Below the pieces are notes generated by a model, which made no database searches, was not told the DNA's origin, and saw only the letters and a list, made by a program, of their open reading frames with translations. A stretch of DNA of 64,000 nucleotides from Oscillospiraceae bacterium (GTDB lineage Bacteria > Bacillota > Clostridia > Oscillospirales > CAG-272). The position numbers and the translations under genes are program-made. Where the stretch lies: positions 55,883 to 119,882 of the forward strand of contig SVRT01000004.1 in the NCBI GenBank assembly GCA_015064685.1, given 5' to 3'. Shown here in pieces: positions 1 to 64,000 of this stretch. Numbering within the stretch: the first letter of the stretch is position 1; every line of letters starts with the position of its first letter.

Positions 1-1058
1 CGCTCCACGTTATCGGAGCCAAGACGGGATTTGACGTTGTCTCCTCAATTCTTGAGCAGATGACCGACGACGGGGCTAATCAGCACGCGGCAAGCTCGCG
101 CCTCGCAAAAATAACCGATAACGGAGACGGAACATCAACCATCCGCTATAAGTCAAGCCTCTCCGAGGTCTATTTCAGAATGGGTGCGGGTGCGAGCAAC
201 TGCATCAACTTCTCAAAGGGCGACAGAGTCTTTATGTATAACTCTAACGGTCAGCGCGTCTGCGACACTCCCGCTCTCTCGGATGCCCATCTCATAGAGG
301 AGAGCGTCGTCAGTGTCTCTGACGATAAAATGACAAGAGACGTAAAGATCAAGCTATATGAAATGGCGGTCGCGACAGAGGCGCTTAATCTTGCCTGCCT
401 TGATGGATATGACCTGAATGACGACCATTACAGAATGGACAATAAGGTGCTTGTAGATAACCTCAGCCGCAACAGCGTCGGCTATATCTACGACAACGTA
501 ACGATAAAGAATACACGCTCGCGCGGTATTCTCTTCAAGACTATGAACGTCACCGCGCAGAACTGCACATTCAAGAACCTCGCTCATACGGGATGTCTCT
601 TGTCTGTCGAATACGTATGGGGAGAAAGCACCGTCGGCTGTGACGCCGCGATAAAAAATTGTATTTTTGATAACGTGGGATATATAAACAACTACGATTA
701 TTATCTCCCCTTGTCCCCTATCTCGATCGTCGGATTTTCAAAAACCGTGTCCGAGGATACCCTGCTATATAAGAATATCCTCATTGAGGGCAACCGCTTC
801 AAAAATAATACCCACGACTACCAGATAAACGTAAACTCCGCAGAAAACGTGCGGATAATCAATAACGTCTTTGAGCCTAACCAAAAAGAAAACGATATGA
901 AGCCTAAAAAAGTCATCAATATCGATACCGCAATGAATATCGAGATCTCGGGCAATAAATATTCGCACTTCTTAAAGGATATCAAAGACGGAATCGATGC
1001 AAAGAACTATAAAAACGTCCACGGCACCGATATCACCCTCAACGACGACGTAGAATAA
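1..1058 (+). CDS. parallel beta-helix repeat protein, C-terminal portion (5' end outside window)
   Basis: The frame is open from base 3, so the ATG at 60 is internal. LHVIGAKTGFDVVSSILEQMTDDGANQHAASSRL aligns with HINGCRRGVDATSCLFESMCDDGSNQRASSSRL of ORF 1356-3731. Shared NTRSRGIL.KT, IEGNRF and VRI.NNVFE rungs. The last 14 aa are identical to the paralog. Confidence 0.75.
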   Translation, partial: LHVIGAKTGFDVVSSILEQMTDDGANQHAASSRLAKITDNGDGTSTIRYKSSLSEVYFRMGAGASNCINFSKGDRVFMYNSNGQRVCDTPALSDAHLIEESVVSVSDDKMTRDVKIKLYEMAVATEALNLACLDGYDLNDDHYRMDNKVLVDNLSRNSVGYIYDNVTIKNTRSRGILFKTMNVTAQNCTFKNLAHTGCLLSVEYVWGESTVGCDAAIKNCIFDNVGYINNYDYYLPLSPISIVGFSKTVSEDTLLYKNILIEGNRFKNNTHDYQINVNSAENVRIINNVFEPNQKENDMKPKKVINIDTAMNIEISGNKYSHFLKDIKDGIDAKNYKNVHGTDITLNDDVE

Positions 1059-1067
1059 ACTCCTTCA

Positions 1068-1323
1068 TTTCAAATTTTGATTTATCGGGGAGGCGAACAA
1101 TCCCTCAGTCACGCGCAAGGCGTGACAGCTCCCTTTACACAAGGGAGCTTTGTTGGTGGATGTTCGTACGCATTATAGATGTGAAAACCCTTTAAAATTT
1201 AAAGGAAATTTCACTATATCCGCGTTCTCCACCTTTCAGGTAAAGCTCCCTTGTGTAAAGGGAGCTGGCGCGCCTCCGTGCGCGTCTGAGGGATTGTTCG
1301 CGTTCCCGCTAAACCCCAATTTA
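1068..1323 (-). repeat. type I nested palindromic intergenic element, copy 1 (centre subtype Ia)
   Basis: Termini TTTCAAATTTTGATTTATCGG ... TAAACCCCAATTT. Arms GGCGAACAATCCCTCAG / CTGAGGGATTGTTCG. Two AGCTCCCTT-TACAC-AAGGGAGCT hairpins. Variable modules GTCACGCGCAAGGCGTGAC (left) and GGCGCGCCTCCGTGCGCGTC (right). Confidence 0.9.
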
Positions 1324-1355
1324 TAAGCCTTTTCAGCACGAACACGGAGGTAATT

Positions 1356-3731
1356 ATGAGAAACATTTTAACGAACAACGAGATAATTTTCTGTCAGGAG
1401 ATAAGCGAGGACGTTACCGTCAAAGCCACGGGCGTCATCATCCAAAACTGCAAAATAAACGGTAACATCTACCTTGAAAACGCAACCAACTGCCTTGTGG
1501 CTCAGAACGAGATAAACGGCAATATCACCGCTAAGAACACATATAACTCGGTAATTCTTCTCAATAAGGCGCAAAATATCACCGCCGAGAGCAATACAAA
1601 TCTTTACGTAGTCGAAAACACCCTCTCGGGTACGCTCGTACTTAAAGATAATAACTACCTCTTAGCAGATGCAAATGCCTCCGGAGAAACAATATCCGAA
1701 AATAACGAAAACTTCAACGGTGACAATATCACCGCCGTCAATTCCCGTCTCCCCCACGGAGCTGACCTTGACTTGCTCCCGCACGCAAATAAGGAGCTCT
1801 TTGTCGGTATGCCGAGACGCGAATCTGTCAACGCCCACGATACCGACGGTAGCGAGAGCATCGAAAAATATATCATAAACCGCGCAAAAGGCGGCACTGT
1901 CATAGTTCCCCCCGGAGCGTACGAAGCTCCCGAGCCCGTAAGACTCAATGCAGATGCATCAGGCTCGACTATCTATGCCTTCGGCGCATTTATGGAGATG
2001 CTCCCCTACGGAAACGCCTTTGTCATAACCAACGGAAATAACATCACCGTCAAAGGACTCGTCATAGGCTACGCACAACAACCTTGCGGACAGGTAACGC
2101 TTATCGAGGAGATCGATAAATACACCTTCCTCGCTCTCCCCTACGCAGGCTCGATAGACGGATTTGGCAAGACCGACACAAAATTCTTCAGCGGCGGCTT
2201 TACCGACATTTTCGCCGAGGGCATGAACTACCCCTGGGGAACGCTTGGCGGAGCGTATGATATCGAAAAGCTCGAGAACGGACTCTATAAGATCAGGATA
2301 TGGGATAGCTATCCCTTCAAGGACGACATAAAGAAGGGCACAAGACTTGCAAACCGCCTCGTCGGACCCGATAAGATATCCATCCTTATGAATTACTCGA
2401 AAAATATTCTCTTCAAGGATATCTTCTTATACTGCCATTCCGCCTGCCTCGCTGCAGTAGCAGGAGGTGCGAGCGAGAATATCCACTTCTACCGCTGGTA
2501 CAACGGAAACGAGGCGGCTCGGATCATAGACAAGGCGACCTATGACCGCTACCGCGCGATAGAAGAAAAATACGGTGTCACAGGTGAGGTCTATATCGAC
2601 TCTCTCGGCAGATACCGCGGAGGCACTCCCCTCATCTGCTCCTCCGACGCGACTCACATCAACGGATGCCGCCGCGGAGTAGATGCCACCTCCTGCCTAT
2701 TTGAGTCAATGTGCGACGACGGATCGAACCAGCGCGCGTCAAGCTCGCGCCTTGCGGGAGTCACCGATAACGGCGACGGCACAACCACACTCTACTATAA
2801 GGGTAGCGTCTCGCAGATCTATTGCCTCAACTTCTTCAACGAAAATAACCCCCGCCCCACCCCAAGCAAGTGTCAACCCATATCGAAGGGCGACAGAGTG
2901 CTTATATATACGGGAACGGGAGTCACCTTCTGCGATACCGAAGCCCTCTCTGACGAGATCGCCGTGGAGGACTACGACTTTATCATCTCCCCCGAGGGCA
3001 AAACACCTCGCCACTACTACGACACGGTAAAGAAATTCACCGTCGCAACGAGCGCGCTCAATATGGCGGCGATAGAGGGCTTTGACCTCTCGGACAACCA
3101 CTACGATATGAAAAACAAGGTGCTTGTCGACAATCTCAGCCGCAACAGCGCAGGCTTCCATTTCGATAACGTGTTGGTCAGAAATACGCGCTCTCGCGGA
3201 ATTTTGGTCAAGACCGTAGGCGCGACTGTTGAACACTGTACCTTCCAAAATCTCGGACACACGGGAGTTCTCCTCTCGGTCGAGTTCGTCTGGGGCGAGA
3301 GCTCTGTCAGCCAGGATATCACGGTCAAAAAATGTCTTTTTGATAACGTGGGCTTTATAAATAAAGGTATCGCAAACAAGACCCTTGCCCCCGTAGCGAT
3401 CAAGGGACTTTCCTCCACAGTCGACGAAAAGTCGCTCCTCTACAAGAACATCCTCATCGAGGGCAATCGCTTTATAAACAATCAAAATAACTACGCCGTA
3501 ACGGTGAACTCCGCGCAGGACGTCCGTATCGTGAACAACGTCTTTGAGGAGTCTGTCGGAGAGTCCGAGGGATACTCGAGAATGGTCATCGACGTCGAGA
3601 CCTCTATGAATGTTGAGATCTCTGATAACAAATACTCCAAATATCTCGCCAATATTGAGGACGGCATCAGCGCGAAAAACTTTAAAAATATCCACGGCAC
3701 CGATATCACCCTCAACGACGACGTAGAATAA
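1356..3731 (+). CDS. parallel beta-helix repeat protein (probable glycoside hydrolase or polysaccharide lyase fold), paralog 2
   Basis: 791-aa ORF with a GGAGG RBS upstream of the ATG. N- and C-terminal blocks of NxxIxxN / IEGNRF beta-helix rungs. No signal peptide. Paralogous to 1-1058 and 6055-8595. Confidence 0.75.
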   Translation: MRNILTNNEIIFCQEISEDVTVKATGVIIQNCKINGNIYLENATNCLVAQNEINGNITAKNTYNSVILLNKAQNITAESNTNLYVVENTLSGTLVLKDNNYLLADANASGETISENNENFNGDNITAVNSRLPHGADLDLLPHANKELFVGMPRRESVNAHDTDGSESIEKYIINRAKGGTVIVPPGAYEAPEPVRLNADASGSTIYAFGAFMEMLPYGNAFVITNGNNITVKGLVIGYAQQPCGQVTLIEEIDKYTFLALPYAGSIDGFGKTDTKFFSGGFTDIFAEGMNYPWGTLGGAYDIEKLENGLYKIRIWDSYPFKDDIKKGTRLANRLVGPDKISILMNYSKNILFKDIFLYCHSACLAAVAGGASENIHFYRWYNGNEAARIIDKATYDRYRAIEEKYGVTGEVYIDSLGRYRGGTPLICSSDATHINGCRRGVDATSCLFESMCDDGSNQRASSSRLAGVTDNGDGTTTLYYKGSVSQIYCLNFFNENNPRPTPSKCQPISKGDRVLIYTGTGVTFCDTEALSDEIAVEDYDFIISPEGKTPRHYYDTVKKFTVATSALNMAAIEGFDLSDNHYDMKNKVLVDNLSRNSAGFHFDNVLVRNTRSRGILVKTVGATVEHCTFQNLGHTGVLLSVEFVWGESSVSQDITVKKCLFDNVGFINKGIANKTLAPVAIKGLSSTVDEKSLLYKNILIEGNRFINNQNNYAVTVNSAQDVRIVNNVFEESVGESEGYSRMVIDVETSMNVEISDNKYSKYLANIEDGISAKNFKNIHGTDITLNDDVE

Positions 3732-3740
3732 ACTCCTGCA

Positions 3741-3994
3741 TTTCAAATTTTGATTTATCGGGGAGACGAACAATCCCTCAGTCACGCGCAAGGCGTGACA
3801 GCTCCCTTTACACAAGGGAGCTTTGTTGGTGGATGTTCGTACGCATTATAGATGTGAAACCCTTTTAAATTTAAAGAAAATTTCACTATATCCACGTTCT
3901 CCACCTTTCAGGTAAAGCTCCCTTGTGTAAAGGGAGCTGGCGCGCCTCCGTGCGCGTCTGAGGGATTGTTCGCCTCCCCGCTAAACCGCAATTT
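3741..3994 (-). repeat. type I nested palindromic element, copy 2 (Ia)
   Basis: Near-identical to copy 1, including both variable modules. It follows an identical gene 3' end, consistent with a tandem segmental duplication. Confidence 0.9.
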
Positions 3995-4016
3995 TCAACA
4001 CAGAGAGAAATAAAAA

Positions 4017-6038
4017 ATGATAAGATACGAAAAAATCAGCATGCCTGCGGCATCGATGGGTGAAGTAAACCCACTTGCCGACATAGGAAACATTGAATAC
4101 ATCCACGCGGGATACGAGACAACGGACAACATTTCCCCCGCCGAGCGCGAGCGCATCGGCAAGGGAATGATCCATACGATCCTTCCCTACACCATCGAGG
4201 ACAACTTCGACAGGGTAAGAAAAATTCGCGAATTTGACGCGGCGATACTTGAAAACGAGTATTTACGCGCGACCTTCATTCCCTCTCTCGGCGCGCGTCT
4301 CTGGTCGCTCTACGACAAAGAGCAAAAGCGCGAATTACTCTACGTCAATCCCGTATTCCAGCCCGCCAATTTAGCGATAAGGAACGCGTGGTTTGCGGGC
4401 GGCGTTGAGTTCAACGTCGGAATAAAGGGACACAATCCGCTGACCTGCGACCCCTATTTCTCCCGTATCGCAAGGACCGCGGACGGGCAAGAGGTATTGC
4501 AGGCTTACGAATACGAGCGCATACGCGGTCTCGTCTTCGGCATTGAGGCGTATCTTCCCGAGGGCTCGAGGGTGCTTTATATCCGCGACACCGTCGAGAA
4601 CGTAAGCGGATCTGACACCTATTCATATTGGTGGTCAAACATTGCCGTTCCCGAAACTCCCGACACGCGCGTGATAGTTCCCACTACGCGCTCCTTCCTC
4701 TCGACCTACGACGAGGGACATTACGTCCTTGACAAGGTAGATATACCCTATATCGACGACGTCGACGTAAGCAGACCGACAAATCTTCACCGCTCTCTCG
4801 ATTTCTTCTATGAGATACCCGAGGAGTCGGACGAGCGCTGGGTAGCCGCAGTTGACGGCGAGGGCTACGGCTTGGCGCAGTTTTCCACCCGAGAGATGCT
4901 CGGCAGAAAAATGTTCCTCTGGGGACAGAGCGCGGGCGGCAGAAATTGGTGCGACTTCCTCTCTGACGGCTCGTCGAGCTACATCGAGATACAGGCAGGC
5001 AGAGCCTACACTCAGCTCGAGCATATACTTATGAAAAAGGGCGAGAGGTGGAGCTTTACCGAGGGATACACGGGAATATCCTGTGACAAAGCTCGCGCTC
5101 ACTCGCAAAATTGGAGCGAGGCGATAGACGAGGCGGCGGCTAATATCCGCAAAAACCTCGGTCGCGACGACCTCGACGCGGCTCTCCGCGACGTTTTCCC
5201 CACGGATTTCGTCTCCTACGATCTTCTTTCGCTCGGATCTCCCTTCGCGTACCTCGAGGAGCTTGAGCGAGGAGAAAAGCTATCGGATAAATTCGATTTT
5301 TACAAGGAATCGGCGAGCATCCTCTCGTTCGATTTTGAAAAGCTCGTACGTGACGGTTATCTTCCCGAGAAGATGCCCGATCAGTATCCTCTCTCCTACG
5401 TTTCTGGCAAGGAATGGTACGAAAGACTCAAAAACAGCACCGCCACCCCCAACGGAGAGCATTGGTACACGTATTATCACCTCGGTGTCGTCGCGTATCA
5501 GCTGAAGCTCGTCGACGAGGCGAGGGCGTATTTTGAAAGGTCAAATTCACTTTGCGAAAACGCCTGGAGCACGCGAAATCTCGCACTCCTCAGCCTTTAT
5601 GCAAAGGACACAAAGACCGCCGCGGACAAGATGACGCGCGCGATAGCTCTCTGTCCCGATTGCCCAAATCTCTACCCCGACGCGATGAAATGCTACCTTG
5701 CCCACAAGCAGTACGATGCGGCAGTGAGCTGCTTTGATAACGCCCCCGAAAATGTACGGGCTCGCGGCAGAATGCAGCTTCTCTGCGCCGTCGCTCTTAT
5801 CTCGCTCGGCGAATACGACAAGGCGTGCGCCTACGTTAATCCCGAATTCAGGATGGACGATATGCGCGAGGGCGAGATATCACTATCCCACGTCTGGGAG
5901 GACCTATATTGCGCTATTTTGCGCGAAAAACACCCCGAAATGAGCCAAAAAGAGCTTATTTCACTCCAAAAAGAAATTTATCCCCTGCCGCGTCACCTCG
6001 ATTTCCGTATGCATGACGAGGACGAGCAAGGGCTTTAA
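4017..6038 (+). CDS. DUF5107-like protein with C-terminal TPR-like repeats
   Basis: 673 aa. ILENEYLRATFIPSLGARLWSLYDK...WFAGGVEFNVGIKGHNP matches the DUF5107 pattern as I remember it. The C-terminal half is helical-repeat-like. It lies in a glycan-utilisation context. Confidence 0.6.
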   Translation: MIRYEKISMPAASMGEVNPLADIGNIEYIHAGYETTDNISPAERERIGKGMIHTILPYTIEDNFDRVRKIREFDAAILENEYLRATFIPSLGARLWSLYDKEQKRELLYVNPVFQPANLAIRNAWFAGGVEFNVGIKGHNPLTCDPYFSRIARTADGQEVLQAYEYERIRGLVFGIEAYLPEGSRVLYIRDTVENVSGSDTYSYWWSNIAVPETPDTRVIVPTTRSFLSTYDEGHYVLDKVDIPYIDDVDVSRPTNLHRSLDFFYEIPEESDERWVAAVDGEGYGLAQFSTREMLGRKMFLWGQSAGGRNWCDFLSDGSSSYIEIQAGRAYTQLEHILMKKGERWSFTEGYTGISCDKARAHSQNWSEAIDEAAANIRKNLGRDDLDAALRDVFPTDFVSYDLLSLGSPFAYLEELERGEKLSDKFDFYKESASILSFDFEKLVRDGYLPEKMPDQYPLSYVSGKEWYERLKNSTATPNGEHWYTYYHLGVVAYQLKLVDEARAYFERSNSLCENAWSTRNLALLSLYAKDTKTAADKMTRAIALCPDCPNLYPDAMKCYLAHKQYDAAVSCFDNAPENVRARGRMQLLCAVALISLGEYDKACAYVNPEFRMDDMREGEISLSHVWEDLYCAILREKHPEMSQKELISLQKEIYPLPRHLDFRMHDEDEQGL

Positions 6039-6054
6039 GGGAAAGGATAACATT

Positions 6055-8595
6055 ATGACAACACAAGATTTTGAGAGATTGGTCGGCACTCCTCACGTCA
6101 GCGAGCCGATAGTACTTGAAAACGGTATATACGACGGACACGGCGGCGTCCTCCACGCCGACGGCGGTATCATAATCGACCGCGCAGGCTCTATCCTCCG
6201 CAACGTCACTATATACGGCAGCATCGCCGTAACGGGCAGAAACGCCGTTATCCAGAACTGTAAGATCAAGGCAGACACCTACGCGATCTTCGCCTCGGGA
6301 TGCGACGTGGTGATCAGAAACAACGAGATCGACGCGCCGAGCGCTATTATGATCGAGCCGGGCGCTCAAAACATCCTCATCGCGCAGAATAATACCCACG
6401 GAGACGTAAAAATAGACGGCGCGCTCAACTGCTCGGTCGTTCTTAATAAAGCTAACAAGATAAGCGTTGAGTCCTCCACGAGCGTCTACCTCTCGGCGAA
6501 CGATTTCGAGGGCAAGGCTACGCTGAAGAATAACGACTACCTCCTCTGCGACAACAACGCGGCAAGCGTGTTCGACGTATCTGGCAACAAAAATACCAAC
6601 GGTGACAATATAACCGACGTAAACGCGCGCGCAGAGTACGGCGCAAACGAGGATATCCTCCCCCACACCAACAAGAACCTCTTTGCAGGTATGCCAAGAA
6701 AAAAGACAGTCCTTGACGCAGACTACGACGAGATGCTCGACTTCACAGAGTACATCAAGAGAGAAGCGACCTCAAACCACATAGTCATCATTCCCCCCGG
6801 CGCATACGCGGTCGACCGCGAGATCTGGCTCGGCGCGGAATGCTCGAACTGCAAGATCTATGCCTACGGCGTATTTGCCGAGAAGACAGAGTATGCCGGC
6901 ACCTATACGGTAAGCGGTGTTGAAAACCTCGAGCTTCACGGTATCACCACGGGCTACGCTCAGCAGTCCTGCGGTCAGGTACACGTGCTTGACGTGATCG
7001 ACGATTGCACCTTCCTCGCAATCACCGCGGCGGGTATGCTCGACGATTTCGGCAAGAGCGATACCTCGCGCTTCCACGCGGGATTTGTCAATATCTTCAG
7101 GGCAGGTCATATAGAGCCCTACGGCAGCTTCGGCGGTAACTACGAGATCGAAAAGCTCGACGGTGGCGTTATGAAATTCACTATCCCCGAGAACCACGAC
7201 AAGGTCGGCAAGGTATATAAGGGAGATATCCTTACCTGCCGTATGGCGCTTCCCTTCCTCCGCTCCATCTACTTCGAGAACTGCAAGAACGTGCTTGTTA
7301 AGGACACCGTGCTGTACGGTTATTCCTCCGCGCTCGCTATAGTTATGTCGGGTGACTCTCAGAACGTGCGTATGGTAAGATGGCACGACACGGCGAAATT
7401 CTCTCCTGCGATCGAGGAGGCAACATATTCAAAATATAAGGCTCTTGAGGAAAAATACGGCGTTGATCTCGAGGTATACATCGACGACAGAGGCCGTTGG
7501 CGCGGCTCGACTCCGAGACTCAGCTCTATGGACTCATCTCACATCACAGGCTCGCGCGAGGGTCTGTCCTGTATCAGCTGCATTATGGAAAATATGTGCG
7601 ACGACGCAACCAACCAGCGAGCTTCAAGTGCGCGCCTGCACTCCCTCACCGACCTTGGCGACGGCAGGACCTCGCTGAAATACAAGCACTGCGCGACCGA
7701 GGTGTATTTCAACATCGACAGAAAGCCCACCGCGCGCGGCTCTCTCTGCCCTCCATTCAAGGCAGGCGACCATATTCTCGCCTACGCGTCGAGCGGTAGA
7801 ACGCTATGTAACACCCACACTCTCTCCGCTACCGAAAAGGTCGGCGAGCTTGAGTATACCATCACGGCTCCATCTCACTCAAAGGATTATACCGCGGATA
7901 TATTTGAGATCATAGTTCCCACGGCGGACGTTGATTTCTCTGTCATTGAGGGACTCGATCTCGAGGACAATCACTACCGACTTGACAACAAGGTATTTGT
8001 TGATAACCTTGACAGAAACAGCGCAGGCTACCTCTTCGACAACGTGCTTATGCAGAACGCGAGAGCGCGCGGCGCACTCGTCAAGACGGTCGACGCGACG
8101 GTTCGTAATTGCACCTTCAGAAATCTCCTCCACTCCGCGGTAATGTTCTCCGCAGAGCCATCCTGGGGAGAAAGCTCGGTGCCGCAAAACGTAGCTATCG
8201 AAAAGTGCCTCTTCGATCATACGGGTTATACCAACGAGGACTACGGCAACCGCCGCTATACGCCTATATCTGTCTACGGTCAGGGTACTCTGCTCGACAG
8301 AGACGCGCTTCTCTACCGTGACCTTTCTGTCCGTGAGTGCAAGTTCAAGAATATCTATACCGAGGTCTTCGTCTATATCAACGCAGCTCAGAAGGTCACT
8401 ATCGAGAATAATATCTTCGAGAGAAGCGAGAACAGCCCCTATAAGGATTCTCCCCTCATCCTCGACGTAACCCTCGCAGCAGACGTCACCTTCAAGGGTA
8501 ATACCTACCCCTGCGACGCAAAAGCCGAGGACAGAATCACAGGTCAGAGATACCAAAACGTCTCATTCGAGGGCGTATTACTCTCTAAGGATTAA
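6055..8595 (+). CDS. parallel beta-helix repeat protein, paralog 3
   Basis: The ATG at 6055 (MTTQDFERL) is preceded by AAGGGAAAGGA. The ORF-track start at 6013 would overlap the upstream gene. It aligns along its length with ORF 1356-3731 (GYAQQSCGQV, MCDDATNQRASSARL, NARARGALVKT). Confidence 0.75.
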   Translation: MTTQDFERLVGTPHVSEPIVLENGIYDGHGGVLHADGGIIIDRAGSILRNVTIYGSIAVTGRNAVIQNCKIKADTYAIFASGCDVVIRNNEIDAPSAIMIEPGAQNILIAQNNTHGDVKIDGALNCSVVLNKANKISVESSTSVYLSANDFEGKATLKNNDYLLCDNNAASVFDVSGNKNTNGDNITDVNARAEYGANEDILPHTNKNLFAGMPRKKTVLDADYDEMLDFTEYIKREATSNHIVIIPPGAYAVDREIWLGAECSNCKIYAYGVFAEKTEYAGTYTVSGVENLELHGITTGYAQQSCGQVHVLDVIDDCTFLAITAAGMLDDFGKSDTSRFHAGFVNIFRAGHIEPYGSFGGNYEIEKLDGGVMKFTIPENHDKVGKVYKGDILTCRMALPFLRSIYFENCKNVLVKDTVLYGYSSALAIVMSGDSQNVRMVRWHDTAKFSPAIEEATYSKYKALEEKYGVDLEVYIDDRGRWRGSTPRLSSMDSSHITGSREGLSCISCIMENMCDDATNQRASSARLHSLTDLGDGRTSLKYKHCATEVYFNIDRKPTARGSLCPPFKAGDHILAYASSGRTLCNTHTLSATEKVGELEYTITAPSHSKDYTADIFEIIVPTADVDFSVIEGLDLEDNHYRLDNKVFVDNLDRNSAGYLFDNVLMQNARARGALVKTVDATVRNCTFRNLLHSAVMFSAEPSWGESSVPQNVAIEKCLFDHTGYTNEDYGNRRYTPISVYGQGTLLDRDALLYRDLSVRECKFKNIYTEVFVYINAAQKVTIENNIFERSENSPYKDSPLILDVTLAADVTFKGNTYPCDAKAEDRITGQRYQNVSFEGVLLSKD

Positions 8596-8596
8596 T

Positions 8597-8849
8597 AAAT
8601 TGCGGTTTATGGGAGAGGCGAACAATCCCTCAGTCTCGCATTCGCTCGACAGCTCCCTTTACACAAGGGAGCTTTACCTCAAAGGTGAAAAACGAGGATG
8701 TAGTGACGTTTTTCCTTCAAATTAAAGGGTTTTTATGTCTACAAAGCGCACAAACATCCACCAATAAAGCTCCCTTGTGTAAAGGGAGCTGTCACGCCTT
8801 GTGCGTGACTGAGGGATTGTTCATCTCACCGATAAATCAAAATTTGAAA
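8597..8849 (+). repeat. type I nested palindromic element, copy 3 (centre intermediate between Ia and Ib)
   Basis: AAATTGCGGTTTATGGGAGAGGCGAACAATCCCTCAG ... CTGAGGGATTGTTCATCTCACCGATAAATCAAAATTTGAAA. Modules GTCTCGCATTCGCTCGAC (left) and GTCACGCCTTGTGCGTGAC (right). Confidence 0.9.
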
Positions 8850-8855
8850 GTGTAC

Positions 8856-9122
8856 AAATTGCGGTTTATCGGTGGGATAATAATTACAAACGCATTTAAA
8901 ATGTTTCACGGCTATAAGTCAAACGACACCAAATAACCGTAGGGACCGACGTCCTCGGCGGTCCGCTTCGATACGATTGTTTCTTTTCAGCCATAAGGGT
9001 TTTGTAGGCGTTTGCTTTGCGGACCGCCGAGGACGTCGGTCCCTACGGCGCAAAGCGTACCGTGGAGTAAATTTATAGCCGTGAAATTCAATTTAAACAG
9101 TTCGCTAAATCAAAATTATAAA
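8856..9122 (+). repeat. type III element: same termini, different interior
   Basis: AAATTGCGGTTTATCGG ... GCTAAATCAAAATTATAAA. The interior carries a perfect 30-bp inverted repeat, CCGTAGGGACCGACGTCCTCGGCGGTCCGC (8937-8966) / GCGGACCGCCGAGGACGTCGGTCCCTACGG (9019-9048), plus an outer IR TTTCACGGCTATAA / TTATAGCCGTGAAA. Confidence 0.85.
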
Positions 9123-9128
9123 GTGTAC

Positions 9129-9324
9129 AAATTGCGGTTTAGCGAACGGTCTACACTGTAGGGCGGGGGCTTGCTCCCGCCGTGAAAACCTTTTAAATTC
9201 AACGAAACGGCGGGAGCAAGCCCCCGCCCTACAGTGCGAAGCGTATTGAAAGTTTTTGCGGAGCTTTTTTCAAAAAGCGACACGCGTCCCCCGTCTCCCC
9301 GCACCGACAAATCAAAATTTGAAA
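9129..9324 (+). repeat. type IV element: same termini, another interior
   Basis: AAATTGCGGTTTAGCG ... CCGACAAATCAAAATTTGAAA. Perfect 28-bp IR CTGTAGGGCGGGGGCTTGCTCCCGCCGT (9156-9183) / its reverse complement (9207-9234). The right part contains GAAAGTTTTTG + GCTTTTTTCAAAAAGC, the motif also found upstream of the GRE and activase genes. Confidence 0.85.
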
Positions 9325-9351
9325 AACCACACCTGCGGGTGTGGTTTTTTT
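9325..9351. terminator. bidirectional intrinsic terminator
   Basis: AAAAA-CCACACC-TGC-GGGTGTGG-TTTTTTT. There is an A-tract on one side and a T-tract on the other. It lies immediately downstream of the minus-strand AraC gene stop at 9350. Confidence 0.8.
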
Positions 9352-10153
9352 ATGTTTCGAGGTTATTTTTTCTATATTCTGTTGGGGTCATACCGAAATG
9401 CTTTTTAAATGCTCGGGAAAAATAGAGGGGGTCGTCAAATCCGCAACGCTCTGCGACCGACGAGACCGAGAGTGCGGTGTCCGAGAGCATCATTTTCGCC
9501 TCACGCAGTCGGTAATCGCTCCTGTATCTCTGCGGTGTCACGCCGTACACGGCGCGGAACGAACGGATAAAATGCGCGGCTGTCATGCCGTATCTTGCGG
9601 CAATATCGCCAACGCTTATGTCCTCGCTTTCGAGCGAACGGCGTGCGCCCGAAAAGGGCTGCGCAGCACTTTTCGGAGATGCGATAAGCTCGAAAAGCGC
9701 CCTCGTAAGCGAGACTATATACGGCGATTCCCTGTCGCTGCCGTGTGTCAAAAGGTCGTAGATAAGACGAAAAAGCGCGTCTGTCTCCTGCTTTTTTCCG
9801 TTTGAGGGATGAAAGCCCGAGCATAGACCGATCTCGGCAAGATCCTTCTCCATATTCCGACCCGTGAAATGCATCCAATAGTAAAGAGAGTCACCGTCGG
9901 CGCAATATGTGTATTTTTGCGCCTCGCCCGGAAAATAAACGTAGCTGTCACCGCCGCGAAGTATCCTGCCCCCGACCTCTATCTCACCCGAGGCAACGTA
10001 AAGCAGATGGAAATCCTCCCTGCCTCGTGGACGGCTTACCGTCGCATCCTGGGGCAGAGCGCGCTGATACCCGAAATTGTTGAGATAGAGCGGCACCTCT
10101 CTGCCTGCCCTCTGATCGTATCCTGCGCCAAACAGCGCGAAATATCTTACCAT
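9350..10153 (-). CDS. AraC family transcriptional regulator
   Basis: C-terminal AraC-type HTH (LSVSSVAERCGFDDPLYFSRAFKKHFGMTPTEYRK) and an N-terminal cupin-like domain. The ATG at 10153 has a GGGGGAG RBS; earlier in-frame starts have none. Confidence 0.8.
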   Translation of the reverse strand: MVRYFALFGAGYDQRAGREVPLYLNNFGYQRALPQDATVSRPRGREDFHLLYVASGEIEVGGRILRGGDSYVYFPGEAQKYTYCADGDSLYYWMHFTGRNMEKDLAEIGLCSGFHPSNGKKQETDALFRLIYDLLTHGSDRESPYIVSLTRALFELIASPKSAAQPFSGARRSLESEDISVGDIAARYGMTAAHFIRSFRAVYGVTPQRYRSDYRLREAKMMLSDTALSVSSVAERCGFDDPLYFSRAFKKHFGMTPTEYRKNNLET

Positions 10154-10241
10154 AGCTCCCCCATAAATCAAAAAAGTCCGTCTGTTTTCCATAATTATAA
10201 CACAAAATATCAATTTTGTCCATATATACACCAAAATTCCA

Positions 10242-10270
10242 TTGAAAATTCATTCCCGGAGTGCTATTAT
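10242..10270 (+). promoter_or_regulatory. sigma-A type promoter upstream of the GH2 operon
   Basis: TTGAAA (10242-10247), 17-nt spacer, TATTAT (10265-10270). It lies upstream of repeat copy 6, so that element would be transcribed as 5' UTR. Confidence 0.55.
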
Positions 10271-10286
10271 ATGCTCATAGATCGAT

Positions 10287-10539
10287 AAATTGGGGTTTAT
10301 GGGAGAGGCGAACAATCCCTCAGTCTCGCATTCGCTCGACAGCTCCCTTTACACAAGGGAGCTTTACCTGAAAGGTGGAGAACGTGGATATAGTGAAATT
10401 TTCTTTAAATTTAAAAGGTTTTCACACCTATAATGCGTACGAACATCCACCAACAAAGCTCCCTTGTGTAAAGGGAGCTGTCACGCCTTGTGCGTGACTG
10501 AGGGATTGTTCGAACTCACCGATAAATCAAAATTTGAAA
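10287..10539 (+). repeat. type I nested palindromic element, copy 6 (Ia)
   Basis: AAATTGGGGTTTATGGGAGAGGCGAACAATCCCTCAG ... CTGAGGGATTGTTCGAACTCACCGATAAATCAAAATTTGAAA. It ends 18 nt before the GH2 ATG. Confidence 0.9.
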
Positions 10540-10557
10540 CTCTTTGGAGGTCAGAAA

Positions 10558-12861
10558 ATGAGAGAAAAGATATGCATTGACAAGGGCTGGATGTTCCACA
10601 GAGGAGACATAAAAATTGACTTTCCCAACGTAAAGGCGGCGGCGTACAATCGCGCCAAGACCGAGAGGATGCTCTGGGGGCCTGCGGCGCGCGATTACGA
10701 CACGGGCGCGTACGCAAGGGAGAGATGGGACAAGGTCGATCTTCCTCACGACTACGTTGTGGAAAACGAGACAGAGGAGAGATACAACAACGCGCTCGGA
10801 TATTTGAAATACGACAACGCGTGGTACAGAAAGAGCTTCACGCTCACCGAAGCCGACCGCGACAAGAGGCTCACTCTTTATTTCGAGGGCATCGCAACTT
10901 ATGCGACGATATACCTCAACGGTTGCCTTTTAAAGCGTAATTTTTGCGGCTACACCTCGTTCGAGGTCGACATCACCGACTTTGCCCGCTTTGACTGTGA
11001 AAATATCCTCGCCGTCTACGTAAACACCGAGGAGCATGAGAGCTGGTGGTACGAGGGAGGCGGTATCTACCGCCACGTCTGGCTCTGCAAGACCGACCTT
11101 GTATCTGTTGACCTCTGGGGAGTTTATGCCAAGCCTAAAAAGATCTCCGACACAGTCTGGGAGGTCGAGACCGAGACCACGCTCCGCAACGACACCGACA
11201 AGCGTCAGCTCGTCACACTGAACGGCGAGATATGCGACGGAAAAGGCAAAGTCGTTGCCTGCGCAACGTCTCGCGGATATATAACCGAGCGCGACAAAAA
11301 GGTCTTTAAATACACCTTTTCTCTCTCCTCTCCCCTACTGTGGTCGCCCGAGGAGCCGAATTTATACACGGTAAAGACCCACGTTCTGCGCGGCAATAAC
11401 GAGGTCGATTCGACCGACACCCGTATCGGATTCCGCGAGGCATACGCCGACCCCGTACGCGGACTCTTCATCAACGGCAAAAAATACAAGATACAAGGAC
11501 TTTGCGGTCACGCCGACTGCGGACTTTTGGGCAAGGCAGTCTCGGATAATATCCACCGCTACAAGGTCAGACTTATGAAGGAAATGGGCGCCAACGGCTA
11601 CCGCACGAGCCACTATCCGCAAGCCGAGGCGCTTATGGACGCGCTCGACGAAAACGGCTTTATCGTAATGGCTGAGACGCGCTGGTTCGATTCAAGCGAC
11701 GAGGGCAAGGCTCAGCTTGAGATGCTTATGAAGAGAGACAGAAACCGCCCGTCAATCTTTTTCTGGTCACTCGGGAACGAGGAATTCTATCACGCCAACG
11801 AGAACGGCAGAAGGATAGTAAAAAATCTCCTCGCCTATGCCAAAAAGCTCGACAACACGAGAATGATAATGACCGCCGTCGACCGCACGCCGCACAACGC
11901 CGCGGTGCTTGAGGAGCTTGACGTGGTCGGAGTGAACTACAACTGGGACGCCTACGGCGCGATACACGAAAAATTCCCGAAAAAGCCCGTGATCTCAAGT
12001 GAAAACTGCGCCACGGGTACGACGCGCGGATATTATTTCGATGACGGTGTGTACGTGACGGGCTACGACCACGATGCAAACCGAATGTTCCGCAGCCGAG
12101 AGTTCACCTGGAAATTTATTATGGAGCGAGATTGGATGATGGGCGGCTATCAATGGATCGCCTTTGAGCATCGCGGAGAGGCGACCTGGCCCCGAATCTG
12201 CTCGCAGAGCGGCGCGATCGACCTCTATATGCAGAAAAAGGACCCGTTCTATCAGAATATGTCGCATTGGACGACCTCTCCTATGGTACACCTTCTGCCC
12301 CATTGGAATTTCAAGGGGCTTGAGGGTGAGCCTGTAAAGGTCTTTGCCTACACGAACACCCCCACCCTCGAGCTTTTCCTTAATGGCGAGAGTCAGGGCA
12401 GGCGCGAGATCGAAAAATACGGTCACGGAGAGTGGGTAGTTCCATACGCCCCCGGCAAGCTCGAGGTCGTGGCATACGACACTGACGGCAATATAGTTGC
12501 TCGCGACTCAAAAACGACCACGGGAGAGCCCAAAAAGCTTATGCTCAAGCTCGATACTCCCGATATTAAAGCCAACGGGCAGGACGTCGCTATCGTTACC
12601 TGCTATGCGGTCGACGAAAACGGACTCGAGGTTCCCGACGCTGCTCCGACCGTCCGCTTCTACTCAAATTCGCTCGGATGTATCTATTCGACGGGCTCGG
12701 ATATCGCTGACCACTCCTCCCTCCTTCTCCCCATAAGAAAAATGCGGGCAGGCAGGATCGGTGCCGCGGTCAAGATAGGTAATACCTCGGGTGAGCTCAG
12801 AATATACGCCGAGTCCGACGGCCTCGATACCGCCGTCCTGAAAATCAACGTCGATCAGTAA
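10558..12861 (+). CDS. glycoside hydrolase family 2 (beta-galactosidase / beta-glucuronidase type)
   Basis: ATG at 10558 with a GGAGG RBS; the ORF-track TTG start lies inside the repeat. GH2 hallmarks: GIYRHVWL, NGYRTSHYPQ, FFWSLGNEE (acid/base Glu). No signal peptide. Confidence 0.85.
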   Translation: MREKICIDKGWMFHRGDIKIDFPNVKAAAYNRAKTERMLWGPAARDYDTGAYARERWDKVDLPHDYVVENETEERYNNALGYLKYDNAWYRKSFTLTEADRDKRLTLYFEGIATYATIYLNGCLLKRNFCGYTSFEVDITDFARFDCENILAVYVNTEEHESWWYEGGGIYRHVWLCKTDLVSVDLWGVYAKPKKISDTVWEVETETTLRNDTDKRQLVTLNGEICDGKGKVVACATSRGYITERDKKVFKYTFSLSSPLLWSPEEPNLYTVKTHVLRGNNEVDSTDTRIGFREAYADPVRGLFINGKKYKIQGLCGHADCGLLGKAVSDNIHRYKVRLMKEMGANGYRTSHYPQAEALMDALDENGFIVMAETRWFDSSDEGKAQLEMLMKRDRNRPSIFFWSLGNEEFYHANENGRRIVKNLLAYAKKLDNTRMIMTAVDRTPHNAAVLEELDVVGVNYNWDAYGAIHEKFPKKPVISSENCATGTTRGYYFDDGVYVTGYDHDANRMFRSREFTWKFIMERDWMMGGYQWIAFEHRGEATWPRICSQSGAIDLYMQKKDPFYQNMSHWTTSPMVHLLPHWNFKGLEGEPVKVFAYTNTPTLELFLNGESQGRREIEKYGHGEWVVPYAPGKLEVVAYDTDGNIVARDSKTTTGEPKKLMLKLDTPDIKANGQDVAIVTCYAVDENGLEVPDAAPTVRFYSNSLGCIYSTGSDIADHSSLLLPIRKMRAGRIGAAVKIGNTSGELRIYAESDGLDTAVLKINVDQ

Positions 12862-12866
12862 TATAA

Positions 12867-13120
12867 TTTCAAATTTTGATTTGGCGGTGTGTTCGAACAA
12901 TCCCTCAGTCTCGCATTCGCTCGACAGCTTCCTTTACACAAGGGAGCTTCACCTAAAAGGTTGAGAACGAGGCTGCAGTGAGTTTCACTTTATCCGTAAA
13001 GGATTTCACGGCTACAAAGCGCACAAACGTCCACCAACAAAGCTCCCTTGTGTAAAGGGAGCTGGCGCGCCTCCGTGCGCGTCTGAGGGATTGTTCGCGT
13101 CCCCTATAAACCGCAATTTA
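12867..13120 (-). repeat. type I nested palindromic element, copy 7 (Ib; interior inverted relative to termini compared with copies 1 and 2)
   Basis: TTTCAAATTTTGATTTGGCGG ... TATAAACCGCAATTT. The centre reads TCACCTAAAAGGTTGAG...CCACCAACAA, opposite to copy 1, which has the same terminus orientation. Confidence 0.9.
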
Positions 13121-13139
13121 TAAAAAAAGAGGTAAAAAA

Positions 13140-14876
13140 ATGAAGAGCTTTAGAATTGAAAAGGATCACATATACGTTGACGGGAGACCCGAGAAGATAG
13201 TTTCGGGAGCGATGCACTATTTCCGCATTCATCCCGACTATTGGTACGACCGTTTACTCAAGCTTCGCGAATGCGGCTGCAACTGCGTGGAGACGTACGT
13301 CGCGTGGAATCTGCACGAAAAGACAGAGGGCGAGTTTGACTTTTCGGGCTGGCTCGACCTCGGCAAATTCATCGATATGGCAGAGGAGATGGGACTTTTC
13401 GTCATCGTCCGCCCGGGACCCTTCATCTGCTCGGAATGGGATATGGGAGGATTGCCGTGGTGGCTGCTCAAATACCGCGACATTCAGCTTCGCTGCTCAC
13501 ATCCTCTCTATCTTGAGAAGATCACACCATATCTTAAAAGGGTGTGCGAGATAATGCGCCCCCGACTTATCACGAACGGCGGCAGCATCATAATGGTGCA
13601 GGTCGAGAACGAATACGGCGACGTTGCCGACGACACGGCATATATGGAATACGTAAGAGACGTCCTTATTGCCGAAGGAATAGATTGCGATCTGTTCATT
13701 TCCACGGGCGCGAGCCGAGCCTCGCTTTTCACGGGAGTCCCCGAAGGCGTTTACGCATCGGTCAACTACCGCAGAGAGAGCGCGGAAGCCTTGACAACGC
13801 TTAAAAAATGCTATCCTGATCAGCCCGGAATGGTAATGGAGCTTTGGAACGGAAAGGCTATGCACTGGGGCGAGGAATTTCTCAGGCGAAACGTCGACGA
13901 GGTCGCGGAATCTGTCGACAAGGCGCTCGAGTACGGTGACCTCCTGAATCTCTATATGTTCCACGGCGGCACGACCTTCGGCTTTATGAACGGCGCGAAT
14001 GACTTTGGCAAGTACGTCGTGCAGATGTCGAGCTACGACGTTGACGCACCGCTCAACGAGTACGGCAAGCGCACCTCAAAATACTACGCCGAGCAACAGG
14101 TCATCTGTAAGTGGCGCAAAATTGCACCCCAAAGTACCGCCAAGGACCCCATAATCGCCACCTATTCCGATATAAAATATATCGGTGCGGCTCCCCTCTC
14201 TGCATCCTTTGCCAAAACACCTCCGAGATGTATAAGCTCGGTAACTCCTCTCTCTATGGAGGAATGTGACCAGGGATACGGCTATATCGTGTATGAAACG
14301 ACGGTCCACTCCTTTAGTGACGTTGCTACGATGACCTTCACCGAGATCCACGACGTAGCGCACATATACGTTGACGGAGTATATACAAAGACTATATACC
14401 GCGACGACACAGACAAGACATTCAGGATCGGTCGCGAGGGCGACGTCAGAATATCGGTATTAGTGGAAAATCTCGGACGCGTCAACGCGGGCTGGAGAAT
14501 ATATGACAAAAAGGGCTTGCTCGGTAATATCTTCGCCAACGGACAGAGACAGCACTTCGGATACAATATGTACCCGATCCCGCTTGACACTCTCCCCGAG
14601 ACATACGATGCCGATCCCGTCCCCAACACACCCACCTTCTACAAGTACGTGTTCAATGCCGACAAGCCGCAGGACACCGTCCTTCACCCCGAGGGATTTA
14701 CGAGAGGAGTCGCCTTTATCAACGGCTTCAACCTCGGCAGACATTGGAAGATAGTTTGCTCGGACAATAAGCTCTTCATCCCCGCTCCCTTTATCAAGGA
14801 GGGCGAGAACGAGATCGTCATATTTGACGTGCTTCCCTCGAGAGCGGAAAAGTCCATAAGACTTTCAGAGTTTTAA
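13140..14876 (+). CDS. glycoside hydrolase family 35 beta-galactosidase
   Basis: MHYFRIHPDYWYDRLLKLRECGCNCVETYVAWNLHE and VQVENEYG are typical GH35 motifs. 578 aa, no signal peptide. Confidence 0.85.
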   Translation: MKSFRIEKDHIYVDGRPEKIVSGAMHYFRIHPDYWYDRLLKLRECGCNCVETYVAWNLHEKTEGEFDFSGWLDLGKFIDMAEEMGLFVIVRPGPFICSEWDMGGLPWWLLKYRDIQLRCSHPLYLEKITPYLKRVCEIMRPRLITNGGSIIMVQVENEYGDVADDTAYMEYVRDVLIAEGIDCDLFISTGASRASLFTGVPEGVYASVNYRRESAEALTTLKKCYPDQPGMVMELWNGKAMHWGEEFLRRNVDEVAESVDKALEYGDLLNLYMFHGGTTFGFMNGANDFGKYVVQMSSYDVDAPLNEYGKRTSKYYAEQQVICKWRKIAPQSTAKDPIIATYSDIKYIGAAPLSASFAKTPPRCISSVTPLSMEECDQGYGYIVYETTVHSFSDVATMTFTEIHDVAHIYVDGVYTKTIYRDDTDKTFRIGREGDVRISVLVENLGRVNAGWRIYDKKGLLGNIFANGQRQHFGYNMYPIPLDTLPETYDADPVPNTPTFYKYVFNADKPQDTVLHPEGFTRGVAFINGFNLGRHWKIVCSDNKLFIPAPFIKEGENEIVIFDVLPSRAEKSIRLSEF

Positions 14877-14878
14877 GC

Positions 14879-15236
14879 AAAAAAAATCACGGGATATGGC
14901 GTTGTGTTCCTAAGGACACAACGCCAACTCTATTCGCCTACGGCGAGTTCTATTGCATCGCAGTGATATTCGGCCCCAGCCGAGTGGTATTCGCTACGCG
15001 AGTTTTGAAGGCGAATAGAATATAACTGCTCTGCCTGCAGAGCAATATCACTTTTGCGAAGCGAAAATATCACGCTGTTGCAAAGCGACAGCATATCACT
15101 AAAAACTATCAGGAAGAGCGCACTTACTCACCACCGAAAGTGGTAGTGCTATACAAAAGAGCCGATACGGAATCAAATCCATATCGGCTTTTTTACTGTC
15201 CTTTAGCACCCGTAGCTATTTCCCCGTGATTTTTTC
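14879..15236. repeat. composite hairpin-array region bounded by AAAAAAATCACGGG / CCCCGTGATTTTTT
   Basis: Five plus-strand units of 7-mer (GGGATAT, ACTCTAT, GTTCTAT, GTGATAT, GTGGTAT) + short hairpin at 14891-15001. They face four minus-strand units (GTGATAT x3, GTTATAT + hairpin) at 15020-15099. Further hairpins follow. Confidence 0.75.
15161..15194. terminator. intrinsic terminator between convergent GH35 and pfkA
   Basis: GCCGATA...TATCGGC stem followed by TTTTTT on the plus strand. On the minus strand the same stem is followed by TCTTTTGT. Confidence 0.6.
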
Positions 15237-15244
15237 TTCTATAC

Positions 15245-16324
15245 TTATTTACCAAGCTCGAAGGAGAGCTTGTAGAGCTTTTCCATCTTGAGTCTTCTCT
15301 GCGCGCAAGCAGCCTTCATTTCCTCGACTTGTGCCGCGGTGTACTTATCAAGGTCGCCGTCCTTGAGCTTGCCCTTATACATACGGTCGAGAACAAGCGC
15401 GTAGTTGATATCGATATCGGTGATCATACCGTTCTTTATAGCCATTACAACGTTGCTCTTTCCCTCAAGCAAGCAGCTTACTGCCTCTGCGCCGAACTGA
15501 GTAGCATGGAGACGGTCGCGAAGTGTGGGCGAGCCGCCGCGCACGATATGACCGAGGCGGGCAAACTTTGTCTCTATTCCCGTCTCTGCCTCGAGCTTCT
15601 TAACGAATTCCTCGCTGTACTTGTTGCCGCCGTTGTTGAGAGACATTCCCTCGGCAAATACACCGATCATACCTCTCTTGCCGTGCTCTCTTGCCTCTCT
15701 GAACTTGCTGATCGCATATTCCTCGTCAAACTCAAACTCGGGAATAGCAATAACAACAGCTCCTGCCGCAACGCCCGCGTAAAGCGCGATCATACCGCAG
15801 TCACGTCCCATGACCTCGATGATGTTACATCTCGCGTGTGACTCGCAGGTCTCTCTGAGCGCGCCGACCATTCCGACAACGGTGTTCATCGCGGTGTCAA
15901 AGCCTATTGTGTACTCGGTTGCGGTAATATCGTTATCGATAGTACAGGGTATGCCTATCGAGGGGATACCGTGGTTTGTAAGATCCGTTGCTCCGCGGAA
16001 GGTTCCGTCTCCGCCGAGAGCTACGATAGCGTCTATCTGATTGTCCTCGCAGGTCTTTATAGCCTTTGCCATTCCCTCTGCCGTCTTGAATTCGGGGCAA
16101 CGGGAGGAATAGAGGATAGTTCCGCCAAGAGTGATGATATTTGATACCGAACGGTTATCAAGAGGACGGAGGTCTCCGTTAATAAGTCCCGCATATCCGC
16201 CCTGAATACCGACGACCTCAATGCCCTCGTAAAGAGCCTTTCTCGCAACCGCTCTGATAGCGGCGTTCATACCGGGCGCGTCTCCACCCGAAGCAAGTAT
16301 ACCGATTTTTCTGAATTTTGCCAT
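15245..16324 (-). CDS. pfkA: ATP-dependent 6-phosphofructokinase
   Basis: MAKFRKIGILASGGDAPGMNAAIRAV..., GGDGT, PCTIDND, MGR motifs. The ATG at 16324 is preceded by GAAAGGAAG. Confidence 0.9.
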   Translation of the reverse strand: MAKFRKIGILASGGDAPGMNAAIRAVARKALYEGIEVVGIQGGYAGLINGDLRPLDNRSVSNIITLGGTILYSSRCPEFKTAEGMAKAIKTCEDNQIDAIVALGGDGTFRGATDLTNHGIPSIGIPCTIDNDITATEYTIGFDTAMNTVVGMVGALRETCESHARCNIIEVMGRDCGMIALYAGVAAGAVVIAIPEFEFDEEYAISKFREAREHGKRGMIGVFAEGMSLNNGGNKYSEEFVKKLEAETGIETKFARLGHIVRGGSPTLRDRLHATQFGAEAVSCLLEGKSNVVMAIKNGMITDIDINYALVLDRMYKGKLKDGDLDKYTAAQVEEMKAACAQRRLKMEKLYKLSFELGK

Positions 16325-16502
16325 TTTTTCGCTTCCTTTCAATTCACGCCTGCCGATCGCTTTATAATCAAATGTCAATCGGCGTGTATTTTCTCTGTAA
16401 ACCAAACTACCCATATTGTAATACTTTTTTCCCCAAAAATCAATAGCTTATCAAAAATTTAACAAAATTATTCCATAATTCTACAACACCTTCAAAATTC
16501 TG

Positions 16503-16531
16503 TTGAAAAAAAGGGGGTTTTGTAGTATAAT
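16503..16531 (+). promoter_or_regulatory. sigma-A type promoter for the radical SAM gene
   Basis: TTGAAA, 17 nt, TATAAT (16526-16531). Confidence 0.6.
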
Positions 16532-16572
16532 TAATAAAAATCGGCATAAAGCACGAAAAAAGGGGTGAGAGA

Positions 16573-17463
16573 ATGGCACTTTGCAATATCTGTCCGCGCA
16601 AATGCGGAGTTGACCGTGAGAGCGGCAGGGTTGGCGTATGCCACTCCCCTTACGACTTTTCGGTCTCGAAGATCATGCTCCACGAGTGGGAGGAGCCCTG
16701 TCTTGTCGGAAATAGCGGCGCGGGGACTATATTTTTCTCGGGCTGCAATCTTGGTTGCATATATTGCCAGAACAGAAAAATAAGCCGAGGGGGCTGCGGC
16801 GAGACAATGACCGATGCCGAGCTTGAAGGTGCGATATTCTCTCTTGAGGAGCGCGGAGCCGCCTGCATCGAATTCGTCACCCCGACACATTATTCGGACA
16901 GGCTTTGCGACCTGCTCTCGAAAATAAAACACCGTCTCTCCGTCCCCGTGGTCTGGAACAGCGGAGGATACGAGAGCGTTGAGACTCTGCGTTCCCTTGA
17001 AGGTCTTATTGATATTTATATGCCCGATTTCAAATATTTTTCCCCCGAGACAGCGAAAAAATACTCCTTTGCGGAGGATTATTGCTCGGTCGCGCTCGAT
17101 GCTCTTCGCGAGTACGTGCGTCAGGTCGGAAAACCGCATTACGATGGAAGCGGAAAGCTACTTCACGGAGTCATCGTCCGTCACCTCATTCTTCCCTCTC
17201 ATCGCGCGGACTCGATAAAGATACTTGAGCTTATCGCAAGTGAGATAGGCGCGAAGAACGTTATTTTGAGCCTTATGGGGCAGTATACGCCCGATTTTTA
17301 CCTTGAGGAGAGCGAGGGCAAGGAGACCGTTTACAAAAATCTCTGCCGCAGATTAACCTCCTTTGAGTACGACAGTGTGCTATCGGCGGCGCAGGATCTC
17401 GGCTTTGAGGGATACTTTCAGAGCCTCTCCTCCGCAAGCAAAAAATACACACCCGATTTCTGA
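16573..17463 (+). CDS. radical SAM protein, PflX-like (COG1313 type)
   Basis: CNICPRKCGVDR N-terminus followed by the GCNLGCIYCQN (CxxxCxxC) radical SAM cluster motif. 296 aa. Confidence 0.75.
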   Translation: MALCNICPRKCGVDRESGRVGVCHSPYDFSVSKIMLHEWEEPCLVGNSGAGTIFFSGCNLGCIYCQNRKISRGGCGETMTDAELEGAIFSLEERGAACIEFVTPTHYSDRLCDLLSKIKHRLSVPVVWNSGGYESVETLRSLEGLIDIYMPDFKYFSPETAKKYSFAEDYCSVALDALREYVRQVGKPHYDGSGKLLHGVIVRHLILPSHRADSIKILELIASEIGAKNVILSLMGQYTPDFYLEESEGKETVYKNLCRRLTSFEYDSVLSAAQDLGFEGYFQSLSSASKKYTPDF

Positions 17464-17477
17464 ATACCACAGACTTA

Positions 17478-17507
17478 CACGGCTTGTTGAAAAAAGCCGT
17501 GTTTTTC
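17478..17507 (+). terminator. intrinsic terminator
   Basis: CACGGCTT-GTTGAAAA-AAGCCGTG followed by TTTTT. Confidence 0.8.
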
Positions 17508-17541
17508 TTTGAAAAATATATGTTTTTTTTGAATTTTCCTA

Positions 17542-17570
17542 TTGCATTCGCCAATAGAATATGATATAAT
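17542..17570 (+). promoter_or_regulatory. sigma-A type promoter of the MarR-ABC operon
   Basis: TTGCAT, 17 nt, TATAAT (17565-17570). Confidence 0.65.
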
Positions 17571-17576
17571 TAAGCA

Positions 17577-17597
17577 GTTAACGGTTAACGCGTTAAC
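17577..17597 (+). promoter_or_regulatory. probable MarR operator (three GTTAAC palindromes)
   Basis: GTTAACGGTTAACGCGTTAAC lies immediately downstream of the -10 box and upstream of the MarR gene. Confidence 0.5.
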
Positions 17598-17624
17598 TTT
17601 TCTTTTGGAATAAATTCAGATTTT

Positions 17625-18134
17625 ATGAAGGGAGAGATCTTTTTGACGGAAAAAAACAACCTTGAAGCCTTGACAACACCTCGTGACGAGCGCGAGATAA
17701 TCCATAAATTCATACAGACCAACCGTCTGCACAGACGTGTCATCGAGAGGTGGGCTGAGAGAGCCGATCTCCAATGCGCCTGCCACCGCATGCTTATGCA
17801 TATCTCAAGGGTCGACAATATCCCCTCGCAAAAGGAGCTTGCCGATCACTTCAAGATAAGCCCCGCCGCAGTAGCCACAACACTTAAAAAGCTCGAAGCG
17901 GACGGCTATATCGAACGTAACCGTTGCCCCGACGGCAAGGACAGCCGTATCAACGAGATATGCGTCACCGAGCTTGGCCGTACAGTTGCCGAGGATGCTG
18001 AAAAATATTTCAGATACGTTGACAAAACGACGCTCGACGGCTTTACCGACGAGGAGATAGATACTCTTATCTCTCTGCTCGAGCGTATGCAGGAAAATCT
18101 ACACAAGATCGAGGATTGCTCCTCGTTAAGCTAA
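17625..18134 (+). CDS. MarR family transcriptional regulator
   Basis: Winged-helix MarR pattern (SQKELADHFKISPAAVATTLKKLEADGYIERNRCPDGKDSRINEICVTELG). The true start may be the TTG at 17643, which has a GGGAGAG RBS. Confidence 0.8.
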   Translation: MKGEIFLTEKNNLEALTTPRDEREIIHKFIQTNRLHRRVIERWAERADLQCACHRMLMHISRVDNIPSQKELADHFKISPAAVATTLKKLEADGYIERNRCPDGKDSRINEICVTELGRTVAEDAEKYFRYVDKTTLDGFTDEEIDTLISLLERMQENLHKIEDCSSLS

Positions 18135-18150
18135 GAAAGGATACCCAGAG

Positions 18151-19905
18151 ATGAAAAAATGGATGAAATACGTAAAGCCATACCTGCTTTACTTTATTTT
18201 AGGACCGCTCTGTATGATCATCGAGGTCATAGGTGAGGTGCTTATGCCCCTCTACCTTGCCGAGGTCATAAACGGCGCGGTCTACGGCACGCTCACCACC
18301 GAGTCAAGCCTATGGGCTATGGTCAAGATGATCGGCACGGCGATAATGATGATGATAGGCGGTGTCGGCGGATCATATTTCGGTGCGAAGGCATCGGTAA
18401 ACTTTGCGGCAGACCTGCGCGCAGACCTTTTCAGAAAGGTACAGACATACAGCTTTGCCAACATAGATAAGTTCTCGACAGGCTCGCTCGTAACAAGACT
18501 TACCAACGACGTCACCCAGCTCCAGAACTTCGTAAATATGATGCTCCGTATGATGCTCCGCTCCCCCGGAATGCTCATCGGCGGCGTTATTATGGCGATA
18601 AAACTCAGCCCCTCGCTCTCGATAGTTATGGCGGTCACTATCCCCCTGCTTCTGCTTGCTATCACCTTTATCATCGCTCGCGGTATGCCCCGATTCTCCA
18701 AGATGCAGACCAAGATCGATACCCTCAACTCTACGGTGCAGGAGAACATCACCAACGTCCGCGTTGTAAAGTCCTTCGTGCGCGAGGATTTTGAGACCGA
18801 AAAATTCGGCAAGGCTAACTCCGAGCTAAAGGGCGCGGGTATGTCTGCTATGAAGAATATGATCTTTATGCAGCCCGTTCAGACCTTCTTTATGTATATC
18901 ACGACCGGACTCGTTATCTGGTTTGGAAGCCAGCTCGTTATAAATAACTACGACGCGGGAATCACTAATTTCAGTGTCGGTGAGCTTTCCTCATTTATCA
19001 ACTACGTCTCGCAGATCCTATTCTCTCTTATGATGGTCACGATGATGCTTATGATCTCCTCCCGTGCACTCGCGTCGGCTAAGCGTATCCGCGAGGTGCT
19101 TGACGAGGACATCGACATCAAGGACGCTGACGGCATTGACACAGATGCAAAAATTGAGGGCGGTAAAATCGAATTCCGAGGCGTGGCCTACCGCTACTAC
19201 AAGAACAGCGCAGAGCCTGTTCTCTCGGATATCAACCTCACGATCGAGGCGGGACAGACGGTCGGTATCATCGGCTCAACGGGATGCGGCAAGACCACTC
19301 TCGTCTCGCTCATTCCCCGTCTCTACGACGCTGACGAGGGCGAGATCCTCATCGACGGCAAGAACGTCAAGGATTACTCGCTCTACCACCTGCGCGAGGG
19401 TGTCGGAATGGTGCTTCAGAAGAACGTCCTCTTCTCGGGTACTATCGAGGACAACCTCCGTTGGGGTAACGAAAACGCGACCGACGAGGAGATGATGGCG
19501 GCGGCTGAGAGCGCTCAGGCGGATAAGTTCGTCAAGAACTTTACAAACGGCTATCAGACAGAGCTCGGTCAGGGCGGCGTTAACGTCTCGGGCGGACAGA
19601 AGCAAAGACTCTGTATCGCTCGCGCGCTTCTCAAAAATCCCAAGATAATCATTCTCGACGACTCGACGAGCGCGGTAGACACCGCGACCGAGGCGCAGAT
19701 CCGCAAAGCGTTTTCAAACGAGCTTGCGGCATCTACCAAGATAATCATCGCGCAGAGAATATCCTCCGTCAAGGATGCGGATATGATCGTCGTTATGGAC
19801 GACGGCAGGATCACGGGTGTCGGCACTCACGATTCTCTTCTTTCGTCCAACACCGAATACCAGGAGATCTATAACTCGCAGATCTCCGGAAAGGCAGGTG
19901 CTTGA
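18151..19905 (+). CDS. ABC transporter permease/ATP-binding protein (exporter half 1)
   Basis: Six-helix TMD followed by Walker A GSTGCGKTT, signature SGGQKQR and Walker B IIILDD. Confidence 0.9.
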   Translation: MKKWMKYVKPYLLYFILGPLCMIIEVIGEVLMPLYLAEVINGAVYGTLTTESSLWAMVKMIGTAIMMMIGGVGGSYFGAKASVNFAADLRADLFRKVQTYSFANIDKFSTGSLVTRLTNDVTQLQNFVNMMLRMMLRSPGMLIGGVIMAIKLSPSLSIVMAVTIPLLLLAITFIIARGMPRFSKMQTKIDTLNSTVQENITNVRVVKSFVREDFETEKFGKANSELKGAGMSAMKNMIFMQPVQTFFMYITTGLVIWFGSQLVINNYDAGITNFSVGELSSFINYVSQILFSLMMVTMMLMISSRALASAKRIREVLDEDIDIKDADGIDTDAKIEGGKIEFRGVAYRYYKNSAEPVLSDINLTIEAGQTVGIIGSTGCGKTTLVSLIPRLYDADEGEILIDGKNVKDYSLYHLREGVGMVLQKNVLFSGTIEDNLRWGNENATDEEMMAAAESAQADKFVKNFTNGYQTELGQGGVNVSGGQKQRLCIARALLKNPKIIILDDSTSAVDTATEAQIRKAFSNELAASTKIIIAQRISSVKDADMIVVMDDGRITGVGTHDSLLSSNTEYQEIYNSQISGKAGA

Positions 19906-19907
19906 TC

Positions 19908-21908
19908 ATGGCAAGAAGTCTTGAAACACTCCAGAAGCAGTATCACAGCACCCACAAGCCCGGCGCGCCCCAGATGGGTGGCGGCGGTCCTCGCGGAGGT
20001 CGCGGCGGCGGTCAGCGCGGTATGGGCGGCAAGCCCAAGAATATGAAGAAGACTGTCGGAAGACTCCTTCGCTACGTCGGTAAATACAAGGCTCTTCTCT
20101 TCGTCGTCCTCATATTTATGATGCTCAACACGGTAGCCTCCCTCGTCGGCGGTTACATGACAAGACCCATTATCAATCAGCTCTCGGAATACGTCGGTCT
20201 CGAGGTCGACCGTGAGACACTCTCAAGCCCCATCTATCAGGCTCTTGACACTGCTATCCGCGCGCTCAAGGACAGCGCGGTCGGATTCATCGGCGGTATG
20301 GTAGGCGACGGCTTTAATGAAAAGGCTACGGCGGTAATGTTCTATATCGCCGCGACCATTATGATACTCGTCTGTATATACGCCTTTACGATACTGACAA
20401 ACTATCTCCAGGCGAGAGTTATGGTGACTATCTCGCAAAACTCGATCGAAAAGATCAGAAACGACCTCTTTACAAAGCTCCAGAAGCTCCCCGTCAGGTT
20501 TTTCGACACGCATCCCACGGGTGAGGTCATGTCCCGCTTTACAAATGACGTCGACAATATCGACGTTATGCTCAATAACTCCTTGACCAGCATAGTATCG
20601 GGCGTTATCTCGCTCGTCGGCACCTTTGTATTTATGGTAACGACGAATATCTGGCTGACTCTCATCACCGTAGTATTCGTTCCCTTTTTCGCTATCGGAG
20701 GCGCAAAGATCGCGGGCGCGTCAAGAAAATATTACTCGGGTCAGCAGGCGGCGCTCGGCGCGGCAAACGGCTACGTTGAGGAGACCGTTACCGGTCAGAA
20801 GGTCGTTAAGGTATTCAACCACGAATCGACCTGCTGCGAGGAATTCGAGACCCTTAACGAGGACCTCCGCGACAAGCAGATGAAGGCTCAGTTCTACGGC
20901 GGAATCATGGGTCCCATTATGCACAACACGAGTATGATAAGCTACTCTGTCACCATCGGTGTCGGCGGAATACTCATGGTCATGGGCAGACTTGACCCCG
21001 GTGCGCTCCAGCTCTTCGCACAGTACTCAAAGCAGTTCAGCATGCCGATAAACAATATCTCTCAGCAGACCGCGGCTATCTTCTCTGCCCTTGCAGGCGC
21101 GGAGCGCGTGTTCGCGGTCATGGACGAGGCTCCCGAGACCCCCGACGGCGAGGGCGCGATAGATATGCCCGATATGAAGGGCGACGTCGTATTTGAGAAC
21201 GTTACCTTCGGATATAATCCCGACAAGGTCATACTCAAAAATCTCACGCTCTACGCGCATCCCGGTCAGAAGATCGCCTTTGTTGGCTCGACGGGCGCAG
21301 GTAAGACCACCGTCACCAATCTTTTGAGCAGATTCTACGATATCGAGTCGGGTACGATCACCATCGACGGTGTCAATATCAAGGACATCAAGCGCGACTC
21401 GCTCCGCTCGAATATCGCGATGGTGCTTCAGGATACCCACCTCTTTACGGGAACCGTCATGGAGAATATCCGCTACGGCAGACCCGATGCAACTGACGAC
21501 GAGGTCGTGCAGGCGGCTAAGACCGCAAGCGCGCACAGCTTTATTATGCGCCTTGAGAACGGCTACGACACTATGCTCGAGGGCGATGGCGCCAACCTCT
21601 CTCAGGGTCAGCGTCAGCTTCTCAATATCGCGCGTGCCGCTCTTTCAAAGGCTCCCATCCTCGTCCTCGACGAGGCAACAAGCTCGGTCGATACCCGTAC
21701 CGAGCGCCATATCGAGCATGGTATGGACAGACTTATGGCAACCCGTACTACCTTCGTTATCGCGCACAGACTCTCGACCGTCCGTAACTCAAACGCCATT
21801 ATGGTGCTTGAGCAGGGCGAGATAATCGAGCGCGGTACCCACGAGCAGCTGCTCGAAATGAAGGGCAGATACTACGAGCTCTATACAGGCAAGCGCGAGC
21901 TTGATTAA
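19908..21908 (+). CDS. ABC transporter permease/ATP-binding protein (exporter half 2)
   Basis: ATG at 19908; the track start at 19902 is TTG. Gly/Arg-rich N-terminus, TMD, Walker A GSTGAGKTT, signature LSQGQRQ, Walker B ILVLDE. Confidence 0.9.
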   Translation: MARSLETLQKQYHSTHKPGAPQMGGGGPRGGRGGGQRGMGGKPKNMKKTVGRLLRYVGKYKALLFVVLIFMMLNTVASLVGGYMTRPIINQLSEYVGLEVDRETLSSPIYQALDTAIRALKDSAVGFIGGMVGDGFNEKATAVMFYIAATIMILVCIYAFTILTNYLQARVMVTISQNSIEKIRNDLFTKLQKLPVRFFDTHPTGEVMSRFTNDVDNIDVMLNNSLTSIVSGVISLVGTFVFMVTTNIWLTLITVVFVPFFAIGGAKIAGASRKYYSGQQAALGAANGYVEETVTGQKVVKVFNHESTCCEEFETLNEDLRDKQMKAQFYGGIMGPIMHNTSMISYSVTIGVGGILMVMGRLDPGALQLFAQYSKQFSMPINNISQQTAAIFSALAGAERVFAVMDEAPETPDGEGAIDMPDMKGDVVFENVTFGYNPDKVILKNLTLYAHPGQKIAFVGSTGAGKTTVTNLLSRFYDIESGTITIDGVNIKDIKRDSLRSNIAMVLQDTHLFTGTVMENIRYGRPDATDDEVVQAAKTASAHSFIMRLENGYDTMLEGDGANLSQGQRQLLNIARAALSKAPILVLDEATSSVDTRTERHIEHGMDRLMATRTTFVIAHRLSTVRNSNAIMVLEQGEIIERGTHEQLLEMKGRYYELYTGKRELD

Positions 21909-21921
21909 TTGCTTTTTTTCC

Positions 21922-21956
21922 AAAAACAGAGGAAGCTTCGGTTTCCTCTGTTTTTT
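21922..21956 (+). terminator. intrinsic terminator
   Basis: AAAAA-CAGAGGAA-GCTTCGGT-TTCCTCTG-TTTTTT directly after the ABC operon. Confidence 0.85.
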
Positions 21957-21957
21957 G

Positions 21958-22202
21958 TTAATTGCAATTTAACGAGGAGACAATCCCTCAGTCGCCTATG
22001 GCGACAGCTCCCTTTACACAAGGGAGCTTTGTTGGTGGACGTTTGTGCGCTTTGTAGCCGTGAAATCATTTACGGATAAAGTGAAACTCACTACAGCCTC
22101 GTTCTCAACCTTTGAGGTGAAGCTCCCTTGTGTAAAGGGAGCTGTCGAGCGAATGCGAGACTGAGGGATTGTTCGAACGCCCCGACAAATCAAAATTTAA
22201 AG
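21958..22202 (+). repeat. type I nested palindromic element, copy 8 (Ib, degenerate left terminus)
   Basis: TAATTGCAATTTAACGAGGAGACAATCCCTCAG, module GTCGCCTATGGCGAC, hairpin AGCTCCCTTTACACAAGGGAGCT, centre TTGTTGGTGGACG..., right module GTCGAGCGAATGCGAGAC, then ...GACAAATCAAAATTTAAA. Confidence 0.85.
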
Positions 22203-22208
22203 GTCAGA

Positions 22209-22628
22209 TTATTTTGCCGCTTCGCCAAGCGAGCGGGCAACGGCGGCTTCGAAGAATTCGCGCCAATGCTGATCCTCGGCGCTCTCCGCTTTAGATATAG
22301 AGTAGCTTGGATTAGTTTTATTTTGTTTAGATATAGCCCAAGCCCCCCTTGAAGCCCCCTTGGTGGCACCCGATTGATCTTCGGTCTGATTTTTCTTGAT
22401 GCTCGCGCCAATAGAACCGTACGCGCTGTACTCGAGCCGACGGTCGATGCAAGGGAAGATCATCGTTGCGACGGGTTTGGCTTTTCCCTTGAATTCCATA
22501 GGCTTTTCGCCATATATCTGATACCTGTATACCGCCCAAAGTATCCTCTTAAAATCGCTTGCGCTGAGGTCTTGCATAGCCTCAAACCATTCGTTGTAGA
22601 TGAGAACGCCCTTATGTACTTGTCCCAT
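22209..22628 (-). CDS. small hypothetical protein, DUF6291-like (phage/mobile-element associated family)
   Basis: 139 aa. LIYNEWFEAMQDLSASDFKRILWAVYRYQIYGEKPMEFKGKAKPVATMIFPCIDRRLEY resembles the DUF6291 N-terminal pattern as I recall it. It is an isolated gene bracketed by two repeat elements. Confidence 0.4.
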   Translation of the reverse strand: MGQVHKGVLIYNEWFEAMQDLSASDFKRILWAVYRYQIYGEKPMEFKGKAKPVATMIFPCIDRRLEYSAYGSIGASIKKNQTEDQSGATKGASRGAWAISKQNKTNPSYSISKAESAEDQHWREFFEAAVARSLGEAAK

Positions 22629-22834
22629 TTTTTACTCCTTTTTTAAAAAAAATTATATGAATTTTTTGTGACCACGAGGTAATTCGAGTGCAATTTGATT
22701 GCAACCCGAGGTCAATTGCGATCAGTTCCGCAACAACATTATAGCACATTTGTTCTGTTTTGTCGGCTCCAAAATGGAAAAAATTTTTTTTCATCCTCGA
22801 AATGGGGAAAAAATTTGTAATCTTTCAAGTATAT

Positions 22835-23092
22835 AAATTGGGGTTTTACGAATAGCCTTCTCCAGCGGAGAAGGGGGACCACCGAAGGTGGTGGATGAGG
22901 AGGTCGCCATTAGGATGTATTTCACGGGAGCGGTGTGGATTTTGTCTTTTCGCGCAAAGATTCTTATGCATCGGAACAAGGTCTTTACACGGACGCGAAG
23001 CCCACAAAAGGGCGACCTCCTCATCCACCGCTAACGCGGTCCCCCTTCCCCGCTGGGGAAGGCTAAAGGCACCGATAAATCAAAATTTGAAA
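22835..23092 (+). repeat. type II element: same termini, interior built from CCTTCYCC/GGRGAAGG and GGTGGATGAGGAGGTCGCC modules
   Basis: AAATTGGGGTTTTACGAA ... CACCGATAAATCAAAATTTGAAA. Arms carry sub-hairpins CCTTCTCCAGCGGAGAAGG, ACCACCGAAGGTGGT / ACCGCTAACGCGGT and CCTTCCCCGCTGGGGAAGG. Confidence 0.9.
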
Positions 23093-23125
23093 CAAAAAAA
23101 GGGCTGACGGTGTCAGCCCTTTTGG
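23093..23125 (-). terminator. intrinsic terminator of the vWA operon
   Basis: GGGCTGAC-GGT-GTCAGCCC with a T-run on the minus strand (complement of AAAAAAA at 23094-23100). The same stem sequence recurs at 27861-27881. Confidence 0.8.
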
Positions 23126-23132
23126 GTGTAGA

Positions 23133-24953
23133 TTATTTTCTTGTTACGAGGGCTCTAACAAGCTCGCGGAATTCGAGCTTATAGGGGTCGGTAAGTGTGA
23201 GGGAGTCGAGCTCCTCGAGTACGTCCTCAATCGAGATCTCGCCGTCGTAGCTGAGGTTGCGGAGAAGCGCTGTAAGCTCGATTACCGCTCCGATAAAGCG
23301 TGTGTCCTCGCTCGGCTGTACCGCAATGTCCTGACCGCCTACGGTATACTCATTAAGGAGGCTGATAGGCTCACCGGGGTTCTTATAGCGCACTCTGAGC
23401 GTCATATAGGTCGCGCCGTCACTGTCATTGGGCTTGAGCTTTAACTCATAGCAGACAGTTACCTGGTGCGAGGCTCCTACCTCGCCTGCGTCCTTTGTAT
23501 CGTCCTCAAAATCATCCTTGTCAAGGACTCTGTTATCGTATCCGATAAGGCGGTATGCCTCTACGTATGCGGGATCGAACTCCACCTGGAGCTTTACGTC
23601 GTTCGCGACGGTATAAAGCGTACCCGTGAGGTCTGTTCCGAATACCTTCTCTGCCTCGCTCTCGCCGTCGATGTAATAATACACACCGTTTCCGTTATCA
23701 GCGAGCGCTTCCATTCTGTCGTCACGGTAGTTGCCCGTTCCAAAGCCGAGAACCGAGAGGTATATTCCCTGATCTCTCTTTTCCTCGATGTACTTTGTCA
23801 GCTCGGTCGCGGAAGAAATACCAACGTTGAGGTCACCGTCCGATGCCATGATTATACGGTTATTTCCACCCTCGATAAAGTGCTTTTCGGCGATCTGATA
23901 AGCCATGGTAAGTCCTGCCTCGCCGTTAGTCGAGCCCGAAGCCTTAAGAGAGTTTATCGCGTTCATTATCGTCTCGGTATCAGCACCCTTGCAGCCGTCA
24001 AGCACGACTGCCTCATGTCCCGAATAGGTTACGATAGAAACCGTGTCATTGGGTCCGAGATTGCCAACGAGATAGGAGAATGCCTTCTGAAGCAGGGGAA
24101 GCTTATCTGTCGACGACATAGATCCCGAAACGTCAATGAGGAATATGAGGTTATTTCCCTTGGTGTTTACCACGTTCTCTGCCTGGAGCGTTACGCGGAA
24201 AAGCATCGTGTTCTCGTCCCACGGACAAGGCGCGATCTCGGTAACAACTCCGAAAAGCTCGTTCTCTGCGGGCTGGGGTACGTCGTATCTGAAGTAATTT
24301 ATGAACTCTTCGGTTCTGAACGCAGAGTTGCCTCTGAGCATGCTGAATGCATATCCGCTGTTGACAAGCTTGCGGAAGAACGTGTACGATGCCGTGTCAA
24401 CGTCCGCCGAGAAGGTTGAATACTTGTTGTCGCTTGTATTTGTAAAGGGCTTTGTGATAAAGGGGTTCTCGGGAACTATTACGTCGCATGGATGATCGGT
24501 CTCGTTTTCAACGCCTGTGTTCACCTCGGTCTCGTTTTCAACGCCTGTGTTCACCTCGGTCTCGCCCTTTTCAGCATCGTCACCCCCATCGGGAGGCGTA
24601 GGATCACCAACTTCAGGCTCGCTGGGTTTCATTTCCTCCTCGGGCTCCATATCCACGCCACCTTCTATTTCGGCATCACCCGGCATACTGTAATCGGGAG
24701 CCTCCTCATCATTCCAGTTATCGCCGAGAGATCCGTCCGGGATGCCGCCCAAAGATCCCGTAGAGCCGTTGATAATGCTGCCTTCGCCTTTATTATCACC
24801 GTTGCCGCCGTTCAGGATCCCGTCATATCCGTTATCCACTCTGTCGCCACCCATATTCGCATTCTCGTCGGCCTTCGACGCGTCGCAAGCGATAAACGAG
24901 AAGGTCAGGAGAAGCGCAAGCATAAGTGCAAATACCTTAATAAACTTTTTCAT
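23133..24953 (-). CDS. von Willebrand factor type A domain lipoprotein (YfbK-like)
   Basis: Lipobox LLTFSFIAC. Acidic low-complexity linker. FSADVDTASYTFFRK N-terminal domain. MIDAS motif LIFLIDVSGSMSS. The C-terminal part is DUF3520-like. Confidence 0.8.
   Translation of the reverse strand: MKKFIKVFALMLALLLTFSFIACDASKADENANMGGDRVDNGYDGILNGGNGDNKGEGSIINGSTGSLGGIPDGSLGDNWNDEEAPDYSMPGDAEIEGGVDMEPEEEMKPSEPEVGDPTPPDGGDDAEKGETEVNTGVENETEVNTGVENETDHPCDVIVPENPFITKPFTNTSDNKYSTFSADVDTASYTFFRKLVNSGYAFSMLRGNSAFRTEEFINYFRYDVPQPAENELFGVVTEIAPCPWDENTMLFRVTLQAENVVNTKGNNLIFLIDVSGSMSSTDKLPLLQKAFSYLVGNLGPNDTVSIVTYSGHEAVVLDGCKGADTETIMNAINSLKASGSTNGEAGLTMAYQIAEKHFIEGGNNRIIMASDGDLNVGISSATELTKYIEEKRDQGIYLSVLGFGTGNYRDDRMEALADNGNGVYYYIDGESEAEKVFGTDLTGTLYTVANDVKLQVEFDPAYVEAYRLIGYDNRVLDKDDFEDDTKDAGEVGASHQVTVCYELKLKPNDSDGATYMTLRVRYKNPGEPISLLNEYTVGGQDIAVQPSEDTRFIGAVIELTALLRNLSYDGEISIEDVLEELDSLTLTDPYKLEFRELVRALVTRK
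24498..24557. repeat. perfect 30-bp tandem duplication inside the vWA gene linker
   Basis: GGTCTCGTTTTCAACGCCTGTGTTCACCTC x2, followed by a partial third GGTCTCG. It encodes ETEVNTGVEN twice. Confidence 0.9.
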
Positions 24954-24981
24954 AACAAAACCATCCTTTCGAAATTTAATT

Positions 24982-25620
24982 TCAGCTTAAGATCCCTTGT
25001 ATTCTTGTGACGAATTCCTCTGAGGGGATTATCTCGGGTTCGTAATCAAACACCTCGGTCGAAATATTGCCCGATGTAGCTACGAGATATGGGGAGATCA
25101 CCCTGCCGTCTCCGAGAAGCACCCAGACTCTGCAATTGAGCTCGGGCGACTCGGCTCCGACGTAGTATCCGCATCCGATCTCGACCTTGAGGCTTTCAAG
25201 CTCTGCCCCTTCTATTCCCTCGCTGACGTAGTATCCTCCGTCACCGGAATACTGCCAGACCACGTGCGCCATACCGTCAAAATACGGGAGCGTGTCGGCA
25301 TCTGCGAGGTACTCGTATCCATCTCCGCCCTCGATTGAGCTGAGGAAGGAATCAAGCGTACCCGTCTGCGCAGGTGCTTGGGGTGCGTCGTTGAATTCGG
25401 GTGCGACACTGTCTCCCTTCTTTTCGTCGGCAAGCCTGCCGATCACTCCAAGTCCCATCATAATCGTCAGGAATACCGCGACCGTTGCCGCAAGGATCAC
25501 AAGCCTTGAGCCTGCTCTCCGTCTCGGTCGGTACGCCAGCGCCTCGGCAAGAAGAGTGTCGTCGATCTCTCCGATGCCCTCAAGGAGCATTTCGGCTTTT
25601 ATTATCTTTTCATTATTCAT
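24982..25620 (-). CDS. single-pass membrane protein, possible anti-sigma factor
   Basis: The start overlaps the sigma gene stop (ATGA). One TM helix (LVILAATVAVFLTIMMGLGVIG). No recognisable anti-sigma zinc motif, so the role is inferred from position only. Confidence 0.45.
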   Translation of the reverse strand: MNNEKIIKAEMLLEGIGEIDDTLLAEALAYRPRRRAGSRLVILAATVAVFLTIMMGLGVIGRLADEKKGDSVAPEFNDAPQAPAQTGTLDSFLSSIEGGDGYEYLADADTLPYFDGMAHVVWQYSGDGGYYVSEGIEGAELESLKVEIGCGYYVGAESPELNCRVWVLLGDGRVISPYLVATSGNISTEVFDYEPEIIPSEEFVTRIQGILS

Positions 25621-26168
25621 AACAAGCCCTCCTCCTCAAGTAATTTTCTGAGATCAAGTCTCATTCTGTGCAGCGCGGTCTTTACGCGTGACTCGCCCGA
25701 GCCTACCTTTAAGGCGACCTCCTCGATCGACTTCGAATAGAAATAGCGCAGAATAAACATCGCTCTCTTCTCTCTGTCGCAGGAATAAAGGAATTTGTTG
25801 ATTATCTCCTTTATCCGCTCGCTGTCGCTCCCAAGCCACTCCTCCTCGACGTCGGGTATACATTCGGTAAGCTCCGCGCAGAGATTGTCTATTCCTCCGC
25901 GCCGCTCCGTGTGTCTTCGGCGGAAGCAGTCTATCGAGATTCGTCTCACTATCTTGGACAGAAACGCTCCGAGATAGTCGGGTCTGGCTGTCGGCATCGA
26001 GTTCCAGGCATCTATGTACGTGTCGTTGACACATTCCTCCGCATCCTCCCTTGAGGAAAGCAAGGAATATGACAATGAGCTTAACATCCTGCCGTACTTT
26101 TTGTCCGACTCGCTTATCGCCGCCTCGTCGCGCGCCCAATAGAGATCAACTATTTTCGAGTCTTCCAT
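25617..26168 (-). CDS. ECF-type sigma-70 family RNA polymerase sigma factor
   Basis: 183 aa with region 2 (DAEECVNDTYIDAW) and region 4 (SIEEVALKVGSGESRVKTALHRMRLDLRKLL) patterns. Confidence 0.85.
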   Translation of the reverse strand: MEDSKIVDLYWARDEAAISESDKKYGRMLSSLSYSLLSSREDAEECVNDTYIDAWNSMPTARPDYLGAFLSKIVRRISIDCFRRRHTERRGGIDNLCAELTECIPDVEEEWLGSDSERIKEIINKFLYSCDREKRAMFILRYFYSKSIEEVALKVGSGESRVKTALHRMRLDLRKLLEEEGLL

Positions 26169-26318
26169 GGCGGTCTCCTTTTCTTTTTTTCGGGCTTCAA
26201 CCTATATGTCGCAAAAAAATGTGGATGGTTACATTTTTTTGCTATTTTTTTCAAATTTTTTTCTAAGCCTTCACCCGTTGACTTTATCTTACCATATTAT
26301 TTATATTGTGTCAATGAT

Positions 26319-26571
26319 AAATTGCGGTTTATGTGGGAGGCGAACAATCCCTCAGTCTCGCATTCGCTCGACAGCTCCCTTTACACAAGGGAGCTTTACC
26401 TGAAAGGTGGGGAACGTGGATATAGTGAAGTTTTCTTTAAATTTAAAAGGGTTTCACATCTATGATGCGTACGAACATCCACCAACAAAGCTCCCTTGTG
26501 TAAAGGGAGCTGTCACGCCTTGTGCGTGACTGAGGGATTGTTCGAACTCACCGCCAAATCAAAATTTGAAA
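26319..26571 (+). repeat. type I nested palindromic element, copy 9 (Ia)
   Basis: AAATTGCGGTTTATGTGGGAGGCGAACAATCCCTCAG ... CTGAGGGATTGTTCGAACTCACCGCCAAATCAAAATTTGAAA. Same module set as copies 3 and 6. Confidence 0.9.
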
Positions 26572-26601
26572 ATGACTTTTTTTGATGTTCATAAATTGCA
26601 A

Positions 26602-26630
26602 TTGAAAAATCCCCCGGGGAGTGATATACT
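26602..26630 (+). promoter_or_regulatory. sigma-A type promoter for the hydrolase gene
   Basis: TTGAAA, 17 nt, TATACT (26625-26630). Confidence 0.5.
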
Positions 26631-26667
26631 TACACTAAGCTCACGGCAGACACGCGGAGGTGAAAAT

Positions 26668-27567
26668 ATGGATCAATTAAAGCAAAAATGGCTTGACGCG
26701 CTCGGCAAGCCTTCATATACAAAGACCTACGGCAAGGCTACGCTCGTCTCTTCCTTCTCGACCGACGAATTCGACGCCGAATGGTACCGTCAGGAAAACG
26801 GAGATGGCAAAACGCAGCGCGTGCTGATGCTTCTTCCCAAGCACCTCGAGGAAAACTCGCCCGCAATCGTTATTCCCTTCTATTTTCCCGAGGCTCTGCT
26901 TGCCTTTGATCACGCAACCGGCGAGGAGCTCGAATATTACAAGGGGCTTGAAATGATGCTCCACCTCGTTCGCCGCGGATACGTGGTCATTTCCGCGGAC
27001 GCTTATCATTTGAATTATATCGACAGCGACAAGGATCGCAGAGACTTTACTCGCTGGCAGGACGCTGCGAATTCGCTCCGCGCCGACCATCCCTATTACA
27101 GCGGTATGGGTAAGCTTGTTGATGACACAAGGCTTTTGATCGATCTGCTCGACTCGGATGGTCGAGTTGACAGCTCACGCATCGGCATTGCGGGACACTC
27201 GCTCGGGGGTAAGATGGCATTCTACACGGGCTGCCTGGACGAGCGGATCAAGGTAATTGTCGCAAGTGATTTCGGCATTGGATGGCATCAGACGAATTGG
27301 AAGGACGATTGGTATTGGGGCAAGGATGCAAAGAGGCTCGAGGAGGCTGGATTTGACCATTCCGAGCTGCTCACGATCGCCCAAAAGCCATTCTGTCTCA
27401 TCGCAGGCCTCTATGACACCGACGAGAGCCTCGAGATCGCACTCCGCGCCGACGGATACGAAAACGACGGCGAAAAGCTCAAGTTCATTAACCACGCTAC
27501 GGGTCACCGCCCCCCTATGTGGACGCTCGACCAAGGGTATGATTTCCTTGATAAGTGGTTGAAATAA
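26668..27567 (+). CDS. alpha/beta hydrolase (dienelactone hydrolase / esterase-like)
   Basis: ATG at 26668 with a GGAGGTG RBS; the track start lies in the repeat. Nucleophile elbow GIAGHSLGGKMA and a C-terminal HATGH. Confidence 0.65.
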   Translation: MDQLKQKWLDALGKPSYTKTYGKATLVSSFSTDEFDAEWYRQENGDGKTQRVLMLLPKHLEENSPAIVIPFYFPEALLAFDHATGEELEYYKGLEMMLHLVRRGYVVISADAYHLNYIDSDKDRRDFTRWQDAANSLRADHPYYSGMGKLVDDTRLLIDLLDSDGRVDSSRIGIAGHSLGGKMAFYTGCLDERIKVIVASDFGIGWHQTNWKDDWYWGKDAKRLEEAGFDHSELLTIAQKPFCLIAGLYDTDESLEIALRADGYENDGEKLKFINHATGHRPPMWTLDQGYDFLDKWLK

Positions 27568-27572
27568 AAAAT

Positions 27573-27602
27573 AAGGAAGAGATGAAAGTCTCTTCCTTTT
27601 TT
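27573..27602 (+). terminator. intrinsic terminator
   Basis: GGAAGAGA-TGAAAG-TCTCTTCC followed by TTTTTT. Confidence 0.8.
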
Positions 27603-27606
27603 GATG

Positions 27607-27858
27607 AATTGCGGTTTATCGTGGAGGCGAACAATCCCTCAGACGCGCACGGAGGCGCGCCAGCTCCCTTTACACAAGGGAGCTTTGTTGGTGGACGTTT
27701 GTGCGCTTTGTAGCCGTGAAACCCTTTACGGATAAAGTGAAACTCACTGCAGCCTCGTTCTCAACCTTTTAGGTGAAGCTCCCTTGTGTAAAGGGAGCTG
27801 TCGAGCGAATGCGAGACTGAGGGATTGTTCGAACTCACCGATAAATCAAAATTTGAAA
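27607..27858 (+). repeat. type I nested palindromic element, copy 10 (Ib)
   Basis: AATTGCGGTTTATCGTGGAGGCGAACAATCCCTCAG, module GACGCGCACGGAGGCGCGCC, centre TTGTTGGTGGACG..., right module GTCGAGCGAATGCGAGAC, then ...CCGATAAATCAAAATTTGAAA. Confidence 0.9.
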
Positions 27859-27890
27859 AAGGGGCTGACGGTGTCAGCCCCTTTGGGTTT
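27856..27890 (-). terminator. intrinsic terminator of metG
   Basis: GGGGCTGAC-GGT-GTCAGCCCC with a T-run on the minus strand. It is a near-copy of the terminator at 23093-23125. Confidence 0.8.
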
Positions 27891-27895
27891 AATAA

Positions 27896-29878
27896 TTATC
27901 TTACTCTTTCACCGAGAGGTGTATCCTCTGCGAGGAATACGACGCGTACGGTCTCCTCGCCCGATGCGAGGATCATTCCGTTCGACTCGATTCCGCAGAG
28001 CGTTGCGGGCTTAAGGTTAGCCACGACGATGATCTTCTTTCCGATGAGATCCTCGGGCTGATACCACTTTGCGATACCGGAAACTACCTGTCTTTCCTCG
28101 TATCCGAGGTCGATCTTGAGCTTGAGGAGCTTCTTTGCCTTCGGCACCTTCTCGCACTCGATTATCTTCGCGGTACGAAGCTCAACGCCCATAAAGTCCT
28201 CGATGCCTATAAGCGCGCATCCCTCGGGCTTTTCAGGCTTCTCCTCTGCCTTTGCCGCAGCCTCAGCCGCCGCCTTCTTCGCCGCCATCTCTGCTTCAAG
28301 CTCAGAGAGCATCTTTGCCTCGTCGATACGCGCGAACATAACGCGAGAATCGCCTACGACACTTCCTGCCTCGATCTTACCGAAGCACTTTACGCATCCG
28401 ACCGTCGTGTAGTCGGTCTTATCAGTACCGATGGTTGCGAGTATCTCCTCTGCCGTTGCGGGAATGAAGGGCTTGAGCAGCACAGCACCCCAACGGATCG
28501 CCTCAAGGAGGTTATAGAGGACGGTGCCGAGTCTCTCTCTCTGCGCTTCGTCCTTCGCGAGCGTCCAGGGAGTAGTCTCGTCTATATACTTATTCGCTCT
28601 TGAGAGCATCTCGAATACACACTCGAGCGCGTCGGCGATTCTGAACGCATCCATATTCTTGACAACGCCATCGTAAGCCTTTGCGCAAGCCGCCTTAAGC
28701 TCCTCGTCGAGAGCTTCGGGAGCTGTGGGCGCCTGAACGACCTTATCAAAATACTTCTTCTGCATATCAAGCGTACGCTTAACGAGGTTTCCGAGGTTAT
28801 TTACAAGGTCGGTGTTATATCTCTTGATAACCGTCTCGTATGTGATGCTACCGTCGGATGCGAAGGGCATCTCGGAGAGCGCGTAGTATCTTACGCCGTC
28901 GATTCCGAAGCGGTCCGCTAGCTCGTCGGCATAGATCACGTTGCCGCGCGACTTGGACATCTTATCCGCGCCGAAGTTAAACCAGGGATGACCGAATATC
29001 TGCTTAGGAAGCGGAATATCGAGAGCCATCAAGAAGATAGGCCAATAGATAGTGTGGAAGCGGAGGATGTCCTTACCGATAACGTGGACGTCCGCAGGCC
29101 AATATTTCTTGAACTTCTCGCTCTGCTCCTCAAACGACTTATCGGGGTCGTAACCGATAGCCGTGATGTAGTTGGTGAGCGCGTCGAGCCATACGTAGGT
29201 TACGTGACGGGGATCGAAGTCAACGGGGATACCCCACGAGAAGGAGGTACGCGAAACACAGAGGTCCTGGAGTCCGCCCTCGACCTTGAGGAAGTTGTTG
29301 ACCATCTCCTTCTTTCTCGACTCGGGCTGAATGAACTCGGGATTTGCTTCGATGTGAGCCATAAGTCTGTCGGCGTACTTGCTCATCTTGAAGAAGTAAG
29401 CCTCCTCCTCAGCCTTCGCGACGGGTCTGCCGCAGTCGGGACACTTGCCGCCCTCTGCCTGAGTCTCTGTGAAGAAGGACTCGCAGGGGGTACAGTACCA
29501 GCCCTCGTACTTTCCTTTATATATATCGCCCTGCTCGTAGAATTTCTTGAATATCTTCTGAACTACCGCCTCGTGATAATCGTCGGTCGTGCGGATAAAG
29601 TGATCGTAATTTACGTTCATCTTGTCCCAAAGCTCACGGATCTCGCCCGCTACGCCGTCAACGTATGCCTTAGGCGTGATACCTGCCGCCTTTGCAAGCT
29701 CCTCGATCTTCTGTCCGTGCTCGTCGGTACCCGTACACATAAATACGTCGTATCCCATCTCTCTCTTATAGCGAGCCATAGCGTCTGTTGCTATTGCCTC
29801 GTAGGTGTTTCCGAAGTGGGGCTTTTTCGACGCGTACGCGATAGCCGTTGTGATGTAATACTTCTGTTTGTCTGCCAT
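27896..29878 (-). CDS. metG: methionine--tRNA ligase with C-terminal tRNA-binding (Trbp111/EMAP-like) domain
   Basis: YITTAIAYASKKPHFGNTYE (HIGH-type motif), KMSKSRGN, a CxxC zinc knuckle (CTPC...CPDC) and a C-terminal GIEDFMGVELRTAKI OB-fold. Confidence 0.95.
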   Translation of the reverse strand: MADKQKYYITTAIAYASKKPHFGNTYEAIATDAMARYKREMGYDVFMCTGTDEHGQKIEELAKAAGITPKAYVDGVAGEIRELWDKMNVNYDHFIRTTDDYHEAVVQKIFKKFYEQGDIYKGKYEGWYCTPCESFFTETQAEGGKCPDCGRPVAKAEEEAYFFKMSKYADRLMAHIEANPEFIQPESRKKEMVNNFLKVEGGLQDLCVSRTSFSWGIPVDFDPRHVTYVWLDALTNYITAIGYDPDKSFEEQSEKFKKYWPADVHVIGKDILRFHTIYWPIFLMALDIPLPKQIFGHPWFNFGADKMSKSRGNVIYADELADRFGIDGVRYYALSEMPFASDGSITYETVIKRYNTDLVNNLGNLVKRTLDMQKKYFDKVVQAPTAPEALDEELKAACAKAYDGVVKNMDAFRIADALECVFEMLSRANKYIDETTPWTLAKDEAQRERLGTVLYNLLEAIRWGAVLLKPFIPATAEEILATIGTDKTDYTTVGCVKCFGKIEAGSVVGDSRVMFARIDEAKMLSELEAEMAAKKAAAEAAAKAEEKPEKPEGCALIGIEDFMGVELRTAKIIECEKVPKAKKLLKLKIDLGYEERQVVSGIAKWYQPEDLIGKKIIVVANLKPATLCGIESNGMILASGEETVRVVFLAEDTPLGERVR

Positions 29879-29920
29879 TTTTCTTTACCTTACACTCTGC
29901 GAATGGGCAGAGTGCCTTTC

Positions 29921-31066
29921 TTATATTTTCTTGCCTTGGAAGATGACTTCCTTGACATTATATTCTTCATCAAGTATGAGCATATTCGCTCTCTTGCCCG
30001 TATCGATCGAGCCGAGAGTGCCGTACGCTCCGATCATTTTTGCCGGGGATGCCGTCGCGCAATAGAGCGCCTCGGAAAAGGGTATCTCCGCAAAAGCCGA
30101 AAGATTCTTCACTCCGTCAATAAGACCTAACGTGCTACCCGCGATCGCGCCCTCGTGCGTTCTTGCGCGTCCGTCCCTGACCGTGACGGGGAGACCCGCA
30201 ATGAAGTATTCTCCGTCGGGCATTCCCGTTGCCTCCATCGAGTCTGTGATGAGGACAATTTTTTCCTTTTTTAATTTATATGCCATTCTGACCGCCTCGG
30301 GAGAGACGTGAAATCCGTCGCATATCAGCTCGCAGAAAACTCCGTCGGTGAGAAGCCCCGCGCCGACCGATCCGCCGTCTCTGTGGTGGAAGGGCGACAT
30401 AGCGTTATAGGTGTGAGTGAGGGATATAGCTCCGCGCTCAAAGGCTCTCTGCCCCTCGGCAAAGGTCGCGTCGGAATGTGCAAGACCGAGCGTAGCTCCA
30501 CCCTCAAGTGCTGCGGTGGTAAAGTCTCCGCTCTCGTCAAGCTCGAGCGCCGCGCTGACGTGCGCGAAACCCGTTTTCTTCATCTCCTTTACAAGAGCCG
30601 AGATCTCGCTCGCATCGGGCTTTGCTAGAAGGCTTGCCGCGTGCGCGCCCCTTCTCTTTTCATTGAGATATCTACCCTCAAGGTGTACTCCGATAAACGC
30701 GCTCTCGCCGCTCTTCAGCTCTGCCACTCTTTCTATCGAGGTATACAGATCATCAAGCGTCGCAGACGCTAACGTTGCCATAACAGAGGTGACTCCGCTA
30801 TTTACGTAAGACTCCGACATCCTTTTTAGCACTTCAACGTCAGCGGTGTTGAAGTCTCCGCCCGCGCGACCGTGGGTGTGAACGTCGATGAGTCCGGGAA
30901 TCAGATAATTGCCATCAAGGTCAATGATGTTCTCAAATTCGCCCGAAGGAGTTGCGTCTGTGAAATATACGCCGTCAATAATACCGTCCGCTACCGTGAC
31001 CGCGCCCGACATAAAGCATTTCTGCTCACTTACGTATATTTTGCCGTTTTTATAAAGTACACTCAT
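29921..31066 (-). CDS. nagA: N-acetylglucosamine-6-phosphate deacetylase
   Basis: IDVHTHGRAGGDF metal-binding motif, AHSDAT and TDSME motifs. ATG at 31066 with a GGAGGTG RBS; the track start is a TTG five codons upstream. Confidence 0.85.
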   Translation of the reverse strand: MSVLYKNGKIYVSEQKCFMSGAVTVADGIIDGVYFTDATPSGEFENIIDLDGNYLIPGLIDVHTHGRAGGDFNTADVEVLKRMSESYVNSGVTSVMATLASATLDDLYTSIERVAELKSGESAFIGVHLEGRYLNEKRRGAHAASLLAKPDASEISALVKEMKKTGFAHVSAALELDESGDFTTAALEGGATLGLAHSDATFAEGQRAFERGAISLTHTYNAMSPFHHRDGGSVGAGLLTDGVFCELICDGFHVSPEAVRMAYKLKKEKIVLITDSMEATGMPDGEYFIAGLPVTVRDGRARTHEGAIAGSTLGLIDGVKNLSAFAEIPFSEALYCATASPAKMIGAYGTLGSIDTGKRANMLILDEEYNVKEVIFQGKKI

Positions 31067-31160
31067 CTCTCTCACCTCCAAAATAGCACATATATATGTA
31101 TTATATCAAATAATTGGTAATTTTACAAGAGATTTATAAAATATTGTTCCATAATTCGAT

Positions 31161-31412
31161 AAATTGGGGTTTATGGGAGAGGCGAACAATCCCTCAGACG
31201 CGCACGGAGGCGCGCCAGCTCCCTTTACACAAGGGAGCTTTACCTGAATGGTGGAGAACGCGGATATAGTGAAGTTTTCTTTAAATTTAAAAGGTTTTCA
31301 CATCTATAAAGCGTACGAACATCCACCAACAAGCTCCCTTGTGTAAAGGGAGCTGTCGAGCGAATGCGAGACTGAGGGATTGTTCGAACTCACTGACAAA
31401 TCAAAATTTGAA
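31161..31412 (+). repeat. type I nested palindromic element, copy 11 (Ia centre with a different module pair)
   Basis: AAATTGGGGTTTATGGGAGAGGCGAACAATCCCTCAG, module GACGCGCACGGAGGCGCGCC, centre TTACCTGAATGG..., right module GTCGAGCGAATGCGAGAC, then ...TGACAAATCAAAATTTGAA. Confidence 0.9.
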
Positions 31413-31626
31413 GCTATTCTGACGTAAAATCACCTTTTTTATGTTATTTGTAAATAAAAGTATTACCTTGTAAAAATAGGATATATTGGATATTTTTAGG
31501 CGGTGTTTGTTAATTAAATGTCACAGATTCTTGACATTTTTTTGTCAGTGGCAATTTTTTATAAAATGCCCCAAAATTCGACGCTCCGATTTAGTGCAAT
31601 TTTCACATAGGGGTTTTAAAAAACTA

Positions 31627-31655
31627 TTGCAATTCAAAGAAAAATCTGCTATAAT
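31627..31655 (+). promoter_or_regulatory. sigma-A type promoter, candidate BMC operon promoter
   Basis: TTGCAA (31627-31632), 17 nt, TATAAT (31650-31655), about 120 nt upstream of ackA. Confidence 0.6.
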
Positions 31656-31774
31656 AATGGTGTAAAAGTCTGCCCTGAGGAAAACCGTCAGGATTTTTCG
31701 TCTCGCGTAGATATAATTTAGTTTAATAATTTTATTTATTTTGCCCAAAATACGGCAACAGAAAGGAAGACACC

Positions 31775-32968
31775 ATGAAAATTCTTGTCATCAATGCAGG
31801 AAGCAGCTCGCTCAAGTATCAGCTTTTTGATATGTCCACGGGCGCTGTTCTTGCAAAGGGCTTGTGCGAGAAGATCGGTCTTACCGGTGCTATCACCCAC
31901 AAGCGTCCCGGTAAGGAAAACTACGAAGAGGACTACCCTATGCCCACTCACAACGAGGCGATCGCTCTCGTGCTCAAGCTTCTCACAGATCCTGAGCTCG
32001 GCGTTATCGCGGACGTTGACGAGATCAGCGCGGTAGGTCACCGCTTCGCTCACGGCGGCAAGCTCACAAAGTCCTGCTTCCTCGGCGAAGAAGAGATCAA
32101 GTACATCGAATCCATCATCCCGATCAACCCCCTCCACGGTCCTCCCGCACTCAAGGGTGTTGCGGCTTGTAAGGCAGTTCTCCCGAACAAGCCTCACGTA
32201 GGTGTATTCGACACCTCCTTCTACTCCGGCTTTGACAAGAAGTCCTACGTATATCCCCTCCCCTACGAGTGGTACGAGAAGTACGGTGTTCGCCGCTACG
32301 GCTTCCACGGTACGTCCCACCGCTTTGTATCCGCTAAGGCTTGCGAGTTCCTTGGAATGGACTACGCTACAAGCAAGATCATATCCTGCCACATCGGCTC
32401 CGGCTCCTCTATCACCGCTATCGACTGCGGCAAGGCTGTTGACACCTCCATGGGCTTTACTCCCCAGGAAGGTCTTCCTATGGGTACACGCTGCGGTACT
32501 ATCGACCCCTCTATCGTATCCTACGTTTGCGAGCAGAGCGGCATGAGCGTTGCTGAGGTAAACGACGCACTCAATAAGAAGTCCGGCCTTCTCGGTGTTT
32601 CGGGCGTTTCCAACGACGCACGTTACGTATGGGATGCGGCTGACCAGGGCAACGAGCGCGCACAGCTTGCTATGGACCTTCTCGTTCACAATGCAAAGAA
32701 GATCATCGGATCGTACGTTGCAGAGATGAACGGCATTGATATCCTTATCTTCACCGCAGGTCTCGGCGAGAACGACAGACGCGCGCGTCAGCTCATCGGC
32801 GACAATATGGAATACCTCGGAATCAAGATGGACAAGGACGCTAACATGAACGGTCCCAGAGGCGAGAACATCGTTATAAGCGCTCCCGACTCCAAGGTCA
32901 AGGTTGTCGTTATCCCCACCGACGAGGAGTACATGATCGCTTCCGACACGTACGATCTCGTTAAATAA
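31775..32968 (+). CDS. ackA: acetate/propionate kinase
   Basis: MKILVINAGSSSLKYQLF, GHRFAHGG, FDTSF and GFHGTSH motifs. 397 aa. Confidence 0.95.
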   Translation: MKILVINAGSSSLKYQLFDMSTGAVLAKGLCEKIGLTGAITHKRPGKENYEEDYPMPTHNEAIALVLKLLTDPELGVIADVDEISAVGHRFAHGGKLTKSCFLGEEEIKYIESIIPINPLHGPPALKGVAACKAVLPNKPHVGVFDTSFYSGFDKKSYVYPLPYEWYEKYGVRRYGFHGTSHRFVSAKACEFLGMDYATSKIISCHIGSGSSITAIDCGKAVDTSMGFTPQEGLPMGTRCGTIDPSIVSYVCEQSGMSVAEVNDALNKKSGLLGVSGVSNDARYVWDAADQGNERAQLAMDLLVHNAKKIIGSYVAEMNGIDILIFTAGLGENDRRARQLIGDNMEYLGIKMDKDANMNGPRGENIVISAPDSKVKVVVIPTDEEYMIASDTYDLVK

Positions 32969-33014
32969 TCACGAAAATAAAAAATTTATATAATATTTGA
33001 AAGGAAACACGAAA

Positions 33015-33827
33015 ATGGCACAGTCATCCTTTGAAATCAAAAAAGAAATCTGCGACATTGGTAAAAGAATTTATGACCACGGCTTCGTAGCTGCTAACGA
33101 CGGTAACATCTCCGTTAAGGTTGGCCCCAACGAGTTCTACTGCACTCCTACCGGCGTATCCAAGGGCTATATGACCCCCGATATGATCATCAAGGTAGAC
33201 GGCAAGGGCAACAAGATCGACGGTAAGCTCAACCCCTCCTCCGAGATCAAGATGCACATGAGAGTTTATCAGGAGCGTCCCGACGTTAACGCTGTCGTTC
33301 ACGCTCATCCCCCCGTTGCTACCGCTTTCACGGTTGCAGGCGTAGAGCTTGACCAGTACATCCTTCCCGAGGCTATTCTTACTATCGGTAACGTTCCTAC
33401 CTGCGATTACGGTATGCCCTCCACCATGGAGATCCCGGATTCGCTTATGCCCTACATCCAGAAGCACGATGCGTTCCTTCTTAAGAACCACGGCGCTCTT
33501 ACAGTAGGTAACACACTTCTCCGCGCTTGCTTCACAATGGAAGAGGTAGAGTTCAACGCAAAGATCAACCTCTACGCTCGCCAGATCGGTGTTGGTAAGA
33601 ACGCTAACATCGAGGAGATCTCCTGCCACGAGCTTGAGAGACTTATGGAGCTTCGTAAGAAGATGGGTCTCCCCGGAAAGCACCCCGGATGCAAGTCCTG
33701 CCCCAACAAGGGTACCCCTAACTGCAAATGTGCTGACGGTAAGTGCAGCTGCGGCGATCACGGTTCTTCCGACGATGCAGTAGTAGCAGAGATCACACGC
33801 AAGGTTCTCGCCGCTCTCGGAAGATAA
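33015..33827 (+). CDS. class II aldolase (fuculose/rhamnulose-phosphate aldolase family) with Cys-rich linker and C-terminal encapsulation-peptide-like helix
   Basis: GFVAANDGNISVK, AVVHAHPP and HGALTVG are class II aldolase motifs. The tail is HPGCKSCPNKGTPNCKCADGKCSCGDHG followed by the amphipathic DAVVAEITRKVLAALGR. ATG at 33015 (GAAAGGAAAC RBS). Confidence 0.85.
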   Translation: MAQSSFEIKKEICDIGKRIYDHGFVAANDGNISVKVGPNEFYCTPTGVSKGYMTPDMIIKVDGKGNKIDGKLNPSSEIKMHMRVYQERPDVNAVVHAHPPVATAFTVAGVELDQYILPEAILTIGNVPTCDYGMPSTMEIPDSLMPYIQKHDAFLLKNHGALTVGNTLLRACFTMEEVEFNAKINLYARQIGVGKNANIEEISCHELERLMELRKKMGLPGKHPGCKSCPNKGTPNCKCADGKCSCGDHGSSDDAVVAEITRKVLAALGR

Positions 33828-33865
33828 TTCGATAGCATCGAATTTCTGAGAAAGGAGAACCCAAA

Positions 33866-35326
33866 ATGGCATTAAATCTTACAGAATCTCAGATAAACGC
33901 AATCGTTGCAAACGTCATTTCTGAGATGAAGAAGCCTGCCGCACCCGCGCAGGAAAGGAAGGCTTGGGACTCCACACAGTACAACGGACGTAAGCTCATC
34001 GGAGTTTACGAGACTATGGAAGAGGCGATAGAGGTCGCAAACGCGGGCTACACCGCTGTTCGCGCGATGTCGGTCGCTCAGAGAGAGAAGATAATCACCG
34101 CTATCCGCGATCTCACAAGAGCCGAGGCGCAGACAATGGCTGCTCTCGGAGTTGCTGAGACCAAGATGGGTCGAGTTGATCACAAGTACGCAAAGCACGT
34201 GCTCGTTGCGGACAAGACCCCCGGAACCGAGGACATTATCGAGGAGGCTAAGACGGGCGACAGCGGTCTTACCCTCACCGAGATGGCTCCCTTCGGTGTG
34301 GTCGGTGCTATCACTCCCTCAACCAACCCTTCTGAAACAGTTATTTGTAACAGTATAGGCATGATCGCCGCAGGTAACGGCGTTGTATTCAACCCCCACC
34401 CCGGTGCGATCGCAACCTCCAACTACGCAGTTGACCTCGTCAACCGCGCGGTATACAGTGCCGGAGGTCCCCGCGTGCTTGTTGCGAGCGTGGTAAAGCC
34501 CACCCTCGACACGGCAAGCGTTATGTATAAGCATCCCTCAATAAAGCTTCTCGTTTGTACGGGAGGCCCCGGAGTCGTTAAGGCTGTTCTCTCCTCCGGA
34601 AAGAAGGCTATCGGCGCGGGCGCGGGCAATCCCCCCGTTATCGTCGACGACACCGCTGATATCGATAAGGCTGCAAAGGACATCATCGATGGATGCACCT
34701 TCGATAACAACCTCCCCTGCATCGCAGAAAAGGAAGTTTTCGTATTTGACAACGTCGCTGACAGACTTATCGCAGGTATGCAGAAAAACGGATGCATAAA
34801 GCTCACACGCCAGCAGGCAGACGAGCTTGCAAAGGTCGTTCTCGTTGAAAAGACCGACAAGAACGGCAAGGTAAAGAAGATAGTCAACCGCGATTGCGTC
34901 GGACGCGATTGCAGGGTCATCCTTGAAAAGATCGGAATCAAGGTAGGCAGCGACATCCGTTGCGCTATCGCAGAGGTTCCCTTCGAGCATGATTTTATCC
35001 AGGAAGAGCTTATGATGCCCATCCTCGGTATAGTCAGAGTCAAGGATATTAACGAGGCTATCACACTTGCGGTAAAGGCGGAGCACGGTAACCGCCACAC
35101 CGCTCATATGCACTCCAAGAACATCGACAACCTCACCGCGTTCGCACGCGCCGTTGAGACCACGATCTTCGTCAAGAACGCTCCCTCCTATGCGGGAATC
35201 GGATTTGGCGGCGAGGGTCACACGACCTTTACCATCGCAGGTCCTACGGGTGAGGGTATCACAAGCGCAAGAAGCTTTACAAGAAAGCGTCGCTGCGTTA
35301 TGGTCGACAGCTTCAGAATAATCTAA
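33866..35326 (+). CDS. CoA-acylating aldehyde dehydrogenase (PduP/EutE-like) with N-terminal encapsulation peptide
   Basis: N-terminus LTESQINAIVANVISEMKK (amphipathic EP). Catalytic Cys context FDNNLPCIAEKE. PFGVVGAITPSTNP. Confidence 0.9.
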   Translation: MALNLTESQINAIVANVISEMKKPAAPAQERKAWDSTQYNGRKLIGVYETMEEAIEVANAGYTAVRAMSVAQREKIITAIRDLTRAEAQTMAALGVAETKMGRVDHKYAKHVLVADKTPGTEDIIEEAKTGDSGLTLTEMAPFGVVGAITPSTNPSETVICNSIGMIAAGNGVVFNPHPGAIATSNYAVDLVNRAVYSAGGPRVLVASVVKPTLDTASVMYKHPSIKLLVCTGGPGVVKAVLSSGKKAIGAGAGNPPVIVDDTADIDKAAKDIIDGCTFDNNLPCIAEKEVFVFDNVADRLIAGMQKNGCIKLTRQQADELAKVVLVEKTDKNGKVKKIVNRDCVGRDCRVILEKIGIKVGSDIRCAIAEVPFEHDFIQEELMMPILGIVRVKDINEAITLAVKAEHGNRHTAHMHSKNIDNLTAFARAVETTIFVKNAPSYAGIGFGGEGHTTFTIAGPTGEGITSARSFTRKRRCVMVDSFRII

Positions 35327-35343
35327 GAAAGGAAGACAGAAGA

Positions 35344-36567
35344 ATGGATATTACAGCTTCCCAGATCGAAAGCATCGTTCGCTCCGTGATAAGCTCGATG
35401 GGCGGAACTGCTCCTCGCGCGCATGGTCCCATCCCCACAACTGCTCACGTTGCGATGCTTACCGATACAAAGAAGATAGAAGTTAAAGAGCTTCCCATTC
35501 CCCCTCTCGGTGACGATGATATTCTCATCAAGGTCGAGGGCGCGGGTATCTGCGGAACCGACGTTCACGAGTGGAAGTCCGATCCCTTCGGTCTCATCCC
35601 CGTAGTTCTCGGTCACGAGGGCACGGGTGAGGTCGTTGCAGTCGGAAAGAACGTCAAGGTCGACACCGCAGGAAAGCCCTTAAAGGTAGGCGACAAGATC
35701 GTTACCTCGGTTATCAGCTGCGGCGAATGCTACGCTTGCCGTATGGTTCCCGGCAGAACGAATCTCTGTGACAACCAGGGAGTTTTCGGACTCATCGGCG
35801 ACAAGAGAGGCGAGGCTGAGGGCAACAGAGTCAACGGTTGGTTTGCTGATTATATGGTGATCAAGGGCGGACTCGGAGCTACATATTTCCAGGTCAACGA
35901 GCTTGATCTTAAGCAGAGAATGATCCTCGAGCTTGCGTGCGTTTGCGTTCACGCGCTTGAGAGAGGTCAGAAAACAGGACTTCTCAACTTCGGCTCCAAG
36001 GTTCTCGTTCAGGGCTGCGGACCTGTTGGTCTCGTTATGATCACGGTTCTCCGCGCGGCAGGTATCAACCACATCATCGCAGTTGACGGAAACGAGGACA
36101 GACTCAAGGTTGCACAGAAGATGGGCGCAAAGACGACTATCTGCTTCCGCAGACCCGACGAGGATACTCTTGACAAGAGAGTTGCAAAGGTCAAGGCGGT
36201 CGCTAACGGCGTCGGCGTTGATTTCGCATATCAGTGCACGGGCGCTCCCGTAGCGGCAGCTGACATTTACAGCTACATCCGTCGCGGCGGCGGCATGTGC
36301 GAGATGGGCTTCTTCGTTAACAACGGCGAGTATCAGGTCAACCCCCACTTCGCTATGTGCAACAAGGAGATCGACATCGTAGGCTCTTGGGACTACTCCG
36401 CTGAGGACTACCCCAAGACCGTGGCATTCCTAAAGCAGTGCCGCGAGATGAACATCCCGATCGAGGATCTCATCACTCACTCCTTCCCTCTCGACAAGAT
36501 GAACGAGGCTATGGAGACAAACGTTGCTCAGGCAGGTATCAAGATCTGCTACATCAACGAGAACTGA
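35344..36567 (+). CDS. zinc-dependent (MDR family) alcohol dehydrogenase with N-terminal encapsulation-peptide-like extension
   Basis: N-terminus DITASQIESIVRSVISSMGG. Zn ligands in GICGTDVHEW and GHEGTGEV. Structural Zn motif CGECYACRMVPGRTNLC. Rossmann motif VQGCGPVG. Confidence 0.85.
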   Translation: MDITASQIESIVRSVISSMGGTAPRAHGPIPTTAHVAMLTDTKKIEVKELPIPPLGDDDILIKVEGAGICGTDVHEWKSDPFGLIPVVLGHEGTGEVVAVGKNVKVDTAGKPLKVGDKIVTSVISCGECYACRMVPGRTNLCDNQGVFGLIGDKRGEAEGNRVNGWFADYMVIKGGLGATYFQVNELDLKQRMILELACVCVHALERGQKTGLLNFGSKVLVQGCGPVGLVMITVLRAAGINHIIAVDGNEDRLKVAQKMGAKTTICFRRPDEDTLDKRVAKVKAVANGVGVDFAYQCTGAPVAAADIYSYIRRGGGMCEMGFFVNNGEYQVNPHFAMCNKEIDIVGSWDYSAEDYPKTVAFLKQCREMNIPIEDLITHSFPLDKMNEAMETNVAQAGIKICYINEN

Positions 36568-36586
36568 CATATCGGGGTGACCGAAT

Positions 36587-36919
36587 ATGGCAGCACTCGG
36601 TATGATAGAGGTCTACGGCTACACGACCTCGATAATAGTTGCGGACACCGTGGCAAAGACGGCGGACGTAAAAGTCGTAGCCATTGACAAGAACAAGCCC
36701 GCAAATGCGGATGCTTGTCCCGTACCGCTGGTTATGGTAGTCAAGTTTATGGGTAACGCAGGCGCGGTCCAGTCGGCTCTCGACGCGGGAGTAGCTGAGG
36801 CGGAGCGTCGCGGACTCTACATCACCTCGAAGATGATCGCGGGTCTTGACGATCAGGTACAGTGGTTCGCAGATCTTACCGCAACGGGTAAGGATAAATT
36901 CAGAAACCTCGACAAATAA
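36587..36919 (+). CDS. BMC domain shell protein (divergent BMC-H)
   Basis: ALGMIEVYGYTTSIIVADTVAKTADVKVV is the BMC (Pfam00936-type) signature, with an internal insertion. Confidence 0.8.
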   Translation: MAALGMIEVYGYTTSIIVADTVAKTADVKVVAIDKNKPANADACPVPLVMVVKFMGNAGAVQSALDAGVAEAERRGLYITSKMIAGLDDQVQWFADLTATGKDKFRNLDK

Positions 36920-36975
36920 GTCGGGAGAAATAAACAAGTTTAAAAAATATTAGAAATAAAAAGGAGAAAACAATC

Positions 36976-37251
36976 ATGAATGAAGCACTCGGAATGGTAG
37001 AGACCAGAGGACTTGTAGCTGCAATCGAGGCAGCAGATGCTATGGTAAAGGCAGCAAACGTACAGCTTATCGGCTCTGAGAAGATCGGTAGCGGACTCGT
37101 ATCCGTTATGGTTCGCGGCGACGTTGGCGCAGTTAAGGCTGCAGTTGAGGCCGGCGGCGCAGCAGCAGCTCGTCTCGGCGAGGTTGTTGCAACTCACGTT
37201 ATCCCCAGACCCCACACAGACGTTAACAAGCTCCTCCCCACACTCGGTTAA
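36976..37251 (+). CDS. BMC-H shell protein (PduA/EutM-like)
   Basis: [29 protein letters not shown]...VIPRPH is a canonical hexamer shell sequence. AAGGAG RBS. Confidence 0.95.
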
Positions 37252-37273
37252 TTTTTGTAAGACAAAAATTAAC

Positions 37274-37382
37274 GTGAAATTTGTCCTTTGGACAAGTGAA
37301 ATATTGCTACGCAATGTGAAATACGCCTTCGGCGTGTGAAATGTCGCTTGCATACAAGCTACATGAATATTTGCGAACGCAA
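37274..37382 (+). repeat. array of five GTGAAAT + variable hairpin units between two shell genes
   Basis: GTGAAAT-TTGTCCtttGGACAA, GTGAAAT-ATTGCtacGCAAT, GTGAAAT-ACGCCttcGGCGT, GTGAAAT-GTCGCTTGcataCAAGCTAC, ATGAATAT-TTGCgaacGCAA. It is preceded by the hairpin TTAATTTTTGT-aag-ACAAAAATTAA (37248-37272). Confidence 0.85.
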
Positions 37383-37428
37383 CGGGAAGCTTGTCCAAGG
37401 GCAGATCAATCTATTTAGGAGACAGGCT

Positions 37429-37710
37429 ATGGAAAATGCAATTGCATTGCTTGAGGTTCAAGCTATGGTAACGGCTATCGTCGGTCTTGACGCTATGGTC
37501 AAGGCTGCTAACGTAAAGCTCATCCACGTTGAAAAGCGTCTGGGTGGCAGACTCGTTACGGTCGTCGTTGAAGGCTCAGTCTCGGCTGTCACTGCCGCAC
37601 TTGAGGCGGGAGTCGAGGCCGCCAAAGCTGTCGGTCGTGTTGCGTGCGCAGAGGTAATCGCACGTCCGCATGCCGACATTATGAGATTTATTAAAACCGA
37701 TAAGGTTTGA
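37429..37710 (+). CDS. BMC-H shell protein
   Basis: ATG at 37429 (TAGGAGAC RBS). [32 protein letters not shown]...VIARPH. The track start at 37336 is a GTG inside the hairpin array. Confidence 0.9.
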   Translation: MENAIALLEVQAMVTAIVGLDAMVKAANVKLIHVEKRLGGRLVTVVVEGSVSAVTAALEAGVEAAKAVGRVACAEVIARPHADIMRFIKTDKV

Positions 37711-37823
37711 GTTGAATTTTTCCGTCTTACGGCGTTGCTCCTCAAAAGCGGCTCGACTTACGCAGGTAAGTCATCACCCGGGCTTTTGCGGTGCGCCTTG
37801 TCAGGCGAAAAAAATTCCAACTC
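37709..37823 (+). repeat. multi-hairpin intergenic cluster closed by a long-range stem
   Basis: GAGTTGAATTTTT ... AAAAATTCCAACTC encloses the hairpins CCGTcttACGG, GACTTACgcagGTAAGTC, CAAAAGC...GCTTTTG and CGCCTtgtcAGGCG. Confidence 0.7.
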
Positions 37824-37895
37824 AATTAACAACAAAAAAATCGGGTTATTCCCGTTAAAATTTAAAAAAATTTATCCAAAAAGGAGATTTTAACT

Positions 37896-38171
37896 ATGAA
37901 CGAAGCATTAGGAATGGTTGAGACCAGAGGTCTCGTAGCAGCGATCGAGGCAGCAGATGCTATGGTTAAGGCTGCAAACGTACAGCTTATCGGCTCTGAG
38001 AAGATCGGTAGCGGACTCGTTTCCGTTATGGTTCGCGGCGACGTTGGCGCTGTAAAGGCTGCTGTTGAGGCAGGCGGCGCAGCTGCAGCTAACCTCGGTG
38101 AGGTTGTTGCAACTCACGTTATTCCCCGTCCTCACACCGACGTTAACAAGCTTCTCCCCACACTCGGCTAA
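37896..38171 (+). CDS. BMC-H shell protein (near-identical paralog of 36976-37251)
   Basis: 91 aa differing from the 36976 product at one residue in the given translations (ARLGE vs ANLGE). The DNA differs at many synonymous sites. Confidence 0.95.
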
Positions 38172-38189
38172 TATAAGTCGAAGCAAGTG

Positions 38190-38295
38190 GCGCGCTTTGC
38201 GCGCAACGCGTTTCCTGCCCGATCTTCGGGCAGGAAACGGGAGATTGTTTCAATATGAAGATTACCGAGCCCTATCGGCACGCTTCATATTGAAA
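38190..38295 (+). repeat. three strong hairpins between shell gene and pduL
   Basis: GCGCGCtttGCGCGC (38190-38204). GTTTCCTGCCC-gatcttc-GGGCAGGAAAC (38210-38238). TTTCAATATGAAG...CTTCATATTGAAA (38248-38295). None is followed by a U-tract. Confidence 0.75.
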
Positions 38296-38327
38296 TAATC
38301 GTACTTTAATCGAAAGGAAACAGAAAA

Positions 38328-38999
38328 ATGAGCATTTCAAATGTTGAGATCGAAGCTATCGTCAAAAAAATAGTTTCCGAAATGAACGGCGGCTCTCAGA
38401 ATGCCTCCTCACCCGCAAAAACCGGCTACGAAATTCCCGTTGGAATCTCCAACAGACACATTCATCTGACACAGGAGCATCTTGAGATACTTTTCGGCAA
38501 GGGATATACCCTTACACACTTAAAGGATCTCTCCCAGCCCGGTCAGTACGCTTGCAAGGAGACCCTCACCATCGTCGGTCCCTCCATGCGCTCGATCGAG
38601 GGTGTTCGCGTGCTCGGTCCTCTCCGTCGCGCAAGCCAGGTAGAGATCTCGGTCACGGATTCCTACGTTCTCAAGGTCAAGCCCCCCGTCCGTGAGTCGG
38701 GTAAGCTCCAGGGCTCCGCTCCCATCACCATCATAGGTCCTAAGGGTATAGTTCAGCTTAGTGAGGGCTGCATAATCGCAAACCGTCACATCCACATGTC
38801 TCCCGACGATGCCGCTCACTTTGGCGTTAAAGACGGAGATTACATCGACGTTGATGCTACTACGGGAACAAAGCGCACACGCTGGTTTGACGTTCAGGTC
38901 CGCGTTCACAAGGACTTCCGTCTTGAAATGCACGTTGATACAGACGACGCGAACGCAGTTGGATTCAAGAACGGATCTACCGTTGTCCCGGTCAAATAA
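38328..38999 (+). CDS. pduL: phosphate propanoyl/acetyltransferase PduL with N-terminal encapsulation peptide
   Basis: Two PduL repeats (PVGISNRHIHLTQEHLEILFG and IIANRHIHMSPDDAAHFGVKDGD). N-terminus ISNVEIEAIVKKIVSEM. Confidence 0.9.
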   Translation: MSISNVEIEAIVKKIVSEMNGGSQNASSPAKTGYEIPVGISNRHIHLTQEHLEILFGKGYTLTHLKDLSQPGQYACKETLTIVGPSMRSIEGVRVLGPLRRASQVEISVTDSYVLKVKPPVRESGKLQGSAPITIIGPKGIVQLSEGCIIANRHIHMSPDDAAHFGVKDGDYIDVDATTGTKRTRWFDVQVRVHKDFRLEMHVDTDDANAVGFKNGSTVVPVK

Positions 39000-39017
39000 T
39001 TATTTGAGGTAAAGAAG

Positions 39018-39278
39018 ATGTTAAGAGGAAAAGTAATAGGAAATATCGTTTCGACAAACAAGCTCGACAAGCTCGTTGGCTTTAAGTTCCTTGAAATACA
39101 GCTTATCGAAAACACAAAGCTCACAGACAAGTACATCGTCGCAGTTGACCGTACTGTAAGCGCGGGAATCGGCGAAGAAGTTCTTATCACGACCGGAAGC
39201 GGTGCGAGAATGGCACTTTGCGACGAGAGCTGCCCGATCGACGCTGTCGTCGTCGGAGTTGTCGACAAAAATCAATAA
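39018..39278 (+). CDS. BMC-P pentameric vertex protein (EutN/CcmL/PduN family)
   Basis: 86 aa. MLRGKVIGNIVSTNKLDKLVGFKFLEIQ...AVVVGVVD is typical of the EutN family. Confidence 0.9.
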   Translation: MLRGKVIGNIVSTNKLDKLVGFKFLEIQLIENTKLTDKYIVAVDRTVSAGIGEEVLITTGSGARMALCDESCPIDAVVVGVVDKNQ

Positions 39279-39369
39279 TCAATTGCAAAATAAACCCGTT
39301 GTTTATTTTTGATTTAAAAAGCACAAAAATCATAAACTGTAAACCGTTTTTACGGCGAAAGGCAGGCAA

Positions 39370-40692
39370 ATGTCAAACATAGATCTTAAGGCATTGCTGC
39401 AGAATGCAGGCATCGTAGGTGCGGGCGGCGCAGGCTTCCCTACCTATGCAAAGCTCTCGGACGACGCGGATCTTCTCTGTGTCAACTGCTCCGAGTGTGA
39501 GCCTTTGATGTATACCGACTTCATCCTCAACCGCGAGGAGATGACGAAAATAGTCAAGGGTGCCGAGCTCATTATGGCGGCAAGCAACATAAAGCATACA
39601 TATCTTGCGATCAAGGTCCATCGCGCCGAGGCGCTCGGATATGACGACGGTCAGGTGCTTGGAGAAAACGTCTCGGTAAAGTATCTGCCGAGCGTCTACC
39701 CCATCGGTGACGAGATCGGACTTATCTACGAGACCACGGGAAGACTTATCAAGGCGGGCAACCTACCGATAACCAAGGGAGTTATCGTTATGAACGCCGA
39801 GACGGTCTACAACGTCTACGAGGCGATCGCAAACGGACGCCCCGTGACCGAAAAGTGGGTCACAGTTGCGGGCGATATTCCCGAAAAATTCTTAATAAAG
39901 ACACCCATCGGCATGAGAGTGTCGGAAATTCTTAGAAAGCTCGGCATCAAGGTCGACTCGGATCACGTTATGATCGAGGGCGGACCCTCTATGGGCTCTA
40001 TCGTCTCTCCCGACAAGGCTGTCATCAGAAAAACGACGAAATCAATCCTTATTCTCCCCAAGACCACGCGTTGCGTTGAGAATAAGCAGACGAACATAGA
40101 CGATATGCTCCGTCGCGCCGCATCCGCGTGCTGCGGATGCACAAGATGCACTGAGATGTGCCCCCGATATCAGCTTGGATACCCCATCGAGCCTCATAAG
40201 CTCATCCGCGCCGCTCTCAACAGCGCCGCAACCGATTATCCCGAGCTTATCGCGACCGCATCGCTCTGCTGCTCCTGCGGAGTCTGCGCAGAGGTCTGCT
40301 GTCAGGACATCTCCCCGAAGGACGTTATTTTGAGCCTCAAGGGAATCCTCGCGAAGAATAAGATAAAGTTCGTCGCGGACAAGGATTATCCCGTCAATTC
40401 CGACCGTCCTTACCGTATGATCCAATCGGGCAAGTGGAAGGATATGCTCGGAGTACTTAAATTTGACGCTATCCCGACATACGTTCCAAAGAAAATGAAG
40501 GCGGAGCGAGTGGAGATACTCACCTCCCAGCACATCGGTGCGCCGTCTATCCCCTCCGTCAAGGTCGGAGACACGGTAAAGGAGGGCGACCTCATCGCCA
40601 CTGCGGGACAGGGACTCTCTGTTCCTCAGTACGCATCGATCTCGGGTAAGGTCGTATCCTGCGACCCCACCAAGATCGTAATAGAAGCATAA
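39370..40692 (+). CDS. PduS-like / RnfC-like flavin and 4Fe-4S oxidoreductase
   Basis: GIVGAGGAGFPTYAKL (NuoF/RnfC-type nucleotide site). Two ferredoxin motifs (CCGCTRCTEMCP and CCSCGVCAEVCC). C-terminal barrel-sandwich-like KVGDTVKEGDLIA. Confidence 0.8.
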   Translation: MSNIDLKALLQNAGIVGAGGAGFPTYAKLSDDADLLCVNCSECEPLMYTDFILNREEMTKIVKGAELIMAASNIKHTYLAIKVHRAEALGYDDGQVLGENVSVKYLPSVYPIGDEIGLIYETTGRLIKAGNLPITKGVIVMNAETVYNVYEAIANGRPVTEKWVTVAGDIPEKFLIKTPIGMRVSEILRKLGIKVDSDHVMIEGGPSMGSIVSPDKAVIRKTTKSILILPKTTRCVENKQTNIDDMLRRAASACCGCTRCTEMCPRYQLGYPIEPHKLIRAALNSAATDYPELIATASLCCSCGVCAEVCCQDISPKDVILSLKGILAKNKIKFVADKDYPVNSDRPYRMIQSGKWKDMLGVLKFDAIPTYVPKKMKAERVEILTSQHIGAPSIPSVKVGDTVKEGDLIATAGQGLSVPQYASISGKVVSCDPTKIVIEA

Positions 40693-40732
40693 ATCGGCAT
40701 TATCGCATTAATATAGAAAGGTATACATCAGA

Positions 40733-41278
40733 ATGTATCAGGCAGTTGGTGTAATTGAGCTTAAAAGCATTTCAAAGGGTATAGAGGCGACCGACGCGGC
40801 TCTCAAGAGCGCGGGCGTTACCCTCATTTCCGCTCGCGCGGCTTGTCCAGGCAAGTTTGAGATGATCCTCACGGGTACTATATCAAACGTGACGAGCGCG
40901 GTCGAGCACGTCAAGAGCCGCTTTGACGACAAGCTCGTTGACGTCTCCATTATGGGACGTATCGACGAGCAGGTCATCACCGCTCTTTTCGGCACGGTAC
41001 TTACGGAAAAGAAAGGAAGCCTCGGCGTAATAGAGACCTTCTCTGCTGCTTCCATCATCAAGGCGGCTGATATCGCCGTCAAGACTGCAAAGGTCGAGAT
41101 ATTCGAGCTTCGCGCCTCCCGCGGTATGGGCGGCAAGGGCATTTGCCTTATCACCGGCGAGGTCGGCGACGTGACCGCCGCAGTCGAGGCAGGAAGCCAG
41201 CACGCAAAGGATCAGGGCGTTTTCTGCAACAGCGCAGTTATTCCCGCCCCCCACGAGCTTCTCTGGAGTCAGATCTAA
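40733..41278 (+). CDS. BMC-T tandem-domain shell protein (PduT-like)
   Basis: Two BMC domains in 181 aa (AVGVIELKSISKGIEATDAALKSAGV and SLGVIETFSAASIIKAADIAVKTAKV). Cys in ARAACPGKF sits where PduT binds its Fe-S cluster. Confidence 0.85.
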   Translation: MYQAVGVIELKSISKGIEATDAALKSAGVTLISARAACPGKFEMILTGTISNVTSAVEHVKSRFDDKLVDVSIMGRIDEQVITALFGTVLTEKKGSLGVIETFSAASIIKAADIAVKTAKVEIFELRASRGMGGKGICLITGEVGDVTAAVEAGSQHAKDQGVFCNSAVIPAPHELLWSQI

Positions 41279-41280
41279 GG

Positions 41281-41326
41281 GGATGCGAGAGGATGCGAGG
41301 GGATGCGAAGGGATGCGAGGAGATGC
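41281..41326. repeat. 10-bp tandem repeat GGATGCGAGG x ~4.5
   Basis: GGATGCGAGA GGATGCGAGG GGATGCGAAG GGATGCGAGG AGATGC, starting 3 nt after the PduT-like stop. Confidence 0.9.
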
Positions 41327-41330
41327 ATTT

Positions 41331-41602
41331 GGGGAACTTTTTTAGGAAAAGTTCCCCAAGCCCCTCAAAACCTTCCAAAAAATTGGTTTGGTTTAAGACT
41401 TTTTATTGAACTAAACCGTGTAGCACTTGCATAGTCTCTCTGCTACCGTGTTGCAAGTGTATTTTGAGTCGTTAAATTAATAAATTAATAAATTAATAAA
41501 TTAATAAATTAATAAATTAATAAATTAATAATAGAGACCTCCTCGGAGTCCTTTTCAGGAAAGTTTTTGGAGGTTTGGAACCTTTTTTCAAAAAGGTTCC
41601 AA
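41331..41602 (+). repeat. type V long palindromic element / leader L1 upstream of the GRE gene
   Basis: Left end GGGGAACTTTTTTAGGAAAAGTTCCCC + CCCCTCAAAACCTTCC. Right end GGAAAGTTTTTGGAGG + TTGGAACCTTTTTTCAAAAAGGTTCCAA. The ends are mutually inverted. It is paralogous to 44163-44412. Confidence 0.75.
41474..41530. repeat. octanucleotide microsatellite (AAATTAAT) x7
   Basis: Seven perfect tandem AAATTAAT units inside leader L1, about 85 nt upstream of the GRE start. Confidence 0.95.
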
Positions 41603-41614
41603 GAAAGGCTTCTT

Positions 41615-44146
41615 ATGAGTCAAATTAAATTTGTTATTGAAAAAAGCCCGAGAATACAGAGGCTTATAGATCATTTATACGCAAAGATGCCCGAGATCGA
41701 GGCAGACCGCGCCGAGCTTATAACCGAGAGCTACAAGGCAACGGAGGGTCTTCCGATCATCAGGCGCCGTTCTGCCGCGTTCAAGCACATTATGGAGAAT
41801 ATTCCGATAGTCATCCGTCCCGAGGAGCTTATCGTGGGTAGTAACTCGATAGCTCCCAGAGGATGCCAGACCTTCCCCGAGTATTCGTTTGAGTGGCTTG
41901 AAAAGGAGTACGACACCGTTGCCACACGTGAGGCTGACCCCTTCTACATCTCTCCCGAGACCGTCGAGAGACTCAAGAAGGTCTACCCTTACTGGAAGGG
42001 CAAGACCGTCAGCGATCTCGCGGCGCAGAGCATGGACGAGAAGGTGCTTGACGTATTCCTCAATCACGGCATTTTCACGGTAGGAAACTACTTCTACAAC
42101 GGAATAGGACACATAAACGTAGATTACGCGAAGGTTATTAACTCGGGTCTTGAGGGCGTAATGGCAGAGTGCCGCGAGGCTCTCTCAAAGCTCTACATAG
42201 GCAGCGGAGATTATCTGCGCCGCAAGGCTTTCCTTGAGTCGGCGATCGAGAGCTGCGAGGCTGTAATTACCTATGCTAAGAGATACAGCGCACTCGCGAA
42301 AAAGGAAGCCGACGCTTGCAGTGACTCTACCCGTCGCGCAGAGCTTATCCGCATAAGCGAGACCTGCGCTCACGTTCCCGCAAAACCCGCGCGCTCCTTC
42401 TACGAGGCTTGCCAGGCGTTCTGGTTCATTCAGCAGCTCCTTCAGTGTGAGTCGAGCGGACACTCGATCTCTCCCGGACGCTTTGACCAGTATATGTATC
42501 CTCTCTTCAAAAAGGACATTGACAGCGGCAAGGAAACCCTTACGTCCGCTCAGGAATATATCGATTGCATCTGGGTCAAGCTCAATGACCTTAACAAGGT
42601 CCGCGACGCGGCTTCCGCAGAGGGATTTGCGGGCTACGGTCTCTTCCAGAACCTCATCGTAGGCGGTCAGGACGAGGACGGTGTTGACGTTACAAACGAG
42701 CTTTCCTATATGTGCATGGAGGCGACGGTTCACGTTCGTCTTCCTCAGCCCTCTCTTTCCATCCGCGTATGGAACAAGACCCCCCACGATCTTCTCATCA
42801 AGGCGGCGGCGGTCACACGCGAGGGCTTGGGTGTTCCCGCATTCTATAACGACGAGGTCATCATCCCCTCGATCATGTCGAGAGGTCTTACCCTTCAGGA
42901 TGCGCGCGACTACTGTATAATCGGTTGCGTTGAGCCTCAGAAGGGCGCAAGAACAGACGGCTGGCACGATGCGGCATTCTTCAATATGTGCCGTCCGCTC
43001 GAGCTTGTATTTTCTAACGGATACGACAAGGGCGAGCTTATCGGTCTCCAGACCGGTGACGTCGAGAAGATGACCACATTCGAGGAATTCTTCGAGGCTT
43101 ACAAGGCTCAAGAGCTTTATATGATAGAAATGATGGTCCACGCCGACAACGCGGTCGACTACGCGCACAGCGTTCGCTGTCCTCTCCCCTTCCAGTCCTG
43201 CCTCTGCAACGACTGTATCGAGCGCGGAATCTCGCTCCAGGAGGGTGGCGCGCACTACAACTTCACAGGACCTCAGGGCTTCGGTATCGCAAATATGACT
43301 GACGCGCTCCTCGCTATGAAGACACTCGTATTCGAGGAAAAGAAGGTCACAATGGCGGAGATGAAGCAGGCGCTTGCCGACAACTTCGGCAAGGGACTTA
43401 TCCCCAAGAAGGCGCTTGAGCTTACGACCGAGGTTGCCCGTCAGCTCGATGCTAACGGCATACAGGTAAACGAGGATATGATCCGCGCGATCTATCAGAA
43501 CATCACGACCGCCGAGAGCGTTCCCGCCGACAGAAAGGCGAGATATCAGGAGATACTTGATATGATCGCTGCTCTTCCCAAATACGGAAACGACATTCCC
43601 GAGGTAGACGCGTTCGCACGCGAGGTCGGAAACACGTACACAAAGCCCTTTGAAAACTTCACAAACAACCGCGGCGGTATGTTCCAGGCAGGTCTTTACC
43701 CTGTTTCGGCTAACGTTCCGCTCGGATATCAGACCGGCGCAACGCCTGACGGCAGACTTGCTTACACTCCCATTGCGGACGGTGTAGGCCCCGCTTCGGG
43801 CAGAGACGTCAAGGGTCCGACCGCAACGGCTAACTCCGTCGCGCGTCTCGACCACGGTATCGCCTCAAACGGTACTCTCTTTAACCAGAAATTCCACCCC
43901 TCCGCGCTCGCGGGTATGGGCGGACTTGAAAAATTCGTCGCTTACCTTCGCGGTTACTTCGACCAGAAGGGTATGCACGTTCAGTACAACGTAGTTTCTA
44001 AGGAAACATTGCTCGACGCGCAGAAGAACCCCGAAAAGTATAAGACCCTCGTGGTCCGCGTCGCAGGCTACAGCGCACTCTTTACTACCCTTTCCCGTTC
44101 GCTCCAGGACGACATCATCAACCGTACCGAGCAGGCGGGATTGTGA
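41615..44146 (+). CDS. glycyl radical enzyme, diol-dehydratase-like (probable 1,2-propanediol dehydratase)
   Basis: Glycyl radical motif VVRVAGYSALF near the C-terminus. Thiyl loop IIGCVEPQ with Glu at Cys+2 and Asp at Cys+14 (HDAA), as in B12-independent diol/glycerol dehydratases. ATG at 41615; the upstream TTG extension is translation of a palindrome. Confidence 0.85.
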   Translation: MSQIKFVIEKSPRIQRLIDHLYAKMPEIEADRAELITESYKATEGLPIIRRRSAAFKHIMENIPIVIRPEELIVGSNSIAPRGCQTFPEYSFEWLEKEYDTVATREADPFYISPETVERLKKVYPYWKGKTVSDLAAQSMDEKVLDVFLNHGIFTVGNYFYNGIGHINVDYAKVINSGLEGVMAECREALSKLYIGSGDYLRRKAFLESAIESCEAVITYAKRYSALAKKEADACSDSTRRAELIRISETCAHVPAKPARSFYEACQAFWFIQQLLQCESSGHSISPGRFDQYMYPLFKKDIDSGKETLTSAQEYIDCIWVKLNDLNKVRDAASAEGFAGYGLFQNLIVGGQDEDGVDVTNELSYMCMEATVHVRLPQPSLSIRVWNKTPHDLLIKAAAVTREGLGVPAFYNDEVIIPSIMSRGLTLQDARDYCIIGCVEPQKGARTDGWHDAAFFNMCRPLELVFSNGYDKGELIGLQTGDVEKMTTFEEFFEAYKAQELYMIEMMVHADNAVDYAHSVRCPLPFQSCLCNDCIERGISLQEGGAHYNFTGPQGFGIANMTDALLAMKTLVFEEKKVTMAEMKQALADNFGKGLIPKKALELTTEVARQLDANGIQVNEDMIRAIYQNITTAESVPADRKARYQEILDMIAALPKYGNDIPEVDAFAREVGNTYTKPFENFTNNRGGMFQAGLYPVSANVPLGYQTGATPDGRLAYTPIADGVGPASGRDVKGPTATANSVARLDHGIASNGTLFNQKFHPSALAGMGGLEKFVAYLRGYFDQKGMHVQYNVVSKETLLDAQKNPEKYKTLVVRVAGYSALFTTLSRSLQDDIINRTEQAGL

Positions 44147-44162
44147 TTGGGAAGGAGGCGTT

Positions 44163-44412
44163 CGAGAACCCTTTTTTGAGGAAAAAGGGTTCTCGAGCTC
44201 TCCCAAAAACCTTCAAGCATATTTTATTTCAGCTAAGACGGATTATCGATTTATACCGTGGCGCACGTGCGTAGCTCTCGGGCTTACGTGTTGCGAATCA
44301 AATTGTTATTATTGCTCTTTACGGTCAATATCCGCTTTCACGGGAAAGTTTAGCTTTGTCCGTTTGAAAGTTTTTGGAATTCTTAAAACCTTTTTTCCAA
44401 AAAGGTTTTAAG
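44163..44412 (+). repeat. type V long palindromic element / leader L2 upstream of the activase gene
   Basis: Left end CGAGAACCCTTTTTTGAGGAAAAAGGGTTCTCG + CTCCCAAAAACCTTCAA. Right end TTGAAAGTTTTTGGAAT + CTTAAAACCTTTTTTCCAAAAAGGTTTTAAG. It shares a central ACCGTG.NGCAC.TGC.TAG block with L1. Confidence 0.75.
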
Positions 44413-44439
44413 CCGTCGGAGACAAGAAAGGAGGCTGTC

Positions 44440-45234
44440 GTGAAAGACATATACAACCAGACGGGACGCATATTCGACATACAGAGATATTCTCTTCATG
44501 ACGGTCCCGGAATCAGAACCATAGTATTTTTAAAGGGCTGCTACCTCAGATGTAAATGGTGCTGCAACCCCGAATCGCAGGAATATGCGATACAGGAGAT
44601 GACCCGTGCGGGTAAAAAAGAGATCATGGGTCGCGACGTTACGGTCGGCGAGCTTATGGACGAAATAAGCAAGGACAGGATCTACTACGCGCGAAGCGGC
44701 GGCGGAATCACGCTTTCGGGCGGCGAGTGTATGGCTCAGCCCGATTTCTCGGAGGCTCTTTTGCGCGCCTGCCACGATTACGGCTTCAATACCGCCATCG
44801 AGACAACGGCGTTCGCAAGTCACGACGTAGTCGCGAGACTTCTTCCACACGTTGACCATTTCCTTATGGACATCAAGCACATGGACTCGCACAAGCACGA
44901 GCAGTTCACGGGCAAGCCTAACGAACAGATACTAAAGAACGCGAGATTTATCGCGGAAAACGCGCGCGATCTTATCATCCGCGTACCTACCGTTCCTACC
45001 TTCAACGCGACTCCCGATGAAATTTCGGCGATCGCGAGGTTTGCTTCAAGCCTGCCGGGCGTCAAGGAGCTTCACCTGCTCCCCTATCACCGTCTCGGAC
45101 AGGACAAGTACACGGGACTCGGCCGAAATTATCTTATGGACGGCATCGAGCCGCCGACGAACGATCTAATGGCTGAGCTTTTAAAGGTTGCAAAGAGAGC
45201 CGCCCCAAATCTGCACGTACAGATAGGAGGCTAA
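44440..45234 (+). CDS. glycyl radical enzyme activating enzyme (radical SAM)
   Basis: GTG at 44440 with an AAGGAGG RBS 5 nt upstream. GRIFDIQRYSLHDGPGIRTIVFLKGCYLRCKWCCNPES (CxxxCxxC). Confidence 0.9.
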   Translation: MKDIYNQTGRIFDIQRYSLHDGPGIRTIVFLKGCYLRCKWCCNPESQEYAIQEMTRAGKKEIMGRDVTVGELMDEISKDRIYYARSGGGITLSGGECMAQPDFSEALLRACHDYGFNTAIETTAFASHDVVARLLPHVDHFLMDIKHMDSHKHEQFTGKPNEQILKNARFIAENARDLIIRVPTVPTFNATPDEISAIARFASSLPGVKELHLLPYHRLGQDKYTGLGRNYLMDGIEPPTNDLMAELLKVAKRAAPNLHVQIGG

Positions 45235-45237
45235 AAC

Positions 45238-45705
45238 ATGAAAAGATTTCTTGTTTTGTTGCTCGCCGTTCTGGCAGTATTTATACTCTTCGTTTCATGT
45301 GACGGCAAAAAAGCTGCCGAAACAGAAAGCAAAACTGAAGCCGACACCGAATCAGTTTCCAAGTCTGACGCAATATACGGCACGTATATTCGAGAAAACG
45401 ACAACGGATATGATTCCTTTTCGATCACTCTGCACGAGGACGGAACCTATACGTACTACGAGACGATGATCAGCAGTCACTTGGGACACGGTGAATATAC
45501 CATTGAAGGCAATCTGATCACCCTGATCGACACGCAGATCCCCACATACAGCAGCTCCGCTACTTATGAATTTAAATTCGAATACCGCGACGGCAAGCTT
45601 ATATATCTCGCTGCAAAGTCCGATCAGTTTATGTACGTACATATTCCCGACGGCGCGGAATTTGAGCGCTTCGAGATTGAAGTAGAAACGAAAAAACCAG
45701 AATAA
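45238..45705 (+). CDS. predicted lipoprotein of unknown function inside the BMC operon
   Basis: Signal peptide plus lipobox (LAVFILFVSC). The mature part is beta-rich (YGTYIRENDNGYDSFSITLHEDGTYTYYE). The start is 3 nt after the activase stop. Confidence 0.6.
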   Translation: MKRFLVLLLAVLAVFILFVSCDGKKAAETESKTEADTESVSKSDAIYGTYIRENDNGYDSFSITLHEDGTYTYYETMISSHLGHGEYTIEGNLITLIDTQIPTYSSSATYEFKFEYRDGKLIYLAAKSDQFMYVHIPDGAEFERFEIEVETKKPE

Positions 45706-45729
45706 CAATACCCCATTCGGAGGTTAACA

Positions 45730-46101
45730 ATGTCTAATTCATTTGAATTTCAAGATAAAATGCGAATAGTTCAGGAGCTGGTGCCGGGTCGTCAGATCAC
45801 TCTGGCGCACATCATCGCCAATCCCGACCCCACGCTCTATCAGAAGCTCGGACTTGATCCCAAGCTTGACTATGAGAAGGCTGCCATCGGTGTACTCACC
45901 GTCAGCCCCGCCGAAACCGCGGTCATTACAGCCGATATAGCGCTCAAATCCTCGGGTGCAGACCTCGGATTCGTCGACCGTTTTTCGGGTACGCTCATAA
46001 TCACCGGCAAGGTCGCGGAGGTCGAGGCTTCGTTTACGGCTATTACCGAGTATTTCAGAAATACACTCAAATTCACAGTCTGCGAGATGACGAGAACCTG
46101 A
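45730..46101 (+). CDS. circularly permuted BMC shell protein (PduU/EutS-like)
   Basis: RIVQELVPGRQITLAHIIANPDP...AIGVLTVSPAETAVITADIALKSSGADLGFVDRFSGTLIITG is the typical PduU/EutS pattern. Confidence 0.85.
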   Translation: MSNSFEFQDKMRIVQELVPGRQITLAHIIANPDPTLYQKLGLDPKLDYEKAAIGVLTVSPAETAVITADIALKSSGADLGFVDRFSGTLIITGKVAEVEASFTAITEYFRNTLKFTVCEMTRT

Positions 46102-46532
46102 TGAAAAAGCTCATTTTGATGGGTAGAGTTGCCGCGGGCAAGACAACGCTCACGCAAGCCCTCAAGGGCGAGCAGCTCCACTACTGCAAAACGCAGTACA
46201 TAAATTATATGGACACTATAATAGACACGCCCGGCGAATACACCGAGGTTCACACCCTGGCGGCGGCTCTGGCGGTCTACTCATACGAGGCGGACGTGAT
46301 AGGTCTTGTCGTTAGCGCGAACGAGCCATTCTGCGTTTTTCCGCCCAACTGCACTCACCACGTTAACCGCGACGTTATAGGAATAATTTCCGGAATTGAC
46401 AAGGAAGATGCAAATATTCCGCTTGCGGAGCGCTGGCTGCTTAACTGCGGAGTGCAAAAGGAAAAGTTATTCTACGTCAGCTCATATACCCGCGAGGGAC
46501 TTGATACAATAATCGATTACCTAAATAAATAA
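46101..46532 (+). CDS. EutP/PduV family small GTPase-like protein
   Basis: MKKLILMGRVAAGKTTLTQAL P-loop and DTPGEY. 143 aa. The start overlaps the upstream stop (TGATG). Confidence 0.8.
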   Translation: MKKLILMGRVAAGKTTLTQALKGEQLHYCKTQYINYMDTIIDTPGEYTEVHTLAAALAVYSYEADVIGLVVSANEPFCVFPPNCTHHVNRDVIGIISGIDKEDANIPLAERWLLNCGVQKEKLFYVSSYTREGLDTIIDYLNK

Positions 46533-46557
46533 TTATGACCGTTTCGTAATTTGTGAG

Positions 46558-46608
46558 GGCGACCTCCACAGCCTATGCAAGCGGTCCCCCTTCCCCGCTG
46601 GGGAAGGC
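46558..46608. repeat. fragment of a type II element arm
   Basis: GGCGACCTCC...GCGGTCCCCCTTCCCCGCTGGGGAAGGC matches the right arm of 22835-23092. No termini are present. Confidence 0.7.
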
Positions 46609-46621
46609 GAAAGGGGAAAAT

Positions 46622-47413
46622 ATGTCAAAGACCAAAACCATCTGCTTTGCCAACAACAAGGGCGGAAGCGGAAAATCCACCACCTGCGCGAACATCGGCT
46701 ATTCGCTCTCGACGCTCGGCAAACGCGTGCTTCTCATCGACGCTGATATGCAGATGAACCTCACGCTCCAGTTTTTTGACGACGAGACCTCGCTTGAAAT
46801 GGCGAAAAGCGGCAAAAATATTTACGTCGGCGTGACAGAACAAAAGGATCTTTCGGATTTTGTCGTGCCGACCGAATACGAAGGGCTTGATATGATCCCC
46901 TCCTCGACTCTTATGAGCGGGATCGAGTTCCAGCTCTTTACAAAGTGGCAGAGAGAATTTATTCTCCGTCAGGGACTTAAGTCGATCAAGGAATCGGGCA
47001 AGTATGATTACATACTCATCGACGCGCCTCCCACGCTCGGCTGCTGGGTAATGAACATCATGTGCGCGTCTGATTACCTCGTAATTCCCGTTGAGGCATC
47101 GCCCTGGGGGCTTTTCGGACTTGCGAATATGTTTGAATTCTACGAGCAGGTCAAGCTGATATCCCCCACGCTTAATCTTATGGGAATTGCTATCACGAAG
47201 GCGAGCGAACGCAAGAATTACTTCAAGCAGACCGTCGAAACACTCTCGTCGCTTGATAACGTAAGACTCTTCGAAACAATAATCCGCATCGACTCAAACG
47301 TCGAGTGGTCGCAGGATAACTCAAAGCCCGTTATGGTCTATAAGAGATCAAGCCGCGCGGCACAGGAATATTTTGAAATGGCAAAGGAGATCGAAAAATA
47401 TGTCGATAGGTAA
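46622..47413 (+). CDS. ParA/Soj/MinD-family P-loop ATPase
   Basis: ATG at 46622 (AAAGGGGAAAA RBS). Deviant Walker A NNKGGSGKST with the signature Lys. LLIDADMQ and YILIDAPP motifs. Confidence 0.85.
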   Translation: MSKTKTICFANNKGGSGKSTTCANIGYSLSTLGKRVLLIDADMQMNLTLQFFDDETSLEMAKSGKNIYVGVTEQKDLSDFVVPTEYEGLDMIPSSTLMSGIEFQLFTKWQREFILRQGLKSIKESGKYDYILIDAPPTLGCWVMNIMCASDYLVIPVEASPWGLFGLANMFEFYEQVKLISPTLNLMGIAITKASERKNYFKQTVETLSSLDNVRLFETIIRIDSNVEWSQDNSKPVMVYKRSSRAAQEYFEMAKEIEKYVDR

Positions 47414-47804
47414 GTCCAGCATCACAAAGAGAGTCGCAAAGGTCGCAGAGCCCGAGGCGGCAAAGGAAAAGAACATAGCTCCCGAGCTTGTCGCAACGGT
47501 TGCGGCAGCACCAAAGGTAGCACCAAAGGCAGAGCCAAAGAAGGCTCCCGCGAAGAAAGCCTCTTCCGAGGCGGCAAAGAAGCCCGCAGCCTCCACCGCG
47601 AAAAAGCCTGCGGCAAAGAAGCCTGCAACGCCCAAGAAGGAGACACTCACTCCTCCAACCGAGGCGCCCTCGACACCCTTGGTCGACAGCACGGTGCTCG
47701 CAAACGTCTCGCCCGAGACTGTTGCCGCCGTTACGGGTCACAAGGAAAACAGCGGATTTGAAAAGGTCCAGCTCGGCGAAAAAATGCCCGTACATTTACT
47801 TTAA
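47400..47804 (+). CDS. lysine/alanine/proline-rich, probably disordered basic protein (candidate ParA partner)
   Basis: The ATG at 47400 overlaps the ParA 3' end by 14 nt, with an AAGGAG RBS. MSIGKSSITKRVAKV... is followed by AKKPAA/PKKAPAKK-type repeats. A terminator follows immediately. No recognisable folded domain. Confidence 0.6.
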   Translation: MSIGKSSITKRVAKVAEPEAAKEKNIAPELVATVAAAPKVAPKAEPKKAPAKKASSEAAKKPAASTAKKPAAKKPATPKKETLTPPTEAPSTPLVDSTVLANVSPETVAAVTGHKENSGFEKVQLGEKMPVHLL

Positions 47805-47810
47805 TATCAC

Positions 47811-47840
47811 AAAACGGAGAGATTTTTCTCTCCGTTTTTG
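47811..47840 (+). terminator. intrinsic terminator
   Basis: AAAA-CGGAGAGA-TTTTT-CTCTCCG-TTTTTG. An identical copy lies at 49085-49114. Confidence 0.85.
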
Positions 47841-47846
47841 TTTGTC

Positions 47847-47898
47847 AAATTGCGGTTTACGGGGATTGTTCGTCTCCCCACTAAATCAAAATTTGAAA
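47847..47898 (+). repeat. 52-bp solo element: termini only, interior missing
   Basis: AAATTGCGGTTTACGGGG-ATTGTTCG-TCTCCCCACTAAATCAAAATTTGAAA. It retains only the last 8 nt (ATTGTTCG) of the type I arm. Confidence 0.8.
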
Positions 47899-47969
47899 TC
47901 AAATCGCAAAATTGATATTGAGTTAACAATAATATCTTATAATTAAAAAAATATTTTTCGAGGTAAAAA

Positions 47970-49079
47970 ATGAAAAAATATCAGGCATCAATACACCCCG
48001 ACGACGACGCGCATTACGAAAAGATGGGGCTTGTCAAGGACAAGATCGAGCTTTGGGAGGACGCTATGCGTACCGACGGCTCGAAGGGTACCTACGAATG
48101 GTGGTACTACGACTCACACTACCCCGACGGCACTATTCTCGTTATCTTTTTCTTCTCAAAATCCCCCATCGCCGTCGACGGTCCCATAAAGCCGACCGCG
48201 ACCGCCGAGCTTACCCTTCCCGACGGAACGAAATATTCCGAGGAGGTATACGCGAGCATAGAGGACAGCTTTTACTCAAAGGAAAAATGCGATATAAGGA
48301 TCGGCGAGTGCAAAACGAGCGGCGATCTCTCTCACTACGACGTAGTATTCAAGGGCGAGAGGATCCAAGCCACGCTTTCGCTTGACGGCACTGTCCCCGC
48401 TTGGCGTTCGCAGACGGGCAGTATACTATTTGGAGACAACGAGGAACATTATTTTGCTTGGCTCCCCGCAATTCCCGAGGGACGCGCGGTCGCTGACGTC
48501 ACGTATGAAGGTAATTCCCTTCACCTCGAGGGCAGCGGCTACCACGACCACAACTGGGGCAATATCTCAATGCTTTCACTTATGCACCATTGGTATTGGG
48601 GCAGAGCCAAGATCGGAGATTACAAGGTCATATCTGCTTGGATCACGGGCGAGCGCAAGTACGGCTACAAGGATTTTGACGTCTTTATGCTTGCAAAGGG
48701 CAATAAGATCATCGGTGATAACTCAAATCACACTCTCAGATTTCTTTCGACCGACGAGTATACAGACGAGCATACGGGCAAGCCCGTCTACAACAATGTA
48801 GTGTACGAATACCTGACACCCTATGGCGAGAATTACCGTATCACGTATTCCCGCAAGGGAGATATCGCCTCGCAGAGGTTTATCGACCTACTCCCGCCCG
48901 TCCTTAAGATTGGAGCGAAGATCGTGGGCTTCTCGGGAGCCTACCTCAGATTCTTCGGTGAGGCTTCGATCGAAAGGATCGAAAACGGCGTGACCGTCGA
49001 AAAGGTCACCGAGCCGAGCGCCGTCTGGGAGCTGATGTATTTCGGTAAATCCGCCGCAGATAAAAAATACAAAAAATAA
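47970..49079 (+). CDS. AttH/CrtC-like lipocalin-fold protein (function unknown)
   Basis: GTYEWWYYDSHYPDG and GSGYHDHNWGN resemble the hydroxyneurosporene-synthase/AttH family as I recall it. 369 aa, no signal peptide. Confidence 0.45.
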   Translation: MKKYQASIHPDDDAHYEKMGLVKDKIELWEDAMRTDGSKGTYEWWYYDSHYPDGTILVIFFFSKSPIAVDGPIKPTATAELTLPDGTKYSEEVYASIEDSFYSKEKCDIRIGECKTSGDLSHYDVVFKGERIQATLSLDGTVPAWRSQTGSILFGDNEEHYFAWLPAIPEGRAVADVTYEGNSLHLEGSGYHDHNWGNISMLSLMHHWYWGRAKIGDYKVISAWITGERKYGYKDFDVFMLAKGNKIIGDNSNHTLRFLSTDEYTDEHTGKPVYNNVVYEYLTPYGENYRITYSRKGDIASQRFIDLLPPVLKIGAKIVGFSGAYLRFFGEASIERIENGVTVEKVTEPSAVWELMYFGKSAADKKYKK

Positions 49080-49084
49080 ACGCA

Positions 49085-49114
49085 AAAACGGAGAGATTTT
49101 TCTCTCCGTTTTTG
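49085..49114 (+). terminator. intrinsic terminator (copy of 47811-47840)
   Basis: AAAAA-CGGAGAGA-TTTTT-CTCTCCG-TTTTTG. Confidence 0.85.
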
Positions 49115-49120
49115 TTTGTC

Positions 49121-49387
49121 AAATTGGGGTTTGTCAGTGTGATAAGCCTTCCCCAGCGGGGAAGGGGGACCGCGTTAGCGGTGGATGAGGAGGTCGCCCT
49201 TTCAAGGGCTTTTCGTCTGTAAAAAAGCTTTGTTTCGTTGCAAAAGAATCCTTATGCCACAAAACAAAATCCACGATACACCCGTGGCGCGCGTCCTAAT
49301 GGCGACCTCCTCATCCACCACCTTCGGTGGTCCCCCTTCTCCGCTGGAGAAGGCTATTCGCAACAGTTAGACAAATCAAAATTTGAA
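49121..49387 (+). repeat. type II element, interior inverted relative to copy at 22835-23092
   Basis: AAATTGGGGTTTGTCAG ... TTAGACAAATCAAAATTTGAA. The CCTTCCCC/ACCGCGTTAGCGGT arm is on the left here and on the right in the other copy. The centre is its reverse complement. Confidence 0.9.
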
Positions 49388-49443
49388 TTTCTTAATTACG
49401 TTATTACGTTGTTAATACTGTTTTAAAAATTTTCTCTTTTTTA

Positions 49444-49472
49444 TTGACAAATCCCTTTTCGCGTGTTATAAT
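49444..49472 (+). promoter_or_regulatory. consensus sigma-A promoter of the metal-resistance operon
   Basis: TTGACA, 17 nt, TATAAT (49467-49472). Confidence 0.75.
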
Positions 49473-49486
49473 TATAGCAACACTTG

Positions 49487-49504
49487 AACAATTATTCAAT
49501 TGTT
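49487..49504 (+). promoter_or_regulatory. probable ArsR/SmtB-family operator
   Basis: Inverted repeat AACAATT-ATTC-AATTGTT between the -10 box and the RBS of the ArsR-family gene. Confidence 0.55.
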
Positions 49505-49523
49505 GTTAGAAAGGAGTTAAATT

Positions 49524-49901
49524 ATGTCACACGGTCACGGCAATATTCCGCTCTGCACCGAGCGCGAAGCACACCACGAGGTCATCGATAAGATATCCCT
49601 CCCTGACGATGAGCATCTTTTTGATCTCGCGGAGTTTTTCTCAGTTATGGGAGACAGCACGCGTATAAAGATCCTCTATCTTCTCTTTGAGGGCGAGCTA
49701 TGCGTATGCGATATATCTGAAAAGCTGTCTATGACAATGTCGGCAATCTCCCACCAGCTCCGTATTCTGAAAAACGCGAGACTGGTAAAATACCGCAAGA
49801 GCGGAAAAAGCGTATTCTATTCCCTTGACGACGAGCATATCAAAACTATCATCAATATGGGAAACGAGCATATTAACGAAATGTTTGGAGGTAACGTATG
49901 A
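49524..49901 (+). CDS. ArsR/SmtB family metal-sensing repressor
   Basis: ELCVCDISEKLSMTMSAISHQLRILKNARLV is the alpha3 CVC metal site plus the HTH. Confidence 0.85.
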   Translation: MSHGHGNIPLCTEREAHHEVIDKISLPDDEHLFDLAEFFSVMGDSTRIKILYLLFEGELCVCDISEKLSMTMSAISHQLRILKNARLVKYRKSGKSVFYSLDDEHIKTIINMGNEHINEMFGGNV

Positions 49902-50116
49902 AAAAGGTATTTGAGCTTGAGGATCTCGACTGTGCGAACTGCGCGGCGAAGATGGAGGCGGCGATAAACAAGATCGACGGAGTTATCGAGGCTAAGGTCA
50001 GCTTTATGACCCAGAAGTTGACGATCGAGGCTGATGAGAAGGATTTCGACAAGATCTTAAAGGCGGCGCAGAAGGCAATAAAGAAGGTCGAGCCCGACTG
50101 CAGAATAATCTTATAA
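49898..50116 (+). CDS. heavy-metal-associated (HMA) domain protein
   Basis: 72 aa with a CANC metal-binding loop in a ferredoxin-like HMA pattern (LEDLDCANCAAKMEAAINKIDGV). Confidence 0.8.
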   Translation: MKKVFELEDLDCANCAAKMEAAINKIDGVIEAKVSFMTQKLTIEADEKDFDKILKAAQKAIKKVEPDCRIIL

Positions 50117-50123
50117 ATAAAGA

Positions 50124-52016
50124 ATGAAGAGAAAAGACAAAAAACAGCTGTGTCGGATAGTTGTCTCAGCCCTCCTGCTCGCGCTGATCTCAGCGATAGA
50201 GAAAATATGGAGTTTTCCTTTTTCTCTCAAGGCTTTCGGCTTTGATCTCCTACCGCTTCTCGCCTATCTGATCCCATATATCCCGGTTGGATACGCGGTT
50301 CTTTTCAAGGCGGCGAGAAATATTGCGCACGGTCAGGTGTTCGACGAGAATTTTCTTATGTCTATCGCAACCGTTGGCGCGTTCGCGACAGGAGAGTATG
50401 CTGAGGCGGTCTTCGTAATGCTCTTCTACCAGGTCGGCGAGCTTTTCGAGCATATCGCCGTTGGCAAGAGCCGAAACGCGATAAAGAGCCTGCTCTCTAT
50501 CCGTGCGGACACCGCATATATAGAAAAGGAAGACGGCGAGCTTTATGAGGTCGAGTGCGAGGAGATATCGGTCGGCGATATAATCACGGTCAAGGCGGGC
50601 GGCAGAATTCCGCTTGACGGAGTCATAGTCGAGGGAAAAAGCGCGCTGAACACCGTCGCTCTTACGGGAGAATCGTTGCCAAGAGAGGTAAACGTAGGCG
50701 ACGAAGCCCTCTCGGGCTGTGTAAACGAGGGGGGAATGCTCAAAATCAGAGTCACAAAGCCCTTTTCAGAATCAACCGTATCAAGAATCCTCGCGCTCGT
50801 CGAAAATTCAGCGGAAAATAAGTCGAAAAGCGAGGATTTTATCACGCGCTTCGCGCGCATCTACACCCCCGCGGTGGTTATCGGAGCTGCATTGCTCGCA
50901 ATCCTCCCCCCCGTTTTCATCGGAGTCGGCGACGCGTCGGTCTGGCGCGAATGGGTGATGAGAGCGATGACGTTTCTCGTCATTTCCTGCCCCTGCGCGC
51001 TCGTGATCTCGGTTCCACTCTCATATTTTGGAGGAATCGGCTCGGCATCAAGGCGCGGAATACTTATCAAGGGCTCAAATTATCTTGACGCGCTTTCCCG
51101 TTGCGACACGGTGGTTTTTGATAAAACGGGAACTCTCACCGAGGGTGTTTTCAAGGTGACAGAGGTCTCAGCCACGGCAGGCGAAACAGAAAAAAGCATA
51201 CTTTCAATCGCATCTGCCGCAGAAAAGTACTCAACTCACCCGATCGCCGGGGCGATCCGCAAATATTGCGAGGAAAACGGCATCGAGGAATCGGGATCGC
51301 TCAGGGATATCGAGGAGATCTCGGGTTTTGGAGTCAAGGCAGGGTGCGACGGTGGCATCTTGCTCGTCGGTAATACCAGAATGATGAGAGATAATGGCAT
51401 AAATACCCCCGAAATACTCGGTGGAGCGGCGGTTTTCATCGCATTTAACGAAAAATACCTCGGTCACATTCTGCTTGCAGATCTTCCAAAAGCAAATGCG
51501 CGCGAATCGGTTGAAAAAATGAAAAAGATCGGCATCAAAAACGCGATCATGCTCTCGGGAGACAGAAAAAGCGAGGCGGAATACGTCGCAAGCACACTTT
51601 CGCTCGACTCATACCGCGCCGAGCTGCTCCCGGGCGACAAGGTATCCTCTCTTGAGGACGTGATAAAAGGCTCGAGCGGACTCGTCGCATACGTCGGAGA
51701 TGGCATAAACGACGCTCCCGTCCTTGCGCGCGCTGACGTCGGGATCGCTATGGGCGCGCTCGGCTCGGATGCCGCGATCGAGGCGGCGGATATCGTTCTT
51801 ATGGACGACAATCTCGACAAAATAAGCGACGCGATCCTTCTCTCAAGAAGAACCCGTCGCATAGTTATGCAAAATATAGTCTTTGCGCTCGGTGTCAAAG
51901 CAGCCGCGCTCATCCTCGGCGCGCTCGGACTCGTCGGTCTCGGTGTTGCAATATTTGCAGACGTAGGTGTAGCGGTGATAGCAATACTAAACTCGATGAG
52001 AAATTTAAAGCAATAA
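50124..52016 (+). CDS. heavy-metal translocating P1B-type ATPase (Cd/Zn/Co type likely)
   Basis: CPC motif (SCPCALVIS), DKTGTLT, GDGINDAP. No fused N-terminal HMA domain. Confidence 0.9.
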   Translation: MKRKDKKQLCRIVVSALLLALISAIEKIWSFPFSLKAFGFDLLPLLAYLIPYIPVGYAVLFKAARNIAHGQVFDENFLMSIATVGAFATGEYAEAVFVMLFYQVGELFEHIAVGKSRNAIKSLLSIRADTAYIEKEDGELYEVECEEISVGDIITVKAGGRIPLDGVIVEGKSALNTVALTGESLPREVNVGDEALSGCVNEGGMLKIRVTKPFSESTVSRILALVENSAENKSKSEDFITRFARIYTPAVVIGAALLAILPPVFIGVGDASVWREWVMRAMTFLVISCPCALVISVPLSYFGGIGSASRRGILIKGSNYLDALSRCDTVVFDKTGTLTEGVFKVTEVSATAGETEKSILSIASAAEKYSTHPIAGAIRKYCEENGIEESGSLRDIEEISGFGVKAGCDGGILLVGNTRMMRDNGINTPEILGGAAVFIAFNEKYLGHILLADLPKANARESVEKMKKIGIKNAIMLSGDRKSEAEYVASTLSLDSYRAELLPGDKVSSLEDVIKGSSGLVAYVGDGINDAPVLARADVGIAMGALGSDAAIEAADIVLMDDNLDKISDAILLSRRTRRIVMQNIVFALGVKAAALILGALGLVGLGVAIFADVGVAVIAILNSMRNLKQ

Positions 52017-52020
52017 AAAT

Positions 52021-52050
52021 ATTCCTCACCGTTATCGGTGAGGAATTATT
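52021..52050. terminator. bidirectional terminator between convergent genes
   Basis: ATTCCTCACC-GTTATC-GGTGAGGAAT, flanked by an A-rich left side and a T-rich right side. Confidence 0.75.
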
Positions 52051-52911
52051 TTATTTTTCTGCGGTTACTATATAGCATCCTGTATTATCGGGAGATATCA
52101 CGCAGGATTCAAAGTTATCGGGCAAGACAATGCACCCGTCAACCGACTTCTGCCTTGATACAAGGTATCCGTCGATCTCGTACCACTGCCCTATCTCAAG
52201 CCCCCCGATATATTCCTCGAGCGTTGTGTGATTATTATAAATCACGTCCGAGTGCGGATGCCCCACGTATCTTATATGCCAGGGCTCGAAGCGGATACCC
52301 GTAACGTCCTCTCCGTATGACGGATAACGGATAATAAAGCCGTACTTCCAGGAATGTGAGTTGACGAATCTGCCCGCCGCGGATTTTACAAAGGCATCGC
52401 CAGAATATTTTGCAACGTAGACATCAAGCGCGAGTCCTGTCTGATGCTCACTCGCGCCCGGAAGCGTTGCGGTGAGAGGATCCTCTCTGTAAAGCTCCTC
52501 CTGCTCCTCCGCCGTACGGAAATCGCTTGAAACGTAGAGCTTCTTCCCTGTCTTCTCGCTGACCGCAGCCGAAAGACGCGCATAAGACTCAAGCATGCAT
52601 CTGCTCATATAAACGGTGGTGTCCTTATATTCAAGAACATCCGCCTCATAGTCCTCGGGTAACGTATACTCGGTATTTACGAGCATAAGGCTCTGATCCA
52701 GCGTGATCCTCGGGTCTGCCGCAATTTCGTCAAAAGAATAGGACGTGCAGACAACGTCGGTCCCGTTTATGCCGATGCTTTGGCGAAACCAGCCCCGAGT
52801 CTCTGCGAAAACGTATATCTTATGGTAATTCACCGCCACAGCCACGATAGCTGCGATAAGCAAGATCGCGCAAGAAGCAACGGTGATCAATATTTTTAGC
52901 TTTTTTGTCAT
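52051..52911 (-). CDS. M15 family D-alanyl-D-alanine carboxypeptidase (VanY-like), membrane anchored
   Basis: N-terminal TM helix. SEHQTGLALDV and EPWHIRYVG zinc-site motifs. Confidence 0.8.
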   Translation of the reverse strand: MTKKLKILITVASCAILLIAAIVAVAVNYHKIYVFAETRGWFRQSIGINGTDVVCTSYSFDEIAADPRITLDQSLMLVNTEYTLPEDYEADVLEYKDTTVYMSRCMLESYARLSAAVSEKTGKKLYVSSDFRTAEEQEELYREDPLTATLPGASEHQTGLALDVYVAKYSGDAFVKSAAGRFVNSHSWKYGFIIRYPSYGEDVTGIRFEPWHIRYVGHPHSDVIYNNHTTLEEYIGGLEIGQWYEIDGYLVSRQKSVDGCIVLPDNFESCVISPDNTGCYIVTAEK

Positions 52912-52929
52912 TTTCCTGTTTTTTTACAA

Positions 52930-54330
52930 TTATTCCTCGGTCTTGCCCGTCAGCGCACCGTTACCCTCGGCAACATCTATTCCGCTCACCGAAACAGGGT
53001 GCAAGGACGTGCAGCCGCCAAAGGTATCCTTGCCGATCTTCTTCACGCCTCCAAGCGACACCTCTTCAAGTGCTATGCAGCCGTAAAATGTAGATGGCTC
53101 AAGAGCCGAAAGCGTATCGGGCAAGCTGATCCTTTTGAGCGACTCGCATCCAAAAAAGGCTTGCATTCCAAGGCTTTCAAGAGACTCGCCAAGATTTGCC
53201 GACACCATAGCGTCGCAGCCGAAGAAGGCATCGTCCATAATTTTTGTCACTCGGTCCGGAAGAGTAATGCTCGCAAGCGAGCGGCAGGCGTAAAACGCCC
53301 TTGCTCCGACCGTTTCAAGCGACTCGGGGAGCGTCACGCTCGTAATATATTTGCACGAAGCGAATGCAAACGAAGGAATAGCCGTGCTTCCCTCCGCTAC
53401 CGTCACGTTACGAAGCGAGAGCGGTACGAAATCCCCGTTATAATCGTGGTCGCTCGCACCGAATATTCTGCCGAGATAGTCGCCCTCGGACATATTCAGC
53501 GTGATCGAATTGAGCGCGGAGCAGGAGAAAAAAGCTCCGTCTCCGATTTTTCCAACACCCGAGCAATCAATTGCGTAAAGCGACGTGCAATACGCGAAGC
53601 TATATTCGCCCACACTCTCAACGCCGTCGCCTAGCGAGACGTACACGAGATCGGCACATTCGTAGAGGGCAAGATCGCCTATCTCACTCACACTGTCGGG
53701 CAGGATCAGCGCGGAAAGAGTCTTGCATCCGCGAAGCGCATACTGAGCGATCTCTTCTGCTCCGTCGCCCAAAATGAGCATATCAAGGCTTGCGGGAACG
53801 GTGATCGCGTTTTCGTCATACGAATCCGCGCCAAAGATATGACCGAGATAATTCTTTTCTTCGCCGTCACCGATAAAGGGCAGACGGAGAGTTGAAAGTC
53901 CGTCGCACTCGGAAAAAACGCCCTTCTCCATATTTTTTACGCTGTCGGGAATATACACCGCGCGGAGCGCAGAGCCTGAAAAAGTCCCCTCGCACAGCTT
54001 CACAACGGACACGCCGTCGATGCTCTCGGGCAGGACTACTATATTTCCGTCTCCAATGTATTTTTTGATTACAACACCCGTGTCATCAAGCTCATAGAGG
54101 AAATCCGAGGCGGCCGCCTCGGAATAATCCTTGAATGCAAGCGTTGCGTTCTCTTCGTATTCGAGATATCGCCCGTACAGCTCGCTGTCCTTACCGGTGT
54201 CGACCACGGGCTTGAAATCATCCGCGGGGATCGGCGCTTTTCCGCCTTCTCCGCTCTTCGCCTGACATCCTATCGCCAAAAGCGACAAAAGGAGACATAA
54301 AAGAGACGCAAGAATCTTCTTATTCTTCAT
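52930..54330 (-). CDS. BspA-type leucine-rich repeat lipoprotein
   Basis: ATG at 54330; the track start is TTG. Lipobox LLAIGC. Repeated LPDSV..IGD.AF..C..L units. Confidence 0.75.
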   Translation of the reverse strand: MKNKKILASLLCLLLSLLAIGCQAKSGEGGKAPIPADDFKPVVDTGKDSELYGRYLEYEENATLAFKDYSEAAASDFLYELDDTGVVIKKYIGDGNIVVLPESIDGVSVVKLCEGTFSGSALRAVYIPDSVKNMEKGVFSECDGLSTLRLPFIGDGEEKNYLGHIFGADSYDENAITVPASLDMLILGDGAEEIAQYALRGCKTLSALILPDSVSEIGDLALYECADLVYVSLGDGVESVGEYSFAYCTSLYAIDCSGVGKIGDGAFFSCSALNSITLNMSEGDYLGRIFGASDHDYNGDFVPLSLRNVTVAEGSTAIPSFAFASCKYITSVTLPESLETVGARAFYACRSLASITLPDRVTKIMDDAFFGCDAMVSANLGESLESLGMQAFFGCESLKRISLPDTLSALEPSTFYGCIALEEVSLGGVKKIGKDTFGGCTSLHPVSVSGIDVAEGNGALTGKTEE

Positions 54331-54802
54331 TTTCCTCAAGCTCCTTCTTTTCGCTCGATGCTCTGATCATATGGTAAGAAAAAACGATCAGAAACGGGAT
54401 TATCTGCGCCAAGAACCAGCCGATGCATCCGTCGTATTTTTCAGGGGACTCTCCCTTGACGAACGGAAGCATGGCAAGATAGGTAAAGGCGCAGACGACC
54501 GCGATGATAACAGCCTTCTGCTTCTGCGTTTTAACGGGAAGATACTCTCCGTAGGAATAGACCGCGGTAAGTATCACCGCAACGGCTATCACCGGCGGCA
54601 GATACGAGCCGTAGCGCAAAAGCCACGCAGTATGCTCCATATCTCCCTTCGCCTCATACTCAGCAAGCTTTTCGGGAACGGTATTGTTGTAGATCGCCAG
54701 CATAATGCACATAACCGCACAAAGCCCGACTATGCACAGGGCGACCTTCAATATCCCGTTCGCCATTTTATTTTTTTCCGACAACTTGTTTTTAGCACTC
54801 AT
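54320..54802 (-). CDS. multi-pass membrane protein, unknown function
   Basis: 160 aa with about four hydrophobic helices. It overlaps the downstream LRR gene start. Confidence 0.5.
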   Translation of the reverse strand: MSAKNKLSEKNKMANGILKVALCIVGLCAVMCIMLAIYNNTVPEKLAEYEAKGDMEHTAWLLRYGSYLPPVIAVAVILTAVYSYGEYLPVKTQKQKAVIIAVVCAFTYLAMLPFVKGESPEKYDGCIGWFLAQIIPFLIVFSYHMIRASSEKKELEENEE

Positions 54803-54824
54803 TCTTTTTTTATTTCCTTAAAGA

Positions 54825-55043
54825 TCAGATTTGCTTGTGAACGCTCTTGTACTCATCGTAGTAGCGGTAATACGGACACCCCTTTGTGTTGCCGCCGAGA
54901 AAATCGATCATCTCATCCTCGTCAAGCGACATCGAGCAAACGTACTCTCCCCACTCCTCGTCATAATCGTAAAACTCACAGCTCTCACAATTTCTTGCGA
55001 CGTACTTTGGCGCCGGAGCCGCGCTGTTTTTATTGTTCTCCAT
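54825..55043 (-). CDS. small cysteine-rich acidic protein, unknown function
   Basis: ATG at 55043 with a GAGGGG RBS. CESCEFYDYDEEWGEYVC...GCPYYRYYDEY. Confidence 0.5.
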   Translation of the reverse strand: MENNKNSAAPAPKYVARNCESCEFYDYDEEWGEYVCSMSLDEDEMIDFLGGNTKGCPYYRYYDEYKSVHKQI

Positions 55044-55053
55044 GATAAGCCCC

Positions 55054-55464
55054 TCAAAGATTGCCCTTGTCAAACGCCTCGGGGAGGATGTCTCCGAGCG
55101 TATACGTCTTTATCTCGTTTCCGTCGCAGAGCAATATCTCAAAATCGGCATTGCAGAATTCCGCCATCACCTGGCGGCAGATGCCGCAGGGAGCGCAGAA
55201 AGCCGATAGCTCCTCTCCTCTTTTCGCGCCTACTATCGCGATCGCGGTAAAATCCTTCTTGCCTTCCATTACAGCGTGGAAGAATGCTGTCCTCTCGGCG
55301 CAGTTGGTCGCTCCGTAGGAGGAATTTTCAATATTCGCGCCCTCGTATATACTTCCGTCTGCGCAGAGCAGAGCTGCTCCCACGCAAAAGGAGGAATAAG
55401 GCGAGTATGCTTTGAGTCTCGCCTCAGCCGCGCGACCGACGAGCATTTTTTTATCGTAACTCAT
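55054..55464 (-). CDS. cdd: cytidine deaminase
   Basis: CAERTA and PCGICRQ zinc-binding motifs. 136 aa. Confidence 0.9.
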   Translation of the reverse strand: MSYDKKMLVGRAAEARLKAYSPYSSFCVGAALLCADGSIYEGANIENSSYGATNCAERTAFFHAVMEGKKDFTAIAIVGAKRGEELSAFCAPCGICRQVMAEFCNADFEILLCDGNEIKTYTLGDILPEAFDKGNL

Positions 55465-55475
55465 TATACACCTCT

Positions 55476-56075
55476 TCAGTTTTTCTTAAGCTCCGAGCCC
55501 TCGACGAAATATGCCGCCTCGGTGTCGGCACAGTTGAGGAAGAAGGCAAGCGGAAACATCTCCATCGCCTTTCCGACGTTTCCGGGATTATCCTTGTCAG
55601 CCGAGAATCCCATATGGTAACGGATGGCGAACGCCTCGTCGCGAGTGAGTCTCATATATCCCGACACGATATACACTGACTTTTCGCCGTGTCCGTAAGG
55701 AAGGTTGTCGTCCACCGTGTAGAAAGGCACGGACTCCCACTTTCCCATCTCGTTTTTGACGTTTCTGAAGCTCACGTTATAGAAATTTATCTTGCACACG
55801 TCGTGAAGGAGCGCGGCTATCGCAATGCTCTCCTCGCTGTACTCGATACCGTACATCTCCTTGATCCTCGGACGGCTCATAATGTCGCAAAGGCAGTCGT
55901 ATACGTTGAGACTGTGCTCAAGGAGTCCTCCCTCGTAATTTCCGTGAAAGCGCGTCGAGGCGGGAGCGGTGAAAAAGTCGCTTCCCTCCGAGCAAAGATA
56001 GGCTAAAAGCTTATCTGCGCCCTCTCTCTTTATTTTTGTTTTGTAAATTTCGATAAATCTTTCCCTGTTCGTCAT
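55476..56075 (-). CDS. HD-domain phosphohydrolase
   Basis: FHGNYEGGLLEHS...LLHDVCK is the HD motif. ATG at 56075 with a GAGGG RBS. Confidence 0.7.
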   Translation of the reverse strand: MTNRERFIEIYKTKIKREGADKLLAYLCSEGSDFFTAPASTRFHGNYEGGLLEHSLNVYDCLCDIMSRPRIKEMYGIEYSEESIAIAALLHDVCKINFYNVSFRNVKNEMGKWESVPFYTVDDNLPYGHGEKSVYIVSGYMRLTRDEAFAIRYHMGFSADKDNPGNVGKAMEMFPLAFFLNCADTEAAYFVEGSELKKN

Positions 56076-56151
56076 TATCATCCCTCGTTCTTTGAACATA
56101 TTTATACGATTATATTTTACAATACAAAGCCGGCTTTGTCAAGAGATTTTC

Positions 56152-58830
<2,679 letters not shown>

Positions 58831-58991
58831 TTTTTCTTTTATCTCCAAACCGAAAATAATGATCACTCCCTTTGCCTTTGTCCTTAAGTATATATATGTC
58901 AAAGGCAAAAAAATAATACCGAGGATTATCCCCGATTAGATCAGATACGCTTTTCCGCTCCCCCGCGAACTCCCCATTTGAGCAAAATCTC

Positions 58992-59020
58992 TTGACAATT
59001 TGCCGCTCGGATGATATAAT
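58992..59020 (+). promoter_or_regulatory. consensus sigma-A promoter
   Basis: TTGACA, 17 nt, TATAAT (59015-59020). It is followed by a ~90-nt leader with two hairpins (GCTCAAC...GTTGAGC and GCTTTCCG-TAAC-CGGAAAGC). Confidence 0.7.
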
Positions 59021-59114
59021 GTTAGCGAAGGCTCAACAGTATAGCCGTTGAGCAAAGAAGTGCTTTCCGTAACCGCGGAAAGCCACCAAAACCAAGAAAG
59101 GAAAGGCTACTATT

Positions 59115-60824
59115 ATGAAAAGAAGACACATTTTGACACTTATTCTGTGCCTTATGCTCGCTATGAGTATGCTTCTCACCGCGTGCAACACCTCAGATAA
59201 GAAGGATGACGGCAAGGACAATGATAAAGGCGGCTCCAAGACAGGTGACGTTCAGGCGATCATTGACGATATCGGCTCACTCAATCTCGGCACACTCATC
59301 GAAGAGCTCGATAAGACCGCCGATATGTCTCTCTCCGATGCTCTTAAGGATATAGCTTGCGAGGGTAAATTCAACGTAAACGCAGGCGGACAGACTATGT
59401 CCGGCTACGTAGGACTCAAGGATGGAGTAATCAAGGCCGACGCTATGGGCGAGACCGTATATATGGTTATCTCCGGCAACGATATGATCGCTCTCACTCC
59501 CTCCTACCTCGGCGGCTACAACGTTGACGTGGAAAGCGGCGACAGCATCACTGAAGATCTTGAGGAATCCGTTTCCGACAAGACGCTCGATCTTCTCGCA
59601 GAGTTCAGACTTCCCGCTATCAAGGAATCTCAGCTTACAAAGGAAGACGGCTTATACGTAGTTTCCGAGGATTACTACGATGCAGTTGCCAAGAAGGTCA
59701 TCGATACCTACCTGGCTCTTATGAAGGAATCCGGTGTTCCCTCCGATGCTCTCCCCTCAGGCGACGATTACGATGAGATCGTGGATATGGTAAACGGCAT
59801 CATCGATGCTCTCAACCTCAAGCTCGGATTTGCGGTTGATAACGGCAAGATCTCCGGCATCGCTCTCTCAGTTGACACAAAGCTCAGCGAGATCGCAAAG
59901 GTGGTTGAGGCTGAAATGGATGCTGAAGACGACGGCCCTATCAAGGCAGACGTAAGAATCGACTTCGATCCCGAAACCCTCGTTATCAAGCACGCAAAGA
60001 TAAATGCTGAGATTACAGCAGAGGGCAGACAGGCAAAGATCAATGCCGATCTCACCGCGATCCTTGATAAGGACAATATGCCCGTAGGTCTCAATGCAAC
60101 ACTTGACTGCACTGTTCCCGCAAACGAGTACGACTACGTTGAGTACGGCGAGCCCGACGAGTGGGGCGACTATGAATATGCGGACATCAATATCAATGGT
60201 TCCGCAGAGGTAAAGATAAGCATCTTTATGGATCTCTCAAAGCTCTCCTCCGACGGTGAAGCAACAGTTGTTGATGCAACCGTAGAGTATTCCTCCAAGT
60301 TCACAAGCTGCACAGCAGAGATCTTCGACGAGGATACGTATGAATACGCTGAGATCGATCCCTCCTCTATCGGAGTTGAAGTAGACTTTGCGGACTACAA
60401 CCAGACAGGAAAGATCCTCCTCAAGGTTCAGACAACCGGCAAGAACGCTATCTCCTTCACCCTCTCCGCTCAGACCAACGGTGAGACGGTCAACCTTTCA
60501 GGTGATGCAAGCATCGATCCCGAGAAGGCTGACAACTTCGGCACACTTCCCGCAGAGATCACATCTATCAAGAACGATGCTGACTTCGCCGAGAAGTATT
60601 ACGCGGTCAAGGATATCGCATACGAGCTTGAAGAAGCGTTCTACTACGTAAGCTCCGACGAGTTCTCATACGAGGATTCCTTCCTCTACACAGATGCCGA
60701 GAGCGGTCTTTACGTATACTTCGAGAGCATTTACAGCTATCCCGAGATCCTCACCTCCGCTCCCGCGGACGATTGCATCCCCGTATCTATCGATCCCCTT
60801 ACAGGTGAGCTTGTATTCAATTAA
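59115..60824 (+). CDS. acidic lipoprotein, unknown function
   Basis: Lipobox MLLTAC. 569 aa, Asp/Glu-rich, with no recognisable motif. Confidence 0.6.
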   Translation: MKRRHILTLILCLMLAMSMLLTACNTSDKKDDGKDNDKGGSKTGDVQAIIDDIGSLNLGTLIEELDKTADMSLSDALKDIACEGKFNVNAGGQTMSGYVGLKDGVIKADAMGETVYMVISGNDMIALTPSYLGGYNVDVESGDSITEDLEESVSDKTLDLLAEFRLPAIKESQLTKEDGLYVVSEDYYDAVAKKVIDTYLALMKESGVPSDALPSGDDYDEIVDMVNGIIDALNLKLGFAVDNGKISGIALSVDTKLSEIAKVVEAEMDAEDDGPIKADVRIDFDPETLVIKHAKINAEITAEGRQAKINADLTAILDKDNMPVGLNATLDCTVPANEYDYVEYGEPDEWGDYEYADININGSAEVKISIFMDLSKLSSDGEATVVDATVEYSSKFTSCTAEIFDEDTYEYAEIDPSSIGVEVDFADYNQTGKILLKVQTTGKNAISFTLSAQTNGETVNLSGDASIDPEKADNFGTLPAEITSIKNDADFAEKYYAVKDIAYELEEAFYYVSSDEFSYEDSFLYTDAESGLYVYFESIYSYPEILTSAPADDCIPVSIDPLTGELVFN

Positions 60825-60854
60825 TTTTTGAATATTAACAGTAATAAAAACATA

Positions 60855-60890
60855 ACCGCCGTGTCCGATTCGGACACGGCGGTGTTCTTT
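60855..60890. terminator. bidirectional terminator between convergent genes
   Basis: 13-bp stem ACCGCCGTGTCCG-ATT-CGGACACGGCGGT with T-rich sequence after it and A-rich sequence before it. Confidence 0.8.
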
Positions 60891-60897
60891 ATTATCA

Positions 60898-62286
60898 TTA
60901 ATATCTGTCGGAAAGAGACTGATAATCTCTCGGCTTTGCGATACACTTGTACGCAGGACGGATGATCTTATTCGAGGTGCAATACTCCTCCATACGGTGA
61001 GCGCACCAGCCTGCAACTCTCGCGATAGCGAAGAGAGGGGTATACATCTCGACGGGTATGTCGAGCATACGGTAAACGAGTCCGGAATAAAGGTCGACGT
61101 TCGCGCACATATCCTTGTCAACTCCCTTATAAGCTCTGAAAAGCTCGGGGGTTATGCGCTCGATCTTCTCGAGAAGCTCAAAGTCGTCGCCGTATCCCTT
61201 CTCAAAGGCAAGCTTTTTCGCGTAGGTCTTGAGCATCTCGGCACGCGGGTCGCTCTTGGTATAGATCGCGTGACCCATACCGTAGATAAGTCCGGAGCCG
61301 TCGTATGCTTCTCCGTTGAGTATCTTGAGCAGGAACGCGGCGACCTCACCGTCGTCCTTGATATTGACAACGTTCTCCTTGATGCAGTCGAACATCTCCT
61401 GCACCTTTATGTTCGCTCCTCCGTGACGGGGACCCTTGAGCGCGCCGATAGCCGCGCTGATAGCAGAATAGGTATCTGTTCCCGAGCTTGAAAGCACGCG
61501 GCAGGTAAATGTCGAGCAGTTACCTCCTCCATGCTCGGCGTGGACCGCGAGGCAGAGGTCAAGAAGTCTTGCCTCCTCCTTGGTGTAGCTCTTGTCGGGA
61601 CGAAGCACGCGCAAAAAGTTCTCCGCAGTGGTCAGATTGTCCTTGGGGTTGTGGATATTAAGGCTCTTGTCGTTGAAGGCATTCTGGTATACCGCGTATG
61701 ATTGCGCCGCGATAACCGGTAGACGTGCAACAAGCTCCATGCTTTGATGAAGCATATTCTCAAGGCTGGTATCGTCGGGATTATCGTCGTATGAGTAGAG
61801 TGAAAGCGTTGCCGATGCCATCTTGTTCATTATCGAGCGCGAGGGCGCCTTCATGATAATGTCCTCGGTAAATCTCGGGGGGAGACGTCTGTATGCCGCC
61901 AGAAGCTCGTTGAATTCGTTAAGCTCCTGCTCTGTCGGAAGGTGTCCGAAGAAAAGAAGAAAAGCGCACTCCTCAAAGCCGAATCTGTCCTCTTTCACGA
62001 AGTTATTTACAAGCGTTGCGATCTCGTATCCGCGGTACTCAAGCCGTCCCGTGTCGGGGCATTTATCACCCTCACTCATAACGTATCCGTGAACGTTACC
62101 GATTCTCGTAACACCCGCGGTGACACCTGAGCCATCCGCTTCTCTGAGTCCTCTCTTGACTCTGTAATTATCGAATGCCTGCTTGGGTATGACGTACGCG
62201 CTTCTCGCGTCGTCAAGCATCGCCTGAAATTCCTTTTCTATATCCTCATCGTGATCGCTCTGATGGTTCTTCGAATAAAGCTGCAT
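60898..62286 (-). CDS. citrate synthase (Si-type family)
   Basis: ATG at 62286 with an AAGGAGG RBS. GPRHGGAN, YGMGHAIYTKSDPRA and ARVAGW motifs. Confidence 0.85.
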   Translation of the reverse strand: MQLYSKNHQSDHDEDIEKEFQAMLDDARSAYVIPKQAFDNYRVKRGLREADGSGVTAGVTRIGNVHGYVMSEGDKCPDTGRLEYRGYEIATLVNNFVKEDRFGFEECAFLLFFGHLPTEQELNEFNELLAAYRRLPPRFTEDIIMKAPSRSIMNKMASATLSLYSYDDNPDDTSLENMLHQSMELVARLPVIAAQSYAVYQNAFNDKSLNIHNPKDNLTTAENFLRVLRPDKSYTKEEARLLDLCLAVHAEHGGGNCSTFTCRVLSSSGTDTYSAISAAIGALKGPRHGGANIKVQEMFDCIKENVVNIKDDGEVAAFLLKILNGEAYDGSGLIYGMGHAIYTKSDPRAEMLKTYAKKLAFEKGYGDDFELLEKIERITPELFRAYKGVDKDMCANVDLYSGLVYRMLDIPVEMYTPLFAIARVAGWCAHRMEEYCTSNKIIRPAYKCIAKPRDYQSLSDRY

Positions 62287-62420
62287 CACAATCCTCCTTG
62301 CCTTCTCCCTCCCCTCTTTACGGGTGGAGACAAAAATGTACTGCGTTAATGCCTTATTATAACGCTTAATATCAAAATTTGCAATTAACAAATTGTAAAC
62401 TTTCACATTTTGGTATCAAA

Positions 62421-62466
62421 GCACAATAAAACACCCAAAAATTGCAAGTTCTTGGGTGTTTTTATT
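62421..62466. terminator. terminator hairpin downstream of the CDF gene
   Basis: ACACCCAA...TTGGGTGT stem with T-runs on both strands. Confidence 0.6.
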
Positions 62467-62481
62467 CAATTTCGATTGATT

Positions 62482-63645
62482 TTACGATCTGTCGACCGTC
62501 GTCACCGTGAAGAATACCTCATTGTATTCGCTTACACGCTTCGCGATCTCGCGCTTGAGCTCCAAGTCGCTCATTTTTAGCTCAAAGGGCGCATTGACGT
62601 CAAAGATAAGATTTGTGTGAGTCACTCCCCTGACAAACCTGAAATCATGAATATCAAGCCTCTCATCGATCTCTTTGACAAGGGCGCGAACAACGTCACG
62701 CATCTCGCTGACCTCTTTGTCGTTCGTCACGATCGGGTCCATGTGGATATTCGACTGAATTCCAAGCTCGGTGTTGAGCCGTCTCTCAATAGAGTCGATC
62801 ATATCGTGAGAGTCAAATACGCTCCTGTCTCCGTCGACCTCGATGTGAAGAGTCACGATCGTGCGCCCCGGTCCGTAGCTGTGTACCACCATATCGTGAA
62901 TGCCGAGCGCGTCGGGAAACTCTGACACGATCTTCTTTACGCTTTCAACAATCTCGGGGTCTGCGCTCTCACCAAGTATGGCATTCTTGGTCTCGTTGAG
63001 TATCTTGATGCCCGCGATAAATATGATCACCGCAACGATCACACCCATATATCCGTCGGCATCAAAGCCCGTAAATCTGAACACAAGCATCGCAATCAGC
63101 ACCGCCGCAGTCGCGATAGCATCAGAAAGCGAGTCCGCCGCGGTCGCCTTCATAACCGACGAGCCTATCCTGTCGGCAAGCCGCCTGTTGAAAAGGCAGA
63201 GCCAGAGCTTTACGAATACCGACACACCGAGAACAATTATCATAAGCCAGGAAAACGTGGTCTTGATCTCGGGATCGAATATCTTTGCCACAGATTCACT
63301 CAGCACGTTCCAGCCCACGAGCAGAATGAAAAATGAAACGATCATCGAAGCGACGTATTCTATCCTCGCGTGACCGAAGGGGTGGTCGCGGTCGGCAGGC
63401 TTTGCCGCCATTTTAAAGCTGATAAATGAAATGATCTGCGAGCCCGCATCGGACAAGTTGTTGATACCGTCCGCGGTCAGCGAGATCGCGCCGAATAAAA
63501 GTCCGACAACGCATTTCCCCGCCGCCAGAATCAGATTGAGAATAATTCCGACCACGCTTCCAAGCGTGCCGTACGCGCGTCTCACCTCGGGCGAGCGCAC
63601 GTTTTCTCTGTCCTTAATAAATAACCTACATAAGATCTCTGTCAA
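62482..63645 (-). CDS. cation diffusion facilitator (CDF) family transporter
   Basis: Six TM helices with ADGINNLSDAGS and ATAADSLSDAIAT motifs, plus a C-terminal cytoplasmic domain. Confidence 0.85.
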   Translation of the reverse strand: MTEILCRLFIKDRENVRSPEVRRAYGTLGSVVGIILNLILAAGKCVVGLLFGAISLTADGINNLSDAGSQIISFISFKMAAKPADRDHPFGHARIEYVASMIVSFFILLVGWNVLSESVAKIFDPEIKTTFSWLMIIVLGVSVFVKLWLCLFNRRLADRIGSSVMKATAADSLSDAIATAAVLIAMLVFRFTGFDADGYMGVIVAVIIFIAGIKILNETKNAILGESADPEIVESVKKIVSEFPDALGIHDMVVHSYGPGRTIVTLHIEVDGDRSVFDSHDMIDSIERRLNTELGIQSNIHMDPIVTNDKEVSEMRDVVRALVKEIDERLDIHDFRFVRGVTHTNLIFDVNAPFELKMSDLELKREIAKRVSEYNEVFFTVTTVDRS

Positions 63646-63761
63646 TTAAAGCACCTCAAATAACTTTTTCTAAAATCATTAATCAAGTATTACAAAACCT
63701 CGCTCAAAGCATAACCAATCCTCGAGAAACGGGAGTGCTTGAACGCGAAAAATGGAAAAAC

Positions 63762-63843
63762 AAGCCGCGCAAAAACTTTTCGAGACAAGGCGCACCGCAA
63801 AAAGCAAAGCGATGGCGTAGTTCCCTACGTCGAGCTGCTTTTG
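63762..63843. repeat. ~82-bp direct repeat, unit 1
   Basis: AAGCCGCGCAAAAACTTTTCGAGACAAGGCGCACCGCAAAAAGCAAAGCGATGGCGTAGTTCCCTACGTCGAGCTGCTTTTG. Confidence 0.9.
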
Positions 63844-63917
63844 AGGAGCAACGCAGTATCGGGAAGATTTTGATGGCTTTATTCGCCCGTTTCCAAAAAA
63901 CAGTAGTTTGGCAATAA

Positions 63918-64000
63918 GAAGCCGTGCAAAAACTTTTCGAGACAAGGCGCACCGCAAAAAGCAAAGCGATGGCGTAGTTCCCTACGTCGAGCTGCTTTTG
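63918..64000. repeat. ~82-bp direct repeat, unit 2 (reaches the window edge)
   Basis: Same sequence as unit 1 except for one visible substitution (CCGTGC vs CCGCGC). The period is 156 bp. Confidence 0.9.

Follow-up and report, generated by a model that had tools for sequence, protein, structure and literature searches.

At the 3′ end of a microcompartment (BMC) operon in the 64,000-nt stretch of DNA analyzed here (the window), a gene for a ParA/MinD-family ATPase is followed by one for a small low-complexity protein, raising the question of whether this pair places the organelle that the operon encodes. The sole characterized machinery dedicated to microcompartment positioning is the carboxysomal McdAB system, while Pdu compartments in Salmonella are positioned independently of ParA and MinD (PMC12866334). 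For the placement and inheritance of catabolic microcompartments, the locus offers a sharply defined candidate, consisting of a 263-aa ATPase and an adaptor of about 130 aa with three or four short conserved motifs. Our analysis suggests that the pair, which is operon-terminal in more than 50 species of gut Clostridia, probably positions a fucose/rhamnose organelle.

Organization of the operon 3′ end

The gene content of the BMC operon in the window is that of a GRM5 locus as defined earlier (PMC6325248). It encodes a glycyl-radical enzyme (GRE) and a short activase, a class II aldolase, a lactaldehyde reductase of the Zn-ADH type, homologues of PduS and PduT, an aldehyde dehydrogenase, PduL, BMC-H and BMC-P. 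By this content the operon is of the GRM5 type, specifying a glycyl-radical microcompartment for fucose and rhamnose. Its shell genes include BMC-H genes at 36587-38171, EutN at 39018-39278 and a PduT-like gene at 40733-41278. The 3′ end of the operon contains the following features:

45730..46101, + strand: PduU/EutS-like BMC shell protein, circularly permuted (Pfam BMC, 5.6e-12); first gene of the conserved 3′ block
46101..46532, + strand: PduV/EutP-family small GTPase (Pfam PF10662, 5.2e-47, full length)
46533-46621: PduV–ParA spacer, 89 nt, mostly occupied by one copy of a REP-like repeat
46556..46609, + strand: the dispersed REP-like repeat copy, a hairpin (CCCTTCCCC-GCT-GGGGAAGG) without a T-tract
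46622..47413, + strand: ParA/MinD-family ATPase gene, 263 aa from the ATG
47384..47389, + strand: AAGGAG ribosome-binding site for the adaptor gene, located within the ParA coding sequence, 10 nt 5′ of the ATG at 47400
47400..47804, + strand: adaptor gene, 134 aa, starting MSIGKSSITKRVAKV, with a 14-nt overlap with ParA
47811..47838, + strand: intrinsic terminator closing the BMC operon, with a 12-bp stem, 5 GC pairs and a T-rich tail

The closest matches of the PduU-like protein in the PDB are EutS (4axi, 5e-33) and PduU (3cgi, 1e-29), and its gene lies just 5′ of PduV in every related locus. An initial annotation of the window had described a second gene that overlaps ParA by 14 nt, carries its own AAGGAG site and encodes 134 aa, all of which can be read directly from the sequence, as well as a terminator behind it, which corresponds to the hairpin and T-rich tail at 47811-47838. 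It had also described the 89-nt spacer as free of a U-tract terminator, and no terminator-like site was detected between 46533 and 46621. The REP-like repeat occurs in five copies in the 64-kb window, versus 0 expected, and the copy in the spacer is, from the loci compared, a lineage-specific insertion, the same element being shared, among related loci, by L001, L011 and L002 alone, which are the closest relatives. The spacer hairpin was rejected as a terminator, since it is a REP-like repeat without a T-tract, and also as a ParA-specific regulator, since the repeat is dispersed through the window. A search for a separate ParA promoter gave weak promoter-like matches (9/12) that all fell within coding sequence; the spacer had none.

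In 22 other loci the spacer between PduV and ParA measures 13-24 nt, and in L058 and L060 the two genes overlap by 4-8 nt. Long spacers contain only three weak terminator-like sites among 22 loci. A hairpin followed by a T-run is found within 120 nt of the adaptor stop codon in 45/50 related loci, the hairpin sequences themselves being unrelated. The short spacers, the overlaps and the terminators behind the adaptor are best read as signs that PduV, ParA and the adaptor form one transcription unit.

Conservation of the ParA–adaptor pair

Comparison of 51 species-level loci encoding the adaptor shows that its gene overlaps ParA by exactly 14 nt in all 50 that include upstream DNA. The gene order PduU-like, PduV, ParA, adaptor, located 3′ of the GRE and its activase, is found in 46/46 loci with enough upstream DNA, bearing out the recurrence of the pair downstream of PduV in other BMC loci that had been raised from the window. 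Even the most distant family members (L055, L058 and L060-L062) have the same arrangement, and the genes 3′ of the adaptor vary from locus to locus. As these alignments show, synteny, the length of the overlap (14 nt) and the place at the operon end are all strictly conserved, and the gene arrangement indicates that the adaptor is translationally coupled to ParA, and ParA in many species to PduV. Because all loci come from one uncultured lineage of gut Clostridia and have the same operon order, they represent one long-maintained association rather than several independent ones.

The adaptor has 327 full-length homologues with both ends invariant, so the open reading frame is not a chance low-complexity one, and the adaptor is a genuine gene family. 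The family is narrow (83 clusters at E ≤ 1e-3 among 1.84 billion representatives) and was found, in these clusters and in the loci examined, solely at the end of the GRM5-type operon. Sequence comparison shows that the ParA and adaptor genes are both real and under constraint, with purifying selection acting on both ends of the adaptor.

Three family representatives contain an FtsK_gamma domain (PF09397, 1e-13 to 1e-18) inserted between the N-terminal peptide and the linker, and these adaptors occupy the same operon position. In precomputed annotation one homologue matched Pfam HC2 (histone H1-like), and another is named “DNA-binding protein HU-beta” by one source. Separately, the C-terminal module of the adaptor was seen in odd N-terminal fusions to zinc ribbon, IF2_N, Mtd_N and HTH sequences. 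Two of these (P0071 and P0144) lie on contigs of 732 nt or less, the N-terminal zinc-ribbon part of P0071 has no counterpart in the window or related loci, and such fusions are most likely assembly chimeras formed through low-complexity DNA.

The ATPase and its adaptor

The first protein of the pair matches Pfam AAA_31 (2.8e-51) and CbiA (2e-18), and also ParA and MipZ, in agreement with its earlier identification as a ParA/MinD ATPase from the KGGSGKST motif; it reaches no family cut-off in NCBIfam. The deviant Walker A motif (KGGSGKST, residues 13-20, nt 46658-46681; NNKGGSGKST, residues 11-20), Walker A′ (LLIDADMQ) and Walker B (YILIDAPP) are present and are kept in 48-49 of 49 orthologues, which share 61-94% identity, and the enzyme looks catalytically intact. 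Among solved structures it is closest to the M. xanthus chromosomal ParA (8RAY, 4e-34), with Soj at about 5e-23. The cyanobacterial McdA structures 6NOO/6NON align at about 1e-13 over residues 3-189 only, and this PDB comparison revealed no specific relatedness to characterized McdA beyond general ParA similarity.

M. xanthus ParA requires R238, in a PRNVRL motif, for non-specific DNA binding (PMC12462528). The D60A substitution served to set the numbering offset, which places R238 at position 219 of the 8RAY chain. Its equivalent in the window ParA is N226; among the 49 orthologues, 34 have T, 7 have N and 6 have A at this position, so that in this alignment the canonical DNA-binding arginine is absent from the window protein and is not conserved in its orthologues. 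With T or N at position 226, the nucleoid is not secured as the matrix for this ATPase. Basic residues occupy nine further positions from 193 to 245 (K193, R197, K198, K202, R222, K241, K/R242 and R245 invariantly, R215 nearly so), and these may still allow DNA binding. Inspection of the C-terminus showed no MinD-like amphipathic membrane-targeting helix; it is charged (...SRAAQEYFEMAKEIEKYVDR) and ends in an invariant arginine.

Searches with the adaptor gave no match in Pfam or NCBIfam and a best E of 0.19 (ribosomal uS19) in a PDB profile search, upholding the initial view that it has no ParB, HTH or RHH domain. As it lacks detectable homology to known families, a relation to McdB can be argued from architecture only. 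The adaptor is predicted to be disordered, as had been suspected: a single-chain AF2 model built with a 34-sequence alignment has a mean pLDDT of 54 (about 46-52 in the linker) and a pTM of 0.12, and contains only an 8-residue helix at about 105-112 and a second helix, of 3 residues, close to the C-terminus. Four segments can be distinguished:

47400..47441, + strand: residues 1-14 (MSIGKSSITKRVAK), proposed ParA-binding, ATPase-stimulating peptide
47466..47513, + strand: residues 23-38 (EKNIAPELVATVAAAP), second conserved motif
47514..47681, + strand: residues 39-94, hypervariable A/K/T/P/E low-complexity linker
47682..47804, + strand: residues 95-134 and the stop codon (VDSTVLANVSPETVAAVTGHKENSGFEKVQLGEKMPVHLL), conserved C-terminal module

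The N-terminal peptide has the consensus MPIGKDSIxKRVAK and a net charge of +2 to +4 over residues 1-14, with M1, I3, G4, K5, S7, I8, R11, V12, A13 and K14 invariant in all 51 species-level sequences. Its hydrophobic/basic pattern parallels the N-terminal peptides of ParB (PMC12462528) and McdB (PMC12139897), and by analogy it may bind ParA and stimulate its ATPase. The second motif, for which alignment A1 shows no variation at A27, E29, L30, V31, T33, A35 and A36, is related in sequence to residues 102-111 (NVSPETVAAV). It is missing from one divergent branch and retained in minimal members of 75-79 aa. The linker varies in length from 41 to 99 aa and consists of 24% A, 19% K, 17% T, 12% P and 9% E; K, A, P, T, S and E together make up 76-94% of its residues, and none of 3835 linker residues is aromatic. 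Its net charge has a median of +6 over about 76 aa and a minimum of −1, and the whole adaptor has a median pI of 9.7.

The C-terminal module ends in the consensus G-x-x-M-P-x-[Y/F/H]-L-L, in which G(-9), P(-5) and L(-2) do not vary among the 51 sequences, and even the remotest members of the family and the shortest ones preserve this extreme C-terminus. Position -3 is occupied by Y in 21/51, F in 17/51 and H in 13/51, the window adaptor having His (PVHLL), and position -4 is D in 12/51. The C-terminal Trp noted earlier as absent is part of a wider pattern: there is no Trp anywhere in the window adaptor, and none at the C-terminus of any family member examined. We propose, by analogy, that this module is a cargo-binding motif directed at the BMC. 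A mirror-tree/partial-Mantel comparison of the adaptor C-terminus with operon proteins in 23-42 related sequences gave partial r values of 0.44 (PTAC), 0.28 (PduT-like), 0.22 (EutN), 0.12 (PduU-like) and −0.16 (PduV), singling out no partner.

A candidate positioning module and its relation to known systems

We hold with moderate confidence that the ParA and the adaptor form a two-component positioning module, analogous to McdAB, for the GRM5-type microcompartment of the same operon. Several lines of evidence lead to this reading: genetic linkage, a single transcription unit, an adaptor architecture like that of ParA/MinD partners, a family limited to the GRM5-type operon, an intact-looking ParA, and PduU-like and PduV neighbors. 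The McdAB-like role suggested in the initial annotation thereby gains support from the fixed operon-end position and the partner-protein architecture, with positioning itself as the inferred function. Counted against it are the distance of the ATPase from McdA and the His, rather than Tyr, Phe or Trp, at position -3 of the window adaptor. ParA is not among the described contents of classical GRM5 loci from cultured organisms (PMC4207490), so the module would be accessory.

In the proposed mechanism, the ATPase would form dimers with ATP on some matrix within the cell, the nucleoid being the likeliest one. The disordered adaptor would be anchored to the microcompartment exterior through its C-terminal motif, either directly to shell proteins or through the neighboring PduU-like/PduV pair, and its N-terminal peptide would reach ParA dimers across the flexible A/K/T/P linker. 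Stimulation of ATP hydrolysis by this peptide would deplete ParA locally, and the resulting ParA gradients would space the compartments and share them out to daughter cells. We infer the motif–partner assignments, the matrix used and the positioning outcome from sequence and by analogy.

The pair might instead form a nucleoid tether, in which the adaptor linker or FtsK-gamma domain binds DNA, the C-terminus holds the compartment and ParA regulates or releases the tether; the organelle would then hitch-hike on the nucleoid, with ParA itself not providing the matrix. This is a possible but unlikely alternative. It would account for the FtsK_gamma domain of three representatives at the same operon position, and is consistent with the basic, Lys-rich linker, the HC2 and “HU-beta” annotations of single homologues and the loss of the classical DNA-binding Arg from ParA. 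It is opposed by the modest charge of the linker (9% Glu and 17% Thr accompany the lysines, and some linkers are near neutral) and by the lack of a DNA-binding domain in most members. McdAB of H. neapolitanus functions with an McdB that shows no DNA binding (PMC12139897), and an adaptor bound throughout the nucleoid would activate ParA at every site and level out its gradients.

We put forward a re-wired topology only tentatively, as rather improbable. The metabolosome–chromosome link would run through the adaptor and not ParA alone, with DNA contacted by the Lys-rich linker or, in some species, by the FtsK-gamma winged helix, and a ParA without the canonical Arg would work with PduU-docked PduV. 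If so, two NTPases, ParA and PduV, would jointly place one protein organelle.

It is doubtful that the pair positions or regulates another protein assembly or a chromosomal locus and shares only regulation with the operon. ParA/MinD ATPases serve many cargos that the ATPase sequence does not reveal (PMC10241942), the link between the C-terminal motif and any BMC protein is indirect, and the mirror-tree values point to no particular partner. However, the adaptor family occurs nowhere but at the end of this operon type, its gene is coupled to ParA and through it in many species to PduV, and gene neighborhood is the usual cargo predictor in the field (PMC12866334).

Very unlikely is a CsoS2-like role for the adaptor inside the lumen, as a scaffold or an encapsulated component, with ParA acting in assembly and not positioning. 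In favor of it, the adaptor combines disorder, a basic repetitive sequence and a conserved C-terminal peptide, and a short amphipathic helix at about 104-113 loosely recalls the N-terminal encapsulation peptides of the operon's aldehyde dehydrogenase, alcohol dehydrogenase and PTAC, but this likeness is weak. An invariant ParA-type N-peptide and a 14-nt overlap with ParA would be pointless for a shell-enclosed protein, and at 93-151 aa the adaptor is without the repeated enzyme-binding motifs of known scaffolds.

The other possibility raised initially, that a partition cassette from a plasmid or ICE (a ParA with a small centromere-binding protein) ended up beside the operon and left this pair as its remnant, is scarcely credible despite its formal likeness to type Ib loci, with a small ParA and a small partner with a flexible basic N-terminus, and the plentiful ParA-family matches on plasmids: it fails because no plasmid relative of the adaptor (tblastn, 72,556 plasmids), no centromere-like or iterated repeats around the pair (the sole repeats being coding low-complexity) and no ribbon-helix-helix, helix-turn-helix or other predicted fold were found, and it is further opposed by a best plasmid-collection ParA of 40.6% identity whose partner is a 322-aa ParB-like protein, by chromosomal contexts in which the window and large contigs (up to 400 kb) bear housekeeping and sporulation genes and no mobile-element genes, and by a position kept across more than 50 species with both adaptor ends under purifying selection.

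Many fucose- and rhamnose-fermenting Clostridia of human and animal guts possess the ParA–adaptor module. If the positioning reading is right, nucleoid- or ParA-based organelle positioning would reach from autotrophs to gut anaerobes, PduV would be tied to a known positioning mechanism, and a second, non-homologous “luggage tag” pair would become available for the placement of engineered metabolosomes.

Among known systems, McdAB (the alpha type of H. neapolitanus and the cyanobacterial beta types) likewise consists of a ParA-type gene followed by a small partner gene, encoded with the BMC operon. The partner is mostly disordered and low-complexity (PMC8359340, PMC11321042, PMC12139897); its basic N-peptide spans about 14-20 residues, and its short conserved C-terminal motif has an aromatic residue at the key position. 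This C-terminal aromatic mediates carboxysome binding, with Y or F partly substituting for W (PMC11321042). The cargo here would instead be a catabolic glycyl-radical metabolosome. The adaptor shares no detectable homology with McdB and lacks the Trp that is invariant at the C-terminus of all carboxysomal McdBs, its linker is rich in A/K/T/P, some variants carry an FtsK-gamma domain, and its ATPase is nearer to chromosomal ParA/Soj (8RAY, 4e-34) than to McdA (6NOO, 1e-13).

The initial annotation knew of no experimentally characterized equivalent for glycyl-radical metabolosomes. This stands insofar as ParA/McdB-like positioning is, for metabolosomes, so far a prediction; the idea itself has already been published, McdA/B-like genes beside non-carboxysome BMC operons (PDU, GRM) having been proposed bioinformatically (MacCready 2021, PMC8359340; Basalla 2024, PMC11321042). 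In the McdB-like proteins described there, one of the last four or five residues is Tyr or Phe, with an acidic residue close by. Compared by description only, the adaptor family fits in part, with Y/F at -3 in 38/51 and D at -4 in 12/51, the window adaptor itself having His at -3. The searchable text of the two papers contains no family definition, 14-nt overlap, PduU/PduV link, internal motif repeat or FtsK-gamma variants.

Chromosomal ParABS systems (Soj/Spo0J; M. xanthus) contain the closest solved relative of the ATPase, and the I-G-K (hydrophobic-Gly-Lys) core of the adaptor resembles ParB's conserved ParA-binding motif, in which L11, R13, L15, L18 and I19 matter (PMC12462528). In contrast to ParB, the adaptor has no ParB/Srx or HTH domain (Pfam, NCBIfam) and no CTPase, no parS-like repeats lie nearby, and R238 of the M. 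xanthus ParA is replaced by T or N. The type Ib ParF–ParG system (TP228) also pairs a small ParA with a small partner, and the flexible N-terminal tail of ParG stimulates the ATPase. ParG, however, has a folded ribbon-helix-helix domain and a repeat-bearing centromere, whereas the adaptor has no predicted fold and its locus, free of such repeats, is chromosomal and lies within an operon.

The PduV–PduU pair of Pdu compartments belongs to the same two families that lie immediately 5′ of the ParA–adaptor genes. The spatial dynamics of Pdu compartments have been linked to PduV (PMC8262871), which is reported to bind the outward PduU beta-barrel, outside the compartment (PMC4315436). The pdu operon of Salmonella, whose compartments keep their positioning upon deletion of ParA or MinD (PMC12866334), has no ParA or adaptor, whereas the operon described here has gained a ParA module after PduV.

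The ParA–adaptor pair and its GRM5 operon

A single locus of the GRM5 (glycyl-radical fucose/rhamnose) type spans 31775–47804 on the + strand, and its gene content agrees with the published GRM5 definition (PMC6325248). It encodes, in order, acetate kinase, class II aldolase, aldehyde dehydrogenase, Zn-type alcohol dehydrogenase, four BMC-H proteins, PduL-type phosphotransacylase, EutN, PduS-like and PduT-like proteins, a glycyl-radical enzyme (GRE), a short activase, a lipoprotein-like ORF, a PduU/EutS-like shell protein, PduV, a ParA-type ATPase and a small protein that we call the adaptor. The features at its 3′ end are all as the initial annotation described them; the AAGGAG lies 10 nt 5′ of the adaptor ATG:

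46101–46532, +, PduV/EutP-family small GTPase (PF10662, 5e-47)
89 nt, spacer between PduV and ParA
46622–47413, +, ParA-type ATPase, 263 aa (Walker A KGGSGKST; Pfam AAA_31 2.8e-51, CbiA 2e-18)
47400–47804, +, adaptor ORF, 134 aa, starting 14 nt before the ParA stop
47811–47838, +, terminator hairpin, 12 bp

Outside the locus, the window encodes metG, glycoside hydrolases, phosphofructokinase, ABC exporters, P-type ATPases and citrate synthase. The ORF for a 155-aa lipoprotein-like product (45238–45705; signal peptide and Cys), which separates the GRE activase gene from the PduU-like one, is an odd passenger in the operon of a cytoplasmic organelle and was found in just three related loci (L001, L007 and L018).

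Conservation across related loci

Scanning GTDB with one genome for each species gave 51 loci with the adaptor, all in MAGs of uncultured gut bacteria assigned to Clostridia, Eubacteriales or Oscillospiraceae. The adaptor overlaps the ParA orthologue by exactly 14 nt in 50/50 loci with any upstream DNA. Where more upstream DNA is available (46/46 loci), ParA is preceded by PduV and a PduU-like gene; the full GRE operon is collinear with the window wherever 10 kb is available. Distant adaptors from a profile search (L055, L058, L060/L061 and L062) occupy the same place, on contigs of up to 400 kb with sporulation and housekeeping genes. The genes 3′ of the adaptor vary from locus to locus.

PduV and ParA are 13–24 nt apart in 22 loci; in L058 and L060 they overlap by 4–8 nt. 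Long spacers, including that of the window, are filled with REP-like palindromes, and just three weak terminator candidates were seen in 22 of them. A hairpin with a T-run follows the adaptor in 45/50 loci, with unrelated stem sequences. The fixed overlap, short spacers and terminators after the adaptor indicate that the BMC transcription unit ends with this pair, which is conserved and coupled in translation.

The REP-like repeat of the window (~55 bp; GGGCGACCTCC...GGTCCCCCTTCCCCGCTGGGGAAGGC) is present in five copies vs. 0 expected by chance:

22856–22875, −, REP-like copy
23043–23062, +, REP-like copy
46588–46607, +, REP-like copy
49147–49166, −, REP-like copy
49334–49353, +, REP-like copy

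A solo copy occupies the PduV–ParA spacer; the others form two inverted pairs, each 187 bp apart, which look MITE-like. Distant relatives have other palindromic repeats in this spacer (e.g. ...CCTTCTTGAAAGAAGG...). The operon terminator, together with ~20 nt 3′ of it (AAAACGGAGAGATTTTTCTCTCCGTTTTTGTTTGTCAAATTG), has a nearly identical second copy in direct orientation; the two copies (47806–47860 and 49083–49135) flank a 369-aa gene (47970–49079) with weak Diels-Alderase-N and carotenoid-hydratase-like matches. As this gene has the repeat on either side and no counterpart was detected among the 51 related loci, it resembles a cassette whose insertion duplicated its target. Many relatives have an ArsR-family gene ~140–350 nt 3′ of the adaptor.

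The ATPase and adaptor families

The ParA orthologues are 61–94% identical, with conserved Walker A, A′ and B motifs. The nearest solved structure to the window ParA is the Myxococcus xanthus chromosomal ParA (8RAY, 4e-34), followed by Soj proteins (~5e-23); cyanobacterial McdA matches at 1e-13 over the N-terminal two-thirds only, and no NCBIfam model matched at cut-off. Mutation of R238 in M. xanthus ParA abolishes non-specific DNA binding (PMC12462528); this residue aligns with N226 of the window ParA, a position occupied by T, N or A across the family. Whereas the DNA-binding arginine of Soj/ParA lies in a PRNVRLSE motif, the window family has D-S-[T/N]-[I/V]-E-W there (residues 224–229; 47291–47308), with E228 and W229 invariant. 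Elsewhere in the C-terminal half, several positions are always basic (K193, R197, K198, K202, R222, K241, K/R242 and R245), and inspection of the charged C-terminus revealed no membrane-targeting helix. The basic positions and the lack of such a helix make the nucleoid the most likely candidate for the matrix, with the loss of the R238 equivalent as a caveat.

The adaptor matched nothing in Pfam, NCBIfam or PDB sequences, consistent with the earlier statement that it has no recognisable ParB, HTH or RHH domain. A word-indexed search yielded 327 full-length homologues, none with a functional name, and of 1.84 billion cluster representatives searched with a profile, only 83 matched at E ≤ 1e-3, at least one of them a false positive (a 6790-aa eukaryotic repeat protein). 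The adaptor family is thus genuine but narrow.

In the alignment the protein is modular, with two N-terminal motifs, a linker and a C-terminal module. Module (a), residues 1–14, reads MPIGKDSI[TQKE][KTN]RVAK, with M1, I3, G4, K5, S7, I8, R11, V12, A13 and K14 invariant in the 51 species-level adaptors. Module (b), EKNIAPELVATxAAAP, is invariant in most members and absent from a divergent branch. The linker (c) is hypervariable in length (41–99 residues) and sequence, with constant composition (A 24%, K 19%, T 17%, P 12%, E 9%), no aromatic residue among 3835 positions and a median net charge of +6. The C-terminal module (d) is [EDQ]-K-V-x-[IVL]-G-x-x-[ML]-P-x-[Y/F/H]-L-[LM], with G(−9), P(−5) and L(−2) invariant and position −3 Y (21/51), F (17/51) or H (13/51). 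The shortest adaptors (75–79 aa) retain (a), (b) and the last ~15 residues, and the most distant retain (a) and the ...MP.YLL ending.

Residues 25–34 within module (b) (N-I-A-P-E-L-V-A-T-V; 47472–47501) resemble residues 102–111 (N-V-S-P-E-T-V-A-A-V; 47703–47732), both highly conserved, and are probably an internal repeat. Minimal adaptors keep only the first copy and the extreme C-terminus, and the divergent branch keeps the second copy only, which suggests two interchangeable putative binding motifs. AlphaFold2 with the family alignment predicted no fold (mean pLDDT 54, pTM 0.12), bearing out the expected disorder; its sole elements are an 8-residue helix (105–112) and a 3-residue helix near the C-terminus. 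In this model, the conserved pieces would act as short linear motifs along a disordered chain.

Three representatives (P0142, P0146 and P0154; 197–304 aa; L055 10001–10696, L062 6641–7555) carry a genuine FtsK-gamma winged helix (PF09397, 1e-13 to 1e-18) between N-peptide and linker, and P0142 and P0154, whose loci were inspected, have the usual operon position. With this domain, a lysine-rich linker and a ParA without the canonical DNA-binding Arg, DNA contact might sit in the adaptor as a DNA tether; however, the linker charge is modest and most adaptors have no DNA-binding domain, making this unlikely.

A sub-branch (P0163, P0187; L060 10001–10414) has a Cys-rich insert, VIGSDCAACGEC, right after the N-terminal peptide, possibly a metal- or redox-sensitive element. 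In P0071, P0144, P0149, P0181, P0182 and P0189, the C-terminal module is fused behind N-terminal parts of unrelated kinds (zinc ribbon, IF2_N, Mtd_N, HTH, signal peptide). The contigs listed, for P0071 and P0144, are ≤732 nt, and these fusions are probably assembly chimeras through low-complexity DNA; if real, they would make the C-terminal motif a portable targeting tag.

A putative positioning module and its relation to McdAB

Partners of ParA/MinD ATPases generally contact the ATPase through a positively charged disordered N-terminus and bind cargo through the remainder (PMC10241942). The first 20 residues of McdB are both required and enough for McdA binding, with K7 and hydrophobic residues at i, i+4 and i+8 as key positions (PMC12139897); the adaptor presents I3-G4-K5...I8...R11-V12...K14. 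By analogy, its basic disordered N-terminus would contact ParA and its other end would bind BMC cargo, these assignments and the matrix being what we infer. PduU and PduV reportedly contact each other on the exterior of Pdu compartments (PMC4315436), so the last four genes (PduU-like, PduV, ParA, adaptor) may form an "exterior" block. We consider it somewhat probable that ParA and the adaptor form an McdAB-like positioning module for the GRM5 metabolosome.

That the pair serves a cargo other than the BMC fits poorly with the ParA coupling and exclusive operon linkage and appears quite improbable; the same observations make a luminal scaffold role for the adaptor very improbable. A plasmid- or ICE-type partition remnant, raised in the initial annotation, is contradicted on every count tested: the plasmid collection gave no adaptor match, the best ParA in that collection (40.6% identical, in a 2.6-Mb Acetoanaerobium replicon) precedes a 322-aa ParB-like partner, no fold is predicted for the adaptor, no centromere-like repeats were seen around the pair, and the rest of the window has no replication, conjugation or integration genes.

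Gene neighbourhoods have already led to the proposal that McdAB-type systems extend to metabolosomes (PMC4207490; PMC8359340; PMC11321042; PMC13052382). Our literature search turned up no experiments on a ParA system of any metabolosome, in agreement with the earlier remark that glycyl-radical metabolosomes are not known to have an experimentally characterised equivalent; in Salmonella, neither ParA nor MinD is needed for Pdu positioning (PMC12866334). Added here are a precisely defined GRM5 adaptor family without detectable McdB homology, its strict coupling to ParA, PduV and PduU in >50 species, its motif anatomy and FtsK-gamma variants, and the loss of the classical DNA-binding Arg from the ATPase.

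Trp is invariant in the C-terminal motif of carboxysomal McdB, and Tyr or Phe can partly substitute (PMC11321042). The window adaptor, noted earlier to lack this Trp, has H at −3 (Y/F/H in the family). Because the pair has neither the C-terminal Trp nor the McdA/McdB relatedness of McdAB, it is set apart from those families; with Y or F at −3 in most members, the family, though not the window adaptor with its H, fits the description of putative McdB-like proteins near PDU/GRM operons, which have Tyr or Phe in their last five residues (PMC11321042; PMC8359340).
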